Part shown: positions 1 through 64,000 of the stretch, one piece after another
Layout of the letters: each line of letters begins with the position of its first letter
Numbering within the stretch: position 1 is the stretch's first letter
Source of the DNA: a virus
DNA: 64,000 nucleotides
Strand: one strand, 5' to 3'
IMG/VR virus record: IMGVR_UViG_3300047491_001507
Position numbers and translations under genes: made by a program
The notes under the pieces: generated by a model
What the model saw: only the letters and a program-made list of their open reading frames with translations
Told to the model about the DNA's origin: nothing
Database searches by the model: none

Positions 1-208
1 CCAGTTCCACTACTATATTCATCGAGATTGTGTCCAAATCCACAACCGTATTTTGTGCTAAATCCACTACACCCACTTTCTCCGCTGCCATAACCCCCTT
101 CTAAACCACATCCATCTTCTAAACCATACCCATAACCACAATCTCCAAAACTATCGCCTATACTACAACCATGGCCATTTCCTTCTATACCAAACTTATC
201 TTCAGCAT
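1..208 (-). CDS. Gly/Cys-rich hypothetical protein, 5' part only; the gene runs off the window start
   Basis: Minus-strand ATG at 206-208 with an AGAGGGTG Shine-Dalgarno site upstream. Translation reads MNAEDKFGIEGNGHGCSIGDSFGDCGYGYGLEDGCGLEGGYGSGESGCSGF... and stays open to position 1. It was not in the ORF track because it is truncated. Confidence 0.3.
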
Positions 209-217
209 TCATCTCAA

Positions 218-688
218 TTACACCCTCTTTACATGTATCATCTTCCTGCCAGAAAATCCCTCAACCGCCTCTCTTGCTAAATTCTCTTTTGTATAGGCAG
301 TGCCTACCACATCCCCAGTGTCTACAATCCACCACTCTGATGGCTCACGGTCCAATTGTGATAATGAATTTATAAATTCTACATCAGATAATTCTTCTTT
401 TAACATTCTGATGTACTCTTCCATATCTTTGATTACTATCACATAATCAACTGTTTTGTTATAACATACATAATACCATGTATGATCACTAGAATAAATC
501 GTTCTGTGATTTAAACAAAAAAGTATACTTTTTAAAGAATCTAATTGTACTGGAGAAGAAAAATCCTCAATAGTAAACGAAATATGGATGGATTTCCCAT
601 CCAATTGTGAATTTAAAAATTGAATGCCTGGAAATTTGCCAAACAAACCCTTAATCTCTTCAACCTTGTCATCAAAAAAATCGTGCAT
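218..688 (-). CDS. hypothetical protein, paralog of 2316..2735 with a shared FPGIQFL motif
   Basis: 156-aa ORF with a GGAGGAAAAG Shine-Dalgarno site before the ATG. The central motif GKFPGIQFLNSQLDGKSIHISFT matches EQFPGIQFLDATLKGTLAEVTFT in the ORF at 2316..2735. Confidence 0.5.
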   Translation of the reverse strand: MHDFFDDKVEEIKGLFGKFPGIQFLNSQLDGKSIHISFTIEDFSSPVQLDSLKSILFCLNHRTIYSSDHTWYYVCYNKTVDYVIVIKDMEEYIRMLKEELSDVEFINSLSQLDREPSEWWIVDTGDVVGTAYTKENLAREAVEGFSGRKMIHVKRV

Positions 689-701
689 GCTTTTCCTCCG
701 T

Positions 702-1049
702 CTAATTTTTCAACTTAGCCAATAAATCCTTCAAAAACATTTCAACCTTTTCAAATGATGGAGCACCAATGATAATGTGACTGTTGTCACGATAGCCACT
801 ATCATTGTAAGCGAAAGTGAAAACCTTGTGTTTTTTCTTTGATTTAGAAATGGCACGTTCAACCAAAAGTTCATTTCGTTCTAAATCATCTTCGTCGCTT
901 TCGCAATCAAACCACTCAATTTGCCATCCTTTGGGAAGGTTGTTTGTCACAAATTCATAGAAACACTCGTCCTCGTCAGAATCTTCCAGTTTATCATACA
1001 ACTTGAATGCCAACTTTGTTAATGTGCTGTACTGTTTTTCTTCGTTCAT
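702..1049 (-). CDS. acidic hypothetical protein
   Basis: 115-aa ORF rich in D/E (EDSDEDECFYEF, CESDEDDLERNE). It is tightly packed between neighbouring genes. Confidence 0.4.
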   Translation of the reverse strand: MNEEKQYSTLTKLAFKLYDKLEDSDEDECFYEFVTNNLPKGWQIEWFDCESDEDDLERNELLVERAISKSKKKHKVFTFAYNDSGYRDNSHIIIGAPSFEKVEMFLKDLLAKLKN

Positions 1050-1066
1050 GTGATTAAAGTCCTAAA

Positions 1067-1378
1067 TTACCAAAACCTTCGACAAAGCCATTTCTTAAAC
1101 CAAGAATGATTCCACAGCCTGTCCTTAATAGACCTAGACCGCAAACGATAACCTTGACTTTCAATATTGTCCCAGGTGTGTTCCCATGGAATACGCTCAT
1201 CATTTGACATAAAATCATTAATATTCAAATCATTATCAATGCAAATTTGTTTTACAAGTTTTTCATATTCAATTTCCCAGTTGCGATTTAATTCTGCACG
1301 AAACACAGATTGTCGCTTTTTGGGACCTCTAAAGCCAACCCGCTTTTTGTCTTTAATTTTGCGATTGTGGTAAACCAT
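1067..1378 (-). CDS. basic hypothetical protein
   Basis: 103-aa ORF with a Lys/Arg-rich N-terminus (KIKDKKRVGFRGPKKRQ). Confidence 0.4.
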   Translation of the reverse strand: MVYHNRKIKDKKRVGFRGPKKRQSVFRAELNRNWEIEYEKLVKQICIDNDLNINDFMSNDERIPWEHTWDNIESQGYRLRSRSIKDRLWNHSWFKKWLCRRFW

Positions 1379-1399
1379 TTAAATCCTTCCTTCATCAAT

Positions 1400-1759
1400 T
1401 TATCTCATGTTCATAGAGTCTCTTGCGATGTCTGTATATGGAACTTGATTATTCAGTACTTTCTGATCAATCAAATCATCTCTATTTGGCAATGTATTAC
1501 AATCATAACACAATGTATAGACAAATACTCTGAATTTATTGGTTGCATCTAAACGTTTGCAATCATCTTCGCTAACACCTAAACGTTTGTAATCATCCTC
1601 TCTAGGAACATAAACAGAAGGCATTGCAGATGGCCCGTTACATAACAAACATCCATGTGAAAAATCTCCCATTGCCTCGTTTTGTGGGTTTCTTAAACAA
1701 CAAACCTTAAATTTCCTGCCGCTACCACACGGACAAGGACTATTGCGTCTAGCATTCAT
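1400..1759 (-). CDS. SEC-C-motif zinc-binding protein
   Basis: The N-terminus SPCPCGSGRKFKVCC matches the SEC-C metal-binding motif (CPCGSGKKYKxCC). More Cys pairs follow (CLLCNG, CYDCN). Confidence 0.45.
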   Translation of the reverse strand: MNARRNSPCPCGSGRKFKVCCLRNPQNEAMGDFSHGCLLCNGPSAMPSVYVPREDDYKRLGVSEDDCKRLDATNKFRVFVYTLCYDCNTLPNRDDLIDQKVLNNQVPYTDIARDSMNMR

Positions 1760-1935
1760 TCTGGAGTTCCTTTCAAATCAATCCATGGTGGAATTAAATC
1801 ATCTTTAGGTTCAAGAACAGGTTCTTGTCTAATTTTGTTCTGTTTTTGTATTCGACAAGATTTACATATTTTCTTTGACATTCCAATTCTTGTTTTGTGA
1901 CCACATTCAGGGCATATTCTCAATTTAGTTCCCAC
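1756..1935 (-). CDS. small zinc-ribbon protein, 59 aa, below the ORF-track length cutoff
   Basis: A GTG start is preceded by AGGACGAAAA. The product VGTKLRICPECGHKTRIGMSKKICKSCRIQKQ... has two CxxC pairs. Its TGA stop overlaps the ATG of the next gene (ATGA coupling). Confidence 0.3.
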   Translation of the reverse strand: MGTKLRICPECGHKTRIGMSKKICKSCRIQKQNKIRQEPVLEPKDDLIPPWIDLKGTPE

Positions 1936-1949
1936 TTTTCGTCCTAGCC

Positions 1950-2282
1950 TTATTTATACTTAAAACGGTCACGAGCATCCTGAAATGCCTCTTCCTTTGT
2001 TTTGTGGAAAAACTCCATTGTAGGCAACCAGTATTTTTCTGCATATTCTACGCCATTGTCAGGCCCATTGCCATCACTACCTTTCCACCATTTTCGAAAT
2101 ATTTGTAATGCTTCATTATAATTATTTGCCTTACCGTCGCTCCAAAGTATTCCTAGAAGATCGTTATAAGGAATACGATGTGCTTTTTGACATTCTTCAC
2201 ATCTCCATCCTGAATATGGTAGAAACGGTGATGGGGGACATTTATCGGTCAGTTTTTTGCAAACTAAACATGGGTGAGCCAT
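1950..2282 (-). CDS. Cys-rich hypothetical protein, putative zinc finger
   Basis: 110 aa. The N-terminus CLVCKK...C...WRCEECQK has four or more Cys in zinc-finger spacing. Confidence 0.4.
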   Translation of the reverse strand: MAHPCLVCKKLTDKCPPSPFLPYSGWRCEECQKAHRIPYNDLLGILWSDGKANNYNEALQIFRKWWKGSDGNGPDNGVEYAEKYWLPTMEFFHKTKEEAFQDARDRFKYK

Positions 2283-2315
2283 ATGTCATCCCTTTCTATA
2301 ATTTTGGATTGAAAT

Positions 2316-2735
2316 TTAATTTTTAGTAATTTTTGACAGTGCCGATTTTAATGCTAAAACATATTTGTCTAAATCTTCTAATTCAAACATTGTGATATAT
2401 TCGAATTTTTTATGATCAAAGCAATGTATGGTAGTCCAAACTGGACTACTACTTTCACAGGAAATCAGGGCTTTAAGTGAATTTTTACATTTTGATGTGA
2501 ATGTCACTTCAGCAAGTGTTCCCTTTAATGTTGCATCTAAAAATTGAATGCCTGGAAATTGCTCGATCAGTTTTTCAATTTCAGAAAATAGTGAGCATTC
2601 AAAAGAACCATCGTAATAATCATATTCTGTTACAAGTCCATTTACTGCGTCATGGACACGAAATTCATTCCATTGCTCTGCTTCAGCTTGAGCAATAACC
2701 TGTTTCAACTCATCTAACATTCTTTTTTCTTCCAT
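2316..2735 (-). CDS. hypothetical protein, paralog of 218..688
   Basis: I use the internal start MEEKRM, which is preceded by AAAAAAGGAA, to avoid a 107-nt overlap with the upstream gene. It shares the FPGIQFL motif with 218..688. Confidence 0.45.
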   Translation of the reverse strand: MEEKRMLDELKQVIAQAEAEQWNEFRVHDAVNGLVTEYDYYDGSFECSLFSEIEKLIEQFPGIQFLDATLKGTLAEVTFTSKCKNSLKALISCESSSPVWTTIHCFDHKKFEYITMFELEDLDKYVLALKSALSKITKN

Positions 2736-2736
2736 C

Positions 2737-3510
2737 TTAGATTCCTTTTTTCTGTTGATATTTTCCCTTGTAAATCTTCGCTCTACATTCTTTGCAAATA
2801 CATTTTTTGACACTAAAAGCATCCAAAGAAAGTACTCTACCACAAGTATTACATTTTTTCAACCCTTGTTCTGCAAGTGGATCAATTTTCTTTGGTTTAG
2901 GTTTACTGCCGCCAATGTGACCACCTTCCCACTCACAAATGTATCGGCCATTTTTGGCAACATTTTTGTCATGAGTTAATCGAAGGGCTTCGTGAGTGCA
3001 ATTACAGAATTGACACTCGACCAAAATTTTGTCGGTGGCTATGTGTTTGTGATAATATTTTTTGGATCGTTTTGAGTCCATTTCTTTGCGATATGCAACA
3101 TAATCTACACCTACAAGTTCACTGATATATTTATCTGCCCATTTTTTAGCATAATATTCATTCTTAAAACCAAGATCTGTTTCTGTCCAAATAATAAAAT
3201 CATAACCATGATCTAAAGCATATTGCCGATTGTCTTCAATTTGTTCTGAAAATTGTCCAAGACGACGAACAGGTTTCACCTCGATAATCTTCTTTGTTCC
3301 ATTTTTAAAATACACAATAAAATCAATAATTCGTTTGTTTCCATTAATTTCAAAATGAATTTGTGTTTCATAAAATGCGACATCATTATTTTCATCAAGC
3401 ATTAAACATGCTTTAAGTTCATAAGATGAACAACAATAAACTACTCCTGCTTTATCTGACTTGTGATAATGCCTTCTGACATATTTCATATTAGATGTAC
3501 TTTCACTCAT
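2737..3510 (-). CDS. PD-(D/E)XK-type endonuclease with C-terminal zinc ribbons, a possible free-standing homing endonuclease
   Basis: IDFIVYFKNGTKKIIEVKP gives a D..E.K nuclease motif. The C-terminus has CQFCNC and CNTCG...CICKEC Cys clusters. It lies immediately downstream of the major capsid gene. Confidence 0.4.
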   Translation of the reverse strand: MSESTSNMKYVRRHYHKSDKAGVVYCCSSYELKACLMLDENNDVAFYETQIHFEINGNKRIIDFIVYFKNGTKKIIEVKPVRRLGQFSEQIEDNRQYALDHGYDFIIWTETDLGFKNEYYAKKWADKYISELVGVDYVAYRKEMDSKRSKKYYHKHIATDKILVECQFCNCTHEALRLTHDKNVAKNGRYICEWEGGHIGGSKPKPKKIDPLAEQGLKKCNTCGRVLSLDAFSVKKCICKECRAKIYKGKYQQKKGI

Positions 3511-3539
3511 AAATATTTCCTTTAATTGAAAGTTATATT

Positions 3540-3568
3540 AATATAGTACATTACTAATCAAAATACAA
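3540..3568 (-). promoter_or_regulatory. putative sigma70-like promoter, TTGTAT-17-TATATT, on the minus strand
   Basis: On the minus strand the sequence reads TTGTATtttgattagtaatgtacTATATT. It lies upstream of the AAAGGAAA Shine-Dalgarno site and ATG of the endonuclease gene. Confidence 0.3.
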
Positions 3569-3596
3569 TAGAAAAGGCAGAAAATTATAAAATAAA

Positions 3597-3628
3597 AAAG
3601 CCCGCATTTCTGCGGGCTTTCTGTTTGT
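3597..3628 (-). terminator. rho-independent terminator after the major capsid gene, possibly bidirectional
   Basis: The minus-strand RNA folds as GCCCGCAG-AAAU-GCGGGC followed by UUUUUU. On the plus strand an A-tract precedes the stem and a short T-run follows it. Confidence 0.6.
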
Positions 3629-3657
3629 CTTAAGTCCTTAACTAGTAAGGATTTACG

Positions 3658-5106
3658 CTACACGATGAAATTTGCTATACTCATGCGTGCGTAAAATTTT
3701 GCCCCTTCACGTAACAACTTCTTTCCATATCTCGTAAGTATGCCTTTGCGGGGACAAAAACTCTCTGGATCTAACACAACTGGGGTCTGTGTTAGGGGTA
3801 CGTATGGGCAGTAGAAGTATCCACTATCCATATAGCTATCACCCTTATAACCCATGAGGATCTGTCCTTGTGGGAACAATGGGTCCTTATATAGTCTCCA
3901 TCTGTTGTTGATCGTTCCAACATATTGGATACCCAAAGAACTCGTGAATGTTTCCGAAGGAGCCGGTGCAAAACCAGCCGTAGCTGTCTCAAATACTGAG
4001 GCAACTTCGGGGGAAGTAACTAGCCAGTTACAACCACCACGGAGGGTTTTACGGTGAACGACGTTGCTAACTTCAACGACTTTCACATAGAGGCTTTCAT
4101 ACTTTTCCTTAATGGTATCACCGAGGGCTGTATTAAAGTCCCAAACGGCTACAGTACCAGCATTGTTGCGAAGATCGGTAAGAACTTCACGGTCGATTTC
4201 AAGGTTAATTTCTTGGGCGAGAACTGCTGTTAGTTCAGCTTCAGCGTCCAAGTTATGTTGGCTACGAAGATCTTGTTGAGCTTCATAGGACCAAACTGCC
4301 TTGAGTTTACGGGTTTTGGCGGCGATTTCTTCTGATTCAACGAGCAAGTTGACTTCAGGAAGATCCTGGTTGCATTCCATGTTATATTCATAGGACATAA
4401 CAACATGATTAGCACCTGGAGCCCCATTCCACGTTAGGGTTAGTTCACCGGTCACAGTATCAATAGATCCGCCAGTACACTTTGGTGCTGGGGTTCCAAT
4501 ATCACTGAAGGTGAAGGTTCCGGCTTCAGCAACTACGAAGGTTTGAACGGCGACTGAGCCATCGTAGATTGTACCAGTAAGAGTACCAGCAAGGACTGGT
4601 GTGTGCTCTAGTGGTGCGAAAACGGAGGTTACATCAGCACCGGCGTCAGTTGAGGAGGTCTCATTCTGAACGAACTGTGATGTGTAATAGATTTCTAGAT
4701 TTCCATCACCGCTAGCTAGCTGTTGCAATGAGGTGGCATCATCTGTGGGGTAGCCGCTGTTTAGGTCAGCACCACGCATAGCACCTTTATTGCTTGAGTA
4801 GCGGAATCGCAAGTAGTAGACCAAGCCGGTTGGGCCGAGCAACGGTTGAACGCTTACGATTTTGTTAGCGATAAGTTGTGGATAGATACGACGAACTAGA
4901 GGAATGCTAATTCTTTTGAATTGAGCAATATCTCCAGTATCGGTCATAGCTTCGTTCATAAGTCTCTGATTTTCCAACATGACAGCGGTAGTGGCTCGTT
5001 CATAACGATCCTTAATACCGTCGAGCAAAGATTTGCCATTGGAAAGAGGCTTAGACCATTTTGTTTCGATTTCTCGTGCTTCGTTTAGAAAGCGTGAATT
5101 TACCAT
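3658..5106 (-). CDS. major capsid protein, HK97-fold by position and size
   Basis: 482 aa. It follows the scaffold and protease genes, has a strong Shine-Dalgarno site (AAGAGGT) and a terminator downstream. Its GC content is higher than that of its neighbours. Confidence 0.7.
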   Translation of the reverse strand: MVNSRFLNEAREIETKWSKPLSNGKSLLDGIKDRYERATTAVMLENQRLMNEAMTDTGDIAQFKRISIPLVRRIYPQLIANKIVSVQPLLGPTGLVYYLRFRYSSNKGAMRGADLNSGYPTDDATSLQQLASGDGNLEIYYTSQFVQNETSSTDAGADVTSVFAPLEHTPVLAGTLTGTIYDGSVAVQTFVVAEAGTFTFSDIGTPAPKCTGGSIDTVTGELTLTWNGAPGANHVVMSYEYNMECNQDLPEVNLLVESEEIAAKTRKLKAVWSYEAQQDLRSQHNLDAEAELTAVLAQEINLEIDREVLTDLRNNAGTVAVWDFNTALGDTIKEKYESLYVKVVEVSNVVHRKTLRGGCNWLVTSPEVASVFETATAGFAPAPSETFTSSLGIQYVGTINNRWRLYKDPLFPQGQILMGYKGDSYMDSGYFYCPYVPLTQTPVVLDPESFCPRKGILTRYGKKLLREGAKFYARMSIANFIV

Positions 5107-5126
5107 ATTAATTACCTCTTATTCAA

Positions 5127-6020
5127 TTAGCTTTGTACAATACCTGAAAGAACCAACAGATCGTTCAGCGGTTCGTCCTCGCCCTTTGGAGGATTTTTGC
5201 TGCTGCTCGATGGATCAGTTGCATACTCAGCAATAATTTGCTCAGCAACAACTCTTTGACCACGCCCGCTTGCATTCTTTACTTTACTTTCTCTTTCTTG
5301 CTTTTTCAGTTGAGAAGCTTCTGTGAGTAATTGGCTTGCTTCTTTAACTTGCTCATTGAGTTTGTTATTTTGGGCAGACAATTTAACATTACGGGCTTCC
5401 ACGATACGTAATTGACCTTTAAGTTGTTCAAGTTGTTTATTTGTTTCTTCTAAGCGAGAAGTAGCAACTTGAGATAGCTGATCACCTTCTACGTATCGAG
5501 AGAGTAGTTCAGCCATTTTTTCGACAACAACACGCTGTTCAGCGAGTTGGGGGTCACTAAGAACATCACGTTTAGCGTGTTCATAGATTTCGGATTCTTG
5601 TAGATTTAAGAATTGATCAACTTTATCAACGATGAAGTCTTTCATATTCTTAAGTTTGCTATCGAATTCTTCATAGAGTTCGACTTCGATATTTTCGTTT
5701 TTACCTTTTTCTTTTTGGAGTTCTTGGTAAGCCTCTTCAAAACCTTCTTCTAGAGCGTGTTCTAATTCTTCACGTTGCTCATCAAGACGGTTCATAAGAG
5801 AGGCAATAATTTCATAAGCCTGTTGATACCCCTGTTCAGCAATGGCTTCATTAGCCGTTTTCTCTTCTGTGATTTGCTCATAAGCTTCATTCAATTTAGC
5901 TTGAAATTCTGCTTCAAGTTCCTCAACTTGTTCAGCAACCATAGTTTCAACTGCACTAGCTACTTCGCCAACCTGTTCTTCAGGAAGAATCTTCTTTAGT
6001 GATTCAATGATTTTATCCAT
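5127..6020 (-). CDS. scaffolding protein
   Basis: 297 aa, strongly acidic and Q/E/K-rich with heptad-like coiled-coil character. It sits between the prohead protease and the major capsid protein. Confidence 0.5.
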   Translation of the reverse strand: MDKIIESLKKILPEEQVGEVASAVETMVAEQVEELEAEFQAKLNEAYEQITEEKTANEAIAEQGYQQAYEIIASLMNRLDEQREELEHALEEGFEEAYQELQKEKGKNENIEVELYEEFDSKLKNMKDFIVDKVDQFLNLQESEIYEHAKRDVLSDPQLAEQRVVVEKMAELLSRYVEGDQLSQVATSRLEETNKQLEQLKGQLRIVEARNVKLSAQNNKLNEQVKEASQLLTEASQLKKQERESKVKNASGRGQRVVAEQIIAEYATDPSSSSKNPPKGEDEPLNDLLVLSGIVQS

Positions 6021-6700
6021 TATTGCAACCTCGATTTATAATTCTGAGTTTTAGATCTTACAAAGCCGCCCAAGCAAGCGATCAATGCCTCTTTATTAAC
6101 TTTATGTATGCTGCTAGATTCATTTTTAGCAGAAGAAAGTGGCTGAATTTTAGAGAAATTTACGCTTTCTCTTTTAGGTTTCGAAACAACCTTATCTTGA
6201 AATGCGGCAAACGTACTCGGATCAGCAACAGCGTCAAAGGTAATTAATCTATAAGATTCACCAATAACGAGGATGCCGTCCTCATTAACCTTACCATTTC
6301 CTACACCTCTGGAAGAAATGCCTACTCTAACATTATCCTCGATAAGAGCTTTAAGAACTTTACCGTGGGGTGTATTGAGAATTTCTCCTTCGCCCATAAG
6401 GATGTTTCCATCCCACCATAGTTTGGTAACAATATGTGAGGCATTGGCGAAGTGGATAATACTATCAGTTGGATGATCTAGTTCACCGATTAGTCTTCGT
6501 TCGGCAATAGCTTCATTAAGACGTTCAACGTTTTCACTAAGAACATCAAACGGATACATGCGTTTATTTTTGTTAACAGCTTCGGCTTCTTGGAATTTAC
6601 CACGGAATTTAACGAGCCCACCTGAGTGGGTGGACTCGCTTAATTGTAATTCATTAAAGCCAGAGCCTAAACAACAATCTATTAATAACATTTGATCCAT
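6020..6700 (-). CDS. prohead maturation protease, HK97 gp4-like (S78 family)
   Basis: GELDHP supplies the conserved His region. VRVGISSRGVGNGKV and RLITFDAVADPSTFAA resemble the vSiGF and EvSlV..PA blocks of S78 proteases. Its position is between the portal and scaffold genes. Confidence 0.6.
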   Translation of the reverse strand: MDQMLLIDCCLGSGFNELQLSESTHSGGLVKFRGKFQEAEAVNKNKRMYPFDVLSENVERLNEAIAERRLIGELDHPTDSIIHFANASHIVTKLWWDGNILMGEGEILNTPHGKVLKALIEDNVRVGISSRGVGNGKVNEDGILVIGESYRLITFDAVADPSTFAAFQDKVVSKPKRESVNFSKIQPLSSAKNESSSIHKVNKEALIACLGGFVRSKTQNYKSRLQ

Positions 6701-6720
6701 GTTGTTGCTCCTTAATGAAG

Positions 6721-8403
6721 TTATTTATCGACTACTAAATCTTTCTCTTTCATTTTGTAACTCTTACCAGCTTCCTTAGGAACATAGGGGTTCTGTAAGG
6801 AAGGATAAGTGTCCTTGGACTTCCAAGTAGCACCGAATTGTCCCTTAGAATCTTTATCGACGCCTTTTTCGCCTTTCATGGTGTAATCACCGAAGGGCTT
6901 GGGCACGTATGGATTCTTTAATTTCGGGAATACTTCACTGCCACCTTCTTGACCCCAGCTTTTTCCAGCGGCTGCTGATTTAACGCCACCAGCTTTATAT
7001 CCGCCATCATCATTAACACTAGGAAGTTCGGCTCCCCAATCGCCATTATGTTTGGCGGGAGTGCCATCAACCTGAGCTAATTTGGCCATATTGGGATGAT
7101 CGCCAGAAACTGTTTGGTGTGGTTTATTGGAGACATTCCACTTGCCAGCACCTTGCACATTGGCTTCGACCAATTCGGACAGCCAATTAGCAGCTTCTTC
7201 AGCAACGGCGAGATCTGGGTTTACATGTCCATTAAGGATATCAGCCAATTCACCGAGATATGCATTAGCATATTGTTTGACGGCATTATCTTTAGAATTT
7301 TTAGAGATAGCTTCTAATGATTCATACAAATCAACAAAAGCTTTTCTTTCAAGGCCGAACTTTTCATCCAAAGCTGGATAGAATTGTTCAACAACATTTT
7401 GAAATTCTAGATAAGCATCTTCGTTGCTAAGCTTAGCATTGGCTAAGTGTAGGATTTGAGCGACTTTTTCTTGATAAGCAGAGCATGCTTTACGGAGAAT
7501 ACCTTCTGCCATAAATTCGCATGTTTGATCATCATAGTTAGTTGCATCTACAGCTTCCAAAGATTCCTTAATAAGTTGAGAAAGTTCATTTTCTGTGACA
7601 TAGATCAACTGTGGCCAATTTTTAACAACATTATCAAGAGCTTCTTCTAGTCCTTGGGGATCAGAAAAGCTATTTTGTCGTTTCAGATTTGCAATAGCCT
7701 TACAAAAAGCTTGATCTTCTGTTAACTTTGCTACTTCTCCACGATTGGTATGAAGGTCAAAATTAGGTGCTCTCCATTCAGCACGTTGAATCCTGCTTCG
7801 ATTGCGTTCCTCAATAGTGCCGATGCTAACATCAGTAACCTGACCTTTATCATTGGTTCTGATTTCTGATTCGGCCAAAGTAGGACCGAATTTCATAAAA
7901 TCAACATATTCTAGAACGTTTTGAGCTACAGAATAGACTCCATCTAATCCTGCCTTTTTTGCTTCCTTCATTAAATTTGTTTTCTTCTTGGGTTTTTCGG
8001 AGCAGCATTTACGTGCTTCCCGATAATCACTCCAACGAACATTGCCAAGATATTCATTAAACAAAATTTCGGCTTTAGCGGAATCATCTTGAATAATAGC
8101 ATCAATCATTTCAGAGAGCAGGCTCTTGATTTTGCTTTGTCGAGTTGATTCATCAATTACTAATTCTTCGATGTTAGTAAAATTGACACGATCTTTCTTA
8201 ACATCAAAACCAGCATGTACAAAGTTGTCGTCCTTTGTCTTGTAAACAACAGCGTTTTCTGTGAAGCAATGAAGCTCCAAATCGCTTGTTTCCAGGGTTT
8301 TTGCTAGAATTGGTGCAGCCTCGACTAATTCACGTTCTGCCACAGTAACAGAATTTTGCTTAATTCTATCGAAGGCGTCTTGTTGAATGAGTTTTCGTCT
8401 CAT
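6721..8403 (-). CDS. putative minor head or virion protein, 560 aa
   Basis: A large ORF in the head module. The C-terminus carries repeated NPYVPKPFGDYTMKGEKG and NPYVPKEAGKSYKMKEKD units. Confidence 0.35.
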   Translation of the reverse strand: MRRKLIQQDAFDRIKQNSVTVAERELVEAAPILAKTLETSDLELHCFTENAVVYKTKDDNFVHAGFDVKKDRVNFTNIEELVIDESTRQSKIKSLLSEMIDAIIQDDSAKAEILFNEYLGNVRWSDYREARKCCSEKPKKKTNLMKEAKKAGLDGVYSVAQNVLEYVDFMKFGPTLAESEIRTNDKGQVTDVSIGTIEERNRSRIQRAEWRAPNFDLHTNRGEVAKLTEDQAFCKAIANLKRQNSFSDPQGLEEALDNVVKNWPQLIYVTENELSQLIKESLEAVDATNYDDQTCEFMAEGILRKACSAYQEKVAQILHLANAKLSNEDAYLEFQNVVEQFYPALDEKFGLERKAFVDLYESLEAISKNSKDNAVKQYANAYLGELADILNGHVNPDLAVAEEAANWLSELVEANVQGAGKWNVSNKPHQTVSGDHPNMAKLAQVDGTPAKHNGDWGAELPSVNDDGGYKAGGVKSAAAGKSWGQEGGSEVFPKLKNPYVPKPFGDYTMKGEKGVDKDSKGQFGATWKSKDTYPSLQNPYVPKEAGKSYKMKEKDLVVDK

Positions 8404-8587
8404 AATATATAACTCCTCGATTGTTTATTGCTTTGTAGGCATCTAACCTTAATATGTTGTTGCTTAGCACTACAGCTTTTGTTATTTTTATATACTCTGC
8501 TGGTTGTAATTTTAAACAAAATCTTACTAAATAGTTTATCTATTCGCTAATATTAGATATATAGAAACAACTTTAAAGGGGATTCAG

Positions 8588-8941
8588 ATGTCATTATTTC
8601 AACAATGGCTCAAAAAACGCAACTTAATAGAAAGTGGGCTAGAAGATAAATTTCAATTTTCAGATAAGGACTTGGAAAATTCTGATGATATGGGAGCTAC
8701 CGATTATGCAGATGATCACGATCATATTCGGGATGAACTTTTTAAAGTTGTTATGAGCAAATACCCCACAGAAACCATTGAATTTTTAAATGGAATCGCT
8801 CAACGAGGAGACGAAGAAGTTTCGCTCTTATTAAGCAAAGTACAGAAAAATACTCCTCACAATCAAGATATAAGACATCCAAGAGAACGGGATGAAGTAA
8901 AGCCACCTACTGCGGATACTGGTCATAATCCAATGGACTAA
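8588..8941 (+). CDS. acidic hypothetical protein, a plus-strand insertion in the head module
   Basis: 117 aa with an AAAGGGGA Shine-Dalgarno site. It is oriented opposite to the surrounding structural genes. Confidence 0.4.
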   Translation: MSLFQQWLKKRNLIESGLEDKFQFSDKDLENSDDMGATDYADDHDHIRDELFKVVMSKYPTETIEFLNGIAQRGDEEVSLLLSKVQKNTPHNQDIRHPRERDEVKPPTADTGHNPMD

Positions 8942-9693
8942 TGTTAAAATTAGAAAGAGTTAAAAATATTATTTGTGTGATTTCTTTTCACACTTATGGT
9001 TGGATTGAACCATGTTTTGCTGATTTACAAAAATATTGTTACAATAAGCCGCTATTAATGATTGATAACAATCCTTCTTGGGATGATTCATATGAAAGAT
9101 GGTGTACTTATGAATGTCATCCCGCATCTTGCTGGAAACCTCAATGTGAAGACGAAAGAAACTTTATTGAAAGTCAACGAAGTTATATTGAAAGCACTGG
9201 AGGTGCTATTATTCAAACAGAACGTCGTCTTTATCACGGAAATGTCATTGATTGGGCTTTAGAATGGTGCAAAGCGAATAAGTTTCATACTATTACGTTA
9301 ATTGAGCCTGATTGTAATATGACAGGCGATCTTTGGCTGAAGAATTTAGAAGATGCAATACTTAGAGGCTATTGGATGGCTGGAACACATACTACTTTTC
9401 ATAATGCAATTCATCCTTTTGGATCGATTTGGAGAATTGATAAAATTTCAACTAGTTTTCATGCTCAACCGAATCGTGAAATTAGAAACCTTAAAGAATT
9501 TAATAAAGTTTGTGGTCCATACGAAGAACCTTATAATATTTGGAATCGTACCAATTGGGACACTGGACTTCGTGGATGGTATTTAATAGCAAGGCAAAAT
9601 AAGGCAAAATTAGTAAAAGCCCCAGATATCAAACATTACTGGGGCGGTTCATATCGTCAAAGAAAATACACAGAACGATTTGAGAATTTTTAA
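8941..9693 (+). CDS. hypothetical protein, possibly a GT-A-like nucleotide-sugar transferase
   Basis: 250 aa. Its start overlaps the previous stop (TAATG). ICVISFHTYG...LLMIDNNPSWDD and LIEPDCNMTGD loosely resemble the GT-A N-terminal and DxD-like motifs. Confidence 0.3.
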   Translation: MLKLERVKNIICVISFHTYGWIEPCFADLQKYCYNKPLLMIDNNPSWDDSYERWCTYECHPASCWKPQCEDERNFIESQRSYIESTGGAIIQTERRLYHGNVIDWALEWCKANKFHTITLIEPDCNMTGDLWLKNLEDAILRGYWMAGTHTTFHNAIHPFGSIWRIDKISTSFHAQPNREIRNLKEFNKVCGPYEEPYNIWNRTNWDTGLRGWYLIARQNKAKLVKAPDIKHYWGGSYRQRKYTERFENF

Positions 9694-12305
9694 TCTTCTT
9701 CTGATACATCAATCTCTTCTTCGTCCATTTCTTGAGCATAATCTTTAATTTCTAGATCATATTTTTTGACATCATCCTCATTAACATCAGGAATTGTAGA
9801 CATATCATTGCTGCCGTCCTCTTCCTCTTCATCGTCCATATATTTCCTCATGCCCATCGGAGGTGGCCCTCCTGGAGGTGCTCCACCCATTTCTGGTCCA
9901 CCTGGAGGTGCCCCGCCCATATCTGGCCCCATTGGAGGTCCTGCTGCCATAGGCCCGCCCATAGGTCCACCTGGAGGTGCTCCCATAGATCCGCCTAACA
10001 TAGGACTGGGTCCGGTCGGTTCTGTTCCGACTTCGGTTTCATCAGATCCTGGCAATCCTACGCCCAACAGGGTTGGATTCTGAGCAATGATTTGCAGTTT
10101 GAGATCTTCCAGTTTCTGAATCTTAAGTCTGGCCAGCATTTTCTCTGCTTCTTCTTCTGAGTACTTTAACAATTTGATCATAATGTCATAATCGCTCATT
10201 AATTGAGAGCTTTTCAGATTAGAAGCATTAGTTAAACGGTTGGTAACGACTTCGGCTCTGGTGAGTTCTCTCCAATCAGAAGGAGGCGTCATTTTAACTT
10301 GTAAATCTTCGTAAGATTCTTCTGGATAGCCCAATAATTTCAAATGTCGATCACAAATTTCCCATAATGCATCTTCAATATGAGATTGTAGTCGTTCAAT
10401 CATTCTGGCAAATTTGATGTCTTGTGCCGACAGAGCGATTCTGGTGCTTTGTGTGTCTTCATTGTTGAAATAGTTTCTGGGGAAATTTAAAGAAGTAAAT
10501 AGTTTATTGCGGAAATAAATTGTATCATCTACTTCGCCTAAATTACTAGCTCCAGGCAATGTTTCTACTTTCGTATTGGAATTTGGACGAATAGGAATCC
10601 AGTAATCCTCATCTACCGCAGGAGCGTGCCATCGTTCTTCTACAGATGAAGCACCTGGAATTTGACTGCGATTAGGCACTTTCTTTTTCTTGAATTGGTC
10701 CTTCATTCTTTCCATAAATGCTTCTGCTTTAAAGGGAGGCATTTGCTGAACGTCAATATAAAACACACGACGTTCTGGGCTTCTGGAAAGTCTATAGACC
10801 ACCATAGAATCTTCCATTAATCTTAATTGATGGGCTGGACCTCTAGCTGGTTCAATTAAACTTACGCCATACGGATAGAAAGTGCTACGATCATCTCCAA
10901 TACGAATATGTACAATTTGTTCTGGAGCGAATCGGATAGCAGTAGCTTGTTGTAAATCAGCATCTGTAGCTTGAGTGATTTCTACTCGTGCCAGACTTTG
11001 ATAATCTGGACCTTCTTTAGATTGCTGAAATTCGACTAATTTGCCTTTAGTAGTTTCAATACGATACATGCTATCTGGAGGAAGGGGCACCAAGCCAATA
11101 ACTCCATACTTGGGATTTTCTATGTCAATTATAATTTCCCAAAAGAAATCGCCATTGATAAAAGTACGTTTGGTAATATTCCATATTTTCTTTTGGTCAA
11201 AGTTGAGCATATTACGATGGAAAAACAAATATTCTAATTCTTTTTTAATGCCTTCATTTTTTAGATTAATGGTAAATACTCTTCCGTCATCATCACGTTG
11301 GCAATTATGAACTACGCCCCAATCAGTGCAGAAATTTTGGTGTTTTTCAACAGACAGATCAAAGACTTCTCTTTCTTTTCCTTCTAAGACAGCAATAACA
11401 TGTCGTCTGTCGCTTTTAGCACCAAGCCATTTCATTTCTTTGTTGGAAAAGCCTGCTCTTTCGATGCGATCTTGAATGGTATGCAGATCATTGCCTGTCA
11501 TCTTTTGAATTTGGCGAACAGATAAGCCTTCGGCAATCATTTGACAATAGTGATTGACGATTTTTAATTCTTCATTAGTTTTTCCAGTTCTCCATTCATC
11601 AATGAATTGTCGTTCATGAATCCAGCCTTTATCATGGGTCCAAATTCTAGGAAACTGGTTGGTTTTTAGTCCTGTAAGGTCTTGATTGGCAGGAAGGTGA
11701 TAAAAAGGCATTAATTCAGCACCATATTCTAAACTTCCTGCTTCAATCCAACTACCATCTCTGGTTAATACACGATGATCTGGAGTACAAATCAATTCCT
11801 GTCCATTATCAAATAAGACTCTTATTGTTTTGGCGATTTTAGTTAAACGAGGGTTATAGGCCCATGCAAGGGTATAATCTCTTTTATCAAAATCATAGGC
11901 ATATACTAGGAAACGTTCGGTAGGATCTGTGTATTTTTCTTTAAGATGGCGTATGGTTTTAAACCCATGTGGGGTAGCAACTTTAGTTCGTCCTGCAAGA
12001 CAAGCTTCGTCAGCAAATACGGTCATAGCCATTTCAATTTCTGGCATATTTCTTAATCGTTCATATTCTTTATAGCGATTAACACGATTGGTAACAGTAG
12101 ATAAATCAACAAAGTCATTAGTATCTCTTAGTCGTATGGCTCCTTTACCACCGCCCCAAGAACCATCTTGACCAGCACGAATATCAGGAATGGCATCTGT
12201 TTGTGATGTACCGGCACCGACTGGATCTTTTTTGTTTTGTTTGCTAAGAGGATCTTGGGCGAAAGCATATTGAAAAAGTTTGAAAAAATCGTACCAAGCT
12301 GCCAT
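9690..12305 (-). CDS. portal protein (putative) containing a mini-intein
   Basis: It lies directly downstream of the terminase on the same strand and is the size of a portal once the intein is removed. I use the start at MAAWYDFF, which is preceded by AAGGAGT. The C-terminus is Gly/Pro/Met-rich low complexity followed by an acidic tail. Confidence 0.5.
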   Translation of the reverse strand: MAAWYDFFKLFQYAFAQDPLSKQNKKDPVGAGTSQTDAIPDIRAGQDGSWGGGKGAIRLRDTNDFVDLSTVTNRVNRYKEYERLRNMPEIEMAMTVFADEACLAGRTKVATPHGFKTIRHLKEKYTDPTERFLVYAYDFDKRDYTLAWAYNPRLTKIAKTIRVLFDNGQELICTPDHRVLTRDGSWIEAGSLEYGAELMPFYHLPANQDLTGLKTNQFPRIWTHDKGWIHERQFIDEWRTGKTNEELKIVNHYCQMIAEGLSVRQIQKMTGNDLHTIQDRIERAGFSNKEMKWLGAKSDRRHVIAVLEGKEREVFDLSVEKHQNFCTDWGVVHNCQRDDDGRVFTINLKNEGIKKELEYLFFHRNMLNFDQKKIWNITKRTFINGDFFWEIIIDIENPKYGVIGLVPLPPDSMYRIETTKGKLVEFQQSKEGPDYQSLARVEITQATDADLQQATAIRFAPEQIVHIRIGDDRSTFYPYGVSLIEPARGPAHQLRLMEDSMVVYRLSRSPERRVFYIDVQQMPPFKAEAFMERMKDQFKKKKVPNRSQIPGASSVEERWHAPAVDEDYWIPIRPNSNTKVETLPGASNLGEVDDTIYFRNKLFTSLNFPRNYFNNEDTQSTRIALSAQDIKFARMIERLQSHIEDALWEICDRHLKLLGYPEESYEDLQVKMTPPSDWRELTRAEVVTNRLTNASNLKSSQLMSDYDIMIKLLKYSEEEAEKMLARLKIQKLEDLKLQIIAQNPTLLGVGLPGSDETEVGTEPTGPSPMLGGSMGAPPGGPMGGPMAAGPPMGPDMGGAPPGGPEMGGAPPGGPPPMGMRKYMDDEEEEDGSNDMSTIPDVNEDDVKKYDLEIKDYAQEMDEEEIDVSEED
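9840..10020. repeat. imperfect ~33-nt tandem repeats encoding the Gly/Pro/Met-rich portal C-terminus
   Basis: cctggaggtgctccacccat, cctggaggtgccccgcccat and cctggaggtgctcccatag are repeated units. Confidence 0.5.
11304..12002 (-). other. intein of about 233 aa inside the portal gene
   Basis: Block A is CLAGRTKV. Block B is TPDHRVLT, the TxxH motif. Block G is VVHN followed by the +1 Cys (CQRDDDG). The middle region is HTH-like (SVRQIQKMTGNDLHTIQDRIERAG). No LAGLIDADG or HNH motif is present. Confidence 0.6.
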
Positions 12306-12362
12306 ATTAACTCCTTGACGATACTGTATTATAGTATATTTATGAAAAACACAACAATAATC

Positions 12363-12701
12363 ATGACTCACCTTTGTTCAGGTCATGAGCAATTAATAAA
12401 TGAGTTAATGAAAAACCCTCATTTTGATCACTTTGAAACTAAAGGTCTTCATCATTATGATGACTTCCAGATACTATTTAATAATCCGCATCGCAAAAAT
12501 GATAAAAAAGCGGTTTGGGGAACGACTATTTTTCATAATCAAGACCTAACATGTTTTTCATTAATCAAACATTGTAATTTTATTTATTATAGTAAAAAGT
12601 ATGATCCTAGTATGTCCATCAGTGCTTTATCTTATCGATATAGAATTACGGGTATGAAGATTTGGCATAATAGAACAGGCGGTGAATGGTTAGTCGTTTA
12701 G
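12363..12701 (+). CDS. hypothetical protein filling the gap between portal and the upstream gene
   Basis: This is the only ORF that covers the 12306-12689 gap. The start at MTHLCSG has no clear Shine-Dalgarno site. Confidence 0.2.
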   Translation: MTHLCSGHEQLINELMKNPHFDHFETKGLHHYDDFQILFNNPHRKNDKKAVWGTTIFHNQDLTCFSLIKHCNFIYYSKKYDPSMSISALSYRYRITGMKIWHNRTGGEWLVV

Positions 12702-13052
12702 AAGTTGGTTATCAGTTTCTGTTTCGTTAGATTGTTTCTCTAAATCTTTAATCTTTTGTTGTTCTGTTGAAATCATAGCATTCAATTTCTCTAGTGATTT
12801 TTTAGCTTCAGCAATACTAGTAACAGGCATATTGGCTACTCCTGCTTCAATATTTTTCCACCAACTTTCATGTTGAGTTTGATTGGCTTTTCTTTTTTGG
12901 TATTGGCTTTGTTCTATTTCTTCAATATTTTGCAAAGCTCTTTTGATGTTTTTCTTAGCTTCCATTGTGGCAGGACATTGTGGCAGATAGGAAGTTGCTC
13001 CTAATGCTTGTGTGAGAAGACTTTTGGCACGTTTGATTTCTGTAAAATTCAT
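12690..13052 (-). CDS. hypothetical coiled-coil protein
   Basis: 120-aa ORF between the terminase and portal genes. Confidence 0.4.
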   Translation of the reverse strand: MNFTEIKRAKSLLTQALGATSYLPQCPATMEAKKNIKRALQNIEEIEQSQYQKRKANQTQHESWWKNIEAGVANMPVTSIAEAKKSLEKLNAMISTEQQKIKDLEKQSNETETDNQLLND

Positions 13053-13072
13053 AATTTATCCTTTTGTGGCAA

Positions 13073-14887
13073 TCACCACCCGAACTCCCTCAAGAGATTA
13101 TCATTTGCTCTTCTTTTATAGCCAGATCCAAATAACAAATCATCATCATCAGAACGATTGATATTTTCAAAAAGCTGTAATTCCTCACCTTCTGAAAAAT
13201 CATTGATATTTTTGGCTAATTCTTGTTTGATTTCTTCATAGATTTCTGCTTTAAATACTTCGGTATATTGATTTGTATCTCCTAAAACGGGAGATTGTCG
13301 CATGGCAACATCTCTAGCATATAATGCTAAGCACAATGCCATAATAGCGTCATCATGAAAACCTTTAGTTGCTTCTGCTCGTTTTGTTTGGGAATTCCAG
13401 ATAAAACCTTTCAATTCTTTAACAAACCGCCTGCTACGAATAGCAATGCTTTGGTTGACCAATCTAGTTTGCATAGTTTCTAAGAAAGTAGAACGATTGC
13501 TGCTAGTGGTTTTAATTCCTGGCTTAGAGTTTCTACCTTGAGAACTTTCAAACAGGTTGTCATAATAGAAATCGTGTTGTAGTTTTTCTAGAACTGTTAA
13601 GCCAGCACTTTGACTTTCCACAACGATGATAGCGTTATTATAAGTTTGTCCAACCATAGCAAGAATTTGAGCAAAATGGTGAGGTGGACAGATATTGCTA
13701 TAAAATTCTGCTACTTGTTCACAGGTCACAGCATCAATTACTTCAAAACAGCTATTATCTCCTTCCTCGCCCATGCCTTCAGCAGCATCTACGCCAATAA
13801 TATAATCTCGTCCCTCAATAGGTTCTCGCCAAATATACAAGGCACCACGAATCCAGTTTTCCACATCTGTAATACGTTGCTCTTTTATTTCTCCACGATT
13901 ATTCCATTGAGGAAATAGCATTTTAGTGGGTTCAATTTCTCGTGTAATTATATCTAGATCATTGATAATATCTGGAGGAATATAAGAATCGCCAGCCCCC
14001 AAGAAGTCACGCATAACTTCTTGTAGCCAGCCTTTTTCGCCTAATTGGGCACGAGTTTGCTTGACCCATTCCTCATCGTCGTAATCTGGATGTTCCCAGT
14101 AATCCAATTCAATTACGAAGAAGTCATTTTCGCCTTTTTTCGCTCCCATGAATGTGTCATAGTACCAATTACCCACGCCATTTACCGTGGAGATACAAAT
14201 GCAGTGACCACCAGTACTAATGGTGGGGAACATAGCTTTCCAATGTTTTTCCATTTGTGGAACGTATGCAGCTTCGTCTAGAATAAGATAAGTGATAGAA
14301 CGTCCACGAGCAGCTTCGGGGGTGTAGAAGAATAATTTACAGCCAGTATCGGAGAAGATTTTTTGGTGGTCATTATTTTTCTCCATTTCGGGCTTCATCC
14401 AGCTTGGCAACTCGATTAAAGCACGTTTAGCAACTTCTCCAGCGGCAATAGCTTCACGATCAGACTTAGATAGAACCATAATGGTTTCATCTAATTTAAA
14501 TAAGCATCGCCAAATAGCCCAAATAACAGTAACGGTGGTCAAACCTCCTTGACGGAATTTTGAAAGAATGTTGAATCTTTGATTTTCATATTCTTGACAG
14601 CAGCGACGTTGATACTTATAAGGGATAAAAGGAATTAGACCACGTTTAGGATGAGCGATCTTAATATACTTATGGCAGAAATAGGGGAAGGACATAGCAC
14701 ATTTGAGCAGTTCCCTCTGTCTAGTTTCTGCATCATAGGCTTCAATTTCTTCGAAGCTTTCTAAAGGATCTATCTCTAATTCATACTTATTGAATTCATA
14801 ATATTTTGGATCATATTCATTGAGATAGAAATCTTTTAAATTGGTATATTTTTTCTTCCAATTAGGATCTATTTCTTTAAAAGGCAC
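13073..14887 (-). CDS. terL: terminase large subunit
   Basis: GTG start after TTAAGGAG. ATPase motifs are SKFRQGGLTT (Walker A-like) and ITYLILDEAAYV (Walker B). Nuclease-domain motifs are IIGVDAAEGMGEEGDNS and KGFHDDAIMAL. Confidence 0.8.
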   Translation of the reverse strand: MPFKEIDPNWKKKYTNLKDFYLNEYDPKYYEFNKYELEIDPLESFEEIEAYDAETRQRELLKCAMSFPYFCHKYIKIAHPKRGLIPFIPYKYQRRCCQEYENQRFNILSKFRQGGLTTVTVIWAIWRCLFKLDETIMVLSKSDREAIAAGEVAKRALIELPSWMKPEMEKNNDHQKIFSDTGCKLFFYTPEAARGRSITYLILDEAAYVPQMEKHWKAMFPTISTGGHCICISTVNGVGNWYYDTFMGAKKGENDFFVIELDYWEHPDYDDEEWVKQTRAQLGEKGWLQEVMRDFLGAGDSYIPPDIINDLDIITREIEPTKMLFPQWNNRGEIKEQRITDVENWIRGALYIWREPIEGRDYIIGVDAAEGMGEEGDNSCFEVIDAVTCEQVAEFYSNICPPHHFAQILAMVGQTYNNAIIVVESQSAGLTVLEKLQHDFYYDNLFESSQGRNSKPGIKTTSSNRSTFLETMQTRLVNQSIAIRSRRFVKELKGFIWNSQTKRAEATKGFHDDAIMALCLALYARDVAMRQSPVLGDTNQYTEVFKAEIYEEIKQELAKNINDFSEGEELQLFENINRSDDDDLLFGSGYKRRANDNLLREFGW

Positions 14888-14934
14888 AAAATCTCCTTAA
14901 TGTGATAAGGTATTTAGTGCTATTAGGCTAAGTT

Positions 14935-15816
14935 TTAATCTAGGAACTTACAGAGGTATTCTTGTTGCCAGCCTTTTTGTCCTAATCCTGCTTTGAGTTG
15001 TTTTACCCGATCTTTGTTGTTTGGATCATCACGATAATCTAATTTGAATTTTTTGAATCCATGTCTCTTAGCGTTTGTAAACACATTATGGAACCAGTTG
15101 TTTTTGCCGTTTGGAGTGGAGAAGCAAGCACAATGTCCATTTTTACTAATGATTGGAAGCAAAGATTTCCAACATTCATCCATTTTCGAAATGAATGCAA
15201 CTTCTTCCATAAATAAATAATCGATAGAACATCCTGGGCTTAATGTATGAGAATTAAGAATAAATAATCTACTATCAGTATTAATATTGCAGAAATTTTT
15301 TGGACGGACATACATTTCTGGTTTCATCCAAGCGGGAAGTGCTTCCAATGCATATTTTATGATGTTTTCTATATCAAGGCATTCTCTTTCATGTCTCACC
15401 ATAATGCTAATCGTTTCATCTGGTTTAAACGAAAATCGCCAAAGGCTGTATATTGCATTGAGAGTACTGAATCCGCCTTGACGGAATTTTGAGAAAATAC
15501 TAAAGTTATTATTTTCATATGCTTTAACACAACTTCGTTGACAGTTATGCAGGATAAATGGAACCAAATCTTGTTCAGGGCGTCTGATTTTTACATATTT
15601 GTGGCAAAAATAGGGGAAGAATGCAGCACATTTTAGGATTTCTTGTTTTTGGATTCTTGTGCTGTATGCTTCAATTTCTTCTTTAGTTTCTAGAGGATCT
15701 ATTTGGAGTTCGTACTTATCAAATTCATAATATTTTGGGTCATATTCATTTCTATAAAAGCTTCCCAGAAATGGGTATTTTTCTTTCCAATTTGGATCTA
15801 CTCGTTTAAAAGACAT
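14935..15816 (-). CDS. terminase large-subunit ATPase-domain paralog that lacks the nuclease domain
   Basis: It aligns along its full length with the N-terminal ~300 aa of TerL (VDPNWKEKYPFLGSFYRNEYDPKYYEFDKYELQIDPLE vs IDPNWKKKYTNLKDFYLNEYDPKYYEFNKYELEIDPLE; SKFRQGGFST vs SKFRQGGLTT). Walker B reads YLFMEE where TerL has YLILDE. I chose the ATG after TTCAGGAGAAAA as the start. Confidence 0.6.
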   Translation of the reverse strand: MSFKRVDPNWKEKYPFLGSFYRNEYDPKYYEFDKYELQIDPLETKEEIEAYSTRIQKQEILKCAAFFPYFCHKYVKIRRPEQDLVPFILHNCQRSCVKAYENNNFSIFSKFRQGGFSTLNAIYSLWRFSFKPDETISIMVRHERECLDIENIIKYALEALPAWMKPEMYVRPKNFCNINTDSRLFILNSHTLSPGCSIDYLFMEEVAFISKMDECWKSLLPIISKNGHCACFSTPNGKNNWFHNVFTNAKRHGFKKFKLDYRDDPNNKDRVKQLKAGLGQKGWQQEYLCKFLD

Positions 15817-15884
15817 TTTTCTCCTGAATATTTGTTTCAATAGCTATAATACATTATAGTGTTTTAATCAGAAAAAGAGGAAAT

Positions 15885-16982
15885 ATGAAAAAAGAACTGC
15901 TAATTGTTGGGATTATTATTGTTGACATATTAGTTGTCGTTTGGGCATATGACAAACGAAAAAATAAAGTAAATATAGAGAACAAGCCAACTAACAATTC
16001 GATTACTCAAATAGACCCAATTGTTCCTCCTAAGCCCACTTATACCTTGCAAAATGCTATAGATTCTATTAAGGCAGATGGGTTGAAAAGTATGGTCGAG
16101 TATCTTTCGAGCGATGAGCTTGAAGGCAGGAAGACAGGTTCGCCTGGAATGGAAAAGGCCAGAGATTTTCTGCTTAAAGAATTAACAGACTGCAAATTGC
16201 CAGCAAAAACCGATGTGTTTAAATTAATTTCGGCTAAGGGCGAAAATGTATATGCATGGATGGAAGGCAGCGAGAAAGGCGATGAGATAGTGGTAGTAGG
16301 AGCACATTATGATCATTTAGGAAAGAAGGCTGGCAAAATCAATCCTGGTGCAGATGACAATGCATCTGGCACAGCCGCAGTTTTGGCAATGGCTAAAGCA
16401 TTATCTAAATTGCAAGGACAAAATAAAAGAACAATTGTATTTCAGTTTTATGCTGGAGAAGAGCAAGGTTTATTAGGAAGTGAATTTTATGTTGAAAATC
16501 CAAAATTTCCATTAAAAAATCCTTCCATTAAACAGCATATTTTCATGGAAAATTTAGACATGATTGGGCATGGCAATTTTGAACAGGCATCTTCGATAGA
16601 CAGTCCAATAAGCGGATTGATCAATAGCTTTAAGGACAAATATCCATTTGCTGCAAAAATTACCACTGATGGATCAAACGGTTCTGACCATGCATCATTT
16701 CGAAGGGCTGGAGTGCCTGTTATAATGATACATACAGGACTTCATGGTAAATACCACACACCGGCAGACAAACCTGATACGTTAAATTATAAGAATATGG
16801 AAAAAATTACTCAATTTGGTCTTGAATTACTTTGGGAAGTTTGTCAGAATGGCACGAACATTAAGGTGAGTGATATTCAGGTTAGATCCGAAGCGTTTTT
16901 GGATCATGGTGTTACTCCGTTTGAAAAAGTTATCGATCATGCCACTGAAAGGAAAGACGATGAATTACAAAGAAAGAATTAA
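15885..16982 (+). CDS. M28-family zinc aminopeptidase with an N-terminal membrane anchor
   Basis: Motifs are GAHYDHLG, GADDNASGTAAVLAMAKAL, EEQGLLGSEFY and LDMIGHG. The N-terminus has the TM helix LLIVGIIIVDILVVVWAY. An AAGAGGAA Shine-Dalgarno site precedes the start. Confidence 0.7.
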   Translation: MKKELLIVGIIIVDILVVVWAYDKRKNKVNIENKPTNNSITQIDPIVPPKPTYTLQNAIDSIKADGLKSMVEYLSSDELEGRKTGSPGMEKARDFLLKELTDCKLPAKTDVFKLISAKGENVYAWMEGSEKGDEIVVVGAHYDHLGKKAGKINPGADDNASGTAAVLAMAKALSKLQGQNKRTIVFQFYAGEEQGLLGSEFYVENPKFPLKNPSIKQHIFMENLDMIGHGNFEQASSIDSPISGLINSFKDKYPFAAKITTDGSNGSDHASFRRAGVPVIMIHTGLHGKYHTPADKPDTLNYKNMEKITQFGLELLWEVCQNGTNIKVSDIQVRSEAFLDHGVTPFEKVIDHATERKDDELQRKN

Positions 16983-17313
16983 GCTTGAGAATTTCGTAAA
17001 GGATTTGGCAAAGAGTTCAAAGCCTGTTGCAAGATTTTATTACAAAGGTTCGCACAGTCATCCTGTGCGACGAACGGTATTAATTACTGAAGAAACTCCG
17101 ACTATGATTACTGGTTTGGAATTTCGTGAAGGATCACATGTGCGTAATTTGAAACAGGCGTTAAAAACCATTCGCAGTTATCGAAAAAGCAAAATTGCTA
17201 AGTGGGGAGATTATAGTCGCTTGATGAAATCGCAAGCAACATCTAAAAAGAATCCGAAGAGTACTACGTTGAAGAGGTTTCCGGCAGTGAGTATTTTTTC
17301 AGAAGTAAGTTAA
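16960..17313 (+). CDS. hypothetical basic protein
   Basis: The start MNYKERIK overlaps the 3' end of the peptidase gene and follows AAAGGAAA. A terminator lies downstream. Confidence 0.4.
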   Translation: MNYKERIKLENFVKDLAKSSKPVARFYYKGSHSHPVRRTVLITEETPTMITGLEFREGSHVRNLKQALKTIRSYRKSKIAKWGDYSRLMKSQATSKKNPKSTTLKRFPAVSIFSEVS

Positions 17314-17332
17314 CCTCACTTCACCTTCGTAA

Positions 17333-17360
17333 ACCGCAGGGTTAATTGCCCTGCGGTTTT
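17333..17360 (+). terminator. rho-independent terminator
   Basis: CCGCAGGG-ttaattg-CCCTGCGG followed by TTTTTTTT. Confidence 0.65.
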
Positions 17361-17462
17361 TTTTATTAATGGAAGAAAATTATTAAAGATTGTTTCTAAT
17401 TCTGGTTTTTTGGGAACAATTTTTTTTATTGTTTTAGATGAAGTTATATGAATTTTGTAGGA

Positions 17463-17491
17463 GGGAAAGTTGTAAAGCTTACAACTTTCCC
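17463..17491. promoter_or_regulatory. perfect 13-bp inverted repeat with a 3-nt loop, a hairpin or operator
   Basis: GGGAAAGTTGTAA-agc-TTACAACTTTCCC. It lies between convergent genes, 33 nt past the stop of the minus-strand gene at 17524. Confidence 0.4.
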
Positions 17492-17523
17492 AATCCTTAT
17501 AATCGCTCACGGATCATCCTAGA

Positions 17524-18048
17524 TTACATTAAGAAATATACATATCCAATAAACGCAACATTAACCAATAAGATTGCTGCCAAAACCAAATTGATTACTA
17601 GTTTGTTTTGGTTTTTTTCTTCAACATTCTTTTCTACCAATGCTTGGGCAGTAAGAGGAATATTGGAAACAGGCGGATCTTTAATTTGCATTTGATAAGT
17701 TAATCTACTAACCATTTCGTCCAAATCTGCTTTTGTAGCAAAAGAGTTTTCAGGGACTTCTGGTGCTTTTACAGCAATTCGTTCTCTTATTTGCAATGGC
17801 ACATCAGGTTCAGTAGAAAGAACTTCTTGCTGAACGACTTCTCCATTTTGGAATGTTTGACGAGTTTCTTTCGCTACTACATTTTTGTATTCACGAATTA
17901 TACGTTGTTCTATGTGAAGTGGCTTTACTTCTTCAGCAAATAGCTCAATCACTTCGTTGCCGTTTTCGTCAACATACGAATGACGCTCTGCAAGACGACC
18001 ATCTTCTAAACTAATTTTCTGAACAGCGATTTTGGATTCTTGTGTCAT
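17524..18048 (-). CDS. tail-anchored membrane protein
   Basis: 174 aa with a C-terminal TM helix (LVINLVLAAILLVNVAFIGYVYFLM). Confidence 0.45.
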   Translation of the reverse strand: MTQESKIAVQKISLEDGRLAERHSYVDENGNEVIELFAEEVKPLHIEQRIIREYKNVVAKETRQTFQNGEVVQQEVLSTEPDVPLQIRERIAVKAPEVPENSFATKADLDEMVSRLTYQMQIKDPPVSNIPLTAQALVEKNVEEKNQNKLVINLVLAAILLVNVAFIGYVYFLM

Positions 18049-18111
18049 AAATTTTCCCTCTATGTCGAATAATATATTTACTATAGGAAGCTATTTTTTT
18101 AGAAATCTATT

Positions 18112-18690
18112 TTATAATCCCCAACGTTCTTTAAGGACTCTCCAATAAGATATTTTGTTTTTTTCAATTTTTCTCTTTAATTCTTGATTTTCTTCAATTT
18201 TTCTCTTTTTAGCAGCTTTTTTTGCTTGTTCGTACAATTTGGCAATCAAATCTTCCCAAACTTTCTGAGGATTATAGCATTGTAGCTCCCCTGCCAACTC
18301 TTTATAAACCAAAAATCCCTTATAATGAACCTCAATTCGTTGATTTGTTTGAAAATATTTAATTTCAAGATGCATGGCTCTACTTAAACCATCAAAAACA
18401 TAACCTTCAATTGTGGAAAAATCATCTCCCATATCCTGGATTTTGTCGCTGCCCATCAATGGACCTTGTTGTCCACTGGCTGTTATTTCATATTCATTGT
18501 CGCTGTCATCTTCATAATAATCTTCTAAAAAACTAGGGTTGTACAAACCGCTACCTTGACGAATAATTGGATGACCAAAAGTTGTAACAATAATACCTAG
18601 TTTTCCAGCTACTCCCATTAAATTTTTTTTAGTAGCCTCAATGGTTCGAATTTCTTTTATCGCTTTTTCTTTTGGGGATTCATTTGACAT
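18112..18690 (-). CDS. hypothetical protein
   Basis: I prefer the ATG at 18688-18690 (MSNESPK) to the TTG listed in the ORF track. The gene diverges from the metalloprotease gene. Confidence 0.35.
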   Translation of the reverse strand: MSNESPKEKAIKEIRTIEATKKNLMGVAGKLGIIVTTFGHPIIRQGSGLYNPSFLEDYYEDDSDNEYEITASGQQGPLMGSDKIQDMGDDFSTIEGYVFDGLSRAMHLEIKYFQTNQRIEVHYKGFLVYKELAGELQCYNPQKVWEDLIAKLYEQAKKAAKKRKIEENQELKRKIEKNKISYWRVLKERWGL

Positions 18691-18712
18691 AATATATAAT
18701 GTAGGGGTAATT

Positions 18713-20140
18713 ATGAGTATTTTAAAAAATATTTTCAATGCTTTTCGATCTAGTAGGATTATCAGGACTGTTAAACGTCCACCTTCTACACCTGTGCCGC
18801 CACCTACTCCACAGCCAATTCAGTATTTGTTGAGTGATATGTTCACTCCTAATCTGGTTAAGCCAATTGATCCTTCTATTAAAGCAGTAGGCCCTCCTTT
18901 TGTAGTTAAAAATTATAAAGGGGGAGGATATAATCGAGGGACTTTAGAAGCAGTTTCTGCTAATTGTTACGTTACCATGTGTAATGTATTGAATTTTTTG
19001 CCTAAATATTCCTTGCAAGAAATAAATCGTTGGGCTGTAGTACAGAACTTGATGGTCAATCCCTTGGCTGGACAAAATTTAAATGCTTTTTACAATAGAA
19101 TTTCCCTTCAATTTTTTTATTTTTCCCATCCATCACTTTCATCCACATTATTTCTAGCAGATTCTGCTGATGTGGTTTCACACGAATTAGGACATGCGAT
19201 TTTTGACATATATCGTCCTGCTGGATTTAACGCCGCTTTAATTGAAGTTGCTGGGGCTCATGAAGGAATTGCCGATTTCTTTTCTATGCTAAATGCTCTA
19301 AGTTATTCAGAAGTAATGGCTTACGCAATAAATCAAGTCAATGGGGATTTAAGAAAGCCTAATTTAATTTCAGGATTGGCAGAAGATACTGGCCGTGTGA
19401 TCAATCAACTTACCGGCAATAGACACAATGTCAATTGTTTGAGAAACGCAATTAATAATTACAATTATGTTCCTCCTTCAGAGTTACCTGTAGAAGCTCC
19501 TGATGATCAGTTGTCCTCAGAATGCCATAGTTTTGGCAAGATTTTGGCGGGTACTTTTTATGATATTTTGGTAGCTCTTTATGAAAAGAAATTAACAGAA
19601 GACAAGAATCCTGTAAATGCATTAGCATATGCTCGTGATACTTTGGCTGTTTTAGTTATTTGGGCCATTAGAAAGGCTCCGTTGAATGTTAGATATTACG
19701 AATCTTTAGCCAAAACAATACTTTGGGTGGATCAAACTAAATTTTCTGGAGCAAATCAACAATTATTAAAACAGATTTTTTTGAATAGAAAATTAATTTC
19801 TGATCAAATCAAAATATTATCTGCGATGCCAAAGTGCAATGATTACACAAAGATCAAATACTCCAAAAATACTCTTGTAACAAAGCTTTCAGATCATTTT
19901 ATTGGAATTCAATCCAACAATCCTTTGTATAACACATCGATTGAAATTCCAAATGATCAGGCGATATTTTATGATTTACATGGGAATTGCATGGATTTTA
20001 CATCATTTAGTGCCAGTGAGGCAGTAAAAGGTGGGCAAGAAATGGTTCGTTATTTGCATGAAGGAAATAAGGTCAATAATGATCCTTTTTCGCAATTTAA
20101 GATTGAAAACGGCAAATTAATTAGAAATTGCTTTTTTTGA
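18713..20140 (+). CDS. zinc metalloprotease with an HEXXH motif
   Basis: VVSHELGHAIFDIY contains HELGH. The start MSILKN follows GTAGGGG. The N-terminal region is Pro-rich (PPSTPVPPPTPQP). Confidence 0.5.
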   Translation: MSILKNIFNAFRSSRIIRTVKRPPSTPVPPPTPQPIQYLLSDMFTPNLVKPIDPSIKAVGPPFVVKNYKGGGYNRGTLEAVSANCYVTMCNVLNFLPKYSLQEINRWAVVQNLMVNPLAGQNLNAFYNRISLQFFYFSHPSLSSTLFLADSADVVSHELGHAIFDIYRPAGFNAALIEVAGAHEGIADFFSMLNALSYSEVMAYAINQVNGDLRKPNLISGLAEDTGRVINQLTGNRHNVNCLRNAINNYNYVPPSELPVEAPDDQLSSECHSFGKILAGTFYDILVALYEKKLTEDKNPVNALAYARDTLAVLVIWAIRKAPLNVRYYESLAKTILWVDQTKFSGANQQLLKQIFLNRKLISDQIKILSAMPKCNDYTKIKYSKNTLVTKLSDHFIGIQSNNPLYNTSIEIPNDQAIFYDLHGNCMDFTSFSASEAVKGGQEMVRYLHEGNKVNNDPFSQFKIENGKLIRNCFF

Positions 20141-20427
20141 GGTGTAATATGGGTTCTTGCTGTAATGGTCCAGGGCGTTGGTCGCCAGAATATAATAAAA
20201 AATGGAAACCAGAAAACAATTCAGGTTGTTCTTGTGGCGGTAAAAGCTTAGGATGTAATAATCCTAGTCTTGCCTTGACAGACTCCCCACGCTGGCAATG
20301 GGAACAGGTTCATGGCAAATTAGTGACCAATTTTACCTGGGAAAATGATGACAATGGACATATAGTCATGAAGATTACACGCACTCCTTGTCCTAAAACA
20401 TCTCCACAAACGTCAAAACGTTGTTAA
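20128..20427 (+). CDS. small Cys-rich protein
   Basis: 99 aa with CCNG, CSCGG and C...C. It overlaps the end of the protease gene by 13 nt. Confidence 0.35.
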   Translation: MLFLRCNMGSCCNGPGRWSPEYNKKWKPENNSGCSCGGKSLGCNNPSLALTDSPRWQWEQVHGKLVTNFTWENDDNGHIVMKITRTPCPKTSPQTSKRC

Positions 20428-20451
20428 ATTTTTAAAAAATTTAAAGAGATC

Positions 20452-20482
20452 TTGCAAAAAAATATTTTTTTGATTCTAATAT
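20452..20482 (+). promoter_or_regulatory. putative promoter, TTGCAA-17-TCTAAT or TAATAT
   Basis: TTGCAAaaaaatatttttttgatTCTAATAT lies upstream of an AAGGAG Shine-Dalgarno site and the ATG at 20525. Confidence 0.25.
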
Positions 20483-20524
20483 ACTCTCAACGCTGTTTCA
20501 TTTATTCATCACAAGGAGCAAAAT

Positions 20525-20881
20525 ATGAGGTATCGAGAAGAATCTTGGTCAGAATGGCTAGAAGAGGCATGGTTAGAAGAAGCAAAAGGCGATTTTATTC
20601 CAACAGTTCAATTTGAATTGAATGAAGACGATGACGACGATGAAGACGATTGGGATGACGATGACCAAGATGATTATGACGATGACGACTATGATGACGA
20701 CGACTATGATGAAGATGATTATGACGATGATGATTATGATGACGACTATGATTGGAGCAATGGCAGTTTTGATGATGAAGATGAAGATGAAGACGAAGAT
20801 GACGATTATGATTACGACGACGATGATTATGACGATGATGACGATTATGATTATGACGACGACGATGAAGACGACGAATGA
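20525..20881 (+). CDS. extremely acidic D/Y-repeat protein
   Basis: 118 aa. A WLEEAWLEEA N-terminus is followed by about 85 aa of DDDDY and DED repeats. The underlying DNA is tandem GATGACGACGACTAT-type repeats. Confidence 0.5.
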   Translation: MRYREESWSEWLEEAWLEEAKGDFIPTVQFELNEDDDDDEDDWDDDDQDDYDDDDYDDDDYDEDDYDDDDYDDDYDWSNGSFDDEDEDEDEDDDYDYDDDDYDDDDDYDYDDDDEDDE

Positions 20882-20999
20882 TTTTTTCTTTTATCTCGTC
20901 GCATAAATTTTCTATTTTTTGGAATGTCAAAAGTAGGAAATGCTCCAACTCCTTTATTTGCATCGTCCATATGCATGGCTTGTAAATCGAAAGACGCAC

Positions 21000-21038
21000 T
21001 ATCCGGCCCGCCTCCTGGGCCGGATAAATTTTCTATTT
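21000..21038 (+). terminator. rho-independent terminator with a GC-rich 10-bp stem
   Basis: TATCCGGCCC-gcctcct-GGGCCGGATA followed by AATTTTCTATTT. Confidence 0.5.
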
Positions 21039-21099
21039 GTAACCAATTTTTAAATCGCATGTATTATATATTCACAAAGAGTAAAAAGGCTGGTGTAAA

Positions 21100-21630
21100 A
21101 TGAATAAAAAGCCATGGCATGGAATCATGAAAGTCTTAGAAGTATCTGTCTGGGACAATAATCAAATTATCAGACAAGAGAAGAACATATTAAATATGTT
21201 TCATAATGACGGGGAAAGATTCCTTTTAGAAGCAGCATTTGTTGGCGGTCAAGTAAGTAGCGTTATACCAGAAAATTACTTTCTTGGCTTAGACAATAGG
21301 GCTGAAGTTCTTGTTGGAGATGATATGAGCACCATTTATAATGGCGGCTCTCCTAAAGAACCAATAGGATCAGGCTACCAACGTCAATCCATCGGTTCAG
21401 AAAATGATTTCTCTATTAATTTTGTCTCCGATCATTATGTGGCAACCAGTCCAATTGTGTCATTTCAAGCCACAACTGCTGATTGGATAACAGTTTACAA
21501 TTTATTTCTCACTGATCAAAATACTTATGATGGTTATTTGATAGCAACTGCTGTTCTTTCGGCTCCACTTACAGTGGCCGCAGGACAAATAATCACAGTA
21601 AGAATTGGCATGCAACTTAAAGACTGTTAA
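21100..21630 (+). CDS. hypothetical protein
   Basis: 176-aa ORF. A TTGTAA hexamer upstream at 21037-21042 suggests a promoter. Confidence 0.4.
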   Translation: MNKKPWHGIMKVLEVSVWDNNQIIRQEKNILNMFHNDGERFLLEAAFVGGQVSSVIPENYFLGLDNRAEVLVGDDMSTIYNGGSPKEPIGSGYQRQSIGSENDFSINFVSDHYVATSPIVSFQATTADWITVYNLFLTDQNTYDGYLIATAVLSAPLTVAAGQIITVRIGMQLKDC

Positions 21631-22102
21631 TCAATTCTTCAATATCGGCAATTTTAACAAAATGTGTCACTTGAATTCTTTTCTCTCCTTTTTGTAATAC
21701 ATTTTGTTCACGATATGCCATGTATTTGCAGCCTCCGTCTTTGTTATTTAACAAATTTACAGAAGAGACTTCGCCAATACATCTTGAGTACAAATCATCT
21801 AATAAATCTATATTAGAATTGCTTAATTGTCTCCATTCATCATCAGAAATATCCAAAGATGATCCTGCTCGATAAGGGAGGCATATTTCATACCCATCAG
21901 ACCTAATTTTGATCGGCACTTCTTGCTTGTCATTTTTCAAATAATAATTGCAAAAAATTTCTTTAGCCGGTTCAGAAGTCACATTGTTCATAAACCATAC
22001 TGGAACAGAAACTCCAACTGTAACCAGTTCTATGCCTTCGTGTAAGGCATATCTTTGTTTCTCTGTCAAATGGATAATGTGTTGAATAGTTAGATTTAAC
22101 AT
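21617..22102 (-). CDS. hypothetical protein
   Basis: 161-aa ORF convergent with 21100..21630. Confidence 0.4.
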   Translation of the reverse strand: MLNLTIQHIIHLTEKQRYALHEGIELVTVGVSVPVWFMNNVTSEPAKEIFCNYYLKNDKQEVPIKIRSDGYEICLPYRAGSSLDISDDEWRQLSNSNIDLLDDLYSRCIGEVSSVNLLNNKDGGCKYMAYREQNVLQKGEKRIQVTHFVKIADIEELINSL

Positions 22103-22144
22103 TTTGTTTTAATATATATTAGTAACATCGTTGATGGAGCATGT

Positions 22145-23074
22145 ATGCAAAAATATAATATTTCAGTAATAATATCGTTATTGTTTCTCGTTAGTATCGG
22201 GTCATTTGTTTACAAATACTTGGAGAAAAAGCCAAAATACAATTTGACAATTAATAGAATTGACAAAATGCCTTTAGTGCAAGATGATCCTTTTGCTCAT
22301 CTTGCTAAAGGTGGCGTCCCTCAAGAACAAAGAGATGAAAAATTTAGAAAATGGCTTTCTCCTTGTATGAAAATTAAAGTCAAAAATGCATCAGGATCTG
22401 GAACTATTGTCTATTATGATTCTAAAGAAAATTATGCATATTTGCAATCTTGCGGGCATTTATGGAGCGGTGATGTATCAGCCGAAGAGGCCAAACGAAG
22501 AGCTATAAAGTGTAAAGTAATTACTTGGTATCATAATGATCAAAAACTGAATGAGCCAAAAGAATACAATGCTGAAGTTCTCTATTTTAGCAATAGTCGA
22601 GGTAGAGATTGTAGTTTATTACGATTCCAGCCTGATTGGAAGCCAAATTATTTACCTATCGCCCCTGCTGATTTTAAATTAGAGGAAAATTATAGATTAC
22701 ATTCTGTTGGTTGTGATGGAGGCGAAGAAGTCGCTCATTATGATGTTAAATATATTGGCACCAAAAAAGTCACAGAAGATGGATGGTATGATTGGGTAAC
22801 AACAGAAAATAGCCCCAGACCAGGGAGATCTGGTGGCGGTTTAATGACAGATAATTATTATGTTGGTATTTGTTGGGGCACATCTGAGTATGACGGAACA
22901 GGCAATGGGTTTTTTACTCCTTTAAGCACAGTTCGACAATATAACAAAATGAATGGATATGACTGGTTAAATGATGTAGGACACGATTGGATACAAAACA
23001 TCCCCATTATTGACAGAAATAATCCACAAAAAGAATATCCAAAAGATTATATTCCATTACCAGGAAGATTCTAA
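22145..23074 (+). CDS. trypsin-like serine protease with an N-terminal TM anchor
   Basis: QSCGHLW supplies the His, GRDCSLLRF the Asp and PGRSGGGLM the Ser (GDSGGPL-like), in the correct order and spacing. The TM helix is ISVIISLLFLVSIGSFVY. A GGAG Shine-Dalgarno site precedes the start. Confidence 0.5.
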   Translation: MQKYNISVIISLLFLVSIGSFVYKYLEKKPKYNLTINRIDKMPLVQDDPFAHLAKGGVPQEQRDEKFRKWLSPCMKIKVKNASGSGTIVYYDSKENYAYLQSCGHLWSGDVSAEEAKRRAIKCKVITWYHNDQKLNEPKEYNAEVLYFSNSRGRDCSLLRFQPDWKPNYLPIAPADFKLEENYRLHSVGCDGGEEVAHYDVKYIGTKKVTEDGWYDWVTTENSPRPGRSGGGLMTDNYYVGICWGTSEYDGTGNGFFTPLSTVRQYNKMNGYDWLNDVGHDWIQNIPIIDRNNPQKEYPKDYIPLPGRF

Positions 23075-23896
23075 ATGGCTCATATCCCCGTCCCAATTTG
23101 AGCTAGATTTATAAAATGGACAAATATTAGCATAGTCGCAATTTTTACATTGCCAGCTAACTTTTCCCCAGACTTTATCTGGATCGGCCTGTCGAATAGA
23201 TATGTAACTGTCCAACATGTCCTTTTCTACGTCAATTAATGATTGTTGACTGTACTGACATGCAACAAGTTCTTCTCCGTCCAGAAAGAATAAAGCTGCC
23301 TTGATATTTTCTGCTGGCAGTTTAAATTCTTGTTGGACGATTCTTGCGTATACTTTTAATTGCAAATCATTTACTACAGTCTTAGAATTTACTCGATATT
23401 TACTTTTCTGGGTGGTCTTGTAGTCAATGATATATGCTTTGTTGTTTTTAATTATTAGACGATCTATAAATCCTACAACATTTAATTGATTTGGAGGATC
23501 AAGATCATAATTAAACTCATATTCGGTATAACCATCAGTACCAGTGCGTTGGGTTAGTTTATGAATTGATTTTATGTGTTTTGGTATCTTTTTCTTGTAT
23601 TCGGCGGGGATTTCAGGACAAAATGTTCCATGCTCTAGTTCAATTTTGCCAGAAACAATATCGTTGGTAATGCTTTCAATTGGAATTTGAGCCTTATTTT
23701 GAACGAAAAGTTCTGCTATTCTGTGTATAATCGTTCCGTAAGTGAGATAAAATTTATCCGATTCTGGTGCGGGGACTTTTAAATGATATCTAAATTTGTA
23801 TTGAGCAGGACACGAATCATAACATTTTTTACGACTTACTGAAGTGTGCTTTATTTCCATTTTCAGTCCTTTTATTTTAATATAGTTTAGAATCAA
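23057..23896 (-). CDS. Cas4-like PD-(D/E)XK exonuclease with an Fe-S cysteine cluster
   Basis: The N-terminal Cys sits in KKCYDSCPAQYKFRY. The nuclease core is GFIDRLII...YIIDYKT. The C-terminus is CKNCDYANIC (C-x2-C-x5-C). Confidence 0.6.
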   Translation of the reverse strand: MILNYIKIKGLKMEIKHTSVSRKKCYDSCPAQYKFRYHLKVPAPESDKFYLTYGTIIHRIAELFVQNKAQIPIESITNDIVSGKIELEHGTFCPEIPAEYKKKIPKHIKSIHKLTQRTGTDGYTEYEFNYDLDPPNQLNVVGFIDRLIIKNNKAYIIDYKTTQKSKYRVNSKTVVNDLQLKVYARIVQQEFKLPAENIKAALFFLDGEELVACQYSQQSLIDVEKDMLDSYISIRQADPDKVWGKVSWQCKNCDYANICPFYKSSSNWDGDMSHLESSW

Positions 23897-23904
23897 AAAT
23901 TCGC

Positions 23905-23933
23905 TTGAGCTTTTGATATTTTGTTGGTATAAT
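23905..23933 (+). promoter_or_regulatory. sigma70-like promoter, TTGAGC-17-TATAAT
   Basis: A perfect -10 hexamer TATAAT at 23928-23933 and a -35 TTGAGC at 23905-23910, 17 nt apart. They lie upstream of the GAGGG Shine-Dalgarno site and ATG at 23953. Confidence 0.5.
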
Positions 23934-23952
23934 TCTTTTGAGGGCCAATATT

Positions 23953-25026
23953 ATGGGAATAGATTTTGACACATTCTACGATTGGTGTAAAGATCGATTT
24001 GGAGAGAGAAATCTAAAAATTAGACGTACTGCTCACGGCGATGAGATTTGCACTCACTCTCCCTTTGCTATTAAAAAACTAGGAAAAGAAGATCAAAAAT
24101 TTCATTTATGGCTTAATCCAAGTGGCGGGAAAAACAATTATGAATGTGGCGTTTATCGTTGTTGGCTCACTGACGAAATGGGATCTTTAATTTCATTTGT
24201 ATCAGAAATTGACAATATCTCTTACGATGAAGCAGAAGAACTAATTATTGGAATCAGTTCGTTAAGATCTTTGGAACGTAAAGTCCATGATCTTTTTGGT
24301 AATTATGAAGAACATATTCCGGTAAAACAAGAGCAAGTTGTAAAAACTGAAGAAGATAAACTTAAATTGCCAGAATCATGTTATCTAATTGAAACTATGT
24401 TTCCAAATGATTATTGGAAAATACGAGCAACAAAGTATTTGAAAGCAAGAAAAATTCCTTCAGTTGGATTGTATGTCTGCACAAACAACAAAGAATATGG
24501 CAATCGAATCATTATTCCTTGGTACGATAAGAATGGAGAGCTAATATTCTGGAATGGACGCAGTATGTCTCCAAAAGACAACATACTAAGATATGCTAAA
24601 CCCAAAAAAGCAGATCAAAGTTCTGCTTTGTATATGACAGCATGGCCAGAAAAGGGAGCAAAGATTTATATTATGGAAGGGGAATTTGATGCGATTTCTC
24701 TATCCTTGGCCAATTTAACAGGTTGTGCATGTGGTGGTAAATACCTTTCTGAAACCCAAATTGATTTACTAAGAGATTACACAATTGTATTGGCTTTTGA
24801 TGCTGATGAGGGTGGTCGGGAGGCAATGCTAAATATAGGTCGAGAATTACTAGAACAAGGTTTTAAAAATTTGTCTTATGTTCGTCCTCCAACAGTCTAC
24901 AAAGATTGGAACAAATTATTACAAGTCAGGAACATACAAACCTTAAATGCTTATGTGCATCGATTTGAAAAGCCTTTTACCACTATGACTGCTGATCTTT
25001 TGTTGTCTCGGAAGCTTTCAAATTAG
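23953..25026 (+). CDS. DNA primase (Zn-ribbon plus TOPRIM)
   Basis: The N-terminal zinc-binding segment is CTHSPF...ECGVYRC. The TOPRIM motifs are YIMEGEFDAISLSL (E) and IVLAFDADEGGREA (DxD). Confidence 0.65.
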   Translation: MGIDFDTFYDWCKDRFGERNLKIRRTAHGDEICTHSPFAIKKLGKEDQKFHLWLNPSGGKNNYECGVYRCWLTDEMGSLISFVSEIDNISYDEAEELIIGISSLRSLERKVHDLFGNYEEHIPVKQEQVVKTEEDKLKLPESCYLIETMFPNDYWKIRATKYLKARKIPSVGLYVCTNNKEYGNRIIIPWYDKNGELIFWNGRSMSPKDNILRYAKPKKADQSSALYMTAWPEKGAKIYIMEGEFDAISLSLANLTGCACGGKYLSETQIDLLRDYTIVLAFDADEGGREAMLNIGRELLEQGFKNLSYVRPPTVYKDWNKLLQVRNIQTLNAYVHRFEKPFTTMTADLLLSRKLSN

Positions 25027-25189
25027 GGTTTGCCAGATTTAGGAAATCTTCTTTAGTCACATAACGCAATGTTCCATCATGATGCCAAACTGGAATTGTG
25101 GCATTCTCGGTTGGTTGTCTTTTGAATATAGATGGAGTAAGAGACAAACCTCTCTTGATTTTACTGTTTTTACTACGAATTTCTGGCAT
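24983..25189 (-). CDS. small hypothetical protein
   Basis: The start MPEIRSK follows ACGGAG. The gene overlaps the 3' end of the primase gene on the opposite strand. Confidence 0.2.
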   Translation of the reverse strand: MPEIRSKNSKIKRGLSLTPSIFKRQPTENATIPVWHHDGTLRYVTKEDFLNLANPNLKASETTKDQQS

Positions 25190-25206
25190 GATTACTCCGT
25201 TAAAAT

Positions 25207-25608
25207 ATGAATTCAAAAACTATAAGTAAGATGCAGGATCGCTACATCGGTAAAATATGTAGTATTATTAGTTCGGCAATGAATAGAGATTTTGAAGAAA
25301 AAATTTGCAGAGAGCATTTCGTTGTCAGAGTTAAAGAAATTGATATGGATGGCGTTTGGGGAGTTCACCCATTTAATACAGATATGTTTAGTTTCTTTTC
25401 GATGAACCATATTATTTCAATTCATGAAGAATTTGAGATAAACGAAAATGATCCAGAACATTTAAAAATGATTCAAGAATTCGAAAAAGTTACTGGCAAA
25501 AAGATTGAACCAGACATTAAAACAAAAAAGGAACCATCTAGTGATTCCTTCTTTGTGGACATTGAAAGTCTGTCTAAATTAGCAGAGCAGGCCAAATCTA
25601 TAGTTTAA
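25207..25608 (+). CDS. hypothetical protein
   Basis: 133-aa ORF. Confidence 0.4.
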   Translation: MNSKTISKMQDRYIGKICSIISSAMNRDFEEKICREHFVVRVKEIDMDGVWGVHPFNTDMFSFFSMNHIISIHEEFEINENDPEHLKMIQEFEKVTGKKIEPDIKTKKEPSSDSFFVDIESLSKLAEQAKSIV

Positions 25609-27906
25609 TTACCAAGGACTTCCTGTATCTTCCTCTTCTTCATCGTTATCATCATCATTTGATGGTTCTACGTTCTTTGGAGGTGTTGCCTTAGGTTTGC
25701 CTTCTGATTTTGTATCTTTTGGCGGATTTACCTTAGGCTTCTCTTCTGATTTTGTATCTTTTGGCGGATTTACCTTAGGCTTCTCTTCGCTTTTTGGTGT
25801 TATGCTAGTTTTAGCCTTAGCTGGTGGCTCTGCCTTTGGTGGCTCTTCTGCCTTTGGTGGCTCTTCTGCCTTTGGCGGCTCTGCCTTAGCTGGTGGCTCT
25901 TCTGCCTTTGGCTCTGCTTTGGCCGGTGGTTCTTCTACCTTTGGCTCTGCTGCTTTGGCCGGTGGTTCTTCTACCTTTGGCTCTGCTGCTTTGGCCGGTG
26001 GTTCTTCTACCTTTGGCTCTGCTGCTTTGGCCGGTGGTTCTTCTGCCTTTGGCGGTTCTGCCTTAGCTTCTGGCGTTTCTAATTTCTTAGCTAATTGTTT
26101 AATGAATTTATTGGTTATCTTTTCAACGTCTTTTTCTTCGTAATGCTTCTTTAAAACTTCTCTCATTTCAGATTCAGTTGAGAATTGAGCAAATGTATTT
26201 AAGAGTTTTTCAAAATACATTTGGTTTATTTTAAAGCTATCAACTAATAAATCTAAACTGTTAGCACTTGAACCTTTTGAAAGTTCTTTGAATTTTTTAA
26301 GCACCTCTTTCTCATATTCTTCAATAGACATGCCTTCTGAAGAATTTTTGGTCTTAATGTCTTTGACTCTGGCTTTCATATCTTTAGGCTTAGTTTCTTT
26401 TTTGGCATCTTTTGATAAAGCATTATTGATTTCGGCATCTGATTCTGCCGATTCTGCCGATTCTGGTGTTTCTGGCACAAAATCTAAATCGGGAATTTCA
26501 ATATTTCCGAATCGTTTACCAATAGCCTCTAATAAATGATAAAGGTACTTTTTATTGATTGCCTCTGCATATTGCATGTCTAACTCAACATTAATAGCAT
26601 GAATAATTTCTAATACATATTCTGCTTTAGAAATGGCAGGAGACAAAAATCTTATGACCTTATTTTTCAATTTGCCCTTATAAAACAAAATTTGAAAATG
26701 TTCTTTAATTTTGCCGTTTTCGTCATGCAATATATTTAACTTCAAAAACAACTTGAGTATTCTCTTGCAAATAGCATTGATCTGTCTGAAAGAAAAGTTT
26801 TTGCTATTTGGAACAATATCTTCTGGCTTAATCACTGGATATCGACTTACCTTGGCATCATATTCAGGAACCTTAAATCCAAGAACCTTGATTCCTTTTA
26901 ATATGTCTTCGGCTCTATTTTGGAAAGTCCTGTTGTCTGGCAAAGTCGATACCTTTCGGCCTTGAGTGTTACTCATGGCATTGTCGTCGCTTACCTCTTG
27001 TTCGTCTCCAACTATTTTCATATTCTGAGCCAAAGGTGCTGAATCAGATTTAGGACCAACTTCTGTTTGTGCAATTTTAGATTTAATCAAATCAATTAAT
27101 TGCTTCTTAAAGACAGCAAAAATATCACTGATATTAGAAGTGTTCTCTGAAAATACATTTTCAAGAATTTCAGCTTGTTCTCTAGTCGGATCGCCATGCC
27201 ATATACGACGAATGGGTCTGGTGGCTCTACGAAACATGCGACTCAAACCGCCTCTGATGCCGTCAGAAGGTAATTTATCTCCATATTTTGCTGGCTGGAA
27301 ATCTCCTGCTTTTGGTCTAGATTGACCTTTAAAATCTGACCATCTAGGATATCGTTTTGAAGGCCCTTCAGTTGGCTTGACTGCTGGTTTTGCTGTTGGT
27401 GCAACTGTTGGCTCTGCTGCCGGTTCTGTTGCAGGTTCTGAGGAAACATCTGCGGCTCCCTGGCTTGTGCTGCCAGATGGCAATTTGCTTCCACGGATAG
27501 GTTGAGGCCCTGGAACACTTGCGGACTTATCGCTACTTATGTCACTGCTTACAGGCGTATCACTTCTAGATAAACTGATGATTTGTTTGACATCTGATTC
27601 TAATTTATCAATTAGATCTGAGATATCTTTTAAATCCACGCCTGCCGTAGCTTCTTTAATTAGCTCATCTTTGTATTCCTGAATAAAATTGTTTATCCAA
27701 TATTTGTTAAATTCATAATCTTGTTTTCGAAAATTTAAGTAATGTGCTTCAGAAACAATACCATCAAACATTGATTCTGGTAATTTAACAACTTCTAAAA
27801 CAGTTAATCTTAATACTTCACAATACTGTTCTATGCTTTCTTTTAGCGAAAGTTTTGGAATGGAATCGACAATTTGATTTCTTCTGTATTCTGAAAAACT
27901 ATACAT
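25609..27906 (-). CDS. large hypothetical protein with C-terminal PAKAAEPKVEEP-type tandem repeats
   Basis: 765 aa. The C-terminus has about nine proline/alanine/lysine/glutamate repeats and then KSEEKPKVNPPKDT repeats. The nucleotide tandem repeats are at 25697-26090. Confidence 0.5.
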   Translation of the reverse strand: MYSFSEYRRNQIVDSIPKLSLKESIEQYCEVLRLTVLEVVKLPESMFDGIVSEAHYLNFRKQDYEFNKYWINNFIQEYKDELIKEATAGVDLKDISDLIDKLESDVKQIISLSRSDTPVSSDISSDKSASVPGPQPIRGSKLPSGSTSQGAADVSSEPATEPAAEPTVAPTAKPAVKPTEGPSKRYPRWSDFKGQSRPKAGDFQPAKYGDKLPSDGIRGGLSRMFRRATRPIRRIWHGDPTREQAEILENVFSENTSNISDIFAVFKKQLIDLIKSKIAQTEVGPKSDSAPLAQNMKIVGDEQEVSDDNAMSNTQGRKVSTLPDNRTFQNRAEDILKGIKVLGFKVPEYDAKVSRYPVIKPEDIVPNSKNFSFRQINAICKRILKLFLKLNILHDENGKIKEHFQILFYKGKLKNKVIRFLSPAISKAEYVLEIIHAINVELDMQYAEAINKKYLYHLLEAIGKRFGNIEIPDLDFVPETPESAESAESDAEINNALSKDAKKETKPKDMKARVKDIKTKNSSEGMSIEEYEKEVLKKFKELSKGSSANSLDLLVDSFKINQMYFEKLLNTFAQFSTESEMREVLKKHYEEKDVEKITNKFIKQLAKKLETPEAKAEPPKAEEPPAKAAEPKVEEPPAKAAEPKVEEPPAKAAEPKVEEPPAKAEPKAEEPPAKAEPPKAEEPPKAEEPPKAEPPAKAKTSITPKSEEKPKVNPPKDTKSEEKPKVNPPKDTKSEGKPKATPPKNVEPSNDDDNDEEEEDTGSPW
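25697..26090. repeat. in-frame tandem nucleotide repeats of about 36 and 42 nt inside the 765-aa gene
   Basis: tgctgctttggccggtggttcttctacctttggctc occurs three times. ccttctgattttgtatcttttggcggatttaccttaggctt occurs twice. ggtggctcttctgcctttgg units recur. Confidence 0.7.
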
Positions 27907-27953
27907 ATTTCCTCTTGGTGATTTAAAATATATAGTCCAAGATTATTTCATTT

Positions 27954-28481
27954 CTAAGGCATATATTCACCAATTTTCTTTAATGCCATTAAATTAGAAT
28001 CGTAGGTTTGAAAAGGGCTTGGTAAATATTGGTAGCAAATACGGTCAAACTCTGCTCCTTTGCCTTCTGGATATTCAAAATGAACATATTTTCCTTTTTT
28101 ACCAATAACTTTTACTCCAAGAGCTTTATCTGAATATTCTTTCATTAAAAGATAGGCGGCAACACCTAAGTCGGCAACAGTTTTGCAACGCCTCTCATCA
28201 GTAATTCCTGGATCAAATTCGTTGATTTTTTTCAAAAACATCAAACAAGAATCGAAGGTGTAAAACTCGTTTGGTGGTTGGTATTCCAGCACCAAACGAT
28301 CAAATTCTTTAGCTTCTTGCTCGTCTGAACATTCAAAATAAATCGATCTGCCTCTTTTGCCAATTACAATATAACCATGCATTAGAACATAGGCAGCTAC
28401 CCCTAAATCATTTACGAACTTATGAATACATTCTGTCATTTCTTCCCCTTTCTTGTTACTTAGTTGCATTCTCTGCGGCAA
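27954..28481 (-). CDS. protein with two tandem ~80-aa repeats of an uncharacterised domain
   Basis: NDLGVAAYVLMHGY...FECSDEQEAKEFDRLVLEYQPPNEFYTFDSCLMFLKKINEF matches ADLGVAAYLLMKEY...FEYPEGKGAEFDRICYQYLPSPFQTYDSNLMALKKIGEY. Confidence 0.45.
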   Translation of the reverse strand: MPQRMQLSNKKGEEMTECIHKFVNDLGVAAYVLMHGYIVIGKRGRSIYFECSDEQEAKEFDRLVLEYQPPNEFYTFDSCLMFLKKINEFDPGITDERRCKTVADLGVAAYLLMKEYSDKALGVKVIGKKGKYVHFEYPEGKGAEFDRICYQYLPSPFQTYDSNLMALKKIGEYMP

Positions 28482-29496
28482 TTAAACATCCACGGCTTAC
28501 ACAATACAAAGGATCATCTGGCCTGATAATTTCTCCGAAATTAACTGGAATTTGTGCATTAAGTAACAGATTCTTAAATAATGCATCAAAACCAGGAGGA
28601 CTTGCACTTCCACCGGCCACAATAACATCAATTGGATTGTCTAATCTTCTTATCTTTTCCTCATTTTCCATCAAACCTTTTTTAATTCCAGCTACTGTTC
28701 TCTCAATCATCAATTCATATTGAGTACGAATTGCTCTTTCTACTAATGTTGTTGGTGGTTTGGTCAAATTAATTTTGTGTTTTTCTTTGTTAATAAAGGC
28801 AATACTTTCTCCAGTAGCCTTGGCAGCTTGTTTATCAATCCAATCTCCTGAGTTTACAAGAGAAAAACTGAATACTTCTACGCCATACAAAGCAAATGCT
28901 ACATTGACCATGCCACTACCGCAACTTACGCCAAGACCTGTCCAATATTTGTTGGCGAGTTCAGAATACACAACTGCCATTCCTTCATTAATTGGACGAG
29001 CATCGACTGTGTAGCCTTGTTCGGACTTATAAGCTTTAAAAATAGCATCGAGTATTTTACGGTGATAATCTGCATCCGTTTCTTGATTAACTGCATTAGC
29101 AGGCACACTGTAATACATAATTTCCTTATCATGATCAATATTGTCCAATAAGCTGTGCATCATAATGTTCATGATCTGAAATGCGTCTTTTTCCTTGGGA
29201 TTGACACAGCCATCTTGCATAGGTCTACGAAGCGAAATCTGACTCATGGTGTAAGCAATGTTTACAGCAGCTTCGCCTAATGCATAAGCGATTTTGGCAT
29301 CTTCTCGTAAAATAAGAGGAACGCCAGATTTTTTCATCATATTGAAAACAAATTCGTTCTCCAGAGGCATTTCTAAGAATGCATTGACTTCTCTTTTATA
29401 AACTAAATCGCCTTTTTCGTTTCGTTTGCAAGTAACGATATTATAAGTACCTGCGTCAAATCCACAACTCATAAAATCCTCCAAATTATTTGCCAA
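28456..29496 (-). CDS. actin-like ATPase (ParM/MreB/Alp-like)
   Basis: Phosphate-1 is GFDAGTYNIV. Phosphate-2 is LGVSCGSGMVNVAF. The adenosine motif is VIVAGGSASPPGFD. The 346-aa size is typical of bacterial actins. Confidence 0.55.
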   Translation of the reverse strand: MANNLEDFMSCGFDAGTYNIVTCKRNEKGDLVYKREVNAFLEMPLENEFVFNMMKKSGVPLILREDAKIAYALGEAAVNIAYTMSQISLRRPMQDGCVNPKEKDAFQIMNIMMHSLLDNIDHDKEIMYYSVPANAVNQETDADYHRKILDAIFKAYKSEQGYTVDARPINEGMAVVYSELANKYWTGLGVSCGSGMVNVAFALYGVEVFSFSLVNSGDWIDKQAAKATGESIAFINKEKHKINLTKPPTTLVERAIRTQYELMIERTVAGIKKGLMENEEKIRRLDNPIDVIVAGGSASPPGFDALFKNLLLNAQIPVNFGEIIRPDDPLYCVSRGCLIAAENATK

Positions 29497-29707
29497 AATT
29501 CAACTTCATACCTGATGTAAAATCAGGTATGACATGATCTGTTCTTTCTATATGTTTTTCTTCTTTTAATGTAGTAACATCTGCTTCATTTGAAGATGCA
29601 TTTATCTGTCCGTCAACGGTTATATTAATGTTTAAAGTTATTTCTAATTCCCCATCTCTAGGTACAATTTTGATTTTTGTTGGACCTTTTTGAATAAGTT
29701 GCGGCAT
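29486..29707 (-). CDS. small hypothetical protein
   Basis: 73 aa. It overlaps the start of the actin-like gene by 11 nt. Confidence 0.3.
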   Translation of the reverse strand: MPQLIQKGPTKIKIVPRDGELEITLNINITVDGQINASSNEADVTTLKEEKHIERTDHVIPDFTSGMKLNFGK

Positions 29708-29708
29708 A

Positions 29709-30668
29709 TCACCACCTTTTAAACATCTCTTCTGTTTTTTCTAATATCATCTCCACTGTAATATTTGTTACACAAGGCTTAGGAGTATTTAGCGTCTTGA
29801 CGCATTTTCCCCATTCATAACATGGGCCACATTCCCAGTTTGTGTCAAGATTTCTGTGTTTTTGTACTAAAAAGAAATCAAAATATTTTCCATAAGTAAT
29901 TCCGTCTACAAAAGTAAATATGCCCACCAATGGTTTTTTCATGCCTCCAGCAGCATGAAATGTAGCAGTGTCTACACTAATCACATAATCGCTTTCATGA
30001 ATTACTGCTAACCACTGTCGCAAATTAATGTCGAAAATTGTTGGTATGTCATTTGCCAACATACATGGAATTACAGTATTATGTAGTCCGATTACACAAT
30101 ATCCCTTTTGACGCAAATTATAAACTAACCCCATGATCTGCTCTTCAGTCAAATTTTTATTTAACATTGCGGATATGGGCGACAAAATAACAATTTTTCC
30201 TGGACGATCTCTTTTTTTTTCTAATATGTACTTCCCTTCTATTTTCTCAACTTCTGAAAGATGAATGTGCATATTGTGTTCAGTTAATGTCAACCCGCAA
30301 TGTTCTGCCCAAATATCACTGCGATGCTTGTCGCAAAATGGAGCATATTTCATTTCATAACGACCGCAAATGGTAGAAGTGTTGTATGACATTAAATACT
30401 TTCTGCGATCAATCTCTTCTATGGTTAAAATCTTATCGACAAAAGGATGATCTTCAACAGCCGAATGGTAATATTTGGGACATGCAAAATGAATTTCAAT
30501 TTCAGGACATAATTTCTTAAAATCCTCAAATAACATCCTGTGCATTAAAATATCCCCCAAACCCCCCACATTACGTATAATTAAAAGTTTATTCTTAATC
30601 TCTTGGAATTCTTTGATATTTAATTGTTTTTTCTTAGGATGGCGATTTGGTTGAGTGATTATGGGCAT
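29709..30668 (-). CDS. GT9-like (heptosyltransferase-family) glycosyltransferase
   Basis: LLIIRNVGGLGDILMHRMLFEDFKKLCPEIEIHFACPKYY matches the GT9 N-terminal signature (iliIRlsalGDvl...p.a.idwlv). Confidence 0.5.
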   Translation of the reverse strand: MPIITQPNRHPKKKQLNIKEFQEIKNKLLIIRNVGGLGDILMHRMLFEDFKKLCPEIEIHFACPKYYHSAVEDHPFVDKILTIEEIDRRKYLMSYNTSTICGRYEMKYAPFCDKHRSDIWAEHCGLTLTEHNMHIHLSEVEKIEGKYILEKKRDRPGKIVILSPISAMLNKNLTEEQIMGLVYNLRQKGYCVIGLHNTVIPCMLANDIPTIFDINLRQWLAVIHESDYVISVDTATFHAAGGMKKPLVGIFTFVDGITYGKYFDFFLVQKHRNLDTNWECGPCYEWGKCVKTLNTPKPCVTNITVEMILEKTEEMFKRW

Positions 30669-30689
30669 TCAATAATAAAGTAATTAAAT

Positions 30690-30720
30690 AAAAAAAGGGC
30701 CACCGAAGTGACCCTTTTTT
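30690..30720 (-). terminator. strong rho-independent terminator with a UUCG tetraloop, probably bidirectional
   Basis: The minus-strand RNA folds as GGGUCAC-UUCG-GUGGCCC followed by UUUUUUU. A-tracts and T-tracts sit on both flanks. Confidence 0.65.
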
Positions 30721-30753
30721 CCAGACTAATCTGGTATCGATCTAACCATGTTA

Positions 30754-31344
30754 TCAGCTAGTTGGGACTGAGCGAATGGCTGCAATCCAACTTGCGTCTG
30801 AAGCTGCGGTTGACTTTAGTCGCAAATAAGTAATTGCTAAGTCGCCCTGATTGAAAATCTGAGTCTCGCCAGCTTTCAATGTAAATGTAACATCCGTATC
30901 TGCATTCAATTCACCCGAAACCGTTTGAGTAGCATCCAAGTTCTGGACCTGTAAGAATCGAGCGGGACCACCGTAGGTCGTTACGAAATCAACTACTGTG
31001 TCAGCGTAATCTGTCGTCAATGTCTCAGTTGCACCAGCAGCGAAAGTATTCTCTTCTGGAATATCACTGTATACACTGCCATCATCCGTAACTACTTCGA
31101 TGAAAGCTGCTTCTTGTGCTACCTGTGGATATGCAAATCGTTTCCAATAGTTGCAGTCCGTAAATGTAGCACCATCAACCAAAAGACGATAACTGCGATT
31201 CGGGCCAGCTACGAAAATCTGACGCTGCTTTGATGCAGTGAAAGGCGTGCCCAATGCACCATACGTGGTTGATGTGTCTGTGGTCGGATCAAGATCCAAT
31301 AGACCCTGCTTTACATTCTGTAATTTTACTCTAAATACTGACAT
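30754..31344 (-). CDS. Ser/Thr-rich structural-like protein that is probably highly expressed
   Basis: 196 aa. Its GC content is distinctly higher than the flanking DNA. It has a strong Shine-Dalgarno site (AGGAG) and a strong terminator immediately downstream. The sequence is T/S-rich (DPTTDTSTTYGALGTPFTASK, ATETLTTDYADTVVDFVTTYGG). Confidence 0.4.
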   Translation of the reverse strand: MSVFRVKLQNVKQGLLDLDPTTDTSTTYGALGTPFTASKQRQIFVAGPNRSYRLLVDGATFTDCNYWKRFAYPQVAQEAAFIEVVTDDGSVYSDIPEENTFAAGATETLTTDYADTVVDFVTTYGGPARFLQVQNLDATQTVSGELNADTDVTFTLKAGETQIFNQGDLAITYLRLKSTAASDASWIAAIRSVPTS

Positions 31345-31385
31345 GGAATTCTCCTGTTTTCTCTAATTTTTTCGTCCGTCAAAAT

Positions 31386-31982
31386 TTATATATCCCATAC
31401 CTCTCCTTTTAAAAATAATTTTTTATACAATCGTGTACCAATTCCTGTAGGCACTAAAAATGTCATTGTTTCATTAATAGCAGCATTAAATAAATCAGGA
31501 CTTTCTACTCCAGCTACACATCCTGCGAATTCCACGTTTCCATTAATTTCTACAGAGAATCCTTTGTCTAATAATTTCTGCCGTAATTTTTCAATTTGTA
31601 AAGAAGTCAAGCTTTTAGTTGGATGGTTGCCTTGAGTAATAATAACAGCCCTATTGGTCAATAAAGATTTTGTTGAATCGATAAAATTAAACCTGATTTT
31701 AGAATCTTCAATTAAATGCTCAATAGGATGGCGAATTCCGTCATAAGATAAAGTGTAAACGTAAGAATAAAGGCGTTTGTTAAGTTGAGACAGTCCAACA
31801 GCATTCTTGCCCGCTAAATGAACTTTATCGTCCTTACAAGCAATAGTTAATTTAATTGGAAAGTATTGTTTTTCAATTGCTGATGTTAAAAACTTAAGCA
31901 AAACAAGATATTCATCAGAATATCCTGAGTAAAGAATGCAATAATTATTGATAATTTTTGAATATTGTTCGAATGGTAGCAT
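31386..31982 (-). CDS. GT9-like protein, short form
   Basis: AVIITQGNHPTKSLTSLQIEKLRQKLLDKGFSV resembles the GT9 central region (ihpgas...KrWp.e.f.eLa..L...g..vvl). No clear Shine-Dalgarno site precedes the start. Confidence 0.3.
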   Translation of the reverse strand: MLPFEQYSKIINNYCILYSGYSDEYLVLLKFLTSAIEKQYFPIKLTIACKDDKVHLAGKNAVGLSQLNKRLYSYVYTLSYDGIRHPIEHLIEDSKIRFNFIDSTKSLLTNRAVIITQGNHPTKSLTSLQIEKLRQKLLDKGFSVEINGNVEFAGCVAGVESPDLFNAAINETMTFLVPTGIGTRLYKKLFLKGEVWDI

Positions 31983-32111
31983 ATATTATAATAATGGACG
32001 ATACAGAAAAAATCCAATCTGGTTTACATGCATTTCACGATTTTTTTCAACAATTTGGGGATGATGTCTATGCCAGAATACTTATTGAAGTAATTATGGA
32101 AGGAATAATCA

Positions 32112-32474
32112 ATGCTGAGACTCTATTTATATTTGGCGAGCAGGAAGAAGAAGGGAATCAAATTGATCACAGTGCTACAGGGAACCCAATCTGTTAATAG
32201 CGAATTGACAGATTTGGAAAGTCTAAATCTTAACGCTACATGGTCAAACAAAATTGCTAAAATCATTAACGAACATAAACTGCTCTATTTCCCTATGATT
32301 GAATCGGCAAAAGACTATCAAGAGTTAAAATCTAGATTAGAAAGTCGTGGTTATGATAATATCCCTTCCGGCGTTGTGCCTTTGTTGCATATGCAAGCAT
32401 ATGCAAAAGCTCCTATAGCTGATGTAAGTTCATGTAAAGTTGTGAAAACTATGATTAGAAGAGGAAAACAATGA
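32112..32474 (+). CDS. hypothetical protein
   Basis: An AAGGAA Shine-Dalgarno site precedes the ATG at 32112. Its stop overlaps the start of the next gene (ATGA). Confidence 0.4.
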   Translation: MLRLYLYLASRKKKGIKLITVLQGTQSVNSELTDLESLNLNATWSNKIAKIINEHKLLYFPMIESAKDYQELKSRLESRGYDNIPSGVVPLLHMQAYAKAPIADVSSCKVVKTMIRRGKQ

Positions 32475-33340
32475 ATGAATGCTTAGATCGTTTAAACAAC
32501 GAAAAAATGGAATTTTATAAGTTTGCATACCGAAATAGCAAACGATGGACTCCAGATCAAGGATCTTTAAATGGGAAAACAGTAATTGTCTATGGAGAGC
32601 AAGGATTTGGAGATATCATACAATTTTCTCGATATATTCCAATTCTTCAGTCTAAAGGCTGTAAAATATTGTTTGCCTGTCCCAAAGAATTGCATAGATT
32701 GTTTGCTTGTTTGAACGTGGAGCTTATTGATAAGGAAACTTTAGAATTACCACCCCATGACTTCCATATTTTATCCTTCAGTTTGCCTTTTGCCCTTCAA
32801 CAACTTCATGATGGAATAAAATTTCCGTATCTTGTTGTGCCAGAAAAACATGAAATTGATAAGATTGACAATGTTAAAAATATAGGAATTTGTTGGGAAA
32901 GCGGAGCAGACAATCAAAAAAATTGTCCTTTAAATTATTTTAGAATGCTAGCATGTCCTTATATTCGTTTTTATTCTCTTCAAAAACAAATTCTAATCCC
33001 TCAATTATTAAACGACTGTGATGATTTTGAATTGTTCGGGACTGAACTAGAAGATTTCTACGATACTGCCAAGTTAATTAATGCTATGGACATGGTTATT
33101 AGTGTAGATACGGCAGTATTGCATCTTGCAGGAGCTTTAAATAAGCTTACTTATGGAATTTTGAACTTTGAGCATGATCCTCGCTGGGATGTTGGAAATT
33201 GGTATCATAGTGCCGTTATAATAAGACTAAAACAAAGAGATAATTGGTATGCAGCATTTAAGACAATTATCGATATGTGCATCGGAATTAGATCTGCTAT
33301 CAATCCTGATGATGACTTAATGAACTTAATGTCTTCCTAG
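32471..33340 (+). CDS. GT9-like glycosyltransferase
   Basis: KTVIVYGEQGFGDIIQFSRYIPILQSKGCKILFACPKE matches the GT9 N-terminal signature. An AGAGGAAAA Shine-Dalgarno site precedes the start. Confidence 0.45.
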   Translation: MNECLDRLNNEKMEFYKFAYRNSKRWTPDQGSLNGKTVIVYGEQGFGDIIQFSRYIPILQSKGCKILFACPKELHRLFACLNVELIDKETLELPPHDFHILSFSLPFALQQLHDGIKFPYLVVPEKHEIDKIDNVKNIGICWESGADNQKNCPLNYFRMLACPYIRFYSLQKQILIPQLLNDCDDFELFGTELEDFYDTAKLINAMDMVISVDTAVLHLAGALNKLTYGILNFEHDPRWDVGNWYHSAVIIRLKQRDNWYAAFKTIIDMCIGIRSAINPDDDLMNLMSS

Positions 33341-33541
33341 CTCAATAAAAGCCATTGATTTAACCATTGCTGCAAAACGAGGCAGAGACCATGCTTTGGT
33401 AGGCAACAAATTCAAAGACTCAATGGCTGTAATTAAATTCTCTATTGGCATTTCTATGATGTTTTCTAGCTTTAGATTGTTTTTGTCACATAATGCATCT
33501 AATGCTTTGATAGCTTCGTATTGTTGCAATTTGTACATCAT
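33326..33541 (-). CDS. small hypothetical protein
   Basis: 71-aa ORF. Confidence 0.3.
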   Translation of the reverse strand: MMYKLQQYEAIKALDALCDKNNLKLENIIEMPIENLITAIESLNLLPTKAWSLPRFAAMVKSMAFIELGRH

Positions 33542-33783
33542 TATGCCACATCATCATATTGTGAATGTGCATCTTGCACGCAAGTTCTGAATTTTTCTAT
33601 TAAAAATTTAAGCTGAATAAGCAATTCGTAAAATTCCCCTCTATTGGAGGGTAAATCACGAAGTCTTATTTTCAATGCATTGATTTCTCTTCTTAATTTG
33701 TTCAATTCTGAAAGATTTTTGTCAGGAATGTAACTGAATGTTTTTGTTTCTTTGAACTCAAGCCATTTTTGAAAAATACCCAT
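33541..33783 (-). CDS. small coiled-coil protein
   Basis: 80-aa ORF (LNKLRREINALKIRLRDL). Confidence 0.3.
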   Translation of the reverse strand: MGIFQKWLEFKETKTFSYIPDKNLSELNKLRREINALKIRLRDLPSNRGEFYELLIQLKFLIEKFRTCVQDAHSQYDDVA

Positions 33784-33824
33784 ATTTTTTACCTATTCAG
33801 TTAGTGAGTATGGATAACATCAAA

Positions 33825-34127
33825 TTATGACTTGATTTTAACACAAAAACGAGGCAAGGAGAACTCCCCTGATTCTACTTCGATGTTAACCATTTTTCCT
33901 TCAATTGAAAGTACAGTTCCACCATTTTTGATGAACTCCTCAATTAAAGCTTCTGCATCATCAGTTGTTTCTATTTTTTCTAGCATCTTTTTTTGACTAA
34001 CTTTAGACTTAACTGGTTTTCCAATTACTTCGTCTAAAGCGTCTTTTTCAATATTGAAGAAGTTGGACATGCCTTGTTGGCCAGCCAACCAATTTTTAAA
34101 ATCTTTTAGTGATAATGGTCTGTTCAT
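33825..34127 (-). CDS. hypothetical protein
   Basis: 100-aa ORF. Confidence 0.35.
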   Translation of the reverse strand: MNRPLSLKDFKNWLAGQQGMSNFFNIEKDALDEVIGKPVKSKVSQKKMLEKIETTDDAEALIEEFIKNGGTVLSIEGKMVNIEVESGEFSLPRFCVKIKS

Positions 34128-34132
34128 AATTA

Positions 34133-35014
34133 TTATTTAAAAAATTCTATTGCCTCTTCATTATTATGTATACACAAAGCGTTATTATATTTTGCTCCTT
34201 CAGAAAAATCACAAATTTTTATGCTTTTATTTTCTTGTTGTGTTAGCCAATACAACTTTGCATCCACAATTTCTTGGGCTCTTAAATGCTGCGGATATGT
34301 GTATAACCCATTCTCTAAAAGAACCGATGCATCCTTTTTGATTTTAAACGAATCATCGCAACAAAGCAACATTAATTTTTCAACGCCAAAACGATAGCTC
34401 AAATCAATTGCGGCACAAATTGGATTGCGATAATCGTCAACGTGTCCCTCATCAGTATTGTTTCCAAATTCATAGTCACAAGTTGGGTTGTAAGTGTAAA
34501 TAGTGCCTTGATATTTTTGTAAGAAATTATAGTTCGTCCTTCTAGATGCTACACAAGCTGGATAATATTTTGTTTCTATTGGCAAATAAGAAGCACATTC
34601 AGGATATGGATTGTTCACAATATAAGCATTAATAGATCTTGGATTAGTAGGATCTGTATGTAATTTCCACTCCTTAAGCACCTTGTTAACTGCAAAAACT
34701 GCCACATCTTTAGGAAATTGAGCAATCAATTTGTGTCTAGAGGCAAAAGCAAAACCATCAGAGACGATTACGATTTTACTGAAATTGATTTTTTCTTTTA
34801 AGATGTCTGAAAAATTAGCGTTTTTAATTTCATTCAACATCACAATATGATAATCATCTTGACGATACAAATTATTTAAAATTACTGAAGTTGTACTGGG
34901 CTTTAAGAAATTGCGGACCCAAATATCTCCAGCAAAAATATATTCATTTTTGGTAAAACGGTCTTTTTTTATGTACATATTTAACCTGTAGGACACGGAG
35001 AAATTACCACGCAT
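34133..35014 (-). CDS. putative nucleotide-sugar glycosyltransferase (sialyltransferase/Maf/DUF115-like)
   Basis: IVIVSDGFAFASRHKLIAQFPKDVAVFAVNKV follows the hhhhGNGPSl...VfRCN pattern of GT42/Maf-type transferases. The resemblance is weak. Confidence 0.3.
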   Translation of the reverse strand: MRGNFSVSYRLNMYIKKDRFTKNEYIFAGDIWVRNFLKPSTTSVILNNLYRQDDYHIVMLNEIKNANFSDILKEKINFSKIVIVSDGFAFASRHKLIAQFPKDVAVFAVNKVLKEWKLHTDPTNPRSINAYIVNNPYPECASYLPIETKYYPACVASRRTNYNFLQKYQGTIYTYNPTCDYEFGNNTDEGHVDDYRNPICAAIDLSYRFGVEKLMLLCCDDSFKIKKDASVLLENGLYTYPQHLRAQEIVDAKLYWLTQQENKSIKICDFSEGAKYNNALCIHNNEEAIEFFK

Positions 35015-36846
35015 TTTTGTCCTGCTGCGTCTTTGCTTAGTATTTCATCCATGGTAATTTTGACTTCTATAGGACTGCCTCGCCATACCAATTCAACTTC
35101 TGGCATCTTGTCAGGAAAAACAACAGGTAAAGCGAAGTTATCTGGCAATGATAAAGGAATCGATTGTGGTCCTTCTAATATAATTTTCTCTGGAATTGTG
35201 TGCTCAATGCTAATGGTACTTGGAATAGGAACAGGCATCTCTACCACAATGTGATTAGGAATGTCCTTTTCCATAACAAGTTTAATTTCTTTAGGAACTT
35301 GAGAAGTATCAATAGGTATAGCACTCCCACTATAAACCAAATCAATTGTATCTGGTATTTCATATCCTTCTAAGCGAATTGAATTGGGAATAGGGCTATC
35401 TGGACCATAAATCTTAATTTTGTCAGGCATTTGAACATCTGAAGAATCAATTTTAATCTTCTGAGGCAGATTGCTTTCTATTTTAATAGAAGGAAATTCA
35501 GGAGGAATAATTCTGATCTCTTCAGGAATTCCTACACTCTCATATTCTACTTTTAATGAATCTGATGCCTCAAACAAATCTGCAAATTCTGTCCCAAATT
35601 CTTTAACAATTTCTGGATCTGCTACAAGACGTTGAGGATTGCTTACATTTTTAGCTAATGTAAGAGCAACTTCCATTGGCGGAGGGGCTCCCCAATCTAC
35701 TTCTAGTCGAGGTAAATTTGAGGCATCAAGCTCTAAAGAAAGTACAGATGCAGGAGGAACAAGAACAATTGTCGGAGGAATTGGTGGATCTATGACAATT
35801 GTATTCGGCATATCTACGAAAATTATTGATGGAATGTTAATGCCATCTCCAGTAATAGTCACCTGACTGTGCAGTATTTGTACAGGCTCATTTGGTCCTT
35901 CAATCACCACATGACTAACCATATTGATATATGGGCCTGAAATAATAGAAGGAATGTTTACTAATTGTCCTGCAAGGGAAATACAGGGAAAAACCAAAGG
36001 AGGCAAGCTAATATCTGCTTCTGGAACACTACATGGAACAAATGTAAAATCTGGAATATCAGGAATTTCTGGAACCGGAACGTCAAAAATAGGTCGGGTT
36101 TCTGTTTCGGGCTGATTTGGATCTGTTCTTTCAATGGCTGTTTGTACAGTTTCACACAATCCATTTGAAATTGTGATTACAGGGTCAATTTTAGTATTGA
36201 CGGCATATCTGTGAAAACCCTCTAATTCTGTCGTAGTATATTGTCCATCTCCAAAATCCAATCTGAATGACTCAACATTACCTGGATCAGTAATTTTTAC
36301 CGAATAACTATAAAGGATGCCTGTTTCAGGGTCGTTTTCTACTAAATTAAAATCAAAAATTACATCAGGACAGTTATAATCATCATAAATTGATTGTAGT
36401 GAGGCTAAATTACGAATTCTCCAATCTAAAGTTTCTTGTCTTGTGTCGTAATTATAGCCAATAAAATTCTCTGTTTTGATAATGGCATTTACTAATTGAT
36501 TGTGATGTTCTGCTACCACAAAACCTCTGATCCATGTACCTTTGTTGTTGAATTTTGTGGTTCCGCTTAACTGTCTAGAACATCTTCTTAGTTTGTAGAC
36601 TTTTCCGTTAACATCTTTGCCAACTGCATCATAATACAACAATTCGCCATCAATATTGGCAAAACCGTTGTCGGGCCATATTTCGTTTTCATCAGCAGCC
36701 ACAGGAACTATTTCGATTTCTTGTGACCAAGCAGAATTATCTACAGCAATTTGTGCTTCGGTTGTGTTATGAACCAAATACAAAGTGTAATCTGAATCAA
36801 TTGCTTGAGGATATCTTGGTACTGGAATAAATGCCATTTTTTTCAC
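34981..36846 (-). CDS. tail fibre or receptor-binding protein, paralog 1 (AEHHN module plus PKD-like domain)
   Basis: VVAEHHNQLVNAIIKTENFIGY is shared with the two upstream paralogs. RLDFGDGQYTTTELEGFHRY is PKD-like. The C-terminal half is Pro-rich (IPD/VPxP repeats). Confidence 0.5.
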   Translation of the reverse strand: MKKMAFIPVPRYPQAIDSDYTLYLVHNTTEAQIAVDNSAWSQEIEIVPVAADENEIWPDNGFANIDGELLYYDAVGKDVNGKVYKLRRCSRQLSGTTKFNNKGTWIRGFVVAEHHNQLVNAIIKTENFIGYNYDTRQETLDWRIRNLASLQSIYDDYNCPDVIFDFNLVENDPETGILYSYSVKITDPGNVESFRLDFGDGQYTTTELEGFHRYAVNTKIDPVITISNGLCETVQTAIERTDPNQPETETRPIFDVPVPEIPDIPDFTFVPCSVPEADISLPPLVFPCISLAGQLVNIPSIISGPYINMVSHVVIEGPNEPVQILHSQVTITGDGINIPSIIFVDMPNTIVIDPPIPPTIVLVPPASVLSLELDASNLPRLEVDWGAPPPMEVALTLAKNVSNPQRLVADPEIVKEFGTEFADLFEASDSLKVEYESVGIPEEIRIIPPEFPSIKIESNLPQKIKIDSSDVQMPDKIKIYGPDSPIPNSIRLEGYEIPDTIDLVYSGSAIPIDTSQVPKEIKLVMEKDIPNHIVVEMPVPIPSTISIEHTIPEKIILEGPQSIPLSLPDNFALPVVFPDKMPEVELVWRGSPIEVKITMDEILSKDAAGQKCVVISPCPTG

Positions 36847-36849
36847 CTA

Positions 36850-39120
36850 CTAATATATAGTCATCAACCACTGTTCACCAGTAGGTCTGCTGCCAATTGA
36901 AGAAAAAGTTAAATCAATTTCATTAAACTTGATAAAGACATTTGAGCTATAGTCGAAACTTAAATAAGCTCGTCTATCACCATCTGATGATGCTAACAAC
37001 GGATTGCTTTCTTCGTCAAATCCTGCAACAGTTGAATCTTGCAAACTACGATATGCCAATGAATTGACGCCAGGACCTCCTGCTGCCCATACCATTGTTA
37101 TAGGTTCGTATCTAGCAACCGATCCTGTGTTGTTTAGGAAGAAAACACCTGTGCTTAAACTAACTAACTGACCTTCTGTTCTGACAATCCCTTGCATATC
37201 TTGCAATTTTCTGATGTTTAAAAATGGATCACTTAAAGTACCCTCTGTACGATAAAAGCTTCTTAATCTAAAGAATGATCCTACACTATCATTACGCAGT
37301 AAATATCCCACATTGTTTTTCCAAGTACTACGATATACGCTAAAATGCCCATAAGATGAGTTTCCTTCGCTGTCATAAACAGCAACATTACTGTTTAACT
37401 CATCTGCTCCATTTAAGTAATTTTCCGCAGTTAAATCTACTTCATCGCATGTGTAACTGCCAATATCATATTTCTGTTTCTTGACATTTGTTAAAGATTG
37501 GTCAGGTTCTCTTTCGCCATTAATTGCTCCAAATACAAAATAAGAATAATTGGAGGAGTTAAAATTAACCCAGTTCCATGGTCTAGTGATAGAATTACGA
37601 GCGATGTAAATATCAGTAAAAGCATTGTACTCTGTTACATAAATTTTTTCTGCACTTGGAGGCTCGACTGCTGTCCTGCCGCTTGCATAATATATGAGAC
37701 TACTACCTCCCTTGCCTGATGAAACAGTACTTCTGGGAGCAAATCCTGTATTTCTTTCAAATTCGTGTTTTTGCTTTAAATATTCTGGCTCACCTTGTAA
37801 AAACGAACTGTTCCGCTGCACGACAAGTGTGTTGCTAGATGCCAATTTAAATGTTTCGCTCAACAAGCCATACTCATAAGATCTAGCTTGATTATTAGTA
37901 ATGGTCCAAAACCAAAGATTTTGATTTTCTATGATGTCTATTGCATTTTCGTAGGTAGTGATTCTATATGCCCCGCTATCAGTATCCACTCTTAATTTTA
38001 AGTCGTAAATCCCTCCAACACTATATGCTGCTTTTGCTGTCGAATCGCTAACATGAGTAAGATCATCTCCTAATGACCAAGTATAAGTTACAATTGGATC
38101 AATTGGAGAACCTAAATCATTCAATAATTCACCTGATTTAGAGTAAGTGGAGCCATCATAAATAAAAGTTCCATCTGGGATTTCAATGTTAATAATCGTA
38201 TTTATTGGAGATTTAATTCTTGGAACGATTTGATACGGCCCATTGGGAGGGGCTCCAGGGGTTACACTTTGGTATGTGTATTGAATAAAGTTTATTACTG
38301 CCTCTTGAGGAGCTTTTTGTCTTGCGTTGATATATGCTGGAAATTCACATATATCTGATCCAAAATTGTTACTGACGGTTAGTTTTACGTCATAAATTCC
38401 TGGTTGATAATAGGTCTTTTTGATTTTTCCGCCATCAGTATCTCTAATAACAACATCTATAGCCCCACCAGGAACCTCATCTGTAGCACTGATTTCACTG
38501 TAGGAGATGCTGGAATAGGTATGATCTCCAAAATCCCAGACCAAGCTAATTACGCCAGAATTTCCATCAGTACCTAAACGAAAGCTTAAATCCTCAAATT
38601 CTACTTCAAGCGGTATGTTTCCGAAGCGTTTGTCAGATGTAAACCAAGCTTTTGGTTGTAAAACTAAATTTCTGAGAAAATTAACTCTACCTTCTAACGT
38701 ATCTCCAAAAGGCATAGTGTCAGTAACACCTTCTACTCCGCAAAATTCCTGTATGTTGATGAGAGCATCTTTGATACAATTATGATGTTCTGCCATAACA
38801 CTTATCGTAACATCAGTAATTCTTTTGTATTTTATATTATCTTCAAATCCTGAGAGGATTTCCAGGCCAGAAAAGATATTAGATGTTGAATCAAAGCCGC
38901 TATAATAAAAAGAAATTGCTCTTAATTTTTTATCGCTACATTGATCTGTCAATGTAATAATGCCGGTTGGCGGTACAGAAGCAATTGTGAAAACATCCCC
39001 TTCTACCAAAATGGATGTGTCTCCAGGGTTGTAATCTTCAGACAGAGTCAATCTTAATCCATTCTGGACCAAGAAAAGATTTGTGTCTGTATCAAATGAT
39101 ATCGGATAATTTGAAGTCAT
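36850..39120 (-). CDS. tail fibre or receptor-binding protein, paralog 2
   Basis: VMAEHHNCIKDALINIQEFCGV. PKD-like segments are LVWDFGDHTYSS and YTWSLGDDLTHV...YDLKLRVDTDSG. Confidence 0.5.
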   Translation of the reverse strand: MTSNYPISFDTDTNLFLVQNGLRLTLSEDYNPGDTSILVEGDVFTIASVPPTGIITLTDQCSDKKLRAISFYYSGFDSTSNIFSGLEILSGFEDNIKYKRITDVTISVMAEHHNCIKDALINIQEFCGVEGVTDTMPFGDTLEGRVNFLRNLVLQPKAWFTSDKRFGNIPLEVEFEDLSFRLGTDGNSGVISLVWDFGDHTYSSISYSEISATDEVPGGAIDVVIRDTDGGKIKKTYYQPGIYDVKLTVSNNFGSDICEFPAYINARQKAPQEAVINFIQYTYQSVTPGAPPNGPYQIVPRIKSPINTIINIEIPDGTFIYDGSTYSKSGELLNDLGSPIDPIVTYTWSLGDDLTHVSDSTAKAAYSVGGIYDLKLRVDTDSGAYRITTYENAIDIIENQNLWFWTITNNQARSYEYGLLSETFKLASSNTLVVQRNSSFLQGEPEYLKQKHEFERNTGFAPRSTVSSGKGGSSLIYYASGRTAVEPPSAEKIYVTEYNAFTDIYIARNSITRPWNWVNFNSSNYSYFVFGAINGEREPDQSLTNVKKQKYDIGSYTCDEVDLTAENYLNGADELNSNVAVYDSEGNSSYGHFSVYRSTWKNNVGYLLRNDSVGSFFRLRSFYRTEGTLSDPFLNIRKLQDMQGIVRTEGQLVSLSTGVFFLNNTGSVARYEPITMVWAAGGPGVNSLAYRSLQDSTVAGFDEESNPLLASSDGDRRAYLSFDYSSNVFIKFNEIDLTFSSIGSRPTGEQWLMTIY

Positions 39121-39129
39121 ATTTTCTCC

Positions 39130-40155
39130 TTAGAGTACCACCAATGTTTCTGAAAGTTCAAATTTCTTAATTCTATTATTGCTGAACTGTATAAGTTCCG
39201 TTACTGTATATTCTCCTGGCGATTGATAAATATGACTTACTGTGTGAATATCTGGATCTTCTTGTGTATAAGTCTCTCCATCACCAAAAACCCAATGTCT
39301 TTGAACAATATCGCCATCGGTTTGATCAACAAATATAAATTCCTTTGGCGTTAAATTTTCAGAAGTCGCAGTCTCCTCTGAATAGGCATTGTCAATAGAT
39401 TCTACATAGAAAAAAGGAAGGATCTCATCTGCACTTACTTTAATATAATCGCTTTTAGTTACTACTCCTTGTGCTCCAGCAGAAGTTATGACGTTTAATC
39501 TTACGGTATAATAACCTTCTGTAACATAGGTGTGTATTGGATTTTTTTCTACAGATGTTCCTCCATCTCCAAAATCCCATAAATAACGAATCACATGTCC
39601 GCTGCTAAGATTCTGAAAACGTACTTTTAAAGCAGGAGGACCATTCAGAGGAAATGCACGAAATAATGGTTTAGGTGCTAAGAATCTTACCTCCTGAGCC
39701 GTTAAAATGCCATTTAAGGAAGCATCAGCAGCATTCTCTTTGATCCCTAAATCAGTCTGAATATTTATGATGGCATCTTTGATGGCATTGTGATGTTCCG
39801 CATCAACAGAATTACTGACATATGAATTACTGGCTGTCCAAAAGCCATGTTTAGATCCTGCAAAACCTCTAATTAAATCTCGAAAGGTATTGCCGGTTTT
39901 GTAGCTATAATATATCATCTCATATGGCCCAGGTTCTCCAGGAGCAGATCCAATCCTTACGATGCCATTATCTGGAAATAACGATGTGTCTTCTACGATT
40001 ATAACCTTGCCAGAATGTGTTAAGGTTTGTTTTAAAGGAACAACAGCATTATTGGAAACTTCGTATAAAGTTTCTTTAGTATCTAATTCTGTTGGGAAAA
40101 CAGATAGATTTCCTGCCACATAATTTGCATCTGATGTTGATGTTCGACTTGCCAT
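39130..40155 (-). CDS. tail fibre or receptor-binding protein, paralog 3, with two PKD domains
   Basis: VDAEHHNAIKDAIINIQTDLGI. The PKD consensus appears in RYLWDFGDGGTSVEKNPIHTYVTEGYYTVRLNV and in HWVFGDGETYTQEDPDIHTVSHIYQSPGEYTV. Confidence 0.5.
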   Translation of the reverse strand: MASRTSTSDANYVAGNLSVFPTELDTKETLYEVSNNAVVPLKQTLTHSGKVIIVEDTSLFPDNGIVRIGSAPGEPGPYEMIYYSYKTGNTFRDLIRGFAGSKHGFWTASNSYVSNSVDAEHHNAIKDAIINIQTDLGIKENAADASLNGILTAQEVRFLAPKPLFRAFPLNGPPALKVRFQNLSSGHVIRYLWDFGDGGTSVEKNPIHTYVTEGYYTVRLNVITSAGAQGVVTKSDYIKVSADEILPFFYVESIDNAYSEETATSENLTPKEFIFVDQTDGDIVQRHWVFGDGETYTQEDPDIHTVSHIYQSPGEYTVTELIQFSNNRIKKFELSETLVVL

Positions 40156-40157
40156 TG

Positions 40158-40847
40158 TTACCTACCAATATTTGCTTTAGGAGTTGCTTTTGGTTGAACG
40201 CTTAACTTTTGTTGTAAACTTTGTAATATCTTGGACATATTTTGTTTTACAGGTGCCTCATCATGCAAACACATGATTGTGCGGACCAATTCTATATCAA
40301 ATGGTTTCTGTAAAATAATCCTTAAATTAAATTCCTCTAATAACTTCTCGTTCCACATCTCCTTTTGTGCTTGTTCGTCATCAAGGGGCTTCATTTCCCC
40401 ATATTGAGAAACTATTGCATCATAAGCATTTGCTAAAAAAACCATCTCTTCCAATACACTTTCACATTTTTGCTTAACCTTTCTCGCTGTACAAATCAAA
40501 GATTCTTTTTCCCTTTGTGTCCTTCTTATATTTATTTCTCTCTCTTTGATATCTAAATCAGTATTTTCGTTATTGTTATTAACTAAACTGCGAATTTCTC
40601 GATCAAGCCTTTCAATATTGATGTCGAATAATTCCAGATTGTCCTCTGCATTGTGCAAATCCTTTTGATATGCATCTACAGTTTCCCGTCTGGCTTCTAA
40701 TTCTCTAACAATTTGCCACAATTGAGATTGAGCAGTAGGTTCTTTTCCAATAACAAACTTTTCTAACTGATAATAGGTATGGCGATTAGGTAAGGTATTT
40801 TTGCTTAAAATCTCATCTACTTTAGACAATAATTGCTCTGTTGACAT
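40158..40847 (-). CDS. coiled-coil protein, possibly a fibre assembly or accessory protein
   Basis: 229 aa of heptad-rich, E/K/R/L-rich sequence. Confidence 0.35.
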   Translation of the reverse strand: MSTEQLLSKVDEILSKNTLPNRHTYYQLEKFVIGKEPTAQSQLWQIVRELEARRETVDAYQKDLHNAEDNLELFDINIERLDREIRSLVNNNNENTDLDIKEREINIRRTQREKESLICTARKVKQKCESVLEEMVFLANAYDAIVSQYGEMKPLDDEQAQKEMWNEKLLEEFNLRIILQKPFDIELVRTIMCLHDEAPVKQNMSKILQSLQQKLSVQPKATPKANIGR

Positions 40848-40893
40848 AAAAACATCTCCTTTAATATTTTAATGGAGTGTTTGTGTCACTATT

Positions 40894-41427
40894 TTAGACG
40901 ATTTTCATTCCTACAATGCCTTTAAAAACAACCCCCTGCTCTATTGCAGATAATGACCACATAAATTTAGCAAATTCAAAATCGTTAAATTGTTGTTTTT
41001 GTGCAGTAATTGTTGGAAAATCCCCAGCTTGAACAAAAAAAGATTTGTGAATCAATACCCCATTAAACGAACCTTCAATAAATCCTAAGTAATGGTTTAA
41101 AATTGGATACAATACGTCCTTTTCAGATTTGGCAAATAGCTCTAGTTTTCTTTCTAGGTATTTGGTTACTCGACTTCCTGCAAAAATTAGAAATACCCAA
41201 TCTTGTTTGACCTTTTTAAACCCAGCATTAATCAAGCTGGTAATTGTATTTCCTGCCTTGACACAATCACAAATCTCTTTAAATTCTTTTAACTCCTTGG
41301 TGGTAACACTTTCGGCAGCAACCGCAACAATGTTGTTGTTGCAGCAATTGTTGCGAATTGAATTTACGGTGATTTTTAATGATTGTATATTCCGATCAGG
41401 ACATAAAATAACATAAGTAATATTCAT
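40894..41427 (-). CDS. hypothetical protein, possibly GT2-like
   Basis: MNITYVILCPDRNIQSLKITVNSI...WVFLIFAGSRV weakly resembles a GT-A/GT2 N-terminus. Confidence 0.25.
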   Translation of the reverse strand: MNITYVILCPDRNIQSLKITVNSIRNNCCNNNIVAVAAESVTTKELKEFKEICDCVKAGNTITSLINAGFKKVKQDWVFLIFAGSRVTKYLERKLELFAKSEKDVLYPILNHYLGFIEGSFNGVLIHKSFFVQAGDFPTITAQKQQFNDFEFAKFMWSLSAIEQGVVFKGIVGMKIV

Positions 41428-41438
41428 TCTGTCTATCC

Positions 41439-42215
41439 CTAAACTAACGATACATCAAAATCTATTTTGATGATATCAGAACTATTTAATGCTTCTGATA
41501 ATTGAAGCGTGCCATTAGTAGAATCAGCAGTAAAATGCAATAAAGTCCATGCATTTGTCAAATTGGCTGAAGGTACATAAACATCGTCATCTTCGAAAAT
41601 TCTCATGCCATTGACATAAACTTTCAAAGAACCATCCATGTAAGATGTTATTGGCGAAGGTGTTGTGTAATTAATGTAATCAGGCGTTATGTCATTTGCA
41701 TGATATGGAGTAACTCCACAATAATGACGATGGGCCGATTCGGTGGGAAAATTCAAGTTGAATTTTATTCTATTGGGAGAAGTAAACGCAGTTGTAATTG
41801 TATTTGAAGATTCAAATATTACTTCTCCGCTATCTAACGTCACTTCTGAAGTGTTATCGCTAAATGTAATAACCAAATTGGTTGCTTCGTCAGCGATTAA
41901 ATCTAATTTGTCCGATTGTGCAACACTCATCCTAACGTAATTATCGCTGTCTGAATGCTGTTCGATACTGTGTAGCACTTCATCAATAGCTTCTACTTTT
42001 AAGCTTCCATCTGGATTAATTGATTGACTGAGACGATTCGCCACACTTCCTTGTGTTCCAATCGCTTCCCTCATGTCTGTAATCACATTGTCCAAAGCAA
42101 GATTAATGAGATTTTGCCTACGAATAATATTTTTTAAAGGCAGATTGTCATATTCCCAATGAATAGGATCATTAGGCTGATAAAAAACTTCTGGAATAAG
42201 TTCTATTCTAGGCAA
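41439..42215 (-). CDS. tail or baseplate-associated protein
   Basis: 258-aa ORF in the tail module directly after the baseplate genes. Confidence 0.35.
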   Translation of the reverse strand: MPRIELIPEVFYQPNDPIHWEYDNLPLKNIIRRQNLINLALDNVITDMREAIGTQGSVANRLSQSINPDGSLKVEAIDEVLHSIEQHSDSDNYVRMSVAQSDKLDLIADEATNLVITFSDNTSEVTLDSGEVIFESSNTITTAFTSPNRIKFNLNFPTESAHRHYCGVTPYHANDITPDYINYTTPSPITSYMDGSLKVYVNGMRIFEDDDVYVPSANLTNAWTLLHFTADSTNGTLQLSEALNSSDIIKIDFDVSLV

Positions 42216-42253
42216 AATATACCTCCATACTATTTATCAAAAATTCAATAAAT

Positions 42254-42727
42254 TTAGATAAACGATATTCTCCAATTTAGAGTTAATTGCAAATCTTCTG
42301 TTTTGGTCAAATCTGGGAATGTTGTCATACTATACAAGCTCCCATTTGCCATTTGTAAAGCCATCTCATTAATTGTGACGCCAATTAATTCGTCAAACCG
42401 AATAACTGATGTGAAAATGGCTTGAGTTGGAACAGAATTGTCAATATTCGCTAATACAGGCTTTCTGACAAGTGTGGTTCCAAAAAGACCATTTCTTCCT
42501 GCGTCTACGTATCTCTTTACGCCATCAGGAGTTGTGCCATCATCGCCAAAAATCATTTGAGTAATATAATATTGATAAGAATCACCATAATTATTAGCCA
42601 AAGAATTGGTTAAAGCACAACGCCCCGCATAAAGAATTGTATTTTTAATATTCGTGATGTCTTGTGTGCCATCTTTATAACTTTTAATAATTTCTACACA
42701 ACCCATTGATTGAAGTTTGTCAATCAT
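42254..42727 (-). CDS. tail or baseplate-associated protein
   Basis: 157 aa. Its start overlaps the upstream stop (ATGA). Confidence 0.35.
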   Translation of the reverse strand: MIDKLQSMGCVEIIKSYKDGTQDITNIKNTILYAGRCALTNSLANNYGDSYQYYITQMIFGDDGTTPDGVKRYVDAGRNGLFGTTLVRKPVLANIDNSVPTQAIFTSVIRFDELIGVTINEMALQMANGSLYSMTTFPDLTKTEDLQLTLNWRISFI

Positions 42728-45700
42728 AATGCTCCTTTTAACGTTTTTCCGTCCAATGTTTCAATTATAAGAATTATTCCTTCGTCCTGACCAACCGCTT
42801 CCTGTATGCCTGTCCCTGTACTCTTTGATAAAGCCTCAATAGCTATAGATCCATCAACTGTATTTTCTATCTCACTTATTATAATATCACGACTGTTGTG
42901 ATCTAACTCATCAAAAACAACAAATTGTACATTTACTTCATTTTTTGTAAAATGTACTAAATCGTAATTAACCAAAGTGCCTCCAAATCCTAATGTCGTC
43001 CATTGCTGGTCCAATCCCGATAAACTAACCGTATTAGAAGTCCATTCTAATATCTTAAAATACTGACCGTCAATTTTAAATAAATAACTTTCCTTGAAAT
43101 TATCTTTACCCTTTAAATACACAACATTATTAGAGTCTTTAGGTGAATTTGGAGGATATGTGCCATTGATAATGTCTAAGGTGTCTTCGAAATCTGTAGT
43201 TGTTTGCAAATTCAACCCATAATATCCAAAATAACCCATTTTGTCTTCTAATAACCTTCTTCGTGTATTGACTGCCACTCCAACCACATCTCCTAATGTC
43301 CAATCTGCAATCCAAAAACACGCATCATCAAAATCTGTGATTCTATACTCTATGTCGTCATATTGTAAATAATCACCGGAATGTATAAACTGCTCTCTGT
43401 TAATTAATTCAGAATCGTTCAAATCTACATAGCCACGCCTTGTACATCGCAATAAACCAGTAGAACTCATCAATATATCAACATCCTCATCTGAAATTAA
43501 CACATAAGATATATCAGAATTAACACTGTTTGTCGGCAAAGTCCCATTGTCTTCCAATATCAAACAATTGTTAATTATGTTTTTGATTTCGTAAGGAGTT
43601 GCAGAATATGCAGAAATCAACACCTTCCATGGAGTGCCTTCGCCCTCTTCTGCCACGCTCCATTGAGTTTTAATAGAAGTTTCTGTGAAATTTACGTTAA
43701 CATCGGAAAATTCAAAGTAATCGTCCTGTGTAATAGAAGTAAAACGATTGCTATAAACAATATTAGATAAATTAAAAGTAAATGGATTAGAATCGACGGG
43801 TTCATTTACGTCAGTTGTAACTTTGGCCGTGTTAGAAGATATATCTGATAAAATATACGTTCCCGCATTGGGAGATGGAGCCAATACTTCTAAAATGTTG
43901 CTCCCATTCATAACCCCCAAATATTCTAAAATATCATCAACAACAACAAACATCACATGATTGTTATAGGCTAAACCTGTTTCGCTCGTCACAATATCTG
44001 TTTGTTCTGCTAACTGATCACGATTAATTGCCCAAGTTTGCAGTCCGCTTTCCATCACTCTATTAAACAAAAGATTGTTCTGACCAGAAATCACATTCTG
44101 TTTTAAACTAAAAGTCACTAAAAAATCAATTTGTTCTTCAGGAGAGGTACAAAAGTCATTAAACTCTCCATAAACATTTACTGTGTAAAGGTTTGAGTGA
44201 AATGGCATGTGTTCTTCTAGTATATCATAACATTCTAAAATTCTATCATTTGATAGCTCTTCGATGCCTACATCTACAGAATAACTACTACTTAAACAAT
44301 ATCCACAAGGATCTATAAAGGTTTTGTCAATAAAACACGCATCATAAGAAGGACGAAGAGATCCATTGTATTCGTCCATGTTGTAAATGTTTTCTCCATA
44401 AGGAAATTCGGTTCTTAAATACCCAAAAATAACTGGATCATGATGAGGATGTCGTACAGGAACTATAATATCAAAAAGCGGATCTCCTTCTTCAATTAAT
44501 TTGACGTTCCAATTTTTAGGAGGAAATTCCTGTACTGCTTCATCTCTATTATCTTGAATTGGCAAAGATCTAATATAATCTTCTATTTGCTGCTCAGTTG
44601 GATTAGGAATAGCTTTGTATTGATACAACACTTTGATGATATCGCCAGAGGATAATTGCTCTCCTGTCCAGGTCATTCTTAGTTTAAAATCGTTTCCAAT
44701 TTCAAAACTGACGTTGTTTTCATCGACCGATGTGTATTCACTGTCTCCAGAATAACGAATCCACAAGCCAAAGTTGTCGTCGTCAATGGGGGCGACAATG
44801 TTGTCTTTCTCTAATTCAAATACTGGATTTTCTGGATCTACATAAAAAGATTCGGCCCAAGTATACGACGAAGTAACTTGCCAATATTGTGTATATTGAC
44901 TCAATATCATTCCTGATTGGGCAAATGCTTGTCTGAGTCCATCTAATGTACCTTTCTTTTTAAATAAAGGTATTGCTTCTTTGATCTGCCTTCTCCAAAG
45001 AGTTGGATCGCTAGATCTTAATTTCAAATTAAATAAATTCGACAAATATACCAATAATGACTCGTGCAAGGCATTTGCGTCAAATAAATCAATGATTTGA
45101 TTCGCAAAATCTTCCAGGAAAGTAAATCCAGAAGCAACAGCTTTATTTAACTTAAATGTCACATCAGGCGTTAAATCCACATCGCTTACTGTAGATTTGT
45201 ACATCTCTGGCAAGTATCTTTCAAGTAATACTTCATATTTCTCTTCGGGAGTAATGTGTGTGGGAATGGCAGTTGTAATACGAGGATCATCTTCTAATGT
45301 AAAAACAAGGTTTGCAGATAATTTGCTGCCATACTGATTTGGCATCCAACTCCAACAAACAAAGTAATCTCCACCACGAACACTGCCTTCTGGACGCCAT
45401 TCATATGTAAAATGACCATATTGAGTTTCGCCATTGTCATCTTCTGTTACATGAACCAATGACGAATTGCTCTCATCTGTAGATAGCCAAGCGGGTTCGC
45501 CTTCACTCCCGATAACCTTTACTGGTTTACGATCTTTAAAATAATAGGTGGTAGATACCCTTTTTGAAACTAAAGCAGATTCTGCTTCTTGTAGTAAGAG
45601 TGCATATTGCTCATTGGTTGGATTGTTACATGCTTGTGTTTTAAGAAGACTTACGGCAGTTGCTAGTTGTTCATCGTCAACTACTTTAGAATATTCTCCG

Positions 45701-45858
45701 AAATTAGGCGAAGAAAAATCTCTCTCGACATAATAAATGATAATTTTGTCAATCTTGTAAGGATCGCTTAAGAAACAACCATCAACATCAGGCGTTTCTA
45801 TGTTTATTATGATTGTGTCCGTTGATCTTGGACTTTGATTAAAATATTTTATTGCCAT
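42724..45858 (-). CDS. large baseplate protein (gpI/gp6-7-like by position)
   Basis: 1044 aa, immediately downstream of baseplate J. Its start overlaps the baseplate J stop (TAATG). Confidence 0.4.
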   Translation of the reverse strand: MAIKYFNQSPRSTDTIIINIETPDVDGCFLSDPYKIDKIIIYYVERDFSSPNFGEYSKVVDDEQLATAVSLLKTQACNNPTNEQYALLLQEAESALVSKRVSTTYYFKDRKPVKVIGSEGEPAWLSTDESNSSLVHVTEDDNGETQYGHFTYEWRPEGSVRGGDYFVCWSWMPNQYGSKLSANLVFTLEDDPRITTAIPTHITPEEKYEVLLERYLPEMYKSTVSDVDLTPDVTFKLNKAVASGFTFLEDFANQIIDLFDANALHESLLVYLSNLFNLKLRSSDPTLWRRQIKEAIPLFKKKGTLDGLRQAFAQSGMILSQYTQYWQVTSSYTWAESFYVDPENPVFELEKDNIVAPIDDDNFGLWIRYSGDSEYTSVDENNVSFEIGNDFKLRMTWTGEQLSSGDIIKVLYQYKAIPNPTEQQIEDYIRSLPIQDNRDEAVQEFPPKNWNVKLIEEGDPLFDIIVPVRHPHHDPVIFGYLRTEFPYGENIYNMDEYNGSLRPSYDACFIDKTFIDPCGYCLSSSYSVDVGIEELSNDRILECYDILEEHMPFHSNLYTVNVYGEFNDFCTSPEEQIDFLVTFSLKQNVISGQNNLLFNRVMESGLQTWAINRDQLAEQTDIVTSETGLAYNNHVMFVVVDDILEYLGVMNGSNILEVLAPSPNAGTYILSDISSNTAKVTTDVNEPVDSNPFTFNLSNIVYSNRFTSITQDDYFEFSDVNVNFTETSIKTQWSVAEEGEGTPWKVLISAYSATPYEIKNIINNCLILEDNGTLPTNSVNSDISYVLISDEDVDILMSSTGLLRCTRRGYVDLNDSELINREQFIHSGDYLQYDDIEYRITDFDDACFWIADWTLGDVVGVAVNTRRRLLEDKMGYFGYYGLNLQTTTDFEDTLDIINGTYPPNSPKDSNNVVYLKGKDNFKESYLFKIDGQYFKILEWTSNTVSLSGLDQQWTTLGFGGTLVNYDLVHFTKNEVNVQFVVFDELDHNSRDIIISEIENTVDGSIAIEALSKSTGTGIQEAVGQDEGIILIIETLDGKTLKGAL

Positions 45859-47414
45859 TATTCATACACAAAATTAGTTAAAATAGTAGAAGGTCTTATT
45901 ATTTCAAAGAAACGAGCCGTTACGATTGTGCCGGAATTGTTCTCATTGATCGTCTGGAAATCGACATCTACGGTCCTAATTTCTTTAATATCTGAAATCT
46001 CTTTGATCAAATCAACTGCTTTTAAAGTTTTACCATAATCCCAATTACTTAGAGAAAAGAAATTACTGATTCTAGTGTCTATTTTCCCTCTAAGCTCATC
46101 CTCAAATTTACGATAAAACTTGTCTATAGTGACATCTATAGTAACATCTGTTTCTATTACCACGCCATCTTTTATACATATTAGATCAGATATCATTTTT
46201 ATATTATTGACAGCATCTCTTAAATCTACTTTAAGCTCATTAGAAGCAGAAATTAAACCATTGTCGCCATCTAATGCTAATATATATAGGTCGATTACAT
46301 TTGCTGCACATCCAAATTGTCTCAATACAGCATTCGCCTTGCCGACTTGCCCATGATAATCGGTAATAAATTGACTGGCAAAAGTTTCATAATCTGTTCC
46401 AGTCACAATACGATTTTGTAGCCTTAACCAAGCTGGTAATTTTCGCTTAATATCTGTAATTGTATCGCCAGCATAACCATATTCACCACGAGTATAGTTG
46501 CGAAAAGCCACAGGAAGACGATATCCCAAACCTGGAACAGCAAAATTCCTTTGAATTTCGACACTTCCAGTAACAATATTTCCTGCGACTCCACCGCCAA
46601 CTCGATAAGTAATAGATATTTCTGCTCCATCAGGAGGAATTAAGCCAGCACGATTATTGCCAAATATAACGTAAGCTGCATAATTTGGATCATATTCAAC
46701 CCTAAACTCTTTTCTGGGCTGAGAATCTGTAAAATAATCTACCTTATCCCACTCTAAGCCATTTACCTGTACTCGTATGGAGTTGGAAATTACTGGAGAA
46801 TTTACCAGTTGTACATATTGATTTAGTGATCCGTTTCCGAAAGTCTGTTGAACATATGTTCTTCCTTCTAGACCTACAACACTAGTTGTAATAAAACTGC
46901 CCGCTGGAATAATAATTGATTCATTATAAATCGGAGCATTGGAAGGATCTGCGGCAAACAATTCAATGGTTTTAGGCCCATATTCTGTAGTGACTTCAAT
47001 AGCTTGTGGCGTGGGTATAACCATGTCCGTTTCTAAAGAGGTCGCTATATTTGCCGACCACAAAGATCTGGCGGCAATTGGAGGCTGAGGATTAAATCCG
47101 ACCAATTTGCTCAATCGAAATGCGTTATCTACCTCTCCGACTGTATCAATAAATACCTCATTGGCAATCTGATCCATCTTAAACGACAATGTATCTGCTA
47201 TAAATGCCCAATTTTCAATTAACATTAAGGCTAAATCAGATTCTACAAAATCATTAAATGAATCTCCAAACTGTTCCTTGATATAACCAATTAAACGTGA
47301 CTTCATTGACCAAAAGTCTTGATTCGTATAATTCAAATTTATCAATTTGGGAGATTTGACCAAATTGGCTTCGTCATAAGGAGTTACGTCAAAAGGACAA
47401 CTTTCATATGCCAT
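45858..47414 (-). CDS. baseplate J-like protein
   Basis: 518 aa directly downstream of the gp25-like gene, the canonical W-J-I order. Confidence 0.5.
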   Translation of the reverse strand: MAYESCPFDVTPYDEANLVKSPKLINLNYTNQDFWSMKSRLIGYIKEQFGDSFNDFVESDLALMLIENWAFIADTLSFKMDQIANEVFIDTVGEVDNAFRLSKLVGFNPQPPIAARSLWSANIATSLETDMVIPTPQAIEVTTEYGPKTIELFAADPSNAPIYNESIIIPAGSFITTSVVGLEGRTYVQQTFGNGSLNQYVQLVNSPVISNSIRVQVNGLEWDKVDYFTDSQPRKEFRVEYDPNYAAYVIFGNNRAGLIPPDGAEISITYRVGGGVAGNIVTGSVEIQRNFAVPGLGYRLPVAFRNYTRGEYGYAGDTITDIKRKLPAWLRLQNRIVTGTDYETFASQFITDYHGQVGKANAVLRQFGCAANVIDLYILALDGDNGLISASNELKVDLRDAVNNIKMISDLICIKDGVVIETDVTIDVTIDKFYRKFEDELRGKIDTRISNFFSLSNWDYGKTLKAVDLIKEISDIKEIRTVDVDFQTINENNSGTIVTARFFEIIRPSTILTNFVYE

Positions 47415-47417
47415 AAA

Positions 47418-47840
47418 TTACCTGCCTATTGTATACTCTAATTGTAGTTGTTCGACTTTAGAAATATTTTGAGGATCTATAAATTCAATTTTTATATGCA
47501 ATATTTCATCTTTGTCATAACCAGGGTCGTTTGGATTTAAATTGCTTTCATCAATTTGGGATGTAACATTGATTTTTAAAATTTCAATTCTTGGCTCCCA
47601 AGTTGCAATGGCTTGTCTCACCATATCTTCTGCTTCTTTTTCTAAAATAGCATCATTTGGTTGAAATTGCAGTCTTTTTAAATCAGTACCATAGTTAGGC
47701 ATCATTATCCTTTCCCCTGGATTTGTTAGCAATAATTGAACGATATCTGCTTTGATTTGATCAACTCCTGTTTTTTGAGCCATCAAACCTCTTGGGGTTT
47801 TTCTTAAAGGATATTGCAGACCTAAAAATTCATTCATCAT
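47418..47840 (-). CDS. gp25/GPW-like baseplate wedge protein
   Basis: IKADIVQLLLTNPGERIMMPNYGTDLKRLQFQPND matches the GPW/gp25 core (i..si..iL.T..GER.m.P.fG..l..l.f.p). Confidence 0.75.
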   Translation of the reverse strand: MMNEFLGLQYPLRKTPRGLMAQKTGVDQIKADIVQLLLTNPGERIMMPNYGTDLKRLQFQPNDAILEKEAEDMVRQAIATWEPRIEILKINVTSQIDESNLNPNDPGYDKDEILHIKIEFIDPQNISKVEQLQLEYTIGR

Positions 47841-47846
47841 TACCTC

Positions 47847-50201
47847 TTAACTAGTTGGGAGAAATTCATCCAATGCTTTCAGAGCCGCTTCTTGTCCAGC
47901 TTGTACCTCTTGTCCAACACCACTATTTTCAACACAACCCTTCCCTCCCGCATTTGCCATGGCATTGTTATAATCTCCACAACTGCCGCCACAACCAGCT
48001 TGACATTCATGCTTGGCTGATGCGAAAACTCGTTCACTTACTGATTGATCTGTCCAATGTATGATTCCTGTTAATGGACATAACGTCGGACAACGAGAAA
48101 CTACCACATTATATAGACATGGACTCTTACACTTCCCTCCAGTTGGTGGAGGACAATCACGGCCAGCACCTAAAATAATGTTTTCTTCAGCAAAAAGCAC
48201 ATGAGATTGACCTGTATATCGATAATCTATATCCTCTGAAATACGCAAATGCTTCTTCGATACATATGTAAATTTATCAGATGGATTCTTTTCTTTATCT
48301 CCTACAATAACCACATCAGCATCATAAGTTTGTCTGACATGATATCCGCCAGCCCTAAGAAAAACCATTCCTGGAGTTCCTAAGGGGCGACCTTGAAATC
48401 TTAATATATGCGGCCCACAACTTCCCTTGGCTCCAGAAGAATTACAATTTGGATCTGCACTCCCTCCAGCACATTGAGGATGGAGAATTTGAATTGATTG
48501 AGATTCGGTTTTTTCCTGAGAAGGAGCGTCATCAAATCGCATTTCCAATCCATAACCAGATTGAAACAACATGTATGCATTAGTTGCCTTCGCTTTAGCT
48601 TCTCCTCCCTCTTTTCGACAAGGACTACATTGCATATTCATATGATCGATTAACTTGATCTTATGATTGCTGGTAGAATGAATATGCACTCCACGACGAG
48701 GACCAGCATGATCTGGTGGACATTTCTGATCTTGTCCTTCACAGCCTTGGGAATCCGACTGCTGTCCCTTAATTGTTTCATCATTTAGTTGTATAAAACT
48801 ACCATTGGCACTTCGTAATTCGACAAAGTTACGATAGCCTCGCACCTTACTGGTTTCTTCCATGTCGCACATGGTCAATGCATGACCAGTTGCTGACTTC
48901 ATATACATCAAGCCTAAATACTTGTCATTGCAGCCAAAATCAAATGGTTCCAAAGAACGTTCCCATTCTGGTTTTCCACTTGGTTCTTCCACTGAATCAT
49001 CCATTACAAAAGTATGTCCGCTAATTGACAGGAACTGAATTCCTGTTTGTGGAAGATCACAACGGTTATTTTGGGGTGTGCCAGGGCCTTTATAAGGACG
49101 ACATTCATTTTTGTGCTTAAATGTGATATTGGAACCGCCCTGATTGCGATGATATTTGTGAGGAGGATCAGGAGGGTCGCCAGGGGTAGAACTATGCTGG
49201 AATGCTGAGCTATCATTGACATTTGTGGCTAACGGATTGGTTTGGACACAGCCATTACAATCTGTTTTTTCAAATGGGATTCCTTTTATGTCGGTATAAA
49301 ATGGAACAGGATTACAAAAATTTACTGTGGCAAGTTTATCTGAACCCAAGGCCGGATCTGGAGGACAACTTGGATGTGCCCATTGACCACCATAATGTAA
49401 ATGATCATCTTTAAACATCATCCAATTACCGCCACTGGACATAATTTCAAATCGTTTCCATCTCCGATTGCATCTGGCATCTCCGTCCACCATCTTAATC
49501 ATATGTTTTTCAGGAGTTTTAAAGCCATAGATATGAGGAAAAGTGACTGCATTTGTGCTTTGTTTGACAAATTGGTTGTTTTGATCTAAATCAAGATCGT
49601 TATAATTTTCTGTATTCCAAGGAGGAAGTACTTGAGACTCATTATTGGCATCCTTTCCTGGCCCATGGAAATAACCTTTACGATGCCCTTCATAAATAGC
49701 CCATTCTGGAATTGGATAAGGAAATTCTGTAGCAAAAGCTCCTCGATCTCGATGCCAGACAGTTCCTAAATAATAAGGAGAGCCTAATGATCCATTTTTG
49801 AATACCACCATGATGGTTGAACCAGCAGGAGGAACCCAATTTAATCCACAATCATCAAAACCGCCCATTGGATTAATTGGATTGGCAAAAGGCAGTGAGT
49901 CCAACAAAACTGTAGGATCATGTAAAACAGGGTGAAAAAATCTTACACGATTTTCTTTCCAAGGATCAATTGTATCCACAACCAATGCGGTGGAAATTGA
50001 ATTTAAAGATATGTTGCGTTTAATACTTTTATTTCGCAAAATATCGCTATTGGCAGCTTCTTGCCCGATATTATTAAGGGCTTGCTCTAACAAGCCTATT
50101 CGTTCTTCAACGCTAATCAAAATGTCGCTGACAGATACATTATCAAGTTCTGTGGGGTTTTTCATATACGTACTCCATCCTGGCAGCTTATTGGTTTCCA
50201 C
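47847..50201 (-). CDS. central spike protein (gpV/VgrG-like) with a Cys/His-rich C-terminal domain
   Basis: GSTIMVVFKNGSLGSPYYLGTVWH matches the phage baseplate V motif (G..V.V.F..GD...P...G..W). The C-terminal ~150 aa hold more than 20 Cys and His residues (CKSPC, CPTLCPL, CQAGCGGSCGDY). Confidence 0.55.
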   Translation of the reverse strand: METNKLPGWSTYMKNPTELDNVSVSDILISVEERIGLLEQALNNIGQEAANSDILRNKSIKRNISLNSISTALVVDTIDPWKENRVRFFHPVLHDPTVLLDSLPFANPINPMGGFDDCGLNWVPPAGSTIMVVFKNGSLGSPYYLGTVWHRDRGAFATEFPYPIPEWAIYEGHRKGYFHGPGKDANNESQVLPPWNTENYNDLDLDQNNQFVKQSTNAVTFPHIYGFKTPEKHMIKMVDGDARCNRRWKRFEIMSSGGNWMMFKDDHLHYGGQWAHPSCPPDPALGSDKLATVNFCNPVPFYTDIKGIPFEKTDCNGCVQTNPLATNVNDSSAFQHSSTPGDPPDPPHKYHRNQGGSNITFKHKNECRPYKGPGTPQNNRCDLPQTGIQFLSISGHTFVMDDSVEEPSGKPEWERSLEPFDFGCNDKYLGLMYMKSATGHALTMCDMEETSKVRGYRNFVELRSANGSFIQLNDETIKGQQSDSQGCEGQDQKCPPDHAGPRRGVHIHSTSNHKIKLIDHMNMQCSPCRKEGGEAKAKATNAYMLFQSGYGLEMRFDDAPSQEKTESQSIQILHPQCAGGSADPNCNSSGAKGSCGPHILRFQGRPLGTPGMVFLRAGGYHVRQTYDADVVIVGDKEKNPSDKFTYVSKKHLRISEDIDYRYTGQSHVLFAEENIILGAGRDCPPPTGGKCKSPCLYNVVVSRCPTLCPLTGIIHWTDQSVSERVFASAKHECQAGCGGSCGDYNNAMANAGGKGCVENSGVGQEVQAGQEAALKALDEFLPTS

Positions 50202-51796
50202 CCGCCATCAATTAAATTTTGTTCTAAATTAATCCAATCTGTAGGTGTTCCGTCGCTATTGAAAGCCGGTCTATCATTCCAAACCAAACTCAGCTTTAAA
50301 GTAGTAGTATACTTTCCAGAATCAATTTTGTGATTTACTTCTTTAATTTGCCATATTTTATGAGTTAAAGCCAAGTTCTCTGCTGGATAGGAAACTGTCC
50401 AATCAAGTCCGCTTGGATTTGAAAAAGGAGCTAAGAAGAATGGATTTATAAAAACTATCCAAACACAAGTTGCATTTAAAATATGAACTATTGGAGCCAA
50501 ATCTGGATTGCCAACAATGACCAAATCTGCCTCTATGGCATAAATTGGAAGTTTTCTATAAACAGAAACACTTTGTTGCTTCTGTGCTTCTTGCATTCCC
50601 CATTTTCCATAATAATTTCTGAAATTATCATTATCATTATACATTACTGGAATACCAGCACCGAGATTGGACGACCGTGTTAAACCGGCAGAATTGATTC
50701 CAGGGGTTGTTGCACTTCCGCCTTTAGTTTTTTCTGCCAAATCAGAAAAAGGACCTACTGCACTATTACTAATTGCACCGCCAACCGTCTGCATTTGTGC
50801 AAAATTCCATTTGAAATTAGGGTTAAACTCAAGCACAGGACCTATGTTTCCAGCATTAACATAATATTTTCCAATGCATCTAAATCCTATTGGATCTTTG
50901 TCTGTACCTTGCTGTTCCCAGTACTCTACTTCTTCTGTTTCGGCATTATAAAAACCTTTCCATGGTTTTTTATTTTCACTTAAATTTGTGCTCAGCCAAT
51001 AATCACAAGTACTATACTTATCAAATCCATAACAACTCCAATTCCCTACTTTTCCATCTGGATTTGATTCTTCAAAGAATCCACAGCCTAATTTTCCATG
51101 TGGTCCCATTTTGTAAAAACCTACAGATTTTACATTGGGAGAAAAAGAATTAGTCCACAATAGTCTTATAGCTTGAGCTATTCGCATATTGCCATAAGAT
51201 ATATTGGTGCTTCCTTGTTGTCCAATATGCATTGGATCAGTCAATGTCAATTGAGTGGTGAAAATACCTTTGTTGATTTGTGATTGAACATCCATTAGTT
51301 TCAAAGTCATACACGGACTTTTATGCAAGATTCTTCCTGCATTGGAGCAATTAGATCTAATCCAGCCATATTGCACATCACAATCTAAATTTGCAAAGCT
51401 GAAATCTGTACAAGACCAATCTTTTACTAAATGATCAAGAAACGTAGCTAAAGTGCCTCCTTCTTGATCTTGTATTGAAATACGCACTTGATGACCAGCT
51501 TCGGCACCATGTTCAAAAGAAGTAATACATGCACTATTTTTATATGGTAGTGTATCTGGAGATGAGTCATTAGATACAGTAATAATTGATCCACCTTGTC
51601 CATTAGAAGCAGCATTGGCATTGCTTCCTCGAAAGCTTAATTTAACCCACGGACTGATAATTTCGCCTCGTTCAGTCATAGCAATTGGAACATTGTCATT
51701 TTGTGAATAATAAATTCTTGGCAGAGAATCTGCTGCTAGACAATCAAGAATTCCAATAGCACTTGAACTTTGCGGGTCATTTTGGTCGGGCATCAA
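50162..51796 (-). CDS. baseplate hub protein (gp27/gpD-like by position)
   Basis: 544 aa between the tail-X-like gene and the spike gene. It overlaps the spike gene by 40 nt. Confidence 0.4.
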   Translation of the reverse strand: MMPDQNDPQSSSAIGILDCLAADSLPRIYYSQNDNVPIAMTERGEIISPWVKLSFRGSNANAASNGQGGSIITVSNDSSPDTLPYKNSACITSFEHGAEAGHQVRISIQDQEGGTLATFLDHLVKDWSCTDFSFANLDCDVQYGWIRSNCSNAGRILHKSPCMTLKLMDVQSQINKGIFTTQLTLTDPMHIGQQGSTNISYGNMRIAQAIRLLWTNSFSPNVKSVGFYKMGPHGKLGCGFFEESNPDGKVGNWSCYGFDKYSTCDYWLSTNLSENKKPWKGFYNAETEEVEYWEQQGTDKDPIGFRCIGKYYVNAGNIGPVLEFNPNFKWNFAQMQTVGGAISNSAVGPFSDLAEKTKGGSATTPGINSAGLTRSSNLGAGIPVMYNDNDNFRNYYGKWGMQEAQKQQSVSVYRKLPIYAIEADLVIVGNPDLAPIVHILNATCVWIVFINPFFLAPFSNPSGLDWTVSYPAENLALTHKIWQIKEVNHKIDSGKYTTTLKLSLVWNDRPAFNSDGTPTDWINLEQNLIDGGWKPISCQDGVRI

Positions 51797-51799
51797 TCC

Positions 51800-52120
51800 T
51801 CACATTAAAATAGGCAAAATTATAGTCTTTCCTGATACAAACTGATATATGTCGCTCATGTTGTTTGCTTCTAAAATTGACCACCAATAATTAGAACTGC
51901 CATAAACATCAAAAGCAACTAAATCCGGTCGATATTCTGCTCCTTTAGTAATAACCATTACTTTTTCTTTGCCAGTTGGTCTATATCTTTTTCGGATATA
52001 CAAATCAAAGGTCAAAAACTTATTTTCTCCATAGTAAACTATGTTTTGTTGTATGTATCGACTATTAGCAGAAACAACATTTCGAGTTTCAATTTGTGTT
52101 TTTTGAATTAACTGTGTCAT
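51800..52120 (-). CDS. LysM-like tail protein X family protein
   Basis: YRPDLVAFDVYGSSNYWWSILEANNMSD...GKTIILP matches the Phage_tail_X LysM-like pattern. Confidence 0.5.
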   Translation of the reverse strand: MTQLIQKTQIETRNVVSANSRYIQQNIVYYGENKFLTFDLYIRKRYRPTGKEKVMVITKGAEYRPDLVAFDVYGSSNYWWSILEANNMSDIYQFVSGKTIILPILM

Positions 52121-52122
52121 TT

Positions 52123-52773
52123 TTACCTAGCATAATAATAAATTCTTGATTGATATGGCAAGTTTGTTGAGTCATAAACGGCAAGCCAACTGGTATCTAC
52201 GTCAAAACGATAAGGACAAAAGTTAGATTCGTCCCAAGGAACATCATTCGGGAAACTAACCCTACAACTTGTTAATATGGCACATATTGGAGCAACTCCT
52301 AATAAACCCCCAATACATATAGTACAAACAGGGGGTGGCTGAAAAGGGGCTCCGTAAGTTGAATTTCCTTCTCTAGGATATAAAGCACTCTGTAATGCAC
52401 GCAAATTCTGAAGATTACAATCAGCACATTGATTGCATCCTCCACCTCCAAAACTATTAGAAAGCGGAGATTGTCCAGGCAAAACTCTTGTGTCATAACT
52501 AAAGCAAGGCTCTTGCGTTATGAAAAAATGCAATTGTATATCGATGGTTCGATCTCCAGAATAAGAATAAGTATACATTGGAAAGCTTCTTCCAAGTATT
52601 AATTCTTGATTGTATTGTGCGGTTTTACCTTCTGAAACATTCGGTAAAGCCACCATTTTTACATAATGTACGCCTGAGTATATCGGTATAGCAATATAAC
52701 AAATATCTGGATTGATTAATCGCAATATGTCTTTGCCACCATTTTTAGTTAATGTTGCTTTTCTAATACTCAT
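52123..52773 (-). CDS. tail protein (Dit or DNA-circularisation-like by position)
   Basis: 216 aa directly downstream of the tape measure gene. It has a Cys cluster (CNQCADC). Confidence 0.35.
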   Translation of the reverse strand: MSIRKATLTKNGGKDILRLINPDICYIAIPIYSGVHYVKMVALPNVSEGKTAQYNQELILGRSFPMYTYSYSGDRTIDIQLHFFITQEPCFSYDTRVLPGQSPLSNSFGGGGCNQCADCNLQNLRALQSALYPREGNSTYGAPFQPPPVCTICIGGLLGVAPICAILTSCRVSFPNDVPWDESNFCPYRFDVDTSWLAVYDSTNLPYQSRIYYYAR

Positions 52774-52784
52774 ATTTTACACCA

Positions 52785-55700
52785 TTACTTGCTATATTGA
52801 TCAGCGGTATAGCTGTTAATGTCTGACAATGGCAAGTCCATTCTTCCATTTAATGTTCCCATTGCCTTGCTCGAAATCTTCGATTGTTTTCCAAATCCTC
52901 TCTTCTGTCTTGATGGGTGAATAACTTCAGAATTATTATTTGATGCTATTAGACTGCTAATATTTTTTAATTCATCTAATATCATAGACAAACTTCTTGC
53001 TTGTATATTAGTTAAATAATCTTCGATTGTGCTATTAAATAAGCCACTATTTTGGGATTTACTCTCTTCAATTTTTCTTTGTTCTAAACGTTGTTCTGCT
53101 GTAGATTTATCGATCAATACTGGATTGACAGTGTTCTTTACTTCATCTGTGTAATCTATGTTGTTTGCTCGTATTTGTCCTGTGGTTATAGGAGCATTTG
53201 GAGAAACACGGTTCAAATCAGTTACAATGTTTCTATTCTCGGCAACGCCTTCTTTTTCTTTAAGTACATCGGCATTTGCATTAACTACGTCCCTTAATTG
53301 ATTTGTACCAAAGATACTGCCTCCTGATAACGCATCAATTATTCCTAATCCAGTCATGCCTTTAAATGTTTCAGTAAGAATAAATTTGTTTACTTCTGCT
53401 ACAGTGCCAATTAGTGAGCCGCTTTTTTCTAACAAACCACCACGATCTGCTTTTAGAGCTTTTTCGGCCAACATAACAAACAGCATTTGTTCTAATATTT
53501 TTTCGACATGAACATCATGAACATAAAAGCTTCCAGGTTTGGTTCCAGGCTTTAATGATTCATTGATTTCTTTGATGTTATTTTGTTCTTTAATGTTTGC
53601 TTGTTGTTCAGCCTGAGGTTTCTCGCTAGGCTTCATTCCTAACCATTTGCCAAGTCTTGAATTGGCAAACCAATCATGAATGCTGTCCCATAGCGAAGTG
53701 AATTTCTTGCCAAATGATTTGAAATAACCAACAGATTTAACAATGAAATTTGTGAGAGATTCAACAATGCCATTGTAAAAATTGCTAATTCCATCACTAA
53801 TTGCAACACCAAAGTTTTTAGCACCAGTAAAGACAGAAGCAGCTAATTCTCCTGCTGATTTGGAAAGCCATGAAACGCCTTCAGAAATTTTATCTGCTAA
53901 ATAACTGGCTCCTTGATTAACTAATATCCATGATCCAGAAGCTATTTCTGAGGTTGCATCTTTTACTGAACTGCCAAAACTACGCAATGCACCGCCAATT
54001 GTAGATTCTTCATCTGTGGCCAATTTATAAAGTTCAGCACCAGCCCCAACAACTGCACCTACTCCTGCTCCTACAGCAGTTCCTATGCCAGGAAGAATAA
54101 ACGAACCAATAGCGGCTCCAGTCATAGCTCCTGTTCCAGCAGCCCCTGCAATTCCCATTGCTTCATCTGCTGTGCTTCCTTTTTCTATGCCCAACCACGA
54201 ACTAAACATAGAGCCTTTTCCAGCACCTCCTGTTAATGCTCCGAGAATTGTTCCTTCAACTTTGCCTCGACCTTCTTTTTCAGCTTCCATATAGCCTACG
54301 GCACCACCAATCAAAGGTGCTAGCCATCCGGCTATTTTGCCTGTCATTTTTAACAAACCTCCTGCTTTACCTAGCAATGAAGTAGCTTTACCAGCCATTT
54401 TTGTCGCATTAACAACCGCAGTAGCTTCTTCGGCGGCAGCAGCGGCGATTTTGGCCTCATCAGCAAGTTTAACAGCGGCATTAGTAGCTTTAGCAAGAGC
54501 AGCCATATCTCCACTGGCAGCAGCAGCATCAACAGCAGCATCAGCAGCTTTTGCAGCGGCAGCAGCTTTTTCAGCAGCAGAAGTGGCTTTAGCAATATCA
54601 ACAGCAGTATCAGCAACTTTGGCGGCATCAGCAACTCCACTGGCTGCATTAGCTACAGTCGTACCACCCTTCCACGCAGTGTAGATGCTGCGACCAATGT
54701 CTAGTGCCCATTTTCCTGCTTTGAAAAGGAGAAATGCCTCTAACATATATGCCAATGTATTGCTGATTATATAAAGAGGCATAACAGCAGCACCAATCAT
54801 TTTGCCTAAATAGGTGTCGTCCCCACCAACCTTTTTCAAAGCCTCAAACATTCCTCCTGTAAAGAAATTATGCCACTCTCTTAACTGTTCTCTTATGTCT
54901 GAGATATTATCTTGCATGGATTTTTCTTTGACATTAGACTTCTCTTGTATATTTGACATAACTGTCAGAGCGTCTGTCATTTTTGCAGAATCTTTAGAAG
55001 CTAATGCATCTCTAAGTTCTTGTTCGCCAGAATACCCTTGTGATTGTAGTTCTTTCGCAAAATCAACTTTAGCTTCTGTTGCTTGTTCTTTTAATTTGTC
55101 AATTGCTGATTGTGCAGCAATTGCTGCATTTTGAGGATCTTGAAATCGTGCTGCTTTATCTTTTCCTAAAACATTCTCTAATTGTGCTTTTTTAACTTCA
55201 TCTGATAATTCATTGTTGGCAAGAGTCTTATATGCTTCAAAGTATTGTCTGTTTTCTTCGTTTCTAAGTTTCTTTCTTAATTCATTAGTAGCATTAGCCT
55301 TTCCACGACCCGCTGCTATTTCTTTATCTATTTGAGTTTGTAAATTACCAACTCTTTCATGAATTGGTTTCGACAATTCCTCCATCTCCTTGGAAGCTTT
55401 CATCATATTCTCATAAACACCAATGGGTATGCCCATCATATCTTCAAAAGCTTTAGCAATTGTGCCTGCTTCAAAATCTTTGCCAGCTTTTCTTAATTCA
55501 TCTAGCTTTTCATTCAATTTTGTCATGTCCAATTTATCAATAGGACCTAGTAAATCTGCAAAACCACTCAAAGATTGTCTGCCTGCAACTTGCATGCCTT
55601 GATTAAAGTTTCTCACTGAACCAGCATCTTTTAAAGCACTGCCGCTAATCATCTTTTCATACATTCTGGGATCGCCAGATCCTGCGGCCACTCTGGACAT

Positions 55701-56846
55701 GAATCTAAATGTTTCTGGAGATGCATTGTAAAAAGCTTTTCTGCTAGATAATGCACTGAGTAAATTAGCTCCTTCTTCTCCAACTCCATATTTTTCCATC
55801 GATACCATCATACTTTGTATGTTTTTATGGGTATCTGCGGAATAAGAACCAGCTTTCTGGAAGCTTTTCGCTAAACTTTCAGAAGATTTAATAGCTCTTT
55901 CTAGTCTTTCGCCTGTTACTCCTGTGGATCTAGCAATAAATTGCATATGATGACCCATTGAAACGAGGTCTAATGTGGCTAAGCCTAAGTGCATATGCCA
56001 ATCCATAAACATTTCACTGGTTGAACCCAAATTCATGTTTAACATTTTGGCAGTGTTTAAAGCCGTAGTGGTCATCTTCGTGGTTCTTCGTAGCCCCATG
56101 TCAGACAATTTCATCTGTTTTTCTTGTAATGTTAGATTTCTTTTCGTGCCATTTTCTACAATTTTAAACTGATCCACATAAGCTTTGTCTTGTTGGGATG
56201 TTAAATCCAAGCCTCGTTCTATATTTTTTGTTTGTTCTATGTAGAATTTTTCTGCTACAACCCCTGATGCCGAAATGGCTGAATCTAATCCAGCAAAATA
56301 AGAATCTTCCATTTTACGGTTTTCTTTGCCATAACCTCTTGTTTCGAATACGATTTCTCGGATTCTTTCACGATAAAAATTTGCTTCTTTCCAAGCAGGA
56401 GCGATACTTCCAATGCCAATATCTAATTGATTGGACACATCTTTAACAAAGTTGGTCATTGCTAATAATGTTGTTTTGGTAATGGCTCCAAATTTAGCCC
56501 ATTTACTACTTCCTGCTAATTTAGATAGGTCCATGCCACCTTCACCACCTGAAGGTTTTGCTGTTCCTTTTTTGATAATTTTGTTTGCGGCATCTCTGGC
56601 TTTTTCACTTGCTGCACCTATAGCGTTTCTAGATTCTCTTTCTGCTGCTGCTCGATCTGCATTTAGATCTTCACCCAATCTACGACTTACTACTTCTAAT
56701 ATTTTGACGATTTTCTCTAATTTTTCATCTGACTTTTGAGAATCTCTTGTTTCTACTATTCTTACAGGGACAACTAGATTATCAGCAATATCTTGGATAG
56801 TTACATTATATTCCCTGTTAAATAAATCTTTTACTGTTTGAAACAT
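52785..56846 (-). CDS. tail tape measure protein
   Basis: 1353 aa of largely helical, coiled-coil sequence. It has an Ala-rich repeat block (AAEKAAAAAKAADAAVDAAAASGDMAALAKA) and Gly-rich TM-like segments (GAGVGAVVGAG). Confidence 0.7.
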   Translation of the reverse strand: MFQTVKDLFNREYNVTIQDIADNLVVPVRIVETRDSQKSDEKLEKIVKILEVVSRRLGEDLNADRAAAERESRNAIGAASEKARDAANKIIKKGTAKPSGGEGGMDLSKLAGSSKWAKFGAITKTTLLAMTNFVKDVSNQLDIGIGSIAPAWKEANFYRERIREIVFETRGYGKENRKMEDSYFAGLDSAISASGVVAEKFYIEQTKNIERGLDLTSQQDKAYVDQFKIVENGTKRNLTLQEKQMKLSDMGLRRTTKMTTTALNTAKMLNMNLGSTSEMFMDWHMHLGLATLDLVSMGHHMQFIARSTGVTGERLERAIKSSESLAKSFQKAGSYSADTHKNIQSMMVSMEKYGVGEEGANLLSALSSRKAFYNASPETFRFMSRVAAGSGDPRMYEKMISGSALKDAGSVRNFNQGMQVAGRQSLSGFADLLGPIDKLDMTKLNEKLDELRKAGKDFEAGTIAKAFEDMMGIPIGVYENMMKASKEMEELSKPIHERVGNLQTQIDKEIAAGRGKANATNELRKKLRNEENRQYFEAYKTLANNELSDEVKKAQLENVLGKDKAARFQDPQNAAIAAQSAIDKLKEQATEAKVDFAKELQSQGYSGEQELRDALASKDSAKMTDALTVMSNIQEKSNVKEKSMQDNISDIREQLREWHNFFTGGMFEALKKVGGDDTYLGKMIGAAVMPLYIISNTLAYMLEAFLLFKAGKWALDIGRSIYTAWKGGTTVANAASGVADAAKVADTAVDIAKATSAAEKAAAAAKAADAAVDAAAASGDMAALAKATNAAVKLADEAKIAAAAAEEATAVVNATKMAGKATSLLGKAGGLLKMTGKIAGWLAPLIGGAVGYMEAEKEGRGKVEGTILGALTGGAGKGSMFSSWLGIEKGSTADEAMGIAGAAGTGAMTGAAIGSFILPGIGTAVGAGVGAVVGAGAELYKLATDEESTIGGALRSFGSSVKDATSEIASGSWILVNQGASYLADKISEGVSWLSKSAGELAASVFTGAKNFGVAISDGISNFYNGIVESLTNFIVKSVGYFKSFGKKFTSLWDSIHDWFANSRLGKWLGMKPSEKPQAEQQANIKEQNNIKEINESLKPGTKPGSFYVHDVHVEKILEQMLFVMLAEKALKADRGGLLEKSGSLIGTVAEVNKFILTETFKGMTGLGIIDALSGGSIFGTNQLRDVVNANADVLKEKEGVAENRNIVTDLNRVSPNAPITTGQIRANNIDYTDEVKNTVNPVLIDKSTAEQRLEQRKIEESKSQNSGLFNSTIEDYLTNIQARSLSMILDELKNISSLIASNNNSEVIHPSRQKRGFGKQSKISSKAMGTLNGRMDLPLSDINSYTADQYSK

Positions 56847-56882
56847 TCTTACCGCCGATATAATCTAGTGCAGATTATATAT

Positions 56883-57479
56883 TTATCTCATGTCCGCAGC
56901 TAATTGTTGCATACTTCCAACTTTTTGTCCAAATTGACGTTGTTGAGATTTGCTCAATTTTGCACGCCAATCTTCATATGATGTCATTTCGTTTGCTTTA
57001 GCTTGCAGCCTTTGTTGTATTTGTTTTTGTATTGTTAATTTGATTTGTTCTAATTCTCCAGGTGAAAAAGTACGAACACTTTTTAAAACCTGTAATAAAA
57101 AAGGCGAGTCTAACTTCTTTGGGGTGACAATACCCCCTCTTACATACATCCTGATTGCATATCGCAAAGGCATATACAATCTGCTTTTTTTAATTGCAGC
57201 CCAGCTAAATCCTGAGTTGCCTCCCCAATAAGTCAATAAACTTTGAATCTCTTGGTATCTAAGATAATGTAAGTTTACTCCACAAACATACTTAGACCAA
57301 ATATTTGTAATTAAAATTACTGGATAAGGGTCATGAATTATATTAGGAATAATCGCCCAACTACGAGGATAATGAAAAGAAATCAACGAACCACGACCTA
57401 TTTCTTTTACACTTGCCCCATATTGATTGGCGGCTATCCTTTGTATAGGATTAAAATCTTCAAATAAACCAGGCATCAA
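56883..57479 (-). CDS. hypothetical protein, a candidate tail assembly chaperone by position
   Basis: 198 aa immediately upstream of the tape measure gene. Confidence 0.25.
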   Translation of the reverse strand: MMPGLFEDFNPIQRIAANQYGASVKEIGRGSLISFHYPRSWAIIPNIIHDPYPVILITNIWSKYVCGVNLHYLRYQEIQSLLTYWGGNSGFSWAAIKKSRLYMPLRYAIRMYVRGGIVTPKKLDSPFLLQVLKSVRTFSPGELEQIKLTIQKQIQQRLQAKANEMTSYEDWRAKLSKSQQRQFGQKVGSMQQLAADMR

Positions 57480-57512
57480 TATTATTTAGTTTAAATTACA
57501 AAAATCTGTATA
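57480..57512 (+). promoter_or_regulatory. putative promoter with an extended -10 (TGtATAAAT)
   Basis: ctgTATAAAT lies 21 nt upstream of the AGGAG Shine-Dalgarno site of the plus-strand gene at 57533. A weak -35 (TTTAAA or TTAGTT) lies upstream. Confidence 0.3.
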
Positions 57513-57532
57513 AATATATCAGGAGCATTATT

Positions 57533-57823
57533 ATGAAGACTTATACTGAATGGCTAAATTCTCAAAACGAAACCATGGGAACATCTCCTGTTGTATCTTT
57601 TTTACAGAAAATCAAACAAACATATGGCCTTTCAGGTCTCAAAATAATGCAAAGCATGCGATTCACTGGATTAGAAGCCGTGGCCAGTCAATTTCATGTT
57701 TCTTTAGAAGAAGCAAAAGCAGCTAAAGAAGCAGGATATGTTAATAGACAGGCAGACAATCATTACACAATAGATCTTGCCAAAATTCTAGGAGCCATGA
57801 AGACCCTTGGACTAATTGCGTGA
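57533..57823 (+). CDS. hypothetical protein, a plus-strand insertion inside the minus-strand tail operon
   Basis: 96 aa with a strong Shine-Dalgarno site (AGGAG). Confidence 0.4.
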   Translation: MKTYTEWLNSQNETMGTSPVVSFLQKIKQTYGLSGLKIMQSMRFTGLEAVASQFHVSLEEAKAAKEAGYVNRQADNHYTIDLAKILGAMKTLGLIA

Positions 57824-58348
57824 ATGAATTAAAGAACTATAATCTGTTCCTGTACTTCTAATTAAAACGTTTCCTGCTGAATCTTTGTCTAATATGTGCC
57901 TACGTTCATCTCTTTCTGCTTTATGGCTATCCTCAAAAAACTTTCGCATTTCCAGACACATTGCTTTAATAACTTTTTCTCCAGCCTTTTTTCGACTTAT
58001 ATTATCGCTTAAATAGCTATCAAACATTTCTTGAACAGGAAGCGGATAGGCCGCACCATAAGGATGGGTCTTGCTTTCCTTTTGCACTCTGAAGGCAATT
58101 TGATCGCCTATTTTGTAAATGCGAACTCCCCGAAAATCACCTGCATTCATTGGAGAATAACAAAATATATAAGGATCACTATCGCTATCATGCAAGAAAT
58201 TTTCAGTCTTAAAGCCGCCTTCATCTAACACATTCTTCAAAAGACCTAGTTGATGAATTGCCTCACGCTTTTTCTTGTCTACAAATGAACCAAAACTATT
58301 TTTTCTCATTATTCTCTCCGGTTTTTTTGAACTTCTTTTTGGGAACAC
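57812..58348 (-). CDS. hypothetical protein, a candidate tail tube by position and size
   Basis: 178 aa located upstream of the tape measure and chaperone genes. No diagnostic motif was recognised. Confidence 0.2.
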   Translation of the reverse strand: MFPKRSSKKPERIMRKNSFGSFVDKKKREAIHQLGLLKNVLDEGGFKTENFLHDSDSDPYIFCYSPMNAGDFRGVRIYKIGDQIAFRVQKESKTHPYGAAYPLPVQEMFDSYLSDNISRKKAGEKVIKAMCLEMRKFFEDSHKAERDERRHILDKDSAGNVLIRSTGTDYSSLIHSRN

Positions 58349-58458
58349 ATTTCTTGGGATTTAATTTAGAATTCTTAATTACTCCAATTATACCTCGCAC
58401 TCCCTCTTTAAAATTTCGCTCCGCTAAATACTCGCTAAATGTTTTAAACATAATTCTC

Positions 58459-59745
58459 CTAGCAATTTCTCAATATAATTTCTGAAGTACTAGGAACACA
58501 TCTTTGCACTCTAAGTAAATCACTGGGATTGCCTTGCCATAATGTTTCTTTGAATACAATCCCTTGTAATGAAACGGCAGCTTCTTTCACCAAAGATAAT
58601 GGAGCAGATAAATAAAGCACTCCATCTCGATGGCTTATAAATTCTAGCTCTTCCAATTCCGTTTTTCCTGATTTACTTAAACTATCTGACTCCTTCACAT
58701 AATAAATATCCATATTTGGAATCGGAATTATCGAGCCTTCTTCATTAACAAATGCTTCTCTTTCGTCATTGTCGCTTGTTCGGACTACTAATTTACCATC
58801 CAAAAATGCTGCCTTTAAAGAATTGCCTAAATCCCAGCCCAAATGATGTATTGTTCCATCAGGACTTACAACATTGATAATGAATGCTCGTTCCATAAAA
58901 TGTTCGGCTATTGATTCAATAACAATACGACGACGTAATACGTCTCGTTCTTCAGGACTTCCTCCTTCTAAACGTTCCAATTCGGCATTCTTTAAAAACT
59001 TCTCAGGATCATCTTCTGTTAAATACCAACGGCCAAGATTGACATCCCCCCATTTGGTATTAAATCGAGTAGACATCCGAATTGAATAATCTGTCTCTTC
59101 AAACACTAGATCCTCATTCTGACCACCGCTTCCTACTTGCACTGAACCGGTTAAGGCAGCAATGAATTTTCGATGACAATCGCCCTTTGCTCCACCTAGT
59201 CCAATGAATTTAATGTATATTTCATTAAGCAATGGACTACGTTCCAAAACTGCTGTAATATGATTTACTACAGAGGTTGCGGGATTAGTCCTATCGAAAT
59301 CTTTCTTGATCAACTTGCGAATTTCAGAAGAGGCTTCAAAAATATTTGCATTTTGACGCAAGAAACAAATGTCCAGATTATCTTCTACAAATTTTCGAGG
59401 ATATGGTTCTAATTCATTATCTCGTATATGTAAAATTGCATTGATTAATTTGTTAGGATCACCTTTGATGGATTCCTTGACAAATTTCATCTTCCATGTC
59501 TCAAAATCGTTTGGTCGTTCTTTCTCCTCAGGCATATCTGGAACTTGAGGATCTTGACTTATATCTTCCTGTCCTTGTGGATCTACCGACATATCTATAG
59601 GTCCCATTTCGGACTGTCCCATCGGATTCTGATTTATCCCTGGCTGGCCCATGGGAGGACCGCCCGCTGGTACATCAGGTTGTCCCCCCATTGGAGGGAT
59701 GTCTTGTTCAAACAACCATTGATCGGTATTAATTCGATTACTCAT
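58459..59745 (-). CDS. hypothetical virion protein, a candidate tail sheath by position and size
   Basis: 428 aa. The N-terminus is Pro/Met/Gly-rich low complexity (GGQPDVPAGGPPMGQPGINQNPMGQ). The body is globular. Confidence 0.25.
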   Translation of the reverse strand: MSNRINTDQWLFEQDIPPMGGQPDVPAGGPPMGQPGINQNPMGQSEMGPIDMSVDPQGQEDISQDPQVPDMPEEKERPNDFETWKMKFVKESIKGDPNKLINAILHIRDNELEPYPRKFVEDNLDICFLRQNANIFEASSEIRKLIKKDFDRTNPATSVVNHITAVLERSPLLNEIYIKFIGLGGAKGDCHRKFIAALTGSVQVGSGGQNEDLVFEETDYSIRMSTRFNTKWGDVNLGRWYLTEDDPEKFLKNAELERLEGGSPEERDVLRRRIVIESIAEHFMERAFIINVVSPDGTIHHLGWDLGNSLKAAFLDGKLVVRTSDNDEREAFVNEEGSIIPIPNMDIYYVKESDSLSKSGKTELEELEFISHRDGVLYLSAPLSLVKEAAVSLQGIVFKETLWQGNPSDLLRVQRCVPSTSEIILRNC

Positions 59746-60230
59746 GTTTTACCTTTCTGTGCTAATTTGCTAATGGACTTAATCATTTCACGTTTGCTGC
59801 CTTCGATTACAACTTTGGTATTATGTTGTTGTGCTAAATAACGAGGAAATGTATCTCGATCTTTTAGCTTTAATCGAGTCATCAATTCTGCTATTTTTGT
59901 CATTTTATCAGCGATATCGCTTTTAATTTTCAGCAAATTCACCATTGCTTCTTTGCTAGCAGAACTTGCATCTCCGTCATTAATAACCATTTCTGCGATA
60001 TTTGACAGAAGATCATCTGCATTTACTCGATCTTGTCTGCAATTATTTAGAACTTCATTGTATACATTTACAAGAGTATCATCACTTATAATGCATTCCT
60101 TTTCCTGATCCATAATAGCTGTTGGTGGTTCTACTTTAGGAATTAATTGCCCGATATCAAAATCAGGAAGATTTTCTATTGGACTTGAATTTACAGAAAT
60201 TTCCTCTGTTAATACTTCTTTTTTTGACAT
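59742..60230 (-). CDS. hypothetical protein
   Basis: 162 aa. Its stop overlaps the next gene start. Confidence 0.35.
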   Translation of the reverse strand: MSKKEVLTEEISVNSSPIENLPDFDIGQLIPKVEPPTAIMDQEKECIISDDTLVNVYNEVLNNCRQDRVNADDLLSNIAEMVINDGDASSASKEAMVNLLKIKSDIADKMTKIAELMTRLKLKDRDTFPRYLAQQHNTKVVIEGSKREMIKSISKLAQKGKT

Positions 60231-60294
60231 TAATATCTCCCAATAATCTATTTATGATCTTGCTACATTAAATATATTATCTACGAGGCAAAAT

Positions 60295-60615
60295 ATGGAT
60301 GAATGTAACATTAGAACTGATGAGCGCATTAAAGTGCTACAAGATAAAAATAGGCAGTTAGAAGAAATTCTTGCTGATATTTCTCAAAATAAACAAAACA
60401 TTTTAGCGAAATTGTTGGTTATTGAAGAAACCACTCATGAATTGCACGAAGATATGAAAGCTCTTGAAAAGAGAATTATTATTCTTGAGTCAGACAACAA
60501 CAAAAACAGAGATCGTTGGAATAACATAATCAGTTTAATTATGCAAATTATCTGGGTGCTTTTGGCTGCTTGGCTACTTAGCAAACTTAATTTACAACCC
60601 CCAATTATTTCATAA
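60295..60615 (+). CDS. small coiled-coil protein with a C-terminal TM helix (holin or spanin-like topology)
   Basis: 106 aa. A heptad-rich N-terminus is followed by IISLIMQIIWVLLAAWLLSKL. A GAGG Shine-Dalgarno site precedes the start. Confidence 0.35.
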   Translation: MDECNIRTDERIKVLQDKNRQLEEILADISQNKQNILAKLLVIEETTHELHEDMKALEKRIIILESDNNKNRDRWNNIISLIMQIIWVLLAAWLLSKLNLQPPIIS

Positions 60616-60650
60616 TTTCACTTGATTTGCATAAATAACTAAGGATTAAA

Positions 60651-62111
60651 TTGGAGAAAATTATGTTCAAAAAGTTTAGTGATTATAAACGCTCTAAAGA
60701 TCAACTCAATGAAGCTTCTGAGACTAACGGCAAAAAATCTGAAAACGATCTAGGATTAGGAGCCAAAATTACTCTAGGAGATAATAATGACTATCTCCCC
60801 TTTGAAGTTAGTGATGATCCTAAAAGTGAATCTTATGGAAAAAACAAAAATTTAGCTCCAATCATCAGAGCCTTTAAAGATGGAGCAAATTGGGGCTGGT
60901 CTCGTGATGATAAAAACGGCAACGATAAGCCTGTTAAAATTGGCAGTAAAAAACTTTACCTTGCTGGTGGAGCCGTTCGCTCTCATCTTAAAGGTGAAAA
61001 ACCAAGAAATATCGAACTTGTTACCAATGCCTCGCCTGATGAAGTGTATCACATTCTGAAACAAAATGATTTTAATTATCTTAAGGACGAAGAGCCAAAA
61101 GCAGCAAAAGGAAAGAATTTCTGGATTACTAAAACAAATAAAAATGGAAGACCCTTCGCTTTTGGCGTACAAGTAAATGAAGATGAATTTGAATTAGAAG
61201 TTTTCCGAAAAACTCCTCGTGGCATCGAGCACGATAGTGATGATCCAGAACCAGGAACACACAAAGACGATGCTTCAGGACGAGACTTCACCATCAATTC
61301 TATGTACATTCTGCTAAGCAATGACAATGGTCCCAATAAAGAACTAGTTGATTTTCATAGTGGAATTCATGATCTTAAAAATAAAAAAGTCACACCTATC
61401 GGCGGAATGAAAGCACTTGACGAACATCCTTCCAGAGTGATTCGCATGATTCGTTTCATGCATGCTGATGGTGATCCCAAAAAATTAACAGACGATGAAA
61501 AAGAATCCATCAAAAATGCTTCTAAAAATCTTAAGAAAGTAGACAAGAAATACATGATGAAAGAGTTCAGAAAGGGCTTTAAAGGCGACACCCGAAAATA
61601 CCTCAGTCTAGCTTCTGATCTAGGTATTACTGACAGCCTTTTCCCTGGAAAATTCTTTGATTCTAAATTGCCTAAGGAACTTTCTGAAATTGAAGATGCA
61701 GATATGCCTTTGGCTTATGCTTTACGGCTCAATAATCCTGATCATTTACGGGGATTAGATCTTGACAATTTAAATAAAATTCTGGTACTCATTAAATTGC
61801 TTAATTTGAAGTCTTTGGATCAGAACAATCTTGATGATCTTACCAATTGTTACAATCAAAGCGATATTTCTACCAGAAAGCTACAAGATTGGGCTCTTAA
61901 AATTGGAAATGTCGATCCTAAATTAGTTCAAGGCTTTATTGCACATTGTCGATCACCTAGAGTTAAAGTCTCTTTCAGTGATCAGGGCAAAGATAAAGTT
62001 CATGACGATTTTGCTGATCTTATTGATCCCTTTAATGGGGAATTAGATGATGAAAGAGCTAAAAGTCGTCGTAAAGAAATTGAATATCGAAATTTCCTCA
62101 GCAAACTATAA
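60651..62111 (+). CDS. CCA-adding/poly(A) polymerase-family nucleotidyltransferase with substituted catalytic carboxylates
   Basis: The head-domain motif KLYLAGGAVRSHLKGEKPRNIELVTNASPDEVYHIL corresponds to GGaVRDxLLg...DiDlat, but NIE replaces DxD. GRDFTINSMYI matches the RRDFTINAla motif. A GGAG Shine-Dalgarno site precedes the start. Confidence 0.55.
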   Translation: MEKIMFKKFSDYKRSKDQLNEASETNGKKSENDLGLGAKITLGDNNDYLPFEVSDDPKSESYGKNKNLAPIIRAFKDGANWGWSRDDKNGNDKPVKIGSKKLYLAGGAVRSHLKGEKPRNIELVTNASPDEVYHILKQNDFNYLKDEEPKAAKGKNFWITKTNKNGRPFAFGVQVNEDEFELEVFRKTPRGIEHDSDDPEPGTHKDDASGRDFTINSMYILLSNDNGPNKELVDFHSGIHDLKNKKVTPIGGMKALDEHPSRVIRMIRFMHADGDPKKLTDDEKESIKNASKNLKKVDKKYMMKEFRKGFKGDTRKYLSLASDLGITDSLFPGKFFDSKLPKELSEIEDADMPLAYALRLNNPDHLRGLDLDNLNKILVLIKLLNLKSLDQNNLDDLTNCYNQSDISTRKLQDWALKIGNVDPKLVQGFIAHCRSPRVKVSFSDQGKDKVHDDFADLIDPFNGELDDERAKSRRKEIEYRNFLSKL

Positions 62112-62194
62112 TTTCAATCTTGCTTAACATTTTTCTATTTGTTACATTGAAAAATGATCGGCACTGTTATATATTATAGAAGCGAGGTTATAAA

Positions 62195-62896
62195 ATGCGT
62201 AAAGCTGCACTTTATGTCCATGGCCGTGTCGTGATCGCTGACAGTCACATGCTCGCTTATCAACAGCTTACTCATCATGAAAAAGAATCGCATATTACCA
62301 GTGGCGTCTTCGATTCAAGTACCAAAGAATTTGAAAGCGATTTGCCTGAAGAACATTTCTATAACATTGAATGTGTTCTAATTCGTCATGGTCATGTGAC
62401 TGATTCTAATGAGCCTGATGCTCCCCTTTCTCCAGTCGGCATTCAAAAAGTCAATGAACTCTGCAAAACCTTGAAGAATTTTGATTTCAAAGATTTTACT
62501 GGCATTACCAGTCCTTTATTGAGGTGTCTTCAAACCTCTCTAATTATTTATGAAAAATTGCACATAGATTTTAAGACTCAAGCTTCCCTTATGGAATTAC
62601 CTTGGTTTTTAAATCAAAAAAAACAATATCGATTGCAAAATCATAAACTTAAATTTCCCCAATTTTCCTGGGAATCTAATGATGACTTTATTATAAATTA
62701 TGAATCTAATGAGGATTTTCTGGAAAGAACAAAACTGGCCTTGCAAAATTTTCAATCAAAAGTTATAGTTATTACTCATTACGGTTTTATTGTTAATGCT
62801 ATTCGATTGGCTCTTTGTAAAGAAAAAGTGGTTTCTGATATTGCTCCAGCCAGTCTTACTTATATTAACAACCAAGATCTCATGTATCAAGGATAA
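62195..62896 (+). CDS. histidine phosphatase superfamily (phosphoglycerate-mutase-like) protein
   Basis: ECVLIRHGHVTD carries the RHG catalytic motif. A GAGGT Shine-Dalgarno site precedes the start. Confidence 0.5.
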   Translation: MRKAALYVHGRVVIADSHMLAYQQLTHHEKESHITSGVFDSSTKEFESDLPEEHFYNIECVLIRHGHVTDSNEPDAPLSPVGIQKVNELCKTLKNFDFKDFTGITSPLLRCLQTSLIIYEKLHIDFKTQASLMELPWFLNQKKQYRLQNHKLKFPQFSWESNDDFIINYESNEDFLERTKLALQNFQSKVIVITHYGFIVNAIRLALCKEKVVSDIAPASLTYINNQDLMYQG

Positions 62897-62899
62897 TTT

Positions 62900-63106
62900 A
62901 TGGAATTGGAATTTTGTACCAATCAACAACTTATCGATGAATTGGTAAACCGCTCTACTTTTGCTGGAATTATTATTTACTCTGAAGATGAAAACAGAGA
63001 TATTTTACAAAATCATGATCAATTCGATTTAGTAACCAAAACTTCCCCGCAAGAAACTATTGATGTACTAGAAGCAGCTATTCAAGAGTTGCAGCCTCTT
63101 ATTTAA
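62900..63106 (+). CDS. small acidic hypothetical protein
   Basis: 68-aa ORF three nucleotides after the previous stop. Confidence 0.3.
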   Translation: MELEFCTNQQLIDELVNRSTFAGIIIYSEDENRDILQNHDQFDLVTKTSPQETIDVLEAAIQELQPLI

Positions 63107-64000
63107 CGCTTTCACTTAAAAAATAAACAAATGATTCATATGTCTTGTTTAATTCAGAAAGTATTTCAATATCATTAGGAGTCTTCTGCTCTTCTCCAAA
63201 TTCTATTACTAACGAAAAACAACCGTGACGATAATACCAATCAGCTTCCGTGCCAAATATTGGATATCCATAATTGTTCCGTAATTGTAGTTTCTTGTAG
63301 CCACTTAATTCAGTCATCTTGCTTAATATTTTGCGGTATTTAGCATCGTCTGGAGTTCTGTCTGATGTGTCTCCATATGGGTATAAAAATACTTGACCAT
63401 TACTATGCCCCGATATGGCTGCTGCTGGCTTGATTTTTAGAAAAAATTCCTTCAGTCGTTCTATTGGAATACATGAATCTCTTTCTGGATAACGGTATTC
63501 AGAAAAATCTCGGTTTGGATCTACTCCATCTACATACCGACTTTCTTGATAACTATCTGGACTCACCACTGGTATAAAATATAAATCCCGATTGTCCAAT
63601 AGCTCTTTTATCTCTGGTCTAGATTGATATTCCACTAACAAACGACCTATGTAATCCATTATCATAGCTGTCGAATATAATTCATTGCCATGAATGGTTC
63701 CTGTCGCTAATATTACTGGCTGCATTCTTTTGCTTGGATTAATCCTAAAATACACCAAATCTCTATTGCCAGAAGACTTACCGTATGTACCTATTTCGGT
63801 ATTTTCGGGACATTCTTTGTGCCATTCATTTAATTGAACGATTAATTGATGATAGTTCAAAATACTAGGTGACGGATTGTTTATTCTATATGGAATTGCT
63901 TCTTTTTCTTCTAATAACAAAGAAAATCCGCCACTTTCTATTAAATTATTTCGTTTTCCTGCTAAAATTAAGAGTAATACAAATATTGTTATATTAACTA
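63099..64000 (-). CDS. M14-family zinc carboxypeptidase, N-terminal part beyond the window
   Basis: ILATGTIHGNELYS carries the HxxE zinc site. ISGHSNGQVFLYPYG matches the second M14 His block. The reading frame stays open to position 64000 and there encodes a hydrophobic signal or anchor (NITIFVLLLILAG). Confidence 0.6.
   Translation of the reverse strand, partial: VNITIFVLLLILAGKRNNLIESGGFSLLLEEKEAIPYRINNPSPSILNYHQLIVQLNEWHKECPENTEIGTYGKSSGNRDLVYFRINPSKRMQPVILATGTIHGNELYSTAMIMDYIGRLLVEYQSRPEIKELLDNRDLYFIPVVSPDSYQESRYVDGVDPNRDFSEYRYPERDSCIPIERLKEFFLKIKPAAAISGHSNGQVFLYPYGDTSDRTPDDAKYRKILSKMTELSGYKKLQLRNNYGYPIFGTEADWYYRHGCFSLVIEFGEEQKTPNDIEILSELNKTYESFVYFLSESVK

Follow-up and report, generated by a model that had tools for sequence, protein, structure and literature searches.

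An ATPase-domain-only paralog of the large terminase, degenerate in its catalytic residues, next to terL of a huge T4-like phage

The gene of the large terminase, terL, counts as a hallmark gene that occurs in a single copy. Phage phylogenies are based on it, and it even serves to detect chimeric assemblies (bioRxiv 10.1101/2025.02.27.640493). In phage T4, the ATPase is the N-terminal domain of the large terminase (TerL) gp17 (pdb codes 2O0H, 3CPE). Separate, truncated paralogs of this domain are on record, contrary to an earlier note on the locus presented here, which knew of no such arrangement. The Sinorhizobium phage phiM12 (and likewise M7 and M19) possesses directly upstream of terL and on the same strand the gene of gp17.2, which is labelled in GenBank as a truncated TerL-like ORF between gp16 and gp17; the protein consists of 196 aa, and its identity to the N-terminal ATPase part of the phage's gp17 is 34% (E 1e-34). 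For the jumbo phages XaC1 and XbC2, two large-terminase homologs in tandem have been reported, and a small terminase was not found (PMC11273794). In the Xanthomonas phage XaC1, ORF353 (239 aa, with the Pfam domain Terminase_6N alone) lies directly upstream of the full TerL ORF354, to which it is 31% identical (E 1e-19). A literature search retrieved no functional study of tandem truncated TerL paralogs: these genes have been annotated and never analysed.

The DNA analysed here, referred to as the window, is a stretch of 64,000 nucleotides from the IMG/VR virus record IMGVR_UViG_3300047491_001507. It covers part of the T4-like module in which a huge phage encodes its head and its packaging machinery; the source contig has a length of 306 kb, and the best match among cultured or deposited phages is a 595-kb uncultured phage. 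Upstream of its terL lies an ORF of 293 codons, for which we use the working name PAR. It begins with an ATG at position 15816, ends with a TAA at 14935-14937 of the minus strand, and the JGI gene call contains the identical 293-aa protein. Downstream of PAR, the minus strand encodes TerL, a 120-aa coiled-coil protein and a portal protein of the gp20 type, which contains an intein. These are followed by two plus-strand ORFs without assignment, a 560-aa ORF, a gp21-like prohead protease, a 297-aa ORF, a gp23-like capsid protein and a TnsA-like nuclease. On its other side, PAR is separated by 68 nt from a divergently transcribed gene of an M28 peptidase. The coordinates of all features are compiled in Table 1.

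Table 1. Features of the PAR-terL locus (positions refer to the window)
Feature	Position	Strand	Basis and remarks
PAR, TerL paralog with the ATPase domain alone	14935..15816	-	BLASTP, Pfam, AF2, dN/dS, drift simulation
Shine-Dalgarno sequence AGGAG of PAR	15821..15825	-	read directly off the sequence; 5 nt before the ATG
TerL, canonical large terminase	13073..14887	-	GTG start, Shine-Dalgarno sequence AAGGAG; Terminase_6N and Terminase_6C
M28 peptidase gene	15885..16982	+	Pfam Peptidase_M28, E 1e-41; divergent from PAR
120-aa coiled-coil protein	12690..13052	-	directly 3' of terL; homologs at the same place in relatives
GATTAAAAC at -53 to -45 of terL; holds the PAR stop codon; likely duplication junction	14932..14940	-	sequence
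GATTAAAAC upstream of PAR (-53 to -45); the divergent M28 gene shares this leader	15861..15869	-	sequence
C92-Q93, adenine-binding YQ motif, Tyr replaced by Cys	15538..15543	-	alignment to T4 gp17
K110-T118, deviant clade-type Walker A KFRQGGFST, kept	15463..15489	-	alignment
P194, at the position of the trans arginine finger	15235..15237	-	alignment to P74-26
E204-E205, Walker B Asp replaced by Glu, catalytic Glu kept	15202..15207	-	alignment

PAR and the adjacent 604-aa TerL are identical in 145 of 298 aligned positions (49%; BLASTP, E 9e-99). The alignment relates residues 1-292 of PAR to residues 1-296 of TerL with small gaps; thus, the similarity comprises the whole domain and not a short stretch of low complexity, and the earlier note is right in viewing PAR as a tandem copy of the ATPase portion of TerL that lacks the nuclease. 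The C-terminal end of PAR coincides with the start of the linker between the ATPase and the nuclease domain: Pfam detected in PAR Terminase_6N alone (23.6 bits, cut-off 22) and no match to Terminase_6C, as the ORF ends at the equivalent of TerL residue 296. In TerL, Terminase_6N spans residues 112-304 and Terminase_6C residues 364-523; this protein matches T4 gp17 with an E-value of 1e-30, and its orthologs are 65-79% identical. PAR itself is related to T4 gp17 with an E-value of 4.8e-15, in line with the homology of the ATPase domain, and the motif assignments of the earlier note hold. The aligned region extends from about residue 96 to about residue 311 of gp17, and the two proteins share the fold, the domain limits and the order of the motifs (YQ, P-loop, Walker B with catalytic Glu, C-motif); however, what is a domain of TerL in T4 is a separate gene here. 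The AF2 model of PAR is a complete ATPase-domain fold with a mean pLDDT of 92.6, a confidence that is partly due to an alignment rich in TerL sequences. Its top matches in the PDB are the ATPase domain of T4 gp17 (Foldseek, TM 0.71-0.73) and then other TerL ATPase domains. The Avs3-terminase complex is also among the fold matches.

Trivial explanations for the second copy were ruled out. The spacer between PAR and TerL has a length of 47 nt and contains stops in all three frames, which precludes a fusion by read-through or frameshift; therefore, PAR and TerL are separate proteins. An assembly artefact is not the source of the second copy either, as the DNA identity between the copies amounts to no more than 62% and the protein occurs in the JGI as well as in the Logan assemblies. 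With respect to TerL proteins of the T4 type, PAR has the N-terminal ASCE ATPase (Terminase_6N, homology to gp17), but neither the nuclease domain nor an intact catalytic set, and it is not a conserved single-copy core gene.

The comparison with 111 full-length TerL sequences allows one to list what PAR has kept and what it has lost. Retained are the P-loop residues K110, R112 and G115, which are invariant in the full-length proteins, the catalytic residue E205, and S233/T234 of the C-motif. In agreement with the earlier note, the adenine-binding Gln, the segment SKFRQGG and the C-motif (ST) are thus present; yet the Tyr of the YQ motif, a position occupied by Tyr or Phe in 111 of 111 full-length TerLs, is a Cys in PAR. 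Note that Walker A of PAR is the KFRQGG[FL][ST]T of its clade, which differs from T4 gp17 in that it does not contain the lysine of GK[ST]. In Walker B, PAR reads LFMEE, whereas TerL reads LILDE; the Asp that was replaced by Glu, an exchange already seen in the earlier note, is found in 109 of the 111 sequences. Finally, the segment LSPGCS of PAR stands in place of AARGRS in TerL, which introduces a proline where 108 of 111 full-length TerLs possess an arginine. The TerL segment PEAARGRS is aligned with PDNLRGAT of P74-26 TerL, whose R139 acts as a trans arginine finger (PMC5389665); the pdb chain 4znj, which shows an Ala at the finger position, is the R139A mutant. Because this Arg is aligned with P74-26 R139, we read R194P as the loss of the arginine finger. 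The earlier note had missed this exchange. In summary, with Y92C, R194P and D204E, E205 is the only residue left of the catalytic set consisting of Walker B Asp, catalytic Glu, finger and stacking aromatic residue.

The consequences of such exchanges are known from T4 and P74-26. In T4 Walker B, even exchanges between Asp and Glu suffice to abolish packaging; ATP is still bound by the ED mutant, but not hydrolysed (PMC3012670). The Walker B Glu of PAR recalls this hydrolysis-dead mutant, which has been crystallised; in PAR, the finger Arg is gone as well. By analogy with the T4 and P74-26 mutants, PAR is predicted to be devoid of ATPase activity, although the intact P-loop Arg, catalytic Glu and C-motif may still permit some residual turnover. 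The deviations of PAR are not confined to the active site: PAR differs at 31 of the 93 columns that are conserved to at least 95% in 52 full-length TerLs, whereas none of the full-length proteins deviates at more than 7. Their distribution is inverted relative to the constraint pattern of TerL. Of the 17 conserved positions within residues 1-57, a region that varies among TerLs, PAR has retained 16, whereas of the stretch 131-200, which is nearly invariant in TerLs, it keeps just 33-37%. From this pattern we infer that PAR is a protein with an ATPase fold which has lost the motor chemistry and has retained an N-terminal interaction surface.

Several indicators argue that this degenerate copy has been kept by selection. 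The nucleotide identity of PAR and terL is 62% overall, and 0.62, 0.72 and 0.52 at codon positions 1, 2 and 3, respectively. The value of dN is 0.39 and that of dS is 0.93 (LWL85) or 2.3 (NG86), which gives a dN/dS ratio of about 0.17-0.4; this ratio is rough, since dS is near saturation. In addition, neutral drift was simulated by introducing substitutions only, starting from terL, with 2000 runs per setting. At the full observed divergence, about 15 in-frame stops accumulated and the ORF stayed open in none of the 2000 runs; with half of the divergence assigned to the PAR branch, about 9 stops arose and a single run of 2000 preserved the ORF. PAR itself comprises 293 intact codons in a genome of 35% GC, at 38% nucleotide divergence from terL. 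According to this evidence, in which purifying selection is read from the comparison of PAR with terL, PAR is a maintained, selected gene and not the recent pseudogenised duplicate that the earlier note had considered. PAR thus presents itself as a pseudoenzyme paralog: the fold is kept, catalytic residues are replaced, and dN/dS, codon-position pattern and the ORF-survival simulation signal purifying selection.

The duplication is old. PAR is 46-49% identical to each of about 40 TerL orthologs, and its own neighbour is no closer than the rest. Of 18 residues specific to the neighbouring TerL, PAR shares only one, and at 6 it shows the state ancestral in the clade. When 228 ATPase domains were arranged in an NJ tree with midpoint rooting, PAR fell among long branches; this tree was discarded as a case of long-branch attraction, and three-point branch lengths and the sharing of derived residues were used instead. 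The branch lengths are 0.40-0.44 for PAR and 0.07-0.11 for TerL, which means that PAR has evolved about 4-6 times faster (uncorrected), and they locate the origin of PAR near the node that splits the TerL of the window from its closest sampled relatives. The fraction of codons shared by PAR and its TerL is in apparent excess (0.59 against 0.37-0.42), but with the codon usage of the window as null model the excess reaches only z = 2.1; a recent copy or a gene conversion therefore finds no good support.

In order to assess the distribution of PAR, three sets of TerL loci from related phages were inspected: 47 loci from IMG/VR with flanks of up to 8 kb per side, whose TerL is 47-77% identical; 80 loci from metagenomes with flanks of up to 4 kb per side (61 of them with at least 1 kb upstream), whose TerL is 49-78% identical; and the three loci L003, L005 and L006, which were found by a protein-sequence look-up. 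Some contigs occur in both collections. None of these approximately 130 loci contains a second ATPase-domain ORF near terL, and the search for the same two-gene arrangement in relatives, as proposed in the earlier note, was thus negative. Instead, at least 39 loci possess an M28 peptidase gene directly upstream of terL and divergent from it. Ancestrally, terL had the M28 peptidase gene as its upstream neighbour, and PAR is an insertion into this conserved gene pair. As PAR is absent beside the relatives' terL and the M28 gene abuts terL there, PAR is accessory and not the small terminase (TerS) of the clade; even phages whose TerL is 78% identical lack it in that slot. The statement that PAR sits where TerS is normally encoded is consequently not supported for this clade. 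Orthologs were also searched for beyond these loci. Protein collections derived from about 15 billion predicted proteins contain no PAR ortholog of more than 50% identity. Neither an exhaustive search with phmmer (1.84 billion representatives) nor a word-indexed search nor peptide-pattern scans of IMG/VR and JGI metagenome contigs retrieved anything closer to PAR than TerLs, and an exact-sequence look-up of the protein returned no record. P0110, a short paralog in the closest relative, was ruled out as an ortholog with 30% identity to PAR; it is itself an orphan without a close ortholog.

Among the 11 neighbouring ORFs (about 2.7-20.1 kb of the window, up to 13 kb from PAR), neither Pfam nor PHROGs identified a small terminase, which is in line with the earlier note. 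However, a better positional candidate than PAR is the gene of the 120-aa coiled-coil protein, a homolog of which follows terL in 28 or more relatives. The protein matches no entry of Pfam, PHROGs or the PDB sequences, and it is by position alone that we regard it as a TerS candidate. With a small terminase of the T4 gp16 type, PAR shares only the gene position relative to terL: there is no relation in sequence or fold, the fold matches of PAR being TerL ATPase domains, and in all sampled relatives PAR is absent beside terL, which is at variance with a conserved partner of the whole clade.

The leaders of the two genes give a hint at the origin of PAR. Both contain the 9-mer GATTAAAAC at the same distance from the start codon, and the TAA within the copy upstream of terL is the stop codon of PAR. 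Both leaders also bear a TAATA(A/G)C-like motif, which is conserved upstream of the relatives' terL; the remainder has diverged (16 of 56 positions identical, shuffle p 0.73). The 9-mer at the junction may be a conserved leader element instead of a scar of the breakpoint. With 89 matches, the window contains the leader motif CTAATAACTA no more often than expected (89), and scans for sigma-70 promoters and terminators stayed at background level. The simplest history is a single tandem duplication of the leader and about 292 codons, in which the junction made the stop: in a single lineage among the huge T4-like phages, the terL leader and the first approximately 292 terL codons would have been duplicated long ago, with the 3' breakpoint within the linker after the ATPase domain and the stop codon supplied by the duplicated leader (GAT-TAA in GATTAAAAC). 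A recombination with a related co-infecting phage would equally yield the identical structure.

How does PAR compare with the known tandem copies? Like these, it contains the ATPase domain only and lies upstream of terL on the same strand, and among the matches listed for cultured phages, PAR matched two places in one record only in phiM12, M7 and M19. In contrast to PAR, gp17.2 ends at the C-motif and has no lid, it lies between a recognisable gp16 TerS and gp17, and it keeps the canonical GKT, the Arg of the RG motif and the DE pair; its identity to the TerL of the window is 28%. ORF353 of XaC1, which is shorter than PAR and stems from a different phage lineage, is degenerate like PAR, but at other residues: the Walker A Lys is a Thr and the catalytic Glu an Asn, while the RG Arg is kept. 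As is the case for PAR, no close ortholog of ORF353 was found in other cultured phages. Common descent of PAR with gp17.2 and ORF353 was ruled out, because each protein is closest to full-length TerLs, and PAR to those of its own clade. Judged by these affinities, PAR, gp17.2 and ORF353 are independent duplications, and the architecture arose at least three times. PAR is an independently evolved new example of a little-noticed, previously annotated kind.

An exhaustive search brought to light many further non-canonical TerL-like proteins. The short class (31 representatives) ends at most 15 residues past the ATPase domain, typically with ...QE.L..F; a tailed class (about 40 representatives) carries 20-140 aa after this domain, most commonly 40-55 aa; and a mid-length class (45 representatives, 460-560 aa) mostly possesses a C-terminal domain unlike the nuclease of the window's TerL, with Terminase_6C being absent in the two proteins tested by Pfam. 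The finger Arg, kept in 108 of 111 full-length TerLs, is found in 12 of 31 short, 17 of 41 tailed and 24 of 45 mid-length proteins. Where the genomic context is available, the genes of these proteins lie inside long phage contigs and away from terL, and some contigs encode both a canonical TerL and a non-canonical TerL-like protein. One short subfamily shows a conserved synteny of a C39 peptidase, a gene of 275-335 aa and the short ATPase (contigs of 390, 340 and 35 kb). Each short protein is about as close to full-length TerLs as to other short ones, and usually closer. These dispersed proteins (P0005, P0110, P0250/P0252; about 70 representatives) resemble PAR in consisting of the ATPase domain alone with the same ...QE.L..F end, in their fast evolution and in the frequent loss of the finger. 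Unlike PAR, they are located away from terL; their identity to PAR is at most 39% and none is orthologous.

We consider it somewhat more probable than its opposite that PAR is a retained accessory pseudo-ATPase which stems from an old tandem duplication and would tune packaging, being neither the small terminase of the clade nor a second motor. The copy would have been kept as a translated gene while its role changed. Its motor chemistry would have been degraded by the loss of the Walker B Asp, the adenine-stacking Tyr and the finger and by exchanges within residues 131-200, where some two thirds of the near-invariant core positions have changed, with the fold and the N-terminal approximately 100 residues being preserved. 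PAR would then act as a non-motor subunit, which might bind ATP or be catalytically dead. Its TerL-type N-terminal and lid surface may bind TerL subunits, the portal clip, a small-terminase-like partner or DNA, and PAR would thereby tune the assembly or the initiation of packaging. A role as accessory subunit is plausible, because the ATPase domains of T4 and P74-26, when isolated, bind DNA tightly (PMC5389665) and because the T4 motor tolerates heterogeneous rings with one to three dead subunits, which alter the kinetics (PMC9958956). Of the three roles offered in the earlier note, the regulatory pseudo-ATPase is the one that fits best with the degenerate residues and the purifying selection, whereas the TerS substitute is not supported.

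The same tolerance of the T4 motor (PMC9958956) would also accommodate a still-active ATPase, serving as an extra motor or helper subunit in mixed TerL rings or alone, and the complete fold with K110/R112/G115, E205 and S233/T234 agrees with that. We nevertheless think it unlikely, as the Walker B D/E exchanges abolish packaging in T4 (PMC3012670), the trans-finger Arg has become Pro and the stacking Tyr Cys, a third of the near-invariant TerL positions differ (31 of 93), and PAR has no C-terminal domain to move DNA. It is very improbable indeed that PAR replaces TerS, i.e. recognises or grips the phage DNA and recruits or activates TerL at the start of packaging. The location directly upstream of terL, as for gp16 in T4, the lack of a TerS family match in the neighbourhood, the tight DNA binding of the isolated P74-26 and T4 domains (PMC5389665), and XaC1 with its analogous tandem paralog and no reported TerS (PMC11273794) speak for such a function; but the clade packages without PAR, the slot being empty in about 130 loci including those with 78% identical TerLs, the conserved 120-aa gene is better placed, phiM12 has gp16 and gp17.2 together, and the fold is that of an ASCE ATPase and not of TerS. 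We see very little chance for a functionless, decaying remnant of a partial duplication. It would explain why PAR is restricted to one lineage, absent from all sampled relatives, evolving 4-6 times faster than TerL and deprived of catalytic residues, but not why the ORF is intact when drift predicts 9-15 stops and leaves at most one run of 2000 open, why codon conservation follows the order of positions 2 > 1 > 3 with dN/dS below 1, why all but one of the 17 conserved N-terminal positions are kept, and why PAR has a Shine-Dalgarno sequence of its own. It likewise appears very unlikely that PAR serves in counter-defence as a decoy or shield directed at host sensors which detect the ATPase domain of TerL (Avs1-3, Upx). 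Short TerL-like paralogs are lineage-specific, fast-evolving and repeatedly of independent origin, EcAvs2 binds isolated terminase ATPase domains (PMC13601566), and the fold matches to the Avs3-terminase complex point in the same direction; on the other hand, isolated ATPase domains activate EcAvs2 instead of blocking it (PMC13601566), no description of such a decoy was found in the literature consulted, and no feature of the locus ties PAR to defence, so that this proposal is pure inference.

On a broader scale, PAR could represent a hitherto unrecognised class of accessory proteins which derive from terminases, evolve recurrently, have an ATPase fold, often without arginine finger, and join or dock on the packaging motor of large phages; we regard this generalisation as rather doubtful. 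Members might act as non-firing subunits in mixed rings, as competitors for portal or TerS by which initiation is timed, or as a protection from immune systems that sense TerL. If it were true, the packaging motor of huge phages would not always be a TerL homo-oligomer. Irrespective of this, selected, catalytically degenerate, ATPase-only paralogs of terL exist, which stem from recurrent partial tandem duplications and are numerous in huge-phage metagenomes, and pipelines that use terL as a marker gene should treat it with caution. PAR is also a natural experiment indicating which parts of TerL matter beyond catalysis, in this case the N-terminal segment. If such proteins join or regulate the motor, they would constitute an unstudied layer of control in the packaging of large phages.

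Throughout the TerL clade, that is, in the large terminase of the window and in all of its orthologs, the Walker A motif is deviant and reads KFRQGG[LF][TS]T. Leucine stands where T4 has K166, and a lysine upstream of it (K110) is invariant, being present in 111 of 111 full-length TerL sequences; we take this upstream lysine to be reminiscent of the shifted lysine of lambda gpA. A separate observation concerns the TerL N-termini encoded on two short contigs from sister samples (L003 and L004), which share 72% identity over 209 aligned residues: the two are identical for 95 residues and diverge sharply thereafter, a pattern due either to a mosaic terL 5' end or to a chimeric assembly.

Coordinates of the features in the window and in other phage contigs
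Feature	Location	Strand
TnsA-like/REase-fold nuclease gene	window 2737-3510	-
gp20-type portal gene with intein	window 9690-12371	-
120-aa coiled-coil protein gene	window 12690-13052	-
TerL gene	window 13073-14887	-
M28 peptidase gene	window 15885-16982	+
118-aa ORF	window 20525-20881	+
Seven 65-68-aa ORFs	L001 14815-16191	-
TerL N-terminus	L003 1265-2344	
TerL N-terminus	L004 1136-1786	
Intein-bearing portal gene	L005 13219-15825	
Three-gene block	L008/L009 8364-10876	
Three-gene block	L010 8515-10867	

The TerL-like proteins P0218 (691-kb contig) and P0229 (148-kb contig) comprise about 500 residues, with Terminase_6N followed by a C-terminal domain of no recognised family, and each of the two contigs also encodes a canonical TerL; the C-terminus ...KLKxLF is common to many further proteins of this size class. 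Conserved in phages of 340-390 kb is a three-gene block (L008/L009, L010), in which a C39-like peptidase is followed by a protein of 275-335 residues and a TerL-like ATPase of 288-291 residues with a tail of 38-40 residues. The phage carrying the short TerL-like protein P0005 (336 aa) also possesses seven consecutive head-to-tail ORFs (L001).

Elsewhere in the window, the TnsA-like nuclease gene adjoins the capsid gene; its product is probably the counterpart of the T4 gp4-type head completion nuclease, which has been reported for jumbo phages (PMC7824862). The portal gene carries an intein at residues 180-356 (Intein_splicing in Pfam; CLAGRT...VVHNC), as does the portal of L005, the closest relative. 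The 118-aa ORF consists almost entirely of Asp/Tyr/Glu repeats (DDDDYDDDDY...).

Across the clade, terL is paired with a divergent M28 peptidase gene; this conserved association, present at the loci of at least 39 relatives, is unusual for a terminase. Directly downstream of terL, the gene of the coiled-coil protein, which has a WWGNV..AG motif and ends in ...QLLQD, is kept in at least 28 relatives. Searches of Pfam, PHROGs and PDB gave no match for this protein, which is a candidate small terminase of the TerL clade.

What the first reader, a model, noticed from the sequence alone, without database searches (positions are those of the whole stretch)
15885..23074. Set of membrane-anchored or secreted proteases in the accessory region
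The genome carries an M28 aminopeptidase with a signal anchor, an HEXXH metalloprotease at 18713..20140, a trypsin-like serine protease with a TM anchor at 22145..23074 and an M14 carboxypeptidase with a signal anchor at 63099..64000. Four extracytoplasmic peptidases of different classes is unusual for a phage. They could degrade an S-layer, capsule or cell-wall peptide, or process virion proteins. They could also act as superinfection-exclusion or host-modulation factors.
Basis: partly seen in the sequence, partly recalled or inferred. Interest (0 to 1): 0.55.

Follow-up and report, generated by a model that had tools for sequence, protein, structure and literature searches.

The report
Membrane-anchored peptidase set of huge phages
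A huge, uncultivated T4-like phage carries four intact protein-cutting enzymes of four different families, three of them anchored in the membrane. The set is conserved across its whole clade but almost absent from sequenced phages, which suggests a still untested way for phages to attack or remodel the host cell envelope.

Summary
The window encodes four peptidases: an M28 peptidase (15885-16982), a thermolysin/fungalysin-fold HEXXH enzyme (18713-20140), a chymotrypsin-fold serine protease (22145-23074) and an M14 carboxypeptidase (63099-64000, minus strand, 7 codons cut off). All catalytic residues are invariant across their homologues. A separate T4 gp21-type prohead protease lies at 6020-6700.

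They are phage genes, not host genes, and the region is not accessory. The blocks TerL-M28-...-HEXXH and fibre-like/o161/protease/PD-(D/E)XK/primase are syntenic in 80+ contigs of up to 693 kb. The serine protease is about as conserved as the terminase. GenBank phages almost lack these genes.

M28, the serine protease and M14 are the only genes in the window with an N-terminal hydrophobic anchor. It is an uncleaved 18-20-residue helix. In M28 and M14 a 30-40-residue Pro/Lys/Glu-rich stalk follows it.

The serine protease's conserved C-terminal tail recurs on unrelated proteins that have classical signal peptides, which argues for a periplasmic location. The HEXXH enzyme has no export signal. 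Its Cys-rich C-terminal module is a separate gene here and is fused in relatives.

Best reading (about 45%): an inner-membrane-anchored, periplasm-facing set of endo-, amino- and carboxypeptidases that digests envelope proteins. The topology and the substrates are inferred, not shown.

The parts
15885..16982 (+). M28 metallopeptidase (365 aa). N-terminal membrane anchor at residues ~5-22 (nt 15897-15950), Pro/Lys-rich linker to about residue 52, then a co-catalytic zinc aminopeptidase-type domain.
   Evidence: Pfam PF04389, E 1.4e-41. Ligands align with SGAP/AAP and are invariant in 36 homologues. Anchor. Linker composition. Divergently adjacent to TerL in relatives.
18713..20140 (+). Thermolysin/fungalysin-fold gluzincin (475 aa). 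HELGH lies at nt 19181-19195, and the third ligand motif H-E184-xxx-D188 follows. It has no signal peptide, transmembrane segment or propeptide. The N-terminus is a short amphipathic helix followed by a basic/Pro-rich linker, and there is a C-terminal beta domain.
   Evidence: Invariant residues. Model pLDDT 90.4. Foldseek hits to M36/M4. N-termini of 80 homologues. 3,293 representatives in the profile search.
20149..20427 (+). Cys-rich 92-aa protein. It is the split-off C-terminal module of the HEXXH protease. It lies in the -1 frame, and the two frames meet at a T7 run (20132-20138) that overlaps the TGA stop.
   Evidence: The homologous segment is fused to the protease in L102 (570 aa) and in the 532-575-aa homologues. 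Sequence. The module is a separate gene in L002 and L003.
22145..23074 (+). Chymotrypsin-fold serine protease (309 aa). Features: N-terminal membrane anchor (about nt 22157-22213); His105 (22457-22459), Asp155 (22607-22609) and Ser229 (22829-22831); conserved disordered C-terminal tail IPIIDRNNPQxxYPxDYIPLP (about nt 23000-23062).
   Evidence: Pfam Trypsin_2. 541 homologues at 54-79% identity. Invariant triad. Model and Foldseek hits. Tail shared with signal-peptide proteins.
63099..64000 (-). M14 zinc carboxypeptidase. 299 of its 306 codons are in the window, and the start lies 21 nt beyond the window end. It has an N-terminal membrane anchor and a linker.
   Evidence: Pfam PF00246, E 3.3e-32. 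Full sequence P0201. Catalytic residues invariant in 120 homologues. Found on the same contigs as the serine protease.
18112..18690 (-). Conserved 192-aa protein of unknown function. It is always divergently adjacent to the HEXXH gene and could be a partner of it.
   Evidence: Synteny in 48-53 loci and in LR756511.1. No Pfam, PHROG or PADLOC hit.
17524..18048 (-). Conserved tail-anchored membrane protein (174 aa, C-terminal transmembrane segment at residues 150-168) in the same block.
   Evidence: Transmembrane segment. Synteny in 42 loci. Homologue in L102.
6020..6700 (-). T4 gp21-type prohead serine protease. It is the canonical head-maturation protease and is given here for context. It is not one of the four.
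   Evidence: Pfam Peptidase_S77, E 2.2e-26. It lies next to the gp23-type major capsid protein at 3658-5106.

Best explanation
Shown:
- The four genes encode catalytically intact peptidases. One is an M28 aminopeptidase-type enzyme, one a thermolysin/fungalysin-fold endopeptidase, one a DegS/MarP-like chymotrypsin-fold serine endopeptidase, and one an M14 carboxypeptidase.
- They belong to the conserved gene set of a large uncultivated clade of T4-like, actin (Volactin)-encoding huge phages.
- M28, the serine protease and M14 each begin with a short basic N-terminus and an 18-20-residue uncharged helix with no cleavage motif.
- In M28 and M14 a 30-40-residue Pro/Lys/Glu-rich linker follows the helix.

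Inferred:
- The helix is an uncleaved signal-anchor that tethers the enzymes to the host inner membrane, with the catalytic domains in the periplasm.
- The linker is an extended stalk that carries M28 and M14 towards the wall and outer membrane.
- Together they form a team of one endopeptidase, one aminopeptidase and one carboxypeptidase that degrades envelope polypeptides during infection. Targets could be periplasmic, outer-membrane or wall-tethered proteins. The purpose could be to loosen the envelope for release of very large virions, to destroy receptors, or to recycle amino acids.
- The HEXXH enzyme lacks an export signal. It probably works from the cytoplasmic side, together with its Cys-rich module, or reaches its site by another route.
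For: Identity and intact active sites.

Phage origin and conservation:
- The exact proteins lie on a 306-kb contig.
- Synteny is conserved in L002 (253 kb), L003 (686 kb) and 80 IMG/VR loci.
- M14 lies on the same contigs as the serine protease.
- Among 185,579 species genomes, only 4 MAG contigs carry the family, and they are labelled as unrelated taxa.
- Identity to the window in nearer / more distant relatives: TerL 75/51%, serine protease 60/47%, primase 56/37%.

Anchors:
- These are the only N-terminal hydrophobic segments among the window's genes.
- They are present in 107 of 120 serine-protease homologues and 110 of 118 M14 homologues. The N-flank carries about 1.5 K/R and almost no acidic residues.
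- The uncharged runs have a median of 18-20 residues. The linkers are 21% Pro, 11-15% Lys and 10-12% Glu.

Periplasmic side:
- The serine protease's C-terminal tail also ends two unrelated protein families that have classical cleavable signal peptides, for example ...SAFA|Q...ALA|Q and ...AQA|S.
- A lipobox lipoprotein (DUF3568) sits in the same block in relatives.
- The closest folds are the membrane-anchored periplasmic proteases MarP and DegS.
- M28, M14 and M4/M36 are, from general knowledge, mainly secreted or ecto-enzymes.
- Two heptosyltransferase-like genes point to a Gram-negative host.

The enzymes are not the head protease: gp21-type S77 is present separately.
Against: - No topology predictor was available. 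Simple K+R counts are ambiguous: the C-flank has at least as many K/R as the N-flank in most members (83 of 107 serine proteases, 101 of 110 M14). The window's own serine protease and M28 have strongly basic C-flanks. A ZipA-like orientation with the N-terminus outside and the C-terminus inside is therefore not excluded.
- In the more distant subclade, M28, HEXXH and M14 all lie between TerL and the portal, in the head/packaging module. This would fit a role at the membrane-bound prohead.
- The HEXXH protease has no export signal, so the four cannot all act in one compartment.
- No substrate, expression-timing or activity data exist.
- A shared TATATA-type upstream motif does not separate temporal classes.
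- LR756511.1, the nearest GenBank relative, lacks M28 and the serine protease. They are therefore not essential to the wider lineage.
Confidence: 0.45

Rival explanations
1. Cytoplasmic-face model. The N-terminal helices insert with the N-terminus outside and the C-terminus inside, as in ZipA. The peptidases then hang from the inner face of the membrane on their stalks, next to membrane-bound T4-type proheads. There they would degrade scaffold and core fragments released by the gp21 protease (amino-acid recycling for a giant capsid), or help detach proheads.
For: - Basic clusters lie directly after the helices, and K+R counts are higher on the C-flank in most M14 members.
- In many relatives M28, HEXXH and M14 lie between TerL and portal/gp21/MCP.
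- HEXXH has no export signal but has an N-terminal amphipathic helix plus a polybasic linker, which would fit binding to the inner leaflet.
- A tail-anchored protein is conserved in the same block.
- From general knowledge, T4 proheads assemble on the inner membrane.
Against: - The N-tails carry 1-2 K/R and almost no acidic residues, which disfavours N-tail translocation.
- The serine protease shares its C-terminal tail with proteins that have classical cleavable signal peptides.
- The enzyme families are typically extracytoplasmic.
- The serine protease gene is linked to primase and PD-(D/E)XK, not to head genes.
Confidence: 0.2
2. Lysis or cell-wall model. The anchored enzymes specifically cut peptidoglycan stem peptides, cross-links or wall-outer-membrane tethers. 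They would work as part of the lysis machinery, like SAR endolysins or as substitutes for spanins.
For: - The stalk lengths of 30-40 residues could reach the wall.
- From general knowledge, some periplasmic M14 enzymes (Csd4, Pgp1) trim muropeptides, and MarP activates a wall hydrolase.
- Very large virions need extensive opening of the envelope.
Against: - The M14 enzyme is closest to carboxypeptidases A4, T and D, and no muropeptide peptidase was among the matches.
- An M28 aminopeptidase has no free N-terminus to attack in stem peptides.
- The anchors are strongly hydrophobic (Kyte-Doolittle 2.3-2.6) and not Gly/Ala-rich like SAR domains.
- No muralytic domain and no linkage to lysis genes were seen.
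Confidence: 0.12
3. Virion cargo model, mainly for the HEXXH enzyme. The protease is packaged in the head through its N-terminal helix and basic arm, in the way T4 capsid-targeting sequences work, and is injected with the DNA to cleave host proteins.
For: - Many homologues start with M-x-L/F-...-F/L-G-F/L-E-K-V followed by an Arg/Lys/Pro-rich arm. G-x-E resembles cleavage sites of gp21-type proteases in phiKZ-like phages (from general knowledge).
- The gene is linked to TerL even in LR756511.1.
Against: - The window's own protein lacks any Glu in its first 40 residues, and several homologues lack the helix.
- There are no proteomic data.
- The model cannot apply to the three proteins with membrane anchors.
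Confidence: 0.08
4. The genes are host or contaminant genes next to a prophage, or they are decayed pseudo-enzymes.
For: None beyond the cellular origin of the enzyme families.
Against: - The genes are flanked on both sides by phage genes: portal, TerL, gp23, gp21, primase and baseplate.
- GC content is uniform.
- Synteny holds in more than 80 viral contigs.
- The family is absent from cellular genomes except 4 MAG contigs labelled as unrelated taxa.
- All catalytic residues are invariant.
Confidence: 0.02

Closest known systems
DegS / MarP (Rv3671c): membrane-anchored periplasmic chymotrypsin-fold serine proteases (HtrA-like, MEROPS S1C)
   Same: N-terminal membrane anchor followed by a chymotrypsin-fold domain with a His-Asp-Ser triad and a GxSGG-type motif. 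They are the best Foldseek matches.
   Different: - There is no PDZ domain.
- No similarity is detectable by sequence or profile to any solved structure.
- The protein has an extra conserved N-terminal segment and a conserved disordered C-terminal tail that is shared with other exported phage proteins.
- It is encoded by phages only.
Streptomyces griseus and Vibrio proteolyticus aminopeptidases (MEROPS M28)
   Same: Same Pfam family. All five zinc ligands and the catalytic Glu are present.
   Different: An uncleaved membrane anchor plus a Pro/Lys/Glu-rich stalk replaces the signal peptide and propeptide. Identity is only about 25-30%. The enzyme is phage-encoded and lies next to the terminase gene.
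Carboxypeptidases A4 and T (MEROPS M14A)
   Same: HxxE...H zinc site, and equivalents of Arg127, Asn144, Arg145, Tyr248 and Glu270.
   Different: No pro-domain. The region between the Arg127 and Asn144 equivalents is shorter. It has a membrane anchor and a stalk. Phage-encoded.
Thermolysin (M4) and fungalysin (M36) gluzincins
   Same: HEXXH plus E-xxx-D plus a distal His. The predicted fold matches.
   Different: - It fails the Pfam cut-offs, and the profile gives no PDB hit.
- It has no signal peptide and no FTP/PepSY propeptide.
- It has an N-terminal amphipathic helix plus a basic linker, an extra C-terminal beta domain, and a Cys-rich module that is either fused or separate.
- It forms a large family of its own (3,293 representatives).
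T4 gp21 prohead protease (S77)
   Same: It is a phage protease encoded near the portal and capsid genes.
   Different: It is present as a separate gene (6020-6700). The four enzymes are unrelated to it in fold and architecture.
TonB / FtsN-type periplasmic Pro-rich spacers
   Same: An N-terminal anchor is followed by a Pro/Glu/Lys-rich extended linker, with EP/KP-like runs in several M14 and M28 homologues.
   Different: This is an architectural resemblance only, not homology. ZipA has a similar design on the cytoplasmic side.

Membership tests
MEROPS M28 / Pfam PF04389 | Profile match above the curated cut-off | tested here: met
   142.8 bits against 21.3.
MEROPS M28 / Pfam PF04389 | Co-catalytic zinc ligands His, Asp, Glu, Asp, His plus the catalytic Glu | tested here: met
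   H141, D157, E192/E193, D225 and H269 align with SGAP/AAP. Invariant in 36 homologues.
MEROPS M28 / Pfam PF04389 | Aminopeptidase (exopeptidase) activity | not testable with these tools
   Needs an enzyme assay.
MEROPS M14 / Pfam PF00246 | Profile match above the curated cut-off | tested here: met
   112.7 bits against 21.6.
MEROPS M14 / Pfam PF00246 | HxxE...H zinc site and equivalents of Arg127, Asn144, Arg145, Tyr248 and Glu270 | tested here: met
   H110, E113, R161, N169, R170, H205, Y250 and E273 are invariant in 120 homologues. Alignment to CPA4.
MEROPS M14A (digestive-type carboxypeptidases) | N-terminal activation pro-domain | tested here: not met
   No propeptide domain hit. The catalytic domain follows directly after the anchor and linker.
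Thermolysin-like gluzincins (M4/M36, clan MA(E)) | Pfam M4 or M36 match above the curated cut-off | tested here: not met
   M36 15.9 bits against 23.3. M4 13.7 bits against 22.4. The profile against PDB sequences gave no hit.
Thermolysin-like gluzincins (M4/M36, clan MA(E)) | HEXXH plus a downstream Glu ligand in an E-xxx-D motif plus a distal catalytic His | tested here: met
   H157, E158, H161, E184, D188 and H272 are invariant.
Thermolysin-like gluzincins (M4/M36, clan MA(E)) | Two-lobed thermolysin fold | tested here: met
   Foldseek probability 1.0 to 4k90, 7qp3, 6ya1 and 4tnl. TM-score normalised to target 0.52-0.60. This rests on a predicted model.
Thermolysin-like gluzincins (M4/M36, clan MA(E)) | Signal peptide and FTP/PepSY propeptide | tested here: not met
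   No hydrophobic N-terminal segment in 80 homologues. No propeptide domain hit.
PA-clan serine proteases (Pfam Trypsin_2; S1) | Profile match above the curated cut-off | tested here: met
   30.0 bits against 27.6, a marginal pass.
PA-clan serine proteases (Pfam Trypsin_2; S1) | His-Asp-Ser triad in that order, with a GxSGG motif, in a double beta-barrel fold | tested here: met
   H105, D155 and S229 in GRSGGG are invariant. Foldseek E about 1e-8 to MarP, DegS and DegP. The triad geometry in the model could not be measured.
HtrA family (S1C: DegS, DegP) | C-terminal PDZ domain or domains | tested here: not met
   No PDZ hit. The protein ends in a 25-residue disordered tail.
T4 gp21 prohead protease (S77) | Peptidase_S77 profile match | tested here: not met
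   None of the four matches. A separate gene at 6020-6700 does.
SAR endolysins / phage lysis enzymes | A muralytic domain behind a weakly hydrophobic Gly/Ala-rich signal-arrest-release helix | tested here: not met
   No muralytic domain. The anchors are strongly hydrophobic.
Anti-phage defence proteins (PADLOC) | Match to a defence-system model | tested here: not met
   No hit for any of 9 proteins.

The most novel reading that the evidence does not exclude
A large clade of huge phages exports its own multi-class set of proteases into the host periplasm. The set comprises a serine endopeptidase, an M28 aminopeptidase and an M14 carboxypeptidase. In some genomes it also includes further secreted proteins that share a previously undescribed C-terminal tail ([IL]P[IV]xDRN[NG]xQGxYxx[DE]YI[PL]xP). 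The tail would act as a common docking or sorting signal. This would be a phage-specific system for remodelling or dismantling the envelope, with no described counterpart.
Probability: 0.3. Interest if true: 0.75.

Novelty: new variant of a known kind. Interest (0 to 1): 0.6.

Why it matters
Phage proteases are known mainly for head maturation and for cutting peptidoglycan. Here a set of general-purpose endo- and exopeptidases is tethered to the membrane and conserved across hundreds of huge-phage contigs. That would add a new class of phage-host interaction at the envelope, such as release of very large virions, destruction of receptors or nutrient recycling.

The finding also supplies two sizeable uncharacterised protease families: a thermolysin-fold family with 3,293 representatives (at 50% identity clustering), and a phage-only chymotrypsin-fold family that can serve as a marker gene for the clade.

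The shared C-terminal tail and the Pro-rich stalks give concrete hypotheses that can be tested in E. coli, even though the phages themselves are uncultivated.

Tried and rejected
- Host-gene or prophage-flank idea: rejected.
- 'Accessory region': rejected.
- Head-maturation protease role for the four: unlikely, because gp21-type S77 is present separately.
- Defence or anti-defence homology: no PADLOC hit.
- Sequence-level link of the HEXXH and serine-protease families to solved structures: phmmer and profile searches found nothing. Only fold-level evidence exists.
- NCBIfam: no specific subfamily for any of the four. M28 only hits LapA-type models far below their cut-offs.
- Source names for homologues: none informative.
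- Literature: no paper describing these genes was found. Al-Shayeb et al. 2020 (PMC7162821) only note that huge phages encode membrane- or surface-localised proteins. Iyer et al. 2021 (PMC7824862) discuss other jumbo-phage peptidases.
- Topology from positive-inside counts: ambiguous.
- Temporal class from promoters: a TATATA-type motif precedes the protease genes, but also structural and replication genes, so it does not discriminate.
- Identity of the tail-bearing proteins TP242 and L105-303: no Pfam or PDB match. My reading of Cys/His motifs as peptidase-like is unsupported.
- The look-up of the M14 protein's own contig failed.

Full report
**What the window is**

The window is part of a huge phage. 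It encodes:
- a T4-type portal with an intein (9690-12371);
- a large terminase (13073-14887);
- a gp23-type capsid protein (3658-5106);
- a gp21-type prohead protease (6020-6700);
- a primase;
- a Volactin-type actin homologue (28456-29496);
- baseplate proteins.

The exact proteins occur on a 306,208-bp metagenomic contig. GC content is uniform at about 0.34-0.43. The closest GenBank terminase is in LR756511.1, a 595-kb uncultured phage, at 47% identity.

**Checking the observation**

All four peptidases are present and look active.
- M28 (15885-16982) has a strong Pfam match (E 1.4e-41). It has every zinc ligand and the catalytic Glu of the Streptomyces and Vibrio aminopeptidases. These are invariant in 36 homologues.
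- The HEXXH protein (18713-20140) gives only sub-threshold M36/M4 hits and no sequence or profile hit to any solved structure. Its family keeps H157, E158, H161, E184, D188 and H272 invariant. A confident model (pLDDT 90.4) matches fungalysins and thermolysin-like enzymes. HELGH therefore sits in a zincin fold, with the gluzincin third ligand.
- The serine protease (22145-23074) passes Trypsin_2 marginally. It keeps H105, D155 and S229 (GRSGGG) invariant. It folds like MarP, DegS and DegP.
- The M14 gene is on the minus strand and loses 7 codons at the window end. The full protein is P0201. All zinc, substrate-binding and catalytic residues are invariant in 120 homologues.

**Phage genes in a conserved block, not accessory**

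Relatives on contigs of 253 kb and 686 kb show the same order: TerL, M28..., 192-aa protein, HEXXH, Cys-rich protein..., fibre-like protein, 161-aa protein, serine protease, PD-(D/E)XK, primase.

In 80 IMG/VR loci the unit fibre-like/o161/protease/PD-(D/E)XK/primase keeps its order in nearly every locus. The TerL-M28-...-HEXXH module is present in the same or in inverted orientation.

In the more distant subclade, M28, HEXXH and M14 all lie between TerL and the portal. In the window's subclade, M14 has moved next to a histidine phosphatase and a polyA-polymerase-type gene. M14 and the serine protease share at least 11 IMG/VR contigs.

Median identity to the window ranks as follows, for nearer / more distant relatives:

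| Gene | Nearer | More distant |
|---|---|---|
| TerL | 75% | 51% |
| Volactin | 74% | 65% |
| Serine protease | 60% | 47% |
| Primase | 56% | 37% |
| M28 | 44% | 41% |
| HEXXH | 42% | 33% |

The serine-protease family occurs in only 4 MAG contigs among 185,579 species genomes. Those contigs are labelled as unrelated taxa, and one is 546 kb, so they look like misbinned phage contigs.

LR756511.1 keeps the backbone and HEXXH but lacks M28 and the serine protease. Those two genes are therefore specific to this lineage, where they are widespread, although M28 is missing from some relatives whose loci span that position.

Against 50,697 GenBank phage records, the serine protease has no hit, M28 has 6 weak partial hits, M14 has 1 and HEXXH has 2. 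The set is unusual for sequenced phages but typical of this uncultivated clade. The HEXXH family alone has 3,293 representatives at 50% identity clustering.

**Architecture**

Among the window's real genes, only M28, the serine protease and M14 have an N-terminal hydrophobic segment. The families share one design:
- a 4-6-residue N-terminus with 1-2 Lys/Arg and almost no acidic residue;
- an uncharged run with a median of 18-20 residues and no AxA-type site;
- a Lys directly after the run.

M28 and M14 then have a linker with a median of 30 and 39 residues. It is about 21% Pro, 11-15% Lys and 10-12% Glu, and some members have EP/KP runs. The serine protease has a shorter linker that is not Pro-rich.

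The HEXXH family has no hydrophobic segment. Most members start with a short amphipathic helix followed by an Arg/Lys/Pro-rich stretch.

The 92-aa Cys-rich ORF downstream of HEXXH (20149-20427) is homologous to the C-terminal extension of the 570-aa HEXXH protein in L102 and in other long homologues. In the window the two frames meet at TGC TTT TTT TGA, and the second frame is -1.

**Which side of the membrane**

Simple K+R counts do not decide the question. Three observations favour the periplasm.
1. The conserved, disordered C-terminal tail of the serine protease (IPIIDRNNPQGxYPxDYIPLP) also ends two unrelated protein families in related loci. Both have classical cleavable signal peptides. 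One is a roughly 242-aa family with 10 distinct sequences (for example MGKNFLFLIIFFTNMSAFA|QMPP). The other is a 303-aa protein (…INAAQA|SPT).
2. A lipobox lipoprotein (DUF3568) lies in the same block in relatives.
3. The nearest folds are anchored periplasmic proteases, and the four enzyme families are typically extracytoplasmic (general knowledge).

Against this stand the basic C-flanks, the position inside the head/packaging module in many genomes, and the lack of an export signal on HEXXH.

**Mechanism**

My best-supported reading, at about 45%, is an inner-membrane-anchored, periplasm-facing set of endo-, amino- and carboxypeptidases acting on envelope polypeptides. HEXXH and its Cys-rich module would act separately.

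The main rival, at about 20%, places the tethered enzymes on the cytoplasmic face near membrane-bound proheads. Wall-specific lysis (12%) and virion cargo for HEXXH (8%) are less likely. Host origin or pseudo-enzymes are effectively excluded.

The purpose remains inference. Possibilities are virion release, receptor destruction or recycling of amino acids.

**Comparison with known systems, and novelty**

M28 and M14 are members of their families with an unusual anchor-plus-stalk architecture and no propeptides. The HEXXH and serine-protease families are related to known enzymes only at fold level. They fail, or barely pass, the curated profiles and lack the accessory domains that define M4/M36 (propeptide) and HtrA (PDZ).

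I found no paper describing these genes. I rate the finding as a new variant of known kinds, with moderate to high interest.

Noticed in passing
window 22997-23062; L102:8186-8917; L105:10782-11693 (-): A conserved C-terminal tail, [IL]P[IV]xDRN[NG]xQGxYxx[DE]YI[PL]xP, ends the serine protease. It also ends two unrelated protein families in related phages that have classical signal peptides. It matches no known sorting or docking motif that I could identify.
   Followed up: partly
window 20132-20140 (junction of 18713-20140 and 20149-20427): The HEXXH ORF ends in TGC TTT TTT TGA. The next ORF, in the -1 frame, is homologous to the C-terminal Cys-rich extension that is fused to the protease in distant relatives. 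This could be gene fission, programmed -1 frameshifting or slippage at the T7 run, or a homopolymer sequencing error.
   Followed up: partly
window 14935-15840 (-): A 301-aa paralogue of the N-terminal (ATPase) half of the large terminase lies directly beside TerL. In the related loci the same query only hits TerL itself, so the duplicate appears specific to this genome. L003 has a different second Terminase_6N gene.
   Followed up: partly
window 9690-12371 (-): The T4-type portal gene carries an intein, according to precomputed Pfam Intein_splicing plus Portal_T4 hits. The L102 portal also shows an intein-like insert.
   Followed up: no
window 20525-20881 (+): An extremely acidic 118-aa protein consists almost only of Asp, Glu and Tyr. 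A poly-Asp counterpart sits at the same position in L102. It could be a DNA mimic or a cation-binding protein.
   Followed up: no
window 28456-29496 (-): A Volactin-family actin homologue (Pfam E 4.2e-66) is the most conserved gene of the neighbourhood after TerL. It is present in 61 related loci and in LR756511.1.
   Followed up: partly
window 29709-30668 (-) and 32471-33340 (+): Two glycosyltransferase family 9 (heptosyltransferase-like) genes are present. This suggests LPS core modification and a Gram-negative host.
   Followed up: no
window intergenic sites, e.g. 8404-8411, 18691-18698, 21065-21072, 22111-22120, 27927-34, 36852-59, 56876-83, 62168-75: 9 of the 11 copies of TATATATT lie within about 40 nt upstream of gene starts. 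A (C)TATATA(G/T/A) motif is conserved upstream of the serine protease, HEXXH and M28 genes in relatives. It is probably a clade-specific promoter element.
   Followed up: partly
L004 (693-kb relative), 5024-5908 and 11570-16552: Near its M14 gene, this relative also encodes a rhomboid protease, an NfeD/ClpP-type protease, an AAA protein and a Clp_N protein. The clade therefore carries further membrane-associated proteolysis genes.
   Followed up: no
window 17524-18048 (-) and 18112-18690 (-): A tail-anchored membrane protein and a 192-aa protein of unknown function are conserved with the HEXXH gene across the clade. The 192-aa gene is always divergent from HEXXH and also accompanies it in LR756511.1.
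   Followed up: partly
window 60651-62111 (+) and 62195-62896 (+): A PolyA_pol-family nucleotidyltransferase (CCA-adding-like) and a histidine phosphatase flank the M14 gene. The linkage M14-His_Phos-PolyA_pol recurs in L090, L091 and L004, and L107 keeps M14 next to PolyA_pol.
   Followed up: partly

Follow-up and report, generated by a model that had tools for sequence, protein, structure and literature searches.

A Volactin-family actin-like protein and two small conserved partners form a candidate cytoskeletal module of huge phages

A T4-like huge phage encodes, in three tightly packed genes, a predicted actin-like ATPase of the Volactin family together with two small proteins, p73 and p161, that accompany it in related huge phages. 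The three co-directional open reading frames (ORFs) lie at 27954-29707 on the (-) strand, in the order p73, actin-like gene and p161, within the 64-kb stretch of DNA that was analyzed (the window). We propose, with a probability of roughly 0.55, that the trio is a phage-specific cytomotive actin cytoskeletal module with two dedicated accessory proteins. Because the trio is conserved across related huge phages, these viruses probably build an actin-type cytoskeleton of their own.

The window also encodes the gp23 capsid protein, the gp20 portal, an S77 prohead protease, the large terminase and baseplate genes. With these T4-like structural genes in the same window, the actin module is phage-encoded, as the initial annotation had stated. 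The genomic context consists of phage structural and replication genes and holds no magnetosome genes, and neither chimallin nor PhuZ was found among the window ORFs scanned. A PADLOC search for defence systems gave no match, nor did a close megablast search of phage records.

The three genes of the module are as follows.

29486..29707, (-) strand: p73, small partner protein, 73 aa
28456..29472, (-) strand: predicted actin-like ATPase, Volactin family, 338 aa (from PF25216, an AF2 model, Foldseek and a GGAGG before the ATG)
27954..28439, (-) strand: p161, tandem two-domain protein, 161 aa

The actin-like gene starts at ATG 29472, with a GGAGG Shine-Dalgarno sequence 6 nt upstream, and p161 starts at ATG 28439, preceded by GGGGA. 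With these starts, the two ORFs first given as 346 and 175 aa shrink to 338 and 161 aa; the longer versions arose because upstream TTG codons were taken for starts. The corrected lengths are the same as those in public gene calls. They also fit the lengths of the 120 best actin homologues (325-358 aa, nearly all 336-341) and of the p161 homologues (158-169 aa), and the Pfam Volactin match begins at residue 9 of the 346-aa ORF, as expected for ATG 29472. The spacers within the trio are 13 and 16 nt long, each with its own ribosome-binding site, and no genes overlap. Thus, of the translational coupling proposed earlier, the tight packing stands but coupling of the overlap type is not supported.

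Tightly packed between two terminator-like hairpins, the trio is probably co-transcribed, and the same interval holds two further genes.

30690..30721, (-) strand: terminator-like hairpin in the p196/GT9 interval, 14-bp stem followed by a T-run
29709..30668, (-) strand: GT9-like (heptosyltransferase-family) glycosyltransferase, Pfam Glyco_transf_9, E 6.6e-5
25609..27906, (-) strand: p765, final gene of the unit, long low-complexity protein with repeats rich in Pro, Glu, Lys and Ala (from the ORF and its repeats)
25522..25556, (-) strand: terminator-like hairpin 3' of p765 at the downstream end of the unit, 15-bp stem and then a T-run

The upstream hairpin is a terminator-like boundary or attenuator of the unit and lies only ~22 nt from the ATG of the GT9-like gene, which is probably the first gene of the transcription unit. 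The stop codon of this gene precedes the p73 ATG by 1 nt, and its product also matched the NCBIfam heptosyltransferase I and II models weakly, below cut-off. For p765, no family match was obtained in Pfam, PHROG or NCBIfam. In many loci a p765 homologue comes after the domain gene, and a 444-605-aa gene occupies that place in three loci (L167-L169); whether p765 is a member of the actin module is uncertain. The T4 late promoter motif TATAAATA was not enriched (3 found versus 7 expected), and a sigma-70 promoter scan returned sites no more numerous than in shuffled sequence.

Profile comparison places the 338-aa protein as a full-length member of the Volactin family. The Pfam model PF25216 matched with an E value of 4.2e-66 (224.1 bits; cut-off 35) and spanned the entire profile (positions 1-321 of 321) with residues 9-341 of the 346-aa ORF. 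The AF2 model of the protein (pLDDT 95.3) contains both subdomains IB and IIB. When this model was compared with the PDB by Foldseek, the best matches were MamK, MreB and BeeR (TM 0.66-0.70, E 2e-15 to 9e-14), and the structures matched included the MamK filament 5ljv, MreB, the BeeR filament 8r2n and F-actin (TM 0.6-0.7 overall). Ranks 1-29 were all actin-type filament proteins. A search of the PDB with the family profile gave a similar picture (MamK 5.5e-16, BeeR 1e-10, MreB 7e-9). Identity to the MamK, MreB and BeeR structures is only 15-20%. Together, the Volactin match and the fold search bear out the first description of the protein as a phage-encoded, predicted actin-fold ATPase in a module with small partners, and place it in the filament-forming branch.

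The initial annotation had called the protein most like MreB or ParM. MreB is indeed among the best folds. ParM (1mwm) is distant, at Foldseek rank 31 with a TM of 0.52-0.55, and the ParM family gave no Pfam match at E values up to 0.1; the family is Volactin and neither of the two. The family models for MreB and MamK also scored below threshold: 22.8 bits against a cut-off of 27 for Pfam MreB (PF06723, residues 64-141 only), 19.4 against 293 for NCBIfam MreB (PRK13927) and 22.8 against 400 for NCBIfam MamK (NF040964).

The three nucleotide-binding motifs of the actin fold, first noticed in the middle ORF, are present in order and far beyond chance, as the E value of the PF25216 match indicates.

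29434..29463, (-) strand: phosphate-1 motif GFDAGTYNIV, residues 4-13 of 338 aa (read from the sequence)
28897..28932, (-) strand: phosphate-2 motif GVSCGSGMVNVA, residues 181-192 (from conservation and an intein site)
28585..28626, (-) strand: adenosine-binding motif VIVAGGSASPPGFD, residues 283-296 (from conservation)

Conservation of the motifs was scored over 57 diverse Volactin-family members, at 29-77% identity. D6, G8 and T9 of the phosphate-1 motif show little or no variation. G185 of the phosphate-2 motif is invariant and S183, G187 and N190 are nearly invariant, while the adenosine motif has an invariant G287 and nearly invariant G288, G294 and F295. The Ser and Asn of phosphate-2 occupy positions that are acidic in MreB and actin. 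In two relatives (P0241 and P0246), an intein of the Hint plus LAGLIDADG type interrupts this motif exactly at the S183/C184 junction, and free-standing homing endonucleases adjoin the actin gene in relatives. Homing elements typically target conserved, important phage genes, and to our knowledge an ATP-binding motif is an unusual site for an intein. That some alleles carry a homing intein there suggests that the actin gene matters to the phage.

The gene directly upstream of the actin gene, p73, is a partner as conserved as the repeat protein downstream and is more than the coupled ORF for which it was first taken. Alignment of 64 unique sequences defined a conserved beta-rich segment at the N-terminus (..DGE..LNINL..G), a variable charged linker in the middle and a conserved peptide, IPDF....K..FGK-stop, at the C-terminus. 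In 78 loci, a p73 homologue is the gene immediately upstream of actin (median gap, 14 nt), and one was found upstream of an actin that is only 43% identical (L165; BLASTP E 6e-5). No match to p73 was obtained in Pfam, PHROG or NCBIfam, or to any solved fold, and a sensitive HMM search of cellular loci returned no significant match. In one cellular locus (L089), a small ORF upstream of actin looks similar by eye, at an E value of only 1.9. The small protein upstream of actin in a distant lineage (L164) has an N-terminal transmembrane-like helix.

The downstream protein, p161, consists of two ~80-aa repeats, as first described, and its tandem halves align with an E value of 2e-19.

28200..28439, (-) strand: p161 repeat 1, residues 1-80, 49% identity to repeat 2, pI 4.8
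27957..28199, (-) strand: p161 repeat 2, residues 81-161, 49% identity to repeat 1, pI 8.5

In sister lineages the domain occurs singly, in proteins of 73-95 aa. No match to p161 was found in Pfam, PHROGs, NCBIfam, solved folds or a viral structure library. Two candidates were rejected. LAGLIDADG endonucleases in the viral structure library aligned with E values above 0.08 and a TM of about 0.2, which is noise. The domain of ~75 aa was presumed to resemble Pfam DUF5659; single repeats had no Pfam match at E values up to 10, and DUF5659 was absent from the 120 best profile hits.

Relatives of the actin-like protein are encoded on 360 IMG/VR contigs of up to 693 kb, and an identical protein is found on a contig of 306 kb. 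Some 80 sampled viral contigs have p73, actin and domain protein in this order, and the gaps between the genes have medians of 14 and 46 nt. In 25 of 84 loci, the actin gene is set apart from the domain gene by unrelated genes that span 0.8-2.4 kb. In the window as in LR756511, the capsid gene lies ~24 kb from the module. Synteny extends over the whole region in the close clade, so most of these ~80 loci do not provide independent evidence of functional linkage, and their gene order was down-weighted accordingly. With the close loci collinear, the argument for a functional linkage rests mainly on five loci. First, L165 keeps the trio, with gaps of 4 and 10 nt, even at 43% actin identity. Second, L087 keeps the pair of actin and two-domain genes with a 15-nt gap, while p73, GT9, p196 and p765 are absent. 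Third, all three loci that were reached from the domain protein (L167-L169) adjoin a Volactin gene.

For comparison with cellular organisms, 80 loci from metagenome-assembled and other genomes (L084-L163) were surveyed. Both partners were found in only five of them, where the actin is 53-68% identical and the phage gene order recurs; these five are probably mis-binned phage contigs because of that identity and that order. The remaining 75, mainly from Planctomycetota and Omnitrophota, with some Patescibacteria, a Halobacteriales archaeon and others, have no partners. The partner proteins are thus phage-specific and absent from cellular Volactin loci. A literature search on actin homologues of very large phages (huge, jumbo or mega) found no description of this family.

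With small conserved partners on either side of the actin gene, the locus recalls parM-parR and alpC-alpA, and a filament of the ParMRC or AlpACS type could move the phage genome or a plasmid-like or pseudolysogenic episome, with one small partner as the DNA adaptor and a centromere-like site elsewhere. A primase gene adjoins the module in the window and in three other loci (L087, L167 and L168), the tandem or dimeric small domain contains a conserved basic hairpin, V-I-G-K-K-G-K, that could bind DNA, and the 64 kb searched for repeats belong to a genome of 306 kb or more. However, the actin is not ParM-like, as its fold rank and the ParM family search indicate, and p73 and p161 are acidic as whole proteins (pI 5.6 and 5.7). 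Neither p161, for which a DNA-binding prediction had been suggested earlier, nor p73 showed a ribbon-helix-helix, HTH or other DNA-binding fold. The intergenic spacers are too short for a centromere, and no non-coding repeat array was detected at 25000-33500 or elsewhere in the 64-kb window. The only arrays near the locus, at 25689-26065, are coding repeats inside p765, in agreement with the earlier observation that a centromere-like array is absent there. Furthermore, no lysogeny or partition genes were seen among the window ORFs scanned. A role in DNA movement seems unlikely on this evidence, and the ParR-like adaptor function once suggested for p161 is not supported in view of its acidity and its lack of a family or structure match and of a parC-like array.

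It is quite unlikely that the filament, in the manner of MreB or volactin, remodels the shape or envelope of the host together with GT9 enzymes, which might enlarge the cell or alter its receptors. Volactin itself is a cell-shape factor (PMC10869688), GT9-like genes accompany actin in the window (in two copies) and in three distant lineages (L164, L165 and L169), and the upstream small protein of L164 has the transmembrane-like helix mentioned above. The GT9 gene lies upstream in most related loci, but it is missing from several that bear the trio (e.g., L019, L025 and L031) and from L087. In addition, the MreB family models scored below their cut-offs, and the actin-like protein begins at strand 1 itself and lacks an N-terminal amphipathic helix. 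The MreC, MreD and RodZ families had no match among the flanking ORFs scanned (23938-33340). Co-assembly with host MreB is unlikely because the identity to MreB is only 15-20%.

Finally, a non-polymerising ASKHA enzyme or chaperone (sugar kinase, Hsp70-like or EutJ-like) that serves the adjacent glycosyltransferases, an alternative raised in the initial annotation, is highly improbable: the actin fold is common to kinases and chaperones, glycosyltransferase genes are adjacent, EutJ stands at fold rank 30 and the profile matches in the PDB include FtsA and PilM, but the top 29 folds and the top profile matches are all actin-type filament proteins, neither a sugar kinase (hexokinase, ROK) nor Hsp70 is among the top 50 fold or 60 profile matches listed, and the protein is a full-length Volactin member with the actin-typical subdomains IB and IIB modelled at high confidence.

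The preferred reading is thus that of a cytomotive cytoskeletal module, for which we infer polymerisation, partner binding sites and cargo. The actin-like protein would most likely polymerise during infection into dynamic cytoplasmic filaments. p73 would probably dock on the filament or the monomer through its C-terminal peptide, and p161, in effect a built-in dimer, would probably link, nucleate, bundle or load filaments; the single-domain form of the sister lineages would have to dimerise. The module is likely to organise the interior of the infected cell for a phage of 300-690 kb by positioning replicating DNA, procapsids or the assembly site, a role that would parallel that of the tubulin PhuZ in nucleus-forming jumbo phages. 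A stronger version of this proposal is offered only tentatively: the trio may be a self-contained actin cytoskeleton that positions procapsids or DNA, the counterpart of PhuZ in phages without a phage nucleus, in which p73 and the alpha/beta domain represent two new actin-binding classes. p73 would then be a peptide-docking adaptor or regulator, and the alpha/beta domain, single or tandem, would nucleate, cross-link or load cargo.

The phage-built cytoskeletons described in detail so far are the tubulins PhuZ and TubZ and one prophage actin, AlpC. If our proposal is true, the module adds to these an actin-type system that occurs widely among huge phages of the environment, and its two uncharacterised partner families could be new filament regulators. 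It would also provide a cloneable handle on how infection is organised in very large phages that do not form a nucleus. Volactin, an actin family of archaea and planctomycetes, is thereby linked to viruses.

Compared to known systems, the module shares some features with each of several filament-forming proteins. The name-giving family member and the one studied so far, Volactin (VolA, HVO_2015) of Haloferax volcanii, assembles in vivo into dynamic cytoplasmic filaments and is a cell-shape factor (PMC10869688). The phage protein belongs to the same family, PF25216, and a Halobacteriales homologue is ~34% identical to it over residues 1-334. However, VolA is chromosomal and archaeal, with no described p73-like or domain partners, whereas the phage gene is viral, and the function of VolA cannot be transferred to the phage protein. 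MamK, MreB and BeeR, all of them filament formers, offer the closest solved structures. They differ in sequence by the low identity and the MamK and MreB family scores given above, and the phage locus lacks magnetosome genes, MreCD and RodZ.

ParMRC likewise combines an actin-fold motor and a small adaptor gene in one operon. The C-terminal peptide of ParR docks on ParM, and p73, with a conserved C-terminal peptide of its own, may be analogous in this respect. ParMRC differs in its motor (ParM at rank 31, TM 0.52), in having the ribbon-helix-helix adaptor and parC array that the module lacks, and in gene order, as the module has one partner upstream and another downstream.

The closest functional precedent is prophage CGP3 of Corynebacterium glutamicum, in which the actin-like AlpC, the adaptor AlpA and the alpS sites serve viral DNA transport and replication (PMC4446434, PMC5539076). 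Both systems would pair a phage-encoded actin-like protein with a small co-encoded partner, a likeness of function drawn from the literature alone. AlpACS, the system of a temperate prophage, includes alpS sites and an adaptor defined as DNA-binding, whereas the module described here comes from a T4-like huge phage and has two partners, with no DNA sites found. In jumbo phages, the tubulins PhuZ and TubZ are phage-encoded cytomotive filaments that organise the infected cell (reviewed in PMC7950403). They have a tubulin fold and belong to another lineage, the nucleus-forming Chimalliviridae, but a phage-encoded cytomotive filament is also what we propose here for the Volactin-family module.

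Three open reading frames, all in the same direction, occupy 27954-29707 (-); these and their neighbours are as follows.

32471-33340 (+): GT9 (heptosyltransferase-family) gene
30754-31344 (-): p196, Thr/Ser-rich
30690-30721: strong terminator-like hairpin, following p196
29709-30668 (-): GT9 (heptosyltransferase-family) gene
29486-29707 (-): p73, 73 aa
28456-29472 (-): actin-fold protein, 338 aa
27954-28439 (-): p161, two-domain repeat protein, 161 aa
25609-27906 (-): p765, a long protein that has an acidic tail and tandem repeats (AEPKVEEPPAKA-like) rich in Pro/Glu/Lys/Ala
25522-25556: terminator-like hairpin

The initial annotation used upstream TTG codons as starts and gave the second and third proteins 346 and 175 aa; GGAGG precedes the actin ATG at 29472, GGGGA precedes that of p161 at 28439, and four lines of evidence agree on 338 and 161 aa. 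First, the Volactin Pfam match starts at residue 9 of the longer actin frame. Second, almost all of the best 120 actin homologues span 336-341 aa. Third, p161 homologues among the best matches are mostly 158-169 aa. Fourth, gene calls on a public contig with an identical actin are 73, 338, and 161 aa. With spacers of 13 and 16 nt, each holding a separate ribosome-binding site, the genes of the trio are tightly packed and do not overlap. The GT9-like gene stops 1 nt ahead of the p73 ATG, and GT9, p73, actin, p161, and p765 probably form a single transcription unit bracketed by the two hairpins.

The reading that the evidence favours most, with a confidence of 0.55, is that a Volactin-family actin forms a cytomotive filament specific to these phages and has two accessory proteins of its own; the filament would serve to organise the interior of the infected cell. 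The actin-fold protein matched Pfam Volactin (PF25216) over its full length (E 4.2e-66; 224 bits against a cut-off of 35; profile 1-321 of 321). The three nucleotide-binding motifs quoted previously were read in the sequence in the right order, and D6, G8, T9, E163, G185, G187, N190, G287, G288, and G294 were invariant or nearly so in a 57-member family alignment. The AlphaFold2 model built on 57 members was very confident (pLDDT 95.3, pTM 0.93); its best PDB matches were the MamK filament, MreB, and BeeR, followed by eukaryotic actins (TM 0.6-0.7), with EutJ at rank 30 and ParM at rank 31 (TM 0.52). Searched by sequence, the single actin found no match in the PDB; a profile of the 57 members retrieved MamK (5.5e-16), BeeR 8r2n (1e-10), MreB (7e-9), and FtsA (2e-6). 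The Pfam MreB score fell under its threshold, and the NCBIfam models for MamK and MreB, whose cut-offs are 400 and 293, scored about 20 bits. The actin fold proposed by the initial annotation held; the family is Volactin rather than MreB or ParM, which it had named as the most similar. Volactin of H. volcanii, the family's namesake, assembles into dynamic filaments in living cells (PMC10869688).

The window comes from a phage: its genes include those for a T4-type large terminase, a gp23-type major capsid protein, an intein-bearing gp20-type portal, and an S77 prohead protease, as well as for wedge and hub proteins of the baseplate and a DnaG-type primase. It also carries M28, M14, and M20 peptidase domains and a long Asp-rich coding repeat (20622-20877); ARAGORN detected no tRNA genes across the 64 kb, yet a CCA-adding (PolyA_pol-type) tRNA nucleotidyltransferase is encoded. 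An identical actin lies on a 306-kb contig, and actins 67-78% identical lie on contigs of 458-693 kb. Among GenBank phage records, matches were confined to LR756511 (595 kb, 57.5% identity) and LR745208 (485 kb, 33%), two huge phages of metagenomic origin. Relatives occur on 360 IMG/VR contigs, and an exhaustive search of cluster representatives gave 854 families-at-50% at E <= 1e-3. Cellular MAG/genome contigs with homologues of 31-38% identity came mainly from Planctomycetota (some multi-megabase) and Omnitrophota, the remainder belonging to Patescibacteria, Nitrospirota, a Halobacteriales archaeon, and additional groups. Among the fetched loci (L-numbers), Omnitrophota and Halobacteriales Volactin genes formed tandem paralogue pairs (L100, L103, L107, L110, L116, L129, L133, L146, L149, L154, L160, L162), and Planctomycetota proteins of ~700-900 aa had a large N-terminal extension ahead of the actin domain (e.g., L105, L108, L127). 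Five GTDB genome contigs, L084-L088, labelled as MAGs of Chloracidobacterium, Acidimicrobiaceae, Bacteriovoracaceae (546 kb), Nitrosotalea, and Neisseriaceae, contain the actin and domain genes, accompanied by p196 and p73 in every case but L087; these are probably contigs of huge phages placed in the wrong bins.

About 80 viral loci shared the order p196, (GT9), p73, actin, (0-2.4 kb insert), two-domain protein, p765-like. The p73-actin gap had a median of 14 nt (<=60 nt in 63/78 loci), and the median distance from actin to the point where the domain protein begins to align was 46 nt. The capsid gene lies ~24 kb from the module both here and in LR756511, the capsids being 77% identical. Because these loci are closely related and collinear throughout the region, they carry little weight as independent evidence of linkage; more informative are the following. 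L165 (actin 43% identical) has GT9, a 73-aa p73 homologue (BLASTP 6e-5), actin, and a 73-aa single-domain homologue (hhalign 99%, E 2e-18), with gaps of 4 and 10 nt. L087 (actin 53% identical) has 15 nt between the actin and two-domain genes and lacks p73, GT9, p196, and p765. At L167-L169, found by starting from single-domain proteins, a Volactin gene precedes each such gene by 1-1.1 kb and itself has a 69-76-aa gene directly upstream. Both partners were absent from all 75 more distant MAG/genome loci (L089-L163), and neither was present in LR745208.

In T4-like phages, homing elements typically lie in or beside conserved, important genes. Several ~700-aa relatives (e.g., P0241, P0246; L088 4968-7136) are the same actin interrupted by a Hint plus LAGLIDADG intein (Cys1, terminal His-Asn, Cys+1) exactly at the S183/C184 junction in the phosphate-2 ATP-binding motif; the allele in the window is intein-free but keeps the Cys+1 residue. 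A free-standing GIY-YIG/NUMOD3 homing endonuclease gene separates p73 from actin in L010 (3674-4435), and eleven further loci have a similar insert of ~0.6-0.8 kb there. Downstream of the actin gene, the variable inserts that separate it from the domain gene in L010 and L011 encode Terminase_6N-like ATPase proteins of 341 and 607 aa, with a methyltransferase as well in L011. The T4-type portal gene (9690-12371 (-), 893 aa) has its intein splicing domain at residues 180-356, followed by Portal_T4 at 360-745.

The p161 halves are 49% identical (E 2e-19), which supports the earlier description of a two-repeat protein as a tandem duplication. Both halves are strongly conserved, and the AlphaFold2 model (pLDDT 83) consists of two beta-alpha-beta-beta-alpha-alpha units. 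No family was found in Pfam, PHROGs, NCBIfam, or PADLOC. A single-domain profile matched 508 proteins, many of them single-domain (73-95 aa), and no relevant Pfam domain appeared among the matches listed. Across 64 unique p73 sequences, an N-terminal segment (..DGE..LNINL..G) and the very C-terminal peptide (IPDF....K..FGK) are conserved, and the charged linker between them varies and contains indels. Mild acidity is common to p73 (pI 5.6) and p161 (pI 5.7). A small ORF (L164 4728-4982) immediately ahead of a phage actin with 44% identity has an N-terminal hydrophobic, transmembrane-like helix and ends in KPAKFGIDD, resembling the p73 tail; it could be a variant of p73 anchored in the membrane.

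A ParMRC/AlpACS-like system, akin to the ParM plus ParR layout originally proposed, has a precedent in prophage CGP3 (PMC4446434, PMC5539076), but is unlikely; its defining features were not found here. As noted for the short flanks, there is no centromere-like array: no non-coding repeat array lies near the operon or elsewhere in the 64-kb window, and the arrays at 25689-26065 are coding and correspond to the p765 repeats rich in Pro/Glu/Lys/Ala. The search for DNA-binding features turned up no recognisable fold in p161 and no family in p73 or p161.

The position of p765 after the domain gene is conserved, and its composition may resemble that of acidic, repetitive MamJ, which tethers cargo to MamK filaments. 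Without a family match, p196 is kept upstream of the module in ~79 loci; it could be a structural protein made in abundance, and the GT9 glycosyltransferases nearby might act on it. GT9 genes repeatedly adjoin the module (L164, L165, L169), even with actins only 43-44% identical, and GT1, GT2, sulfotransferase, and methyltransferase genes also lie near that of L164. A shape or envelope role together with the GT9 enzymes is suggested by these recurring neighbours, but loci with the trio and no GT9 make it rather improbable. Finally, a non-polymerising enzyme or chaperone is very improbable, as all fold and profile comparisons disfavour it: in the structural comparison with kinases and chaperones that the initial annotation had proposed, the best matches were filament actins and the top 50 held no Hsp70 or sugar kinase.

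No description of the module was found in the literature, of which search coverage was incomplete, and an earlier description is possible. Within the known Volactin family, the actin-fold protein represents a new, viral branch, and the three-gene module with its two orphan partner families is a new form of the already known phage- or plasmid-encoded actin-like systems.
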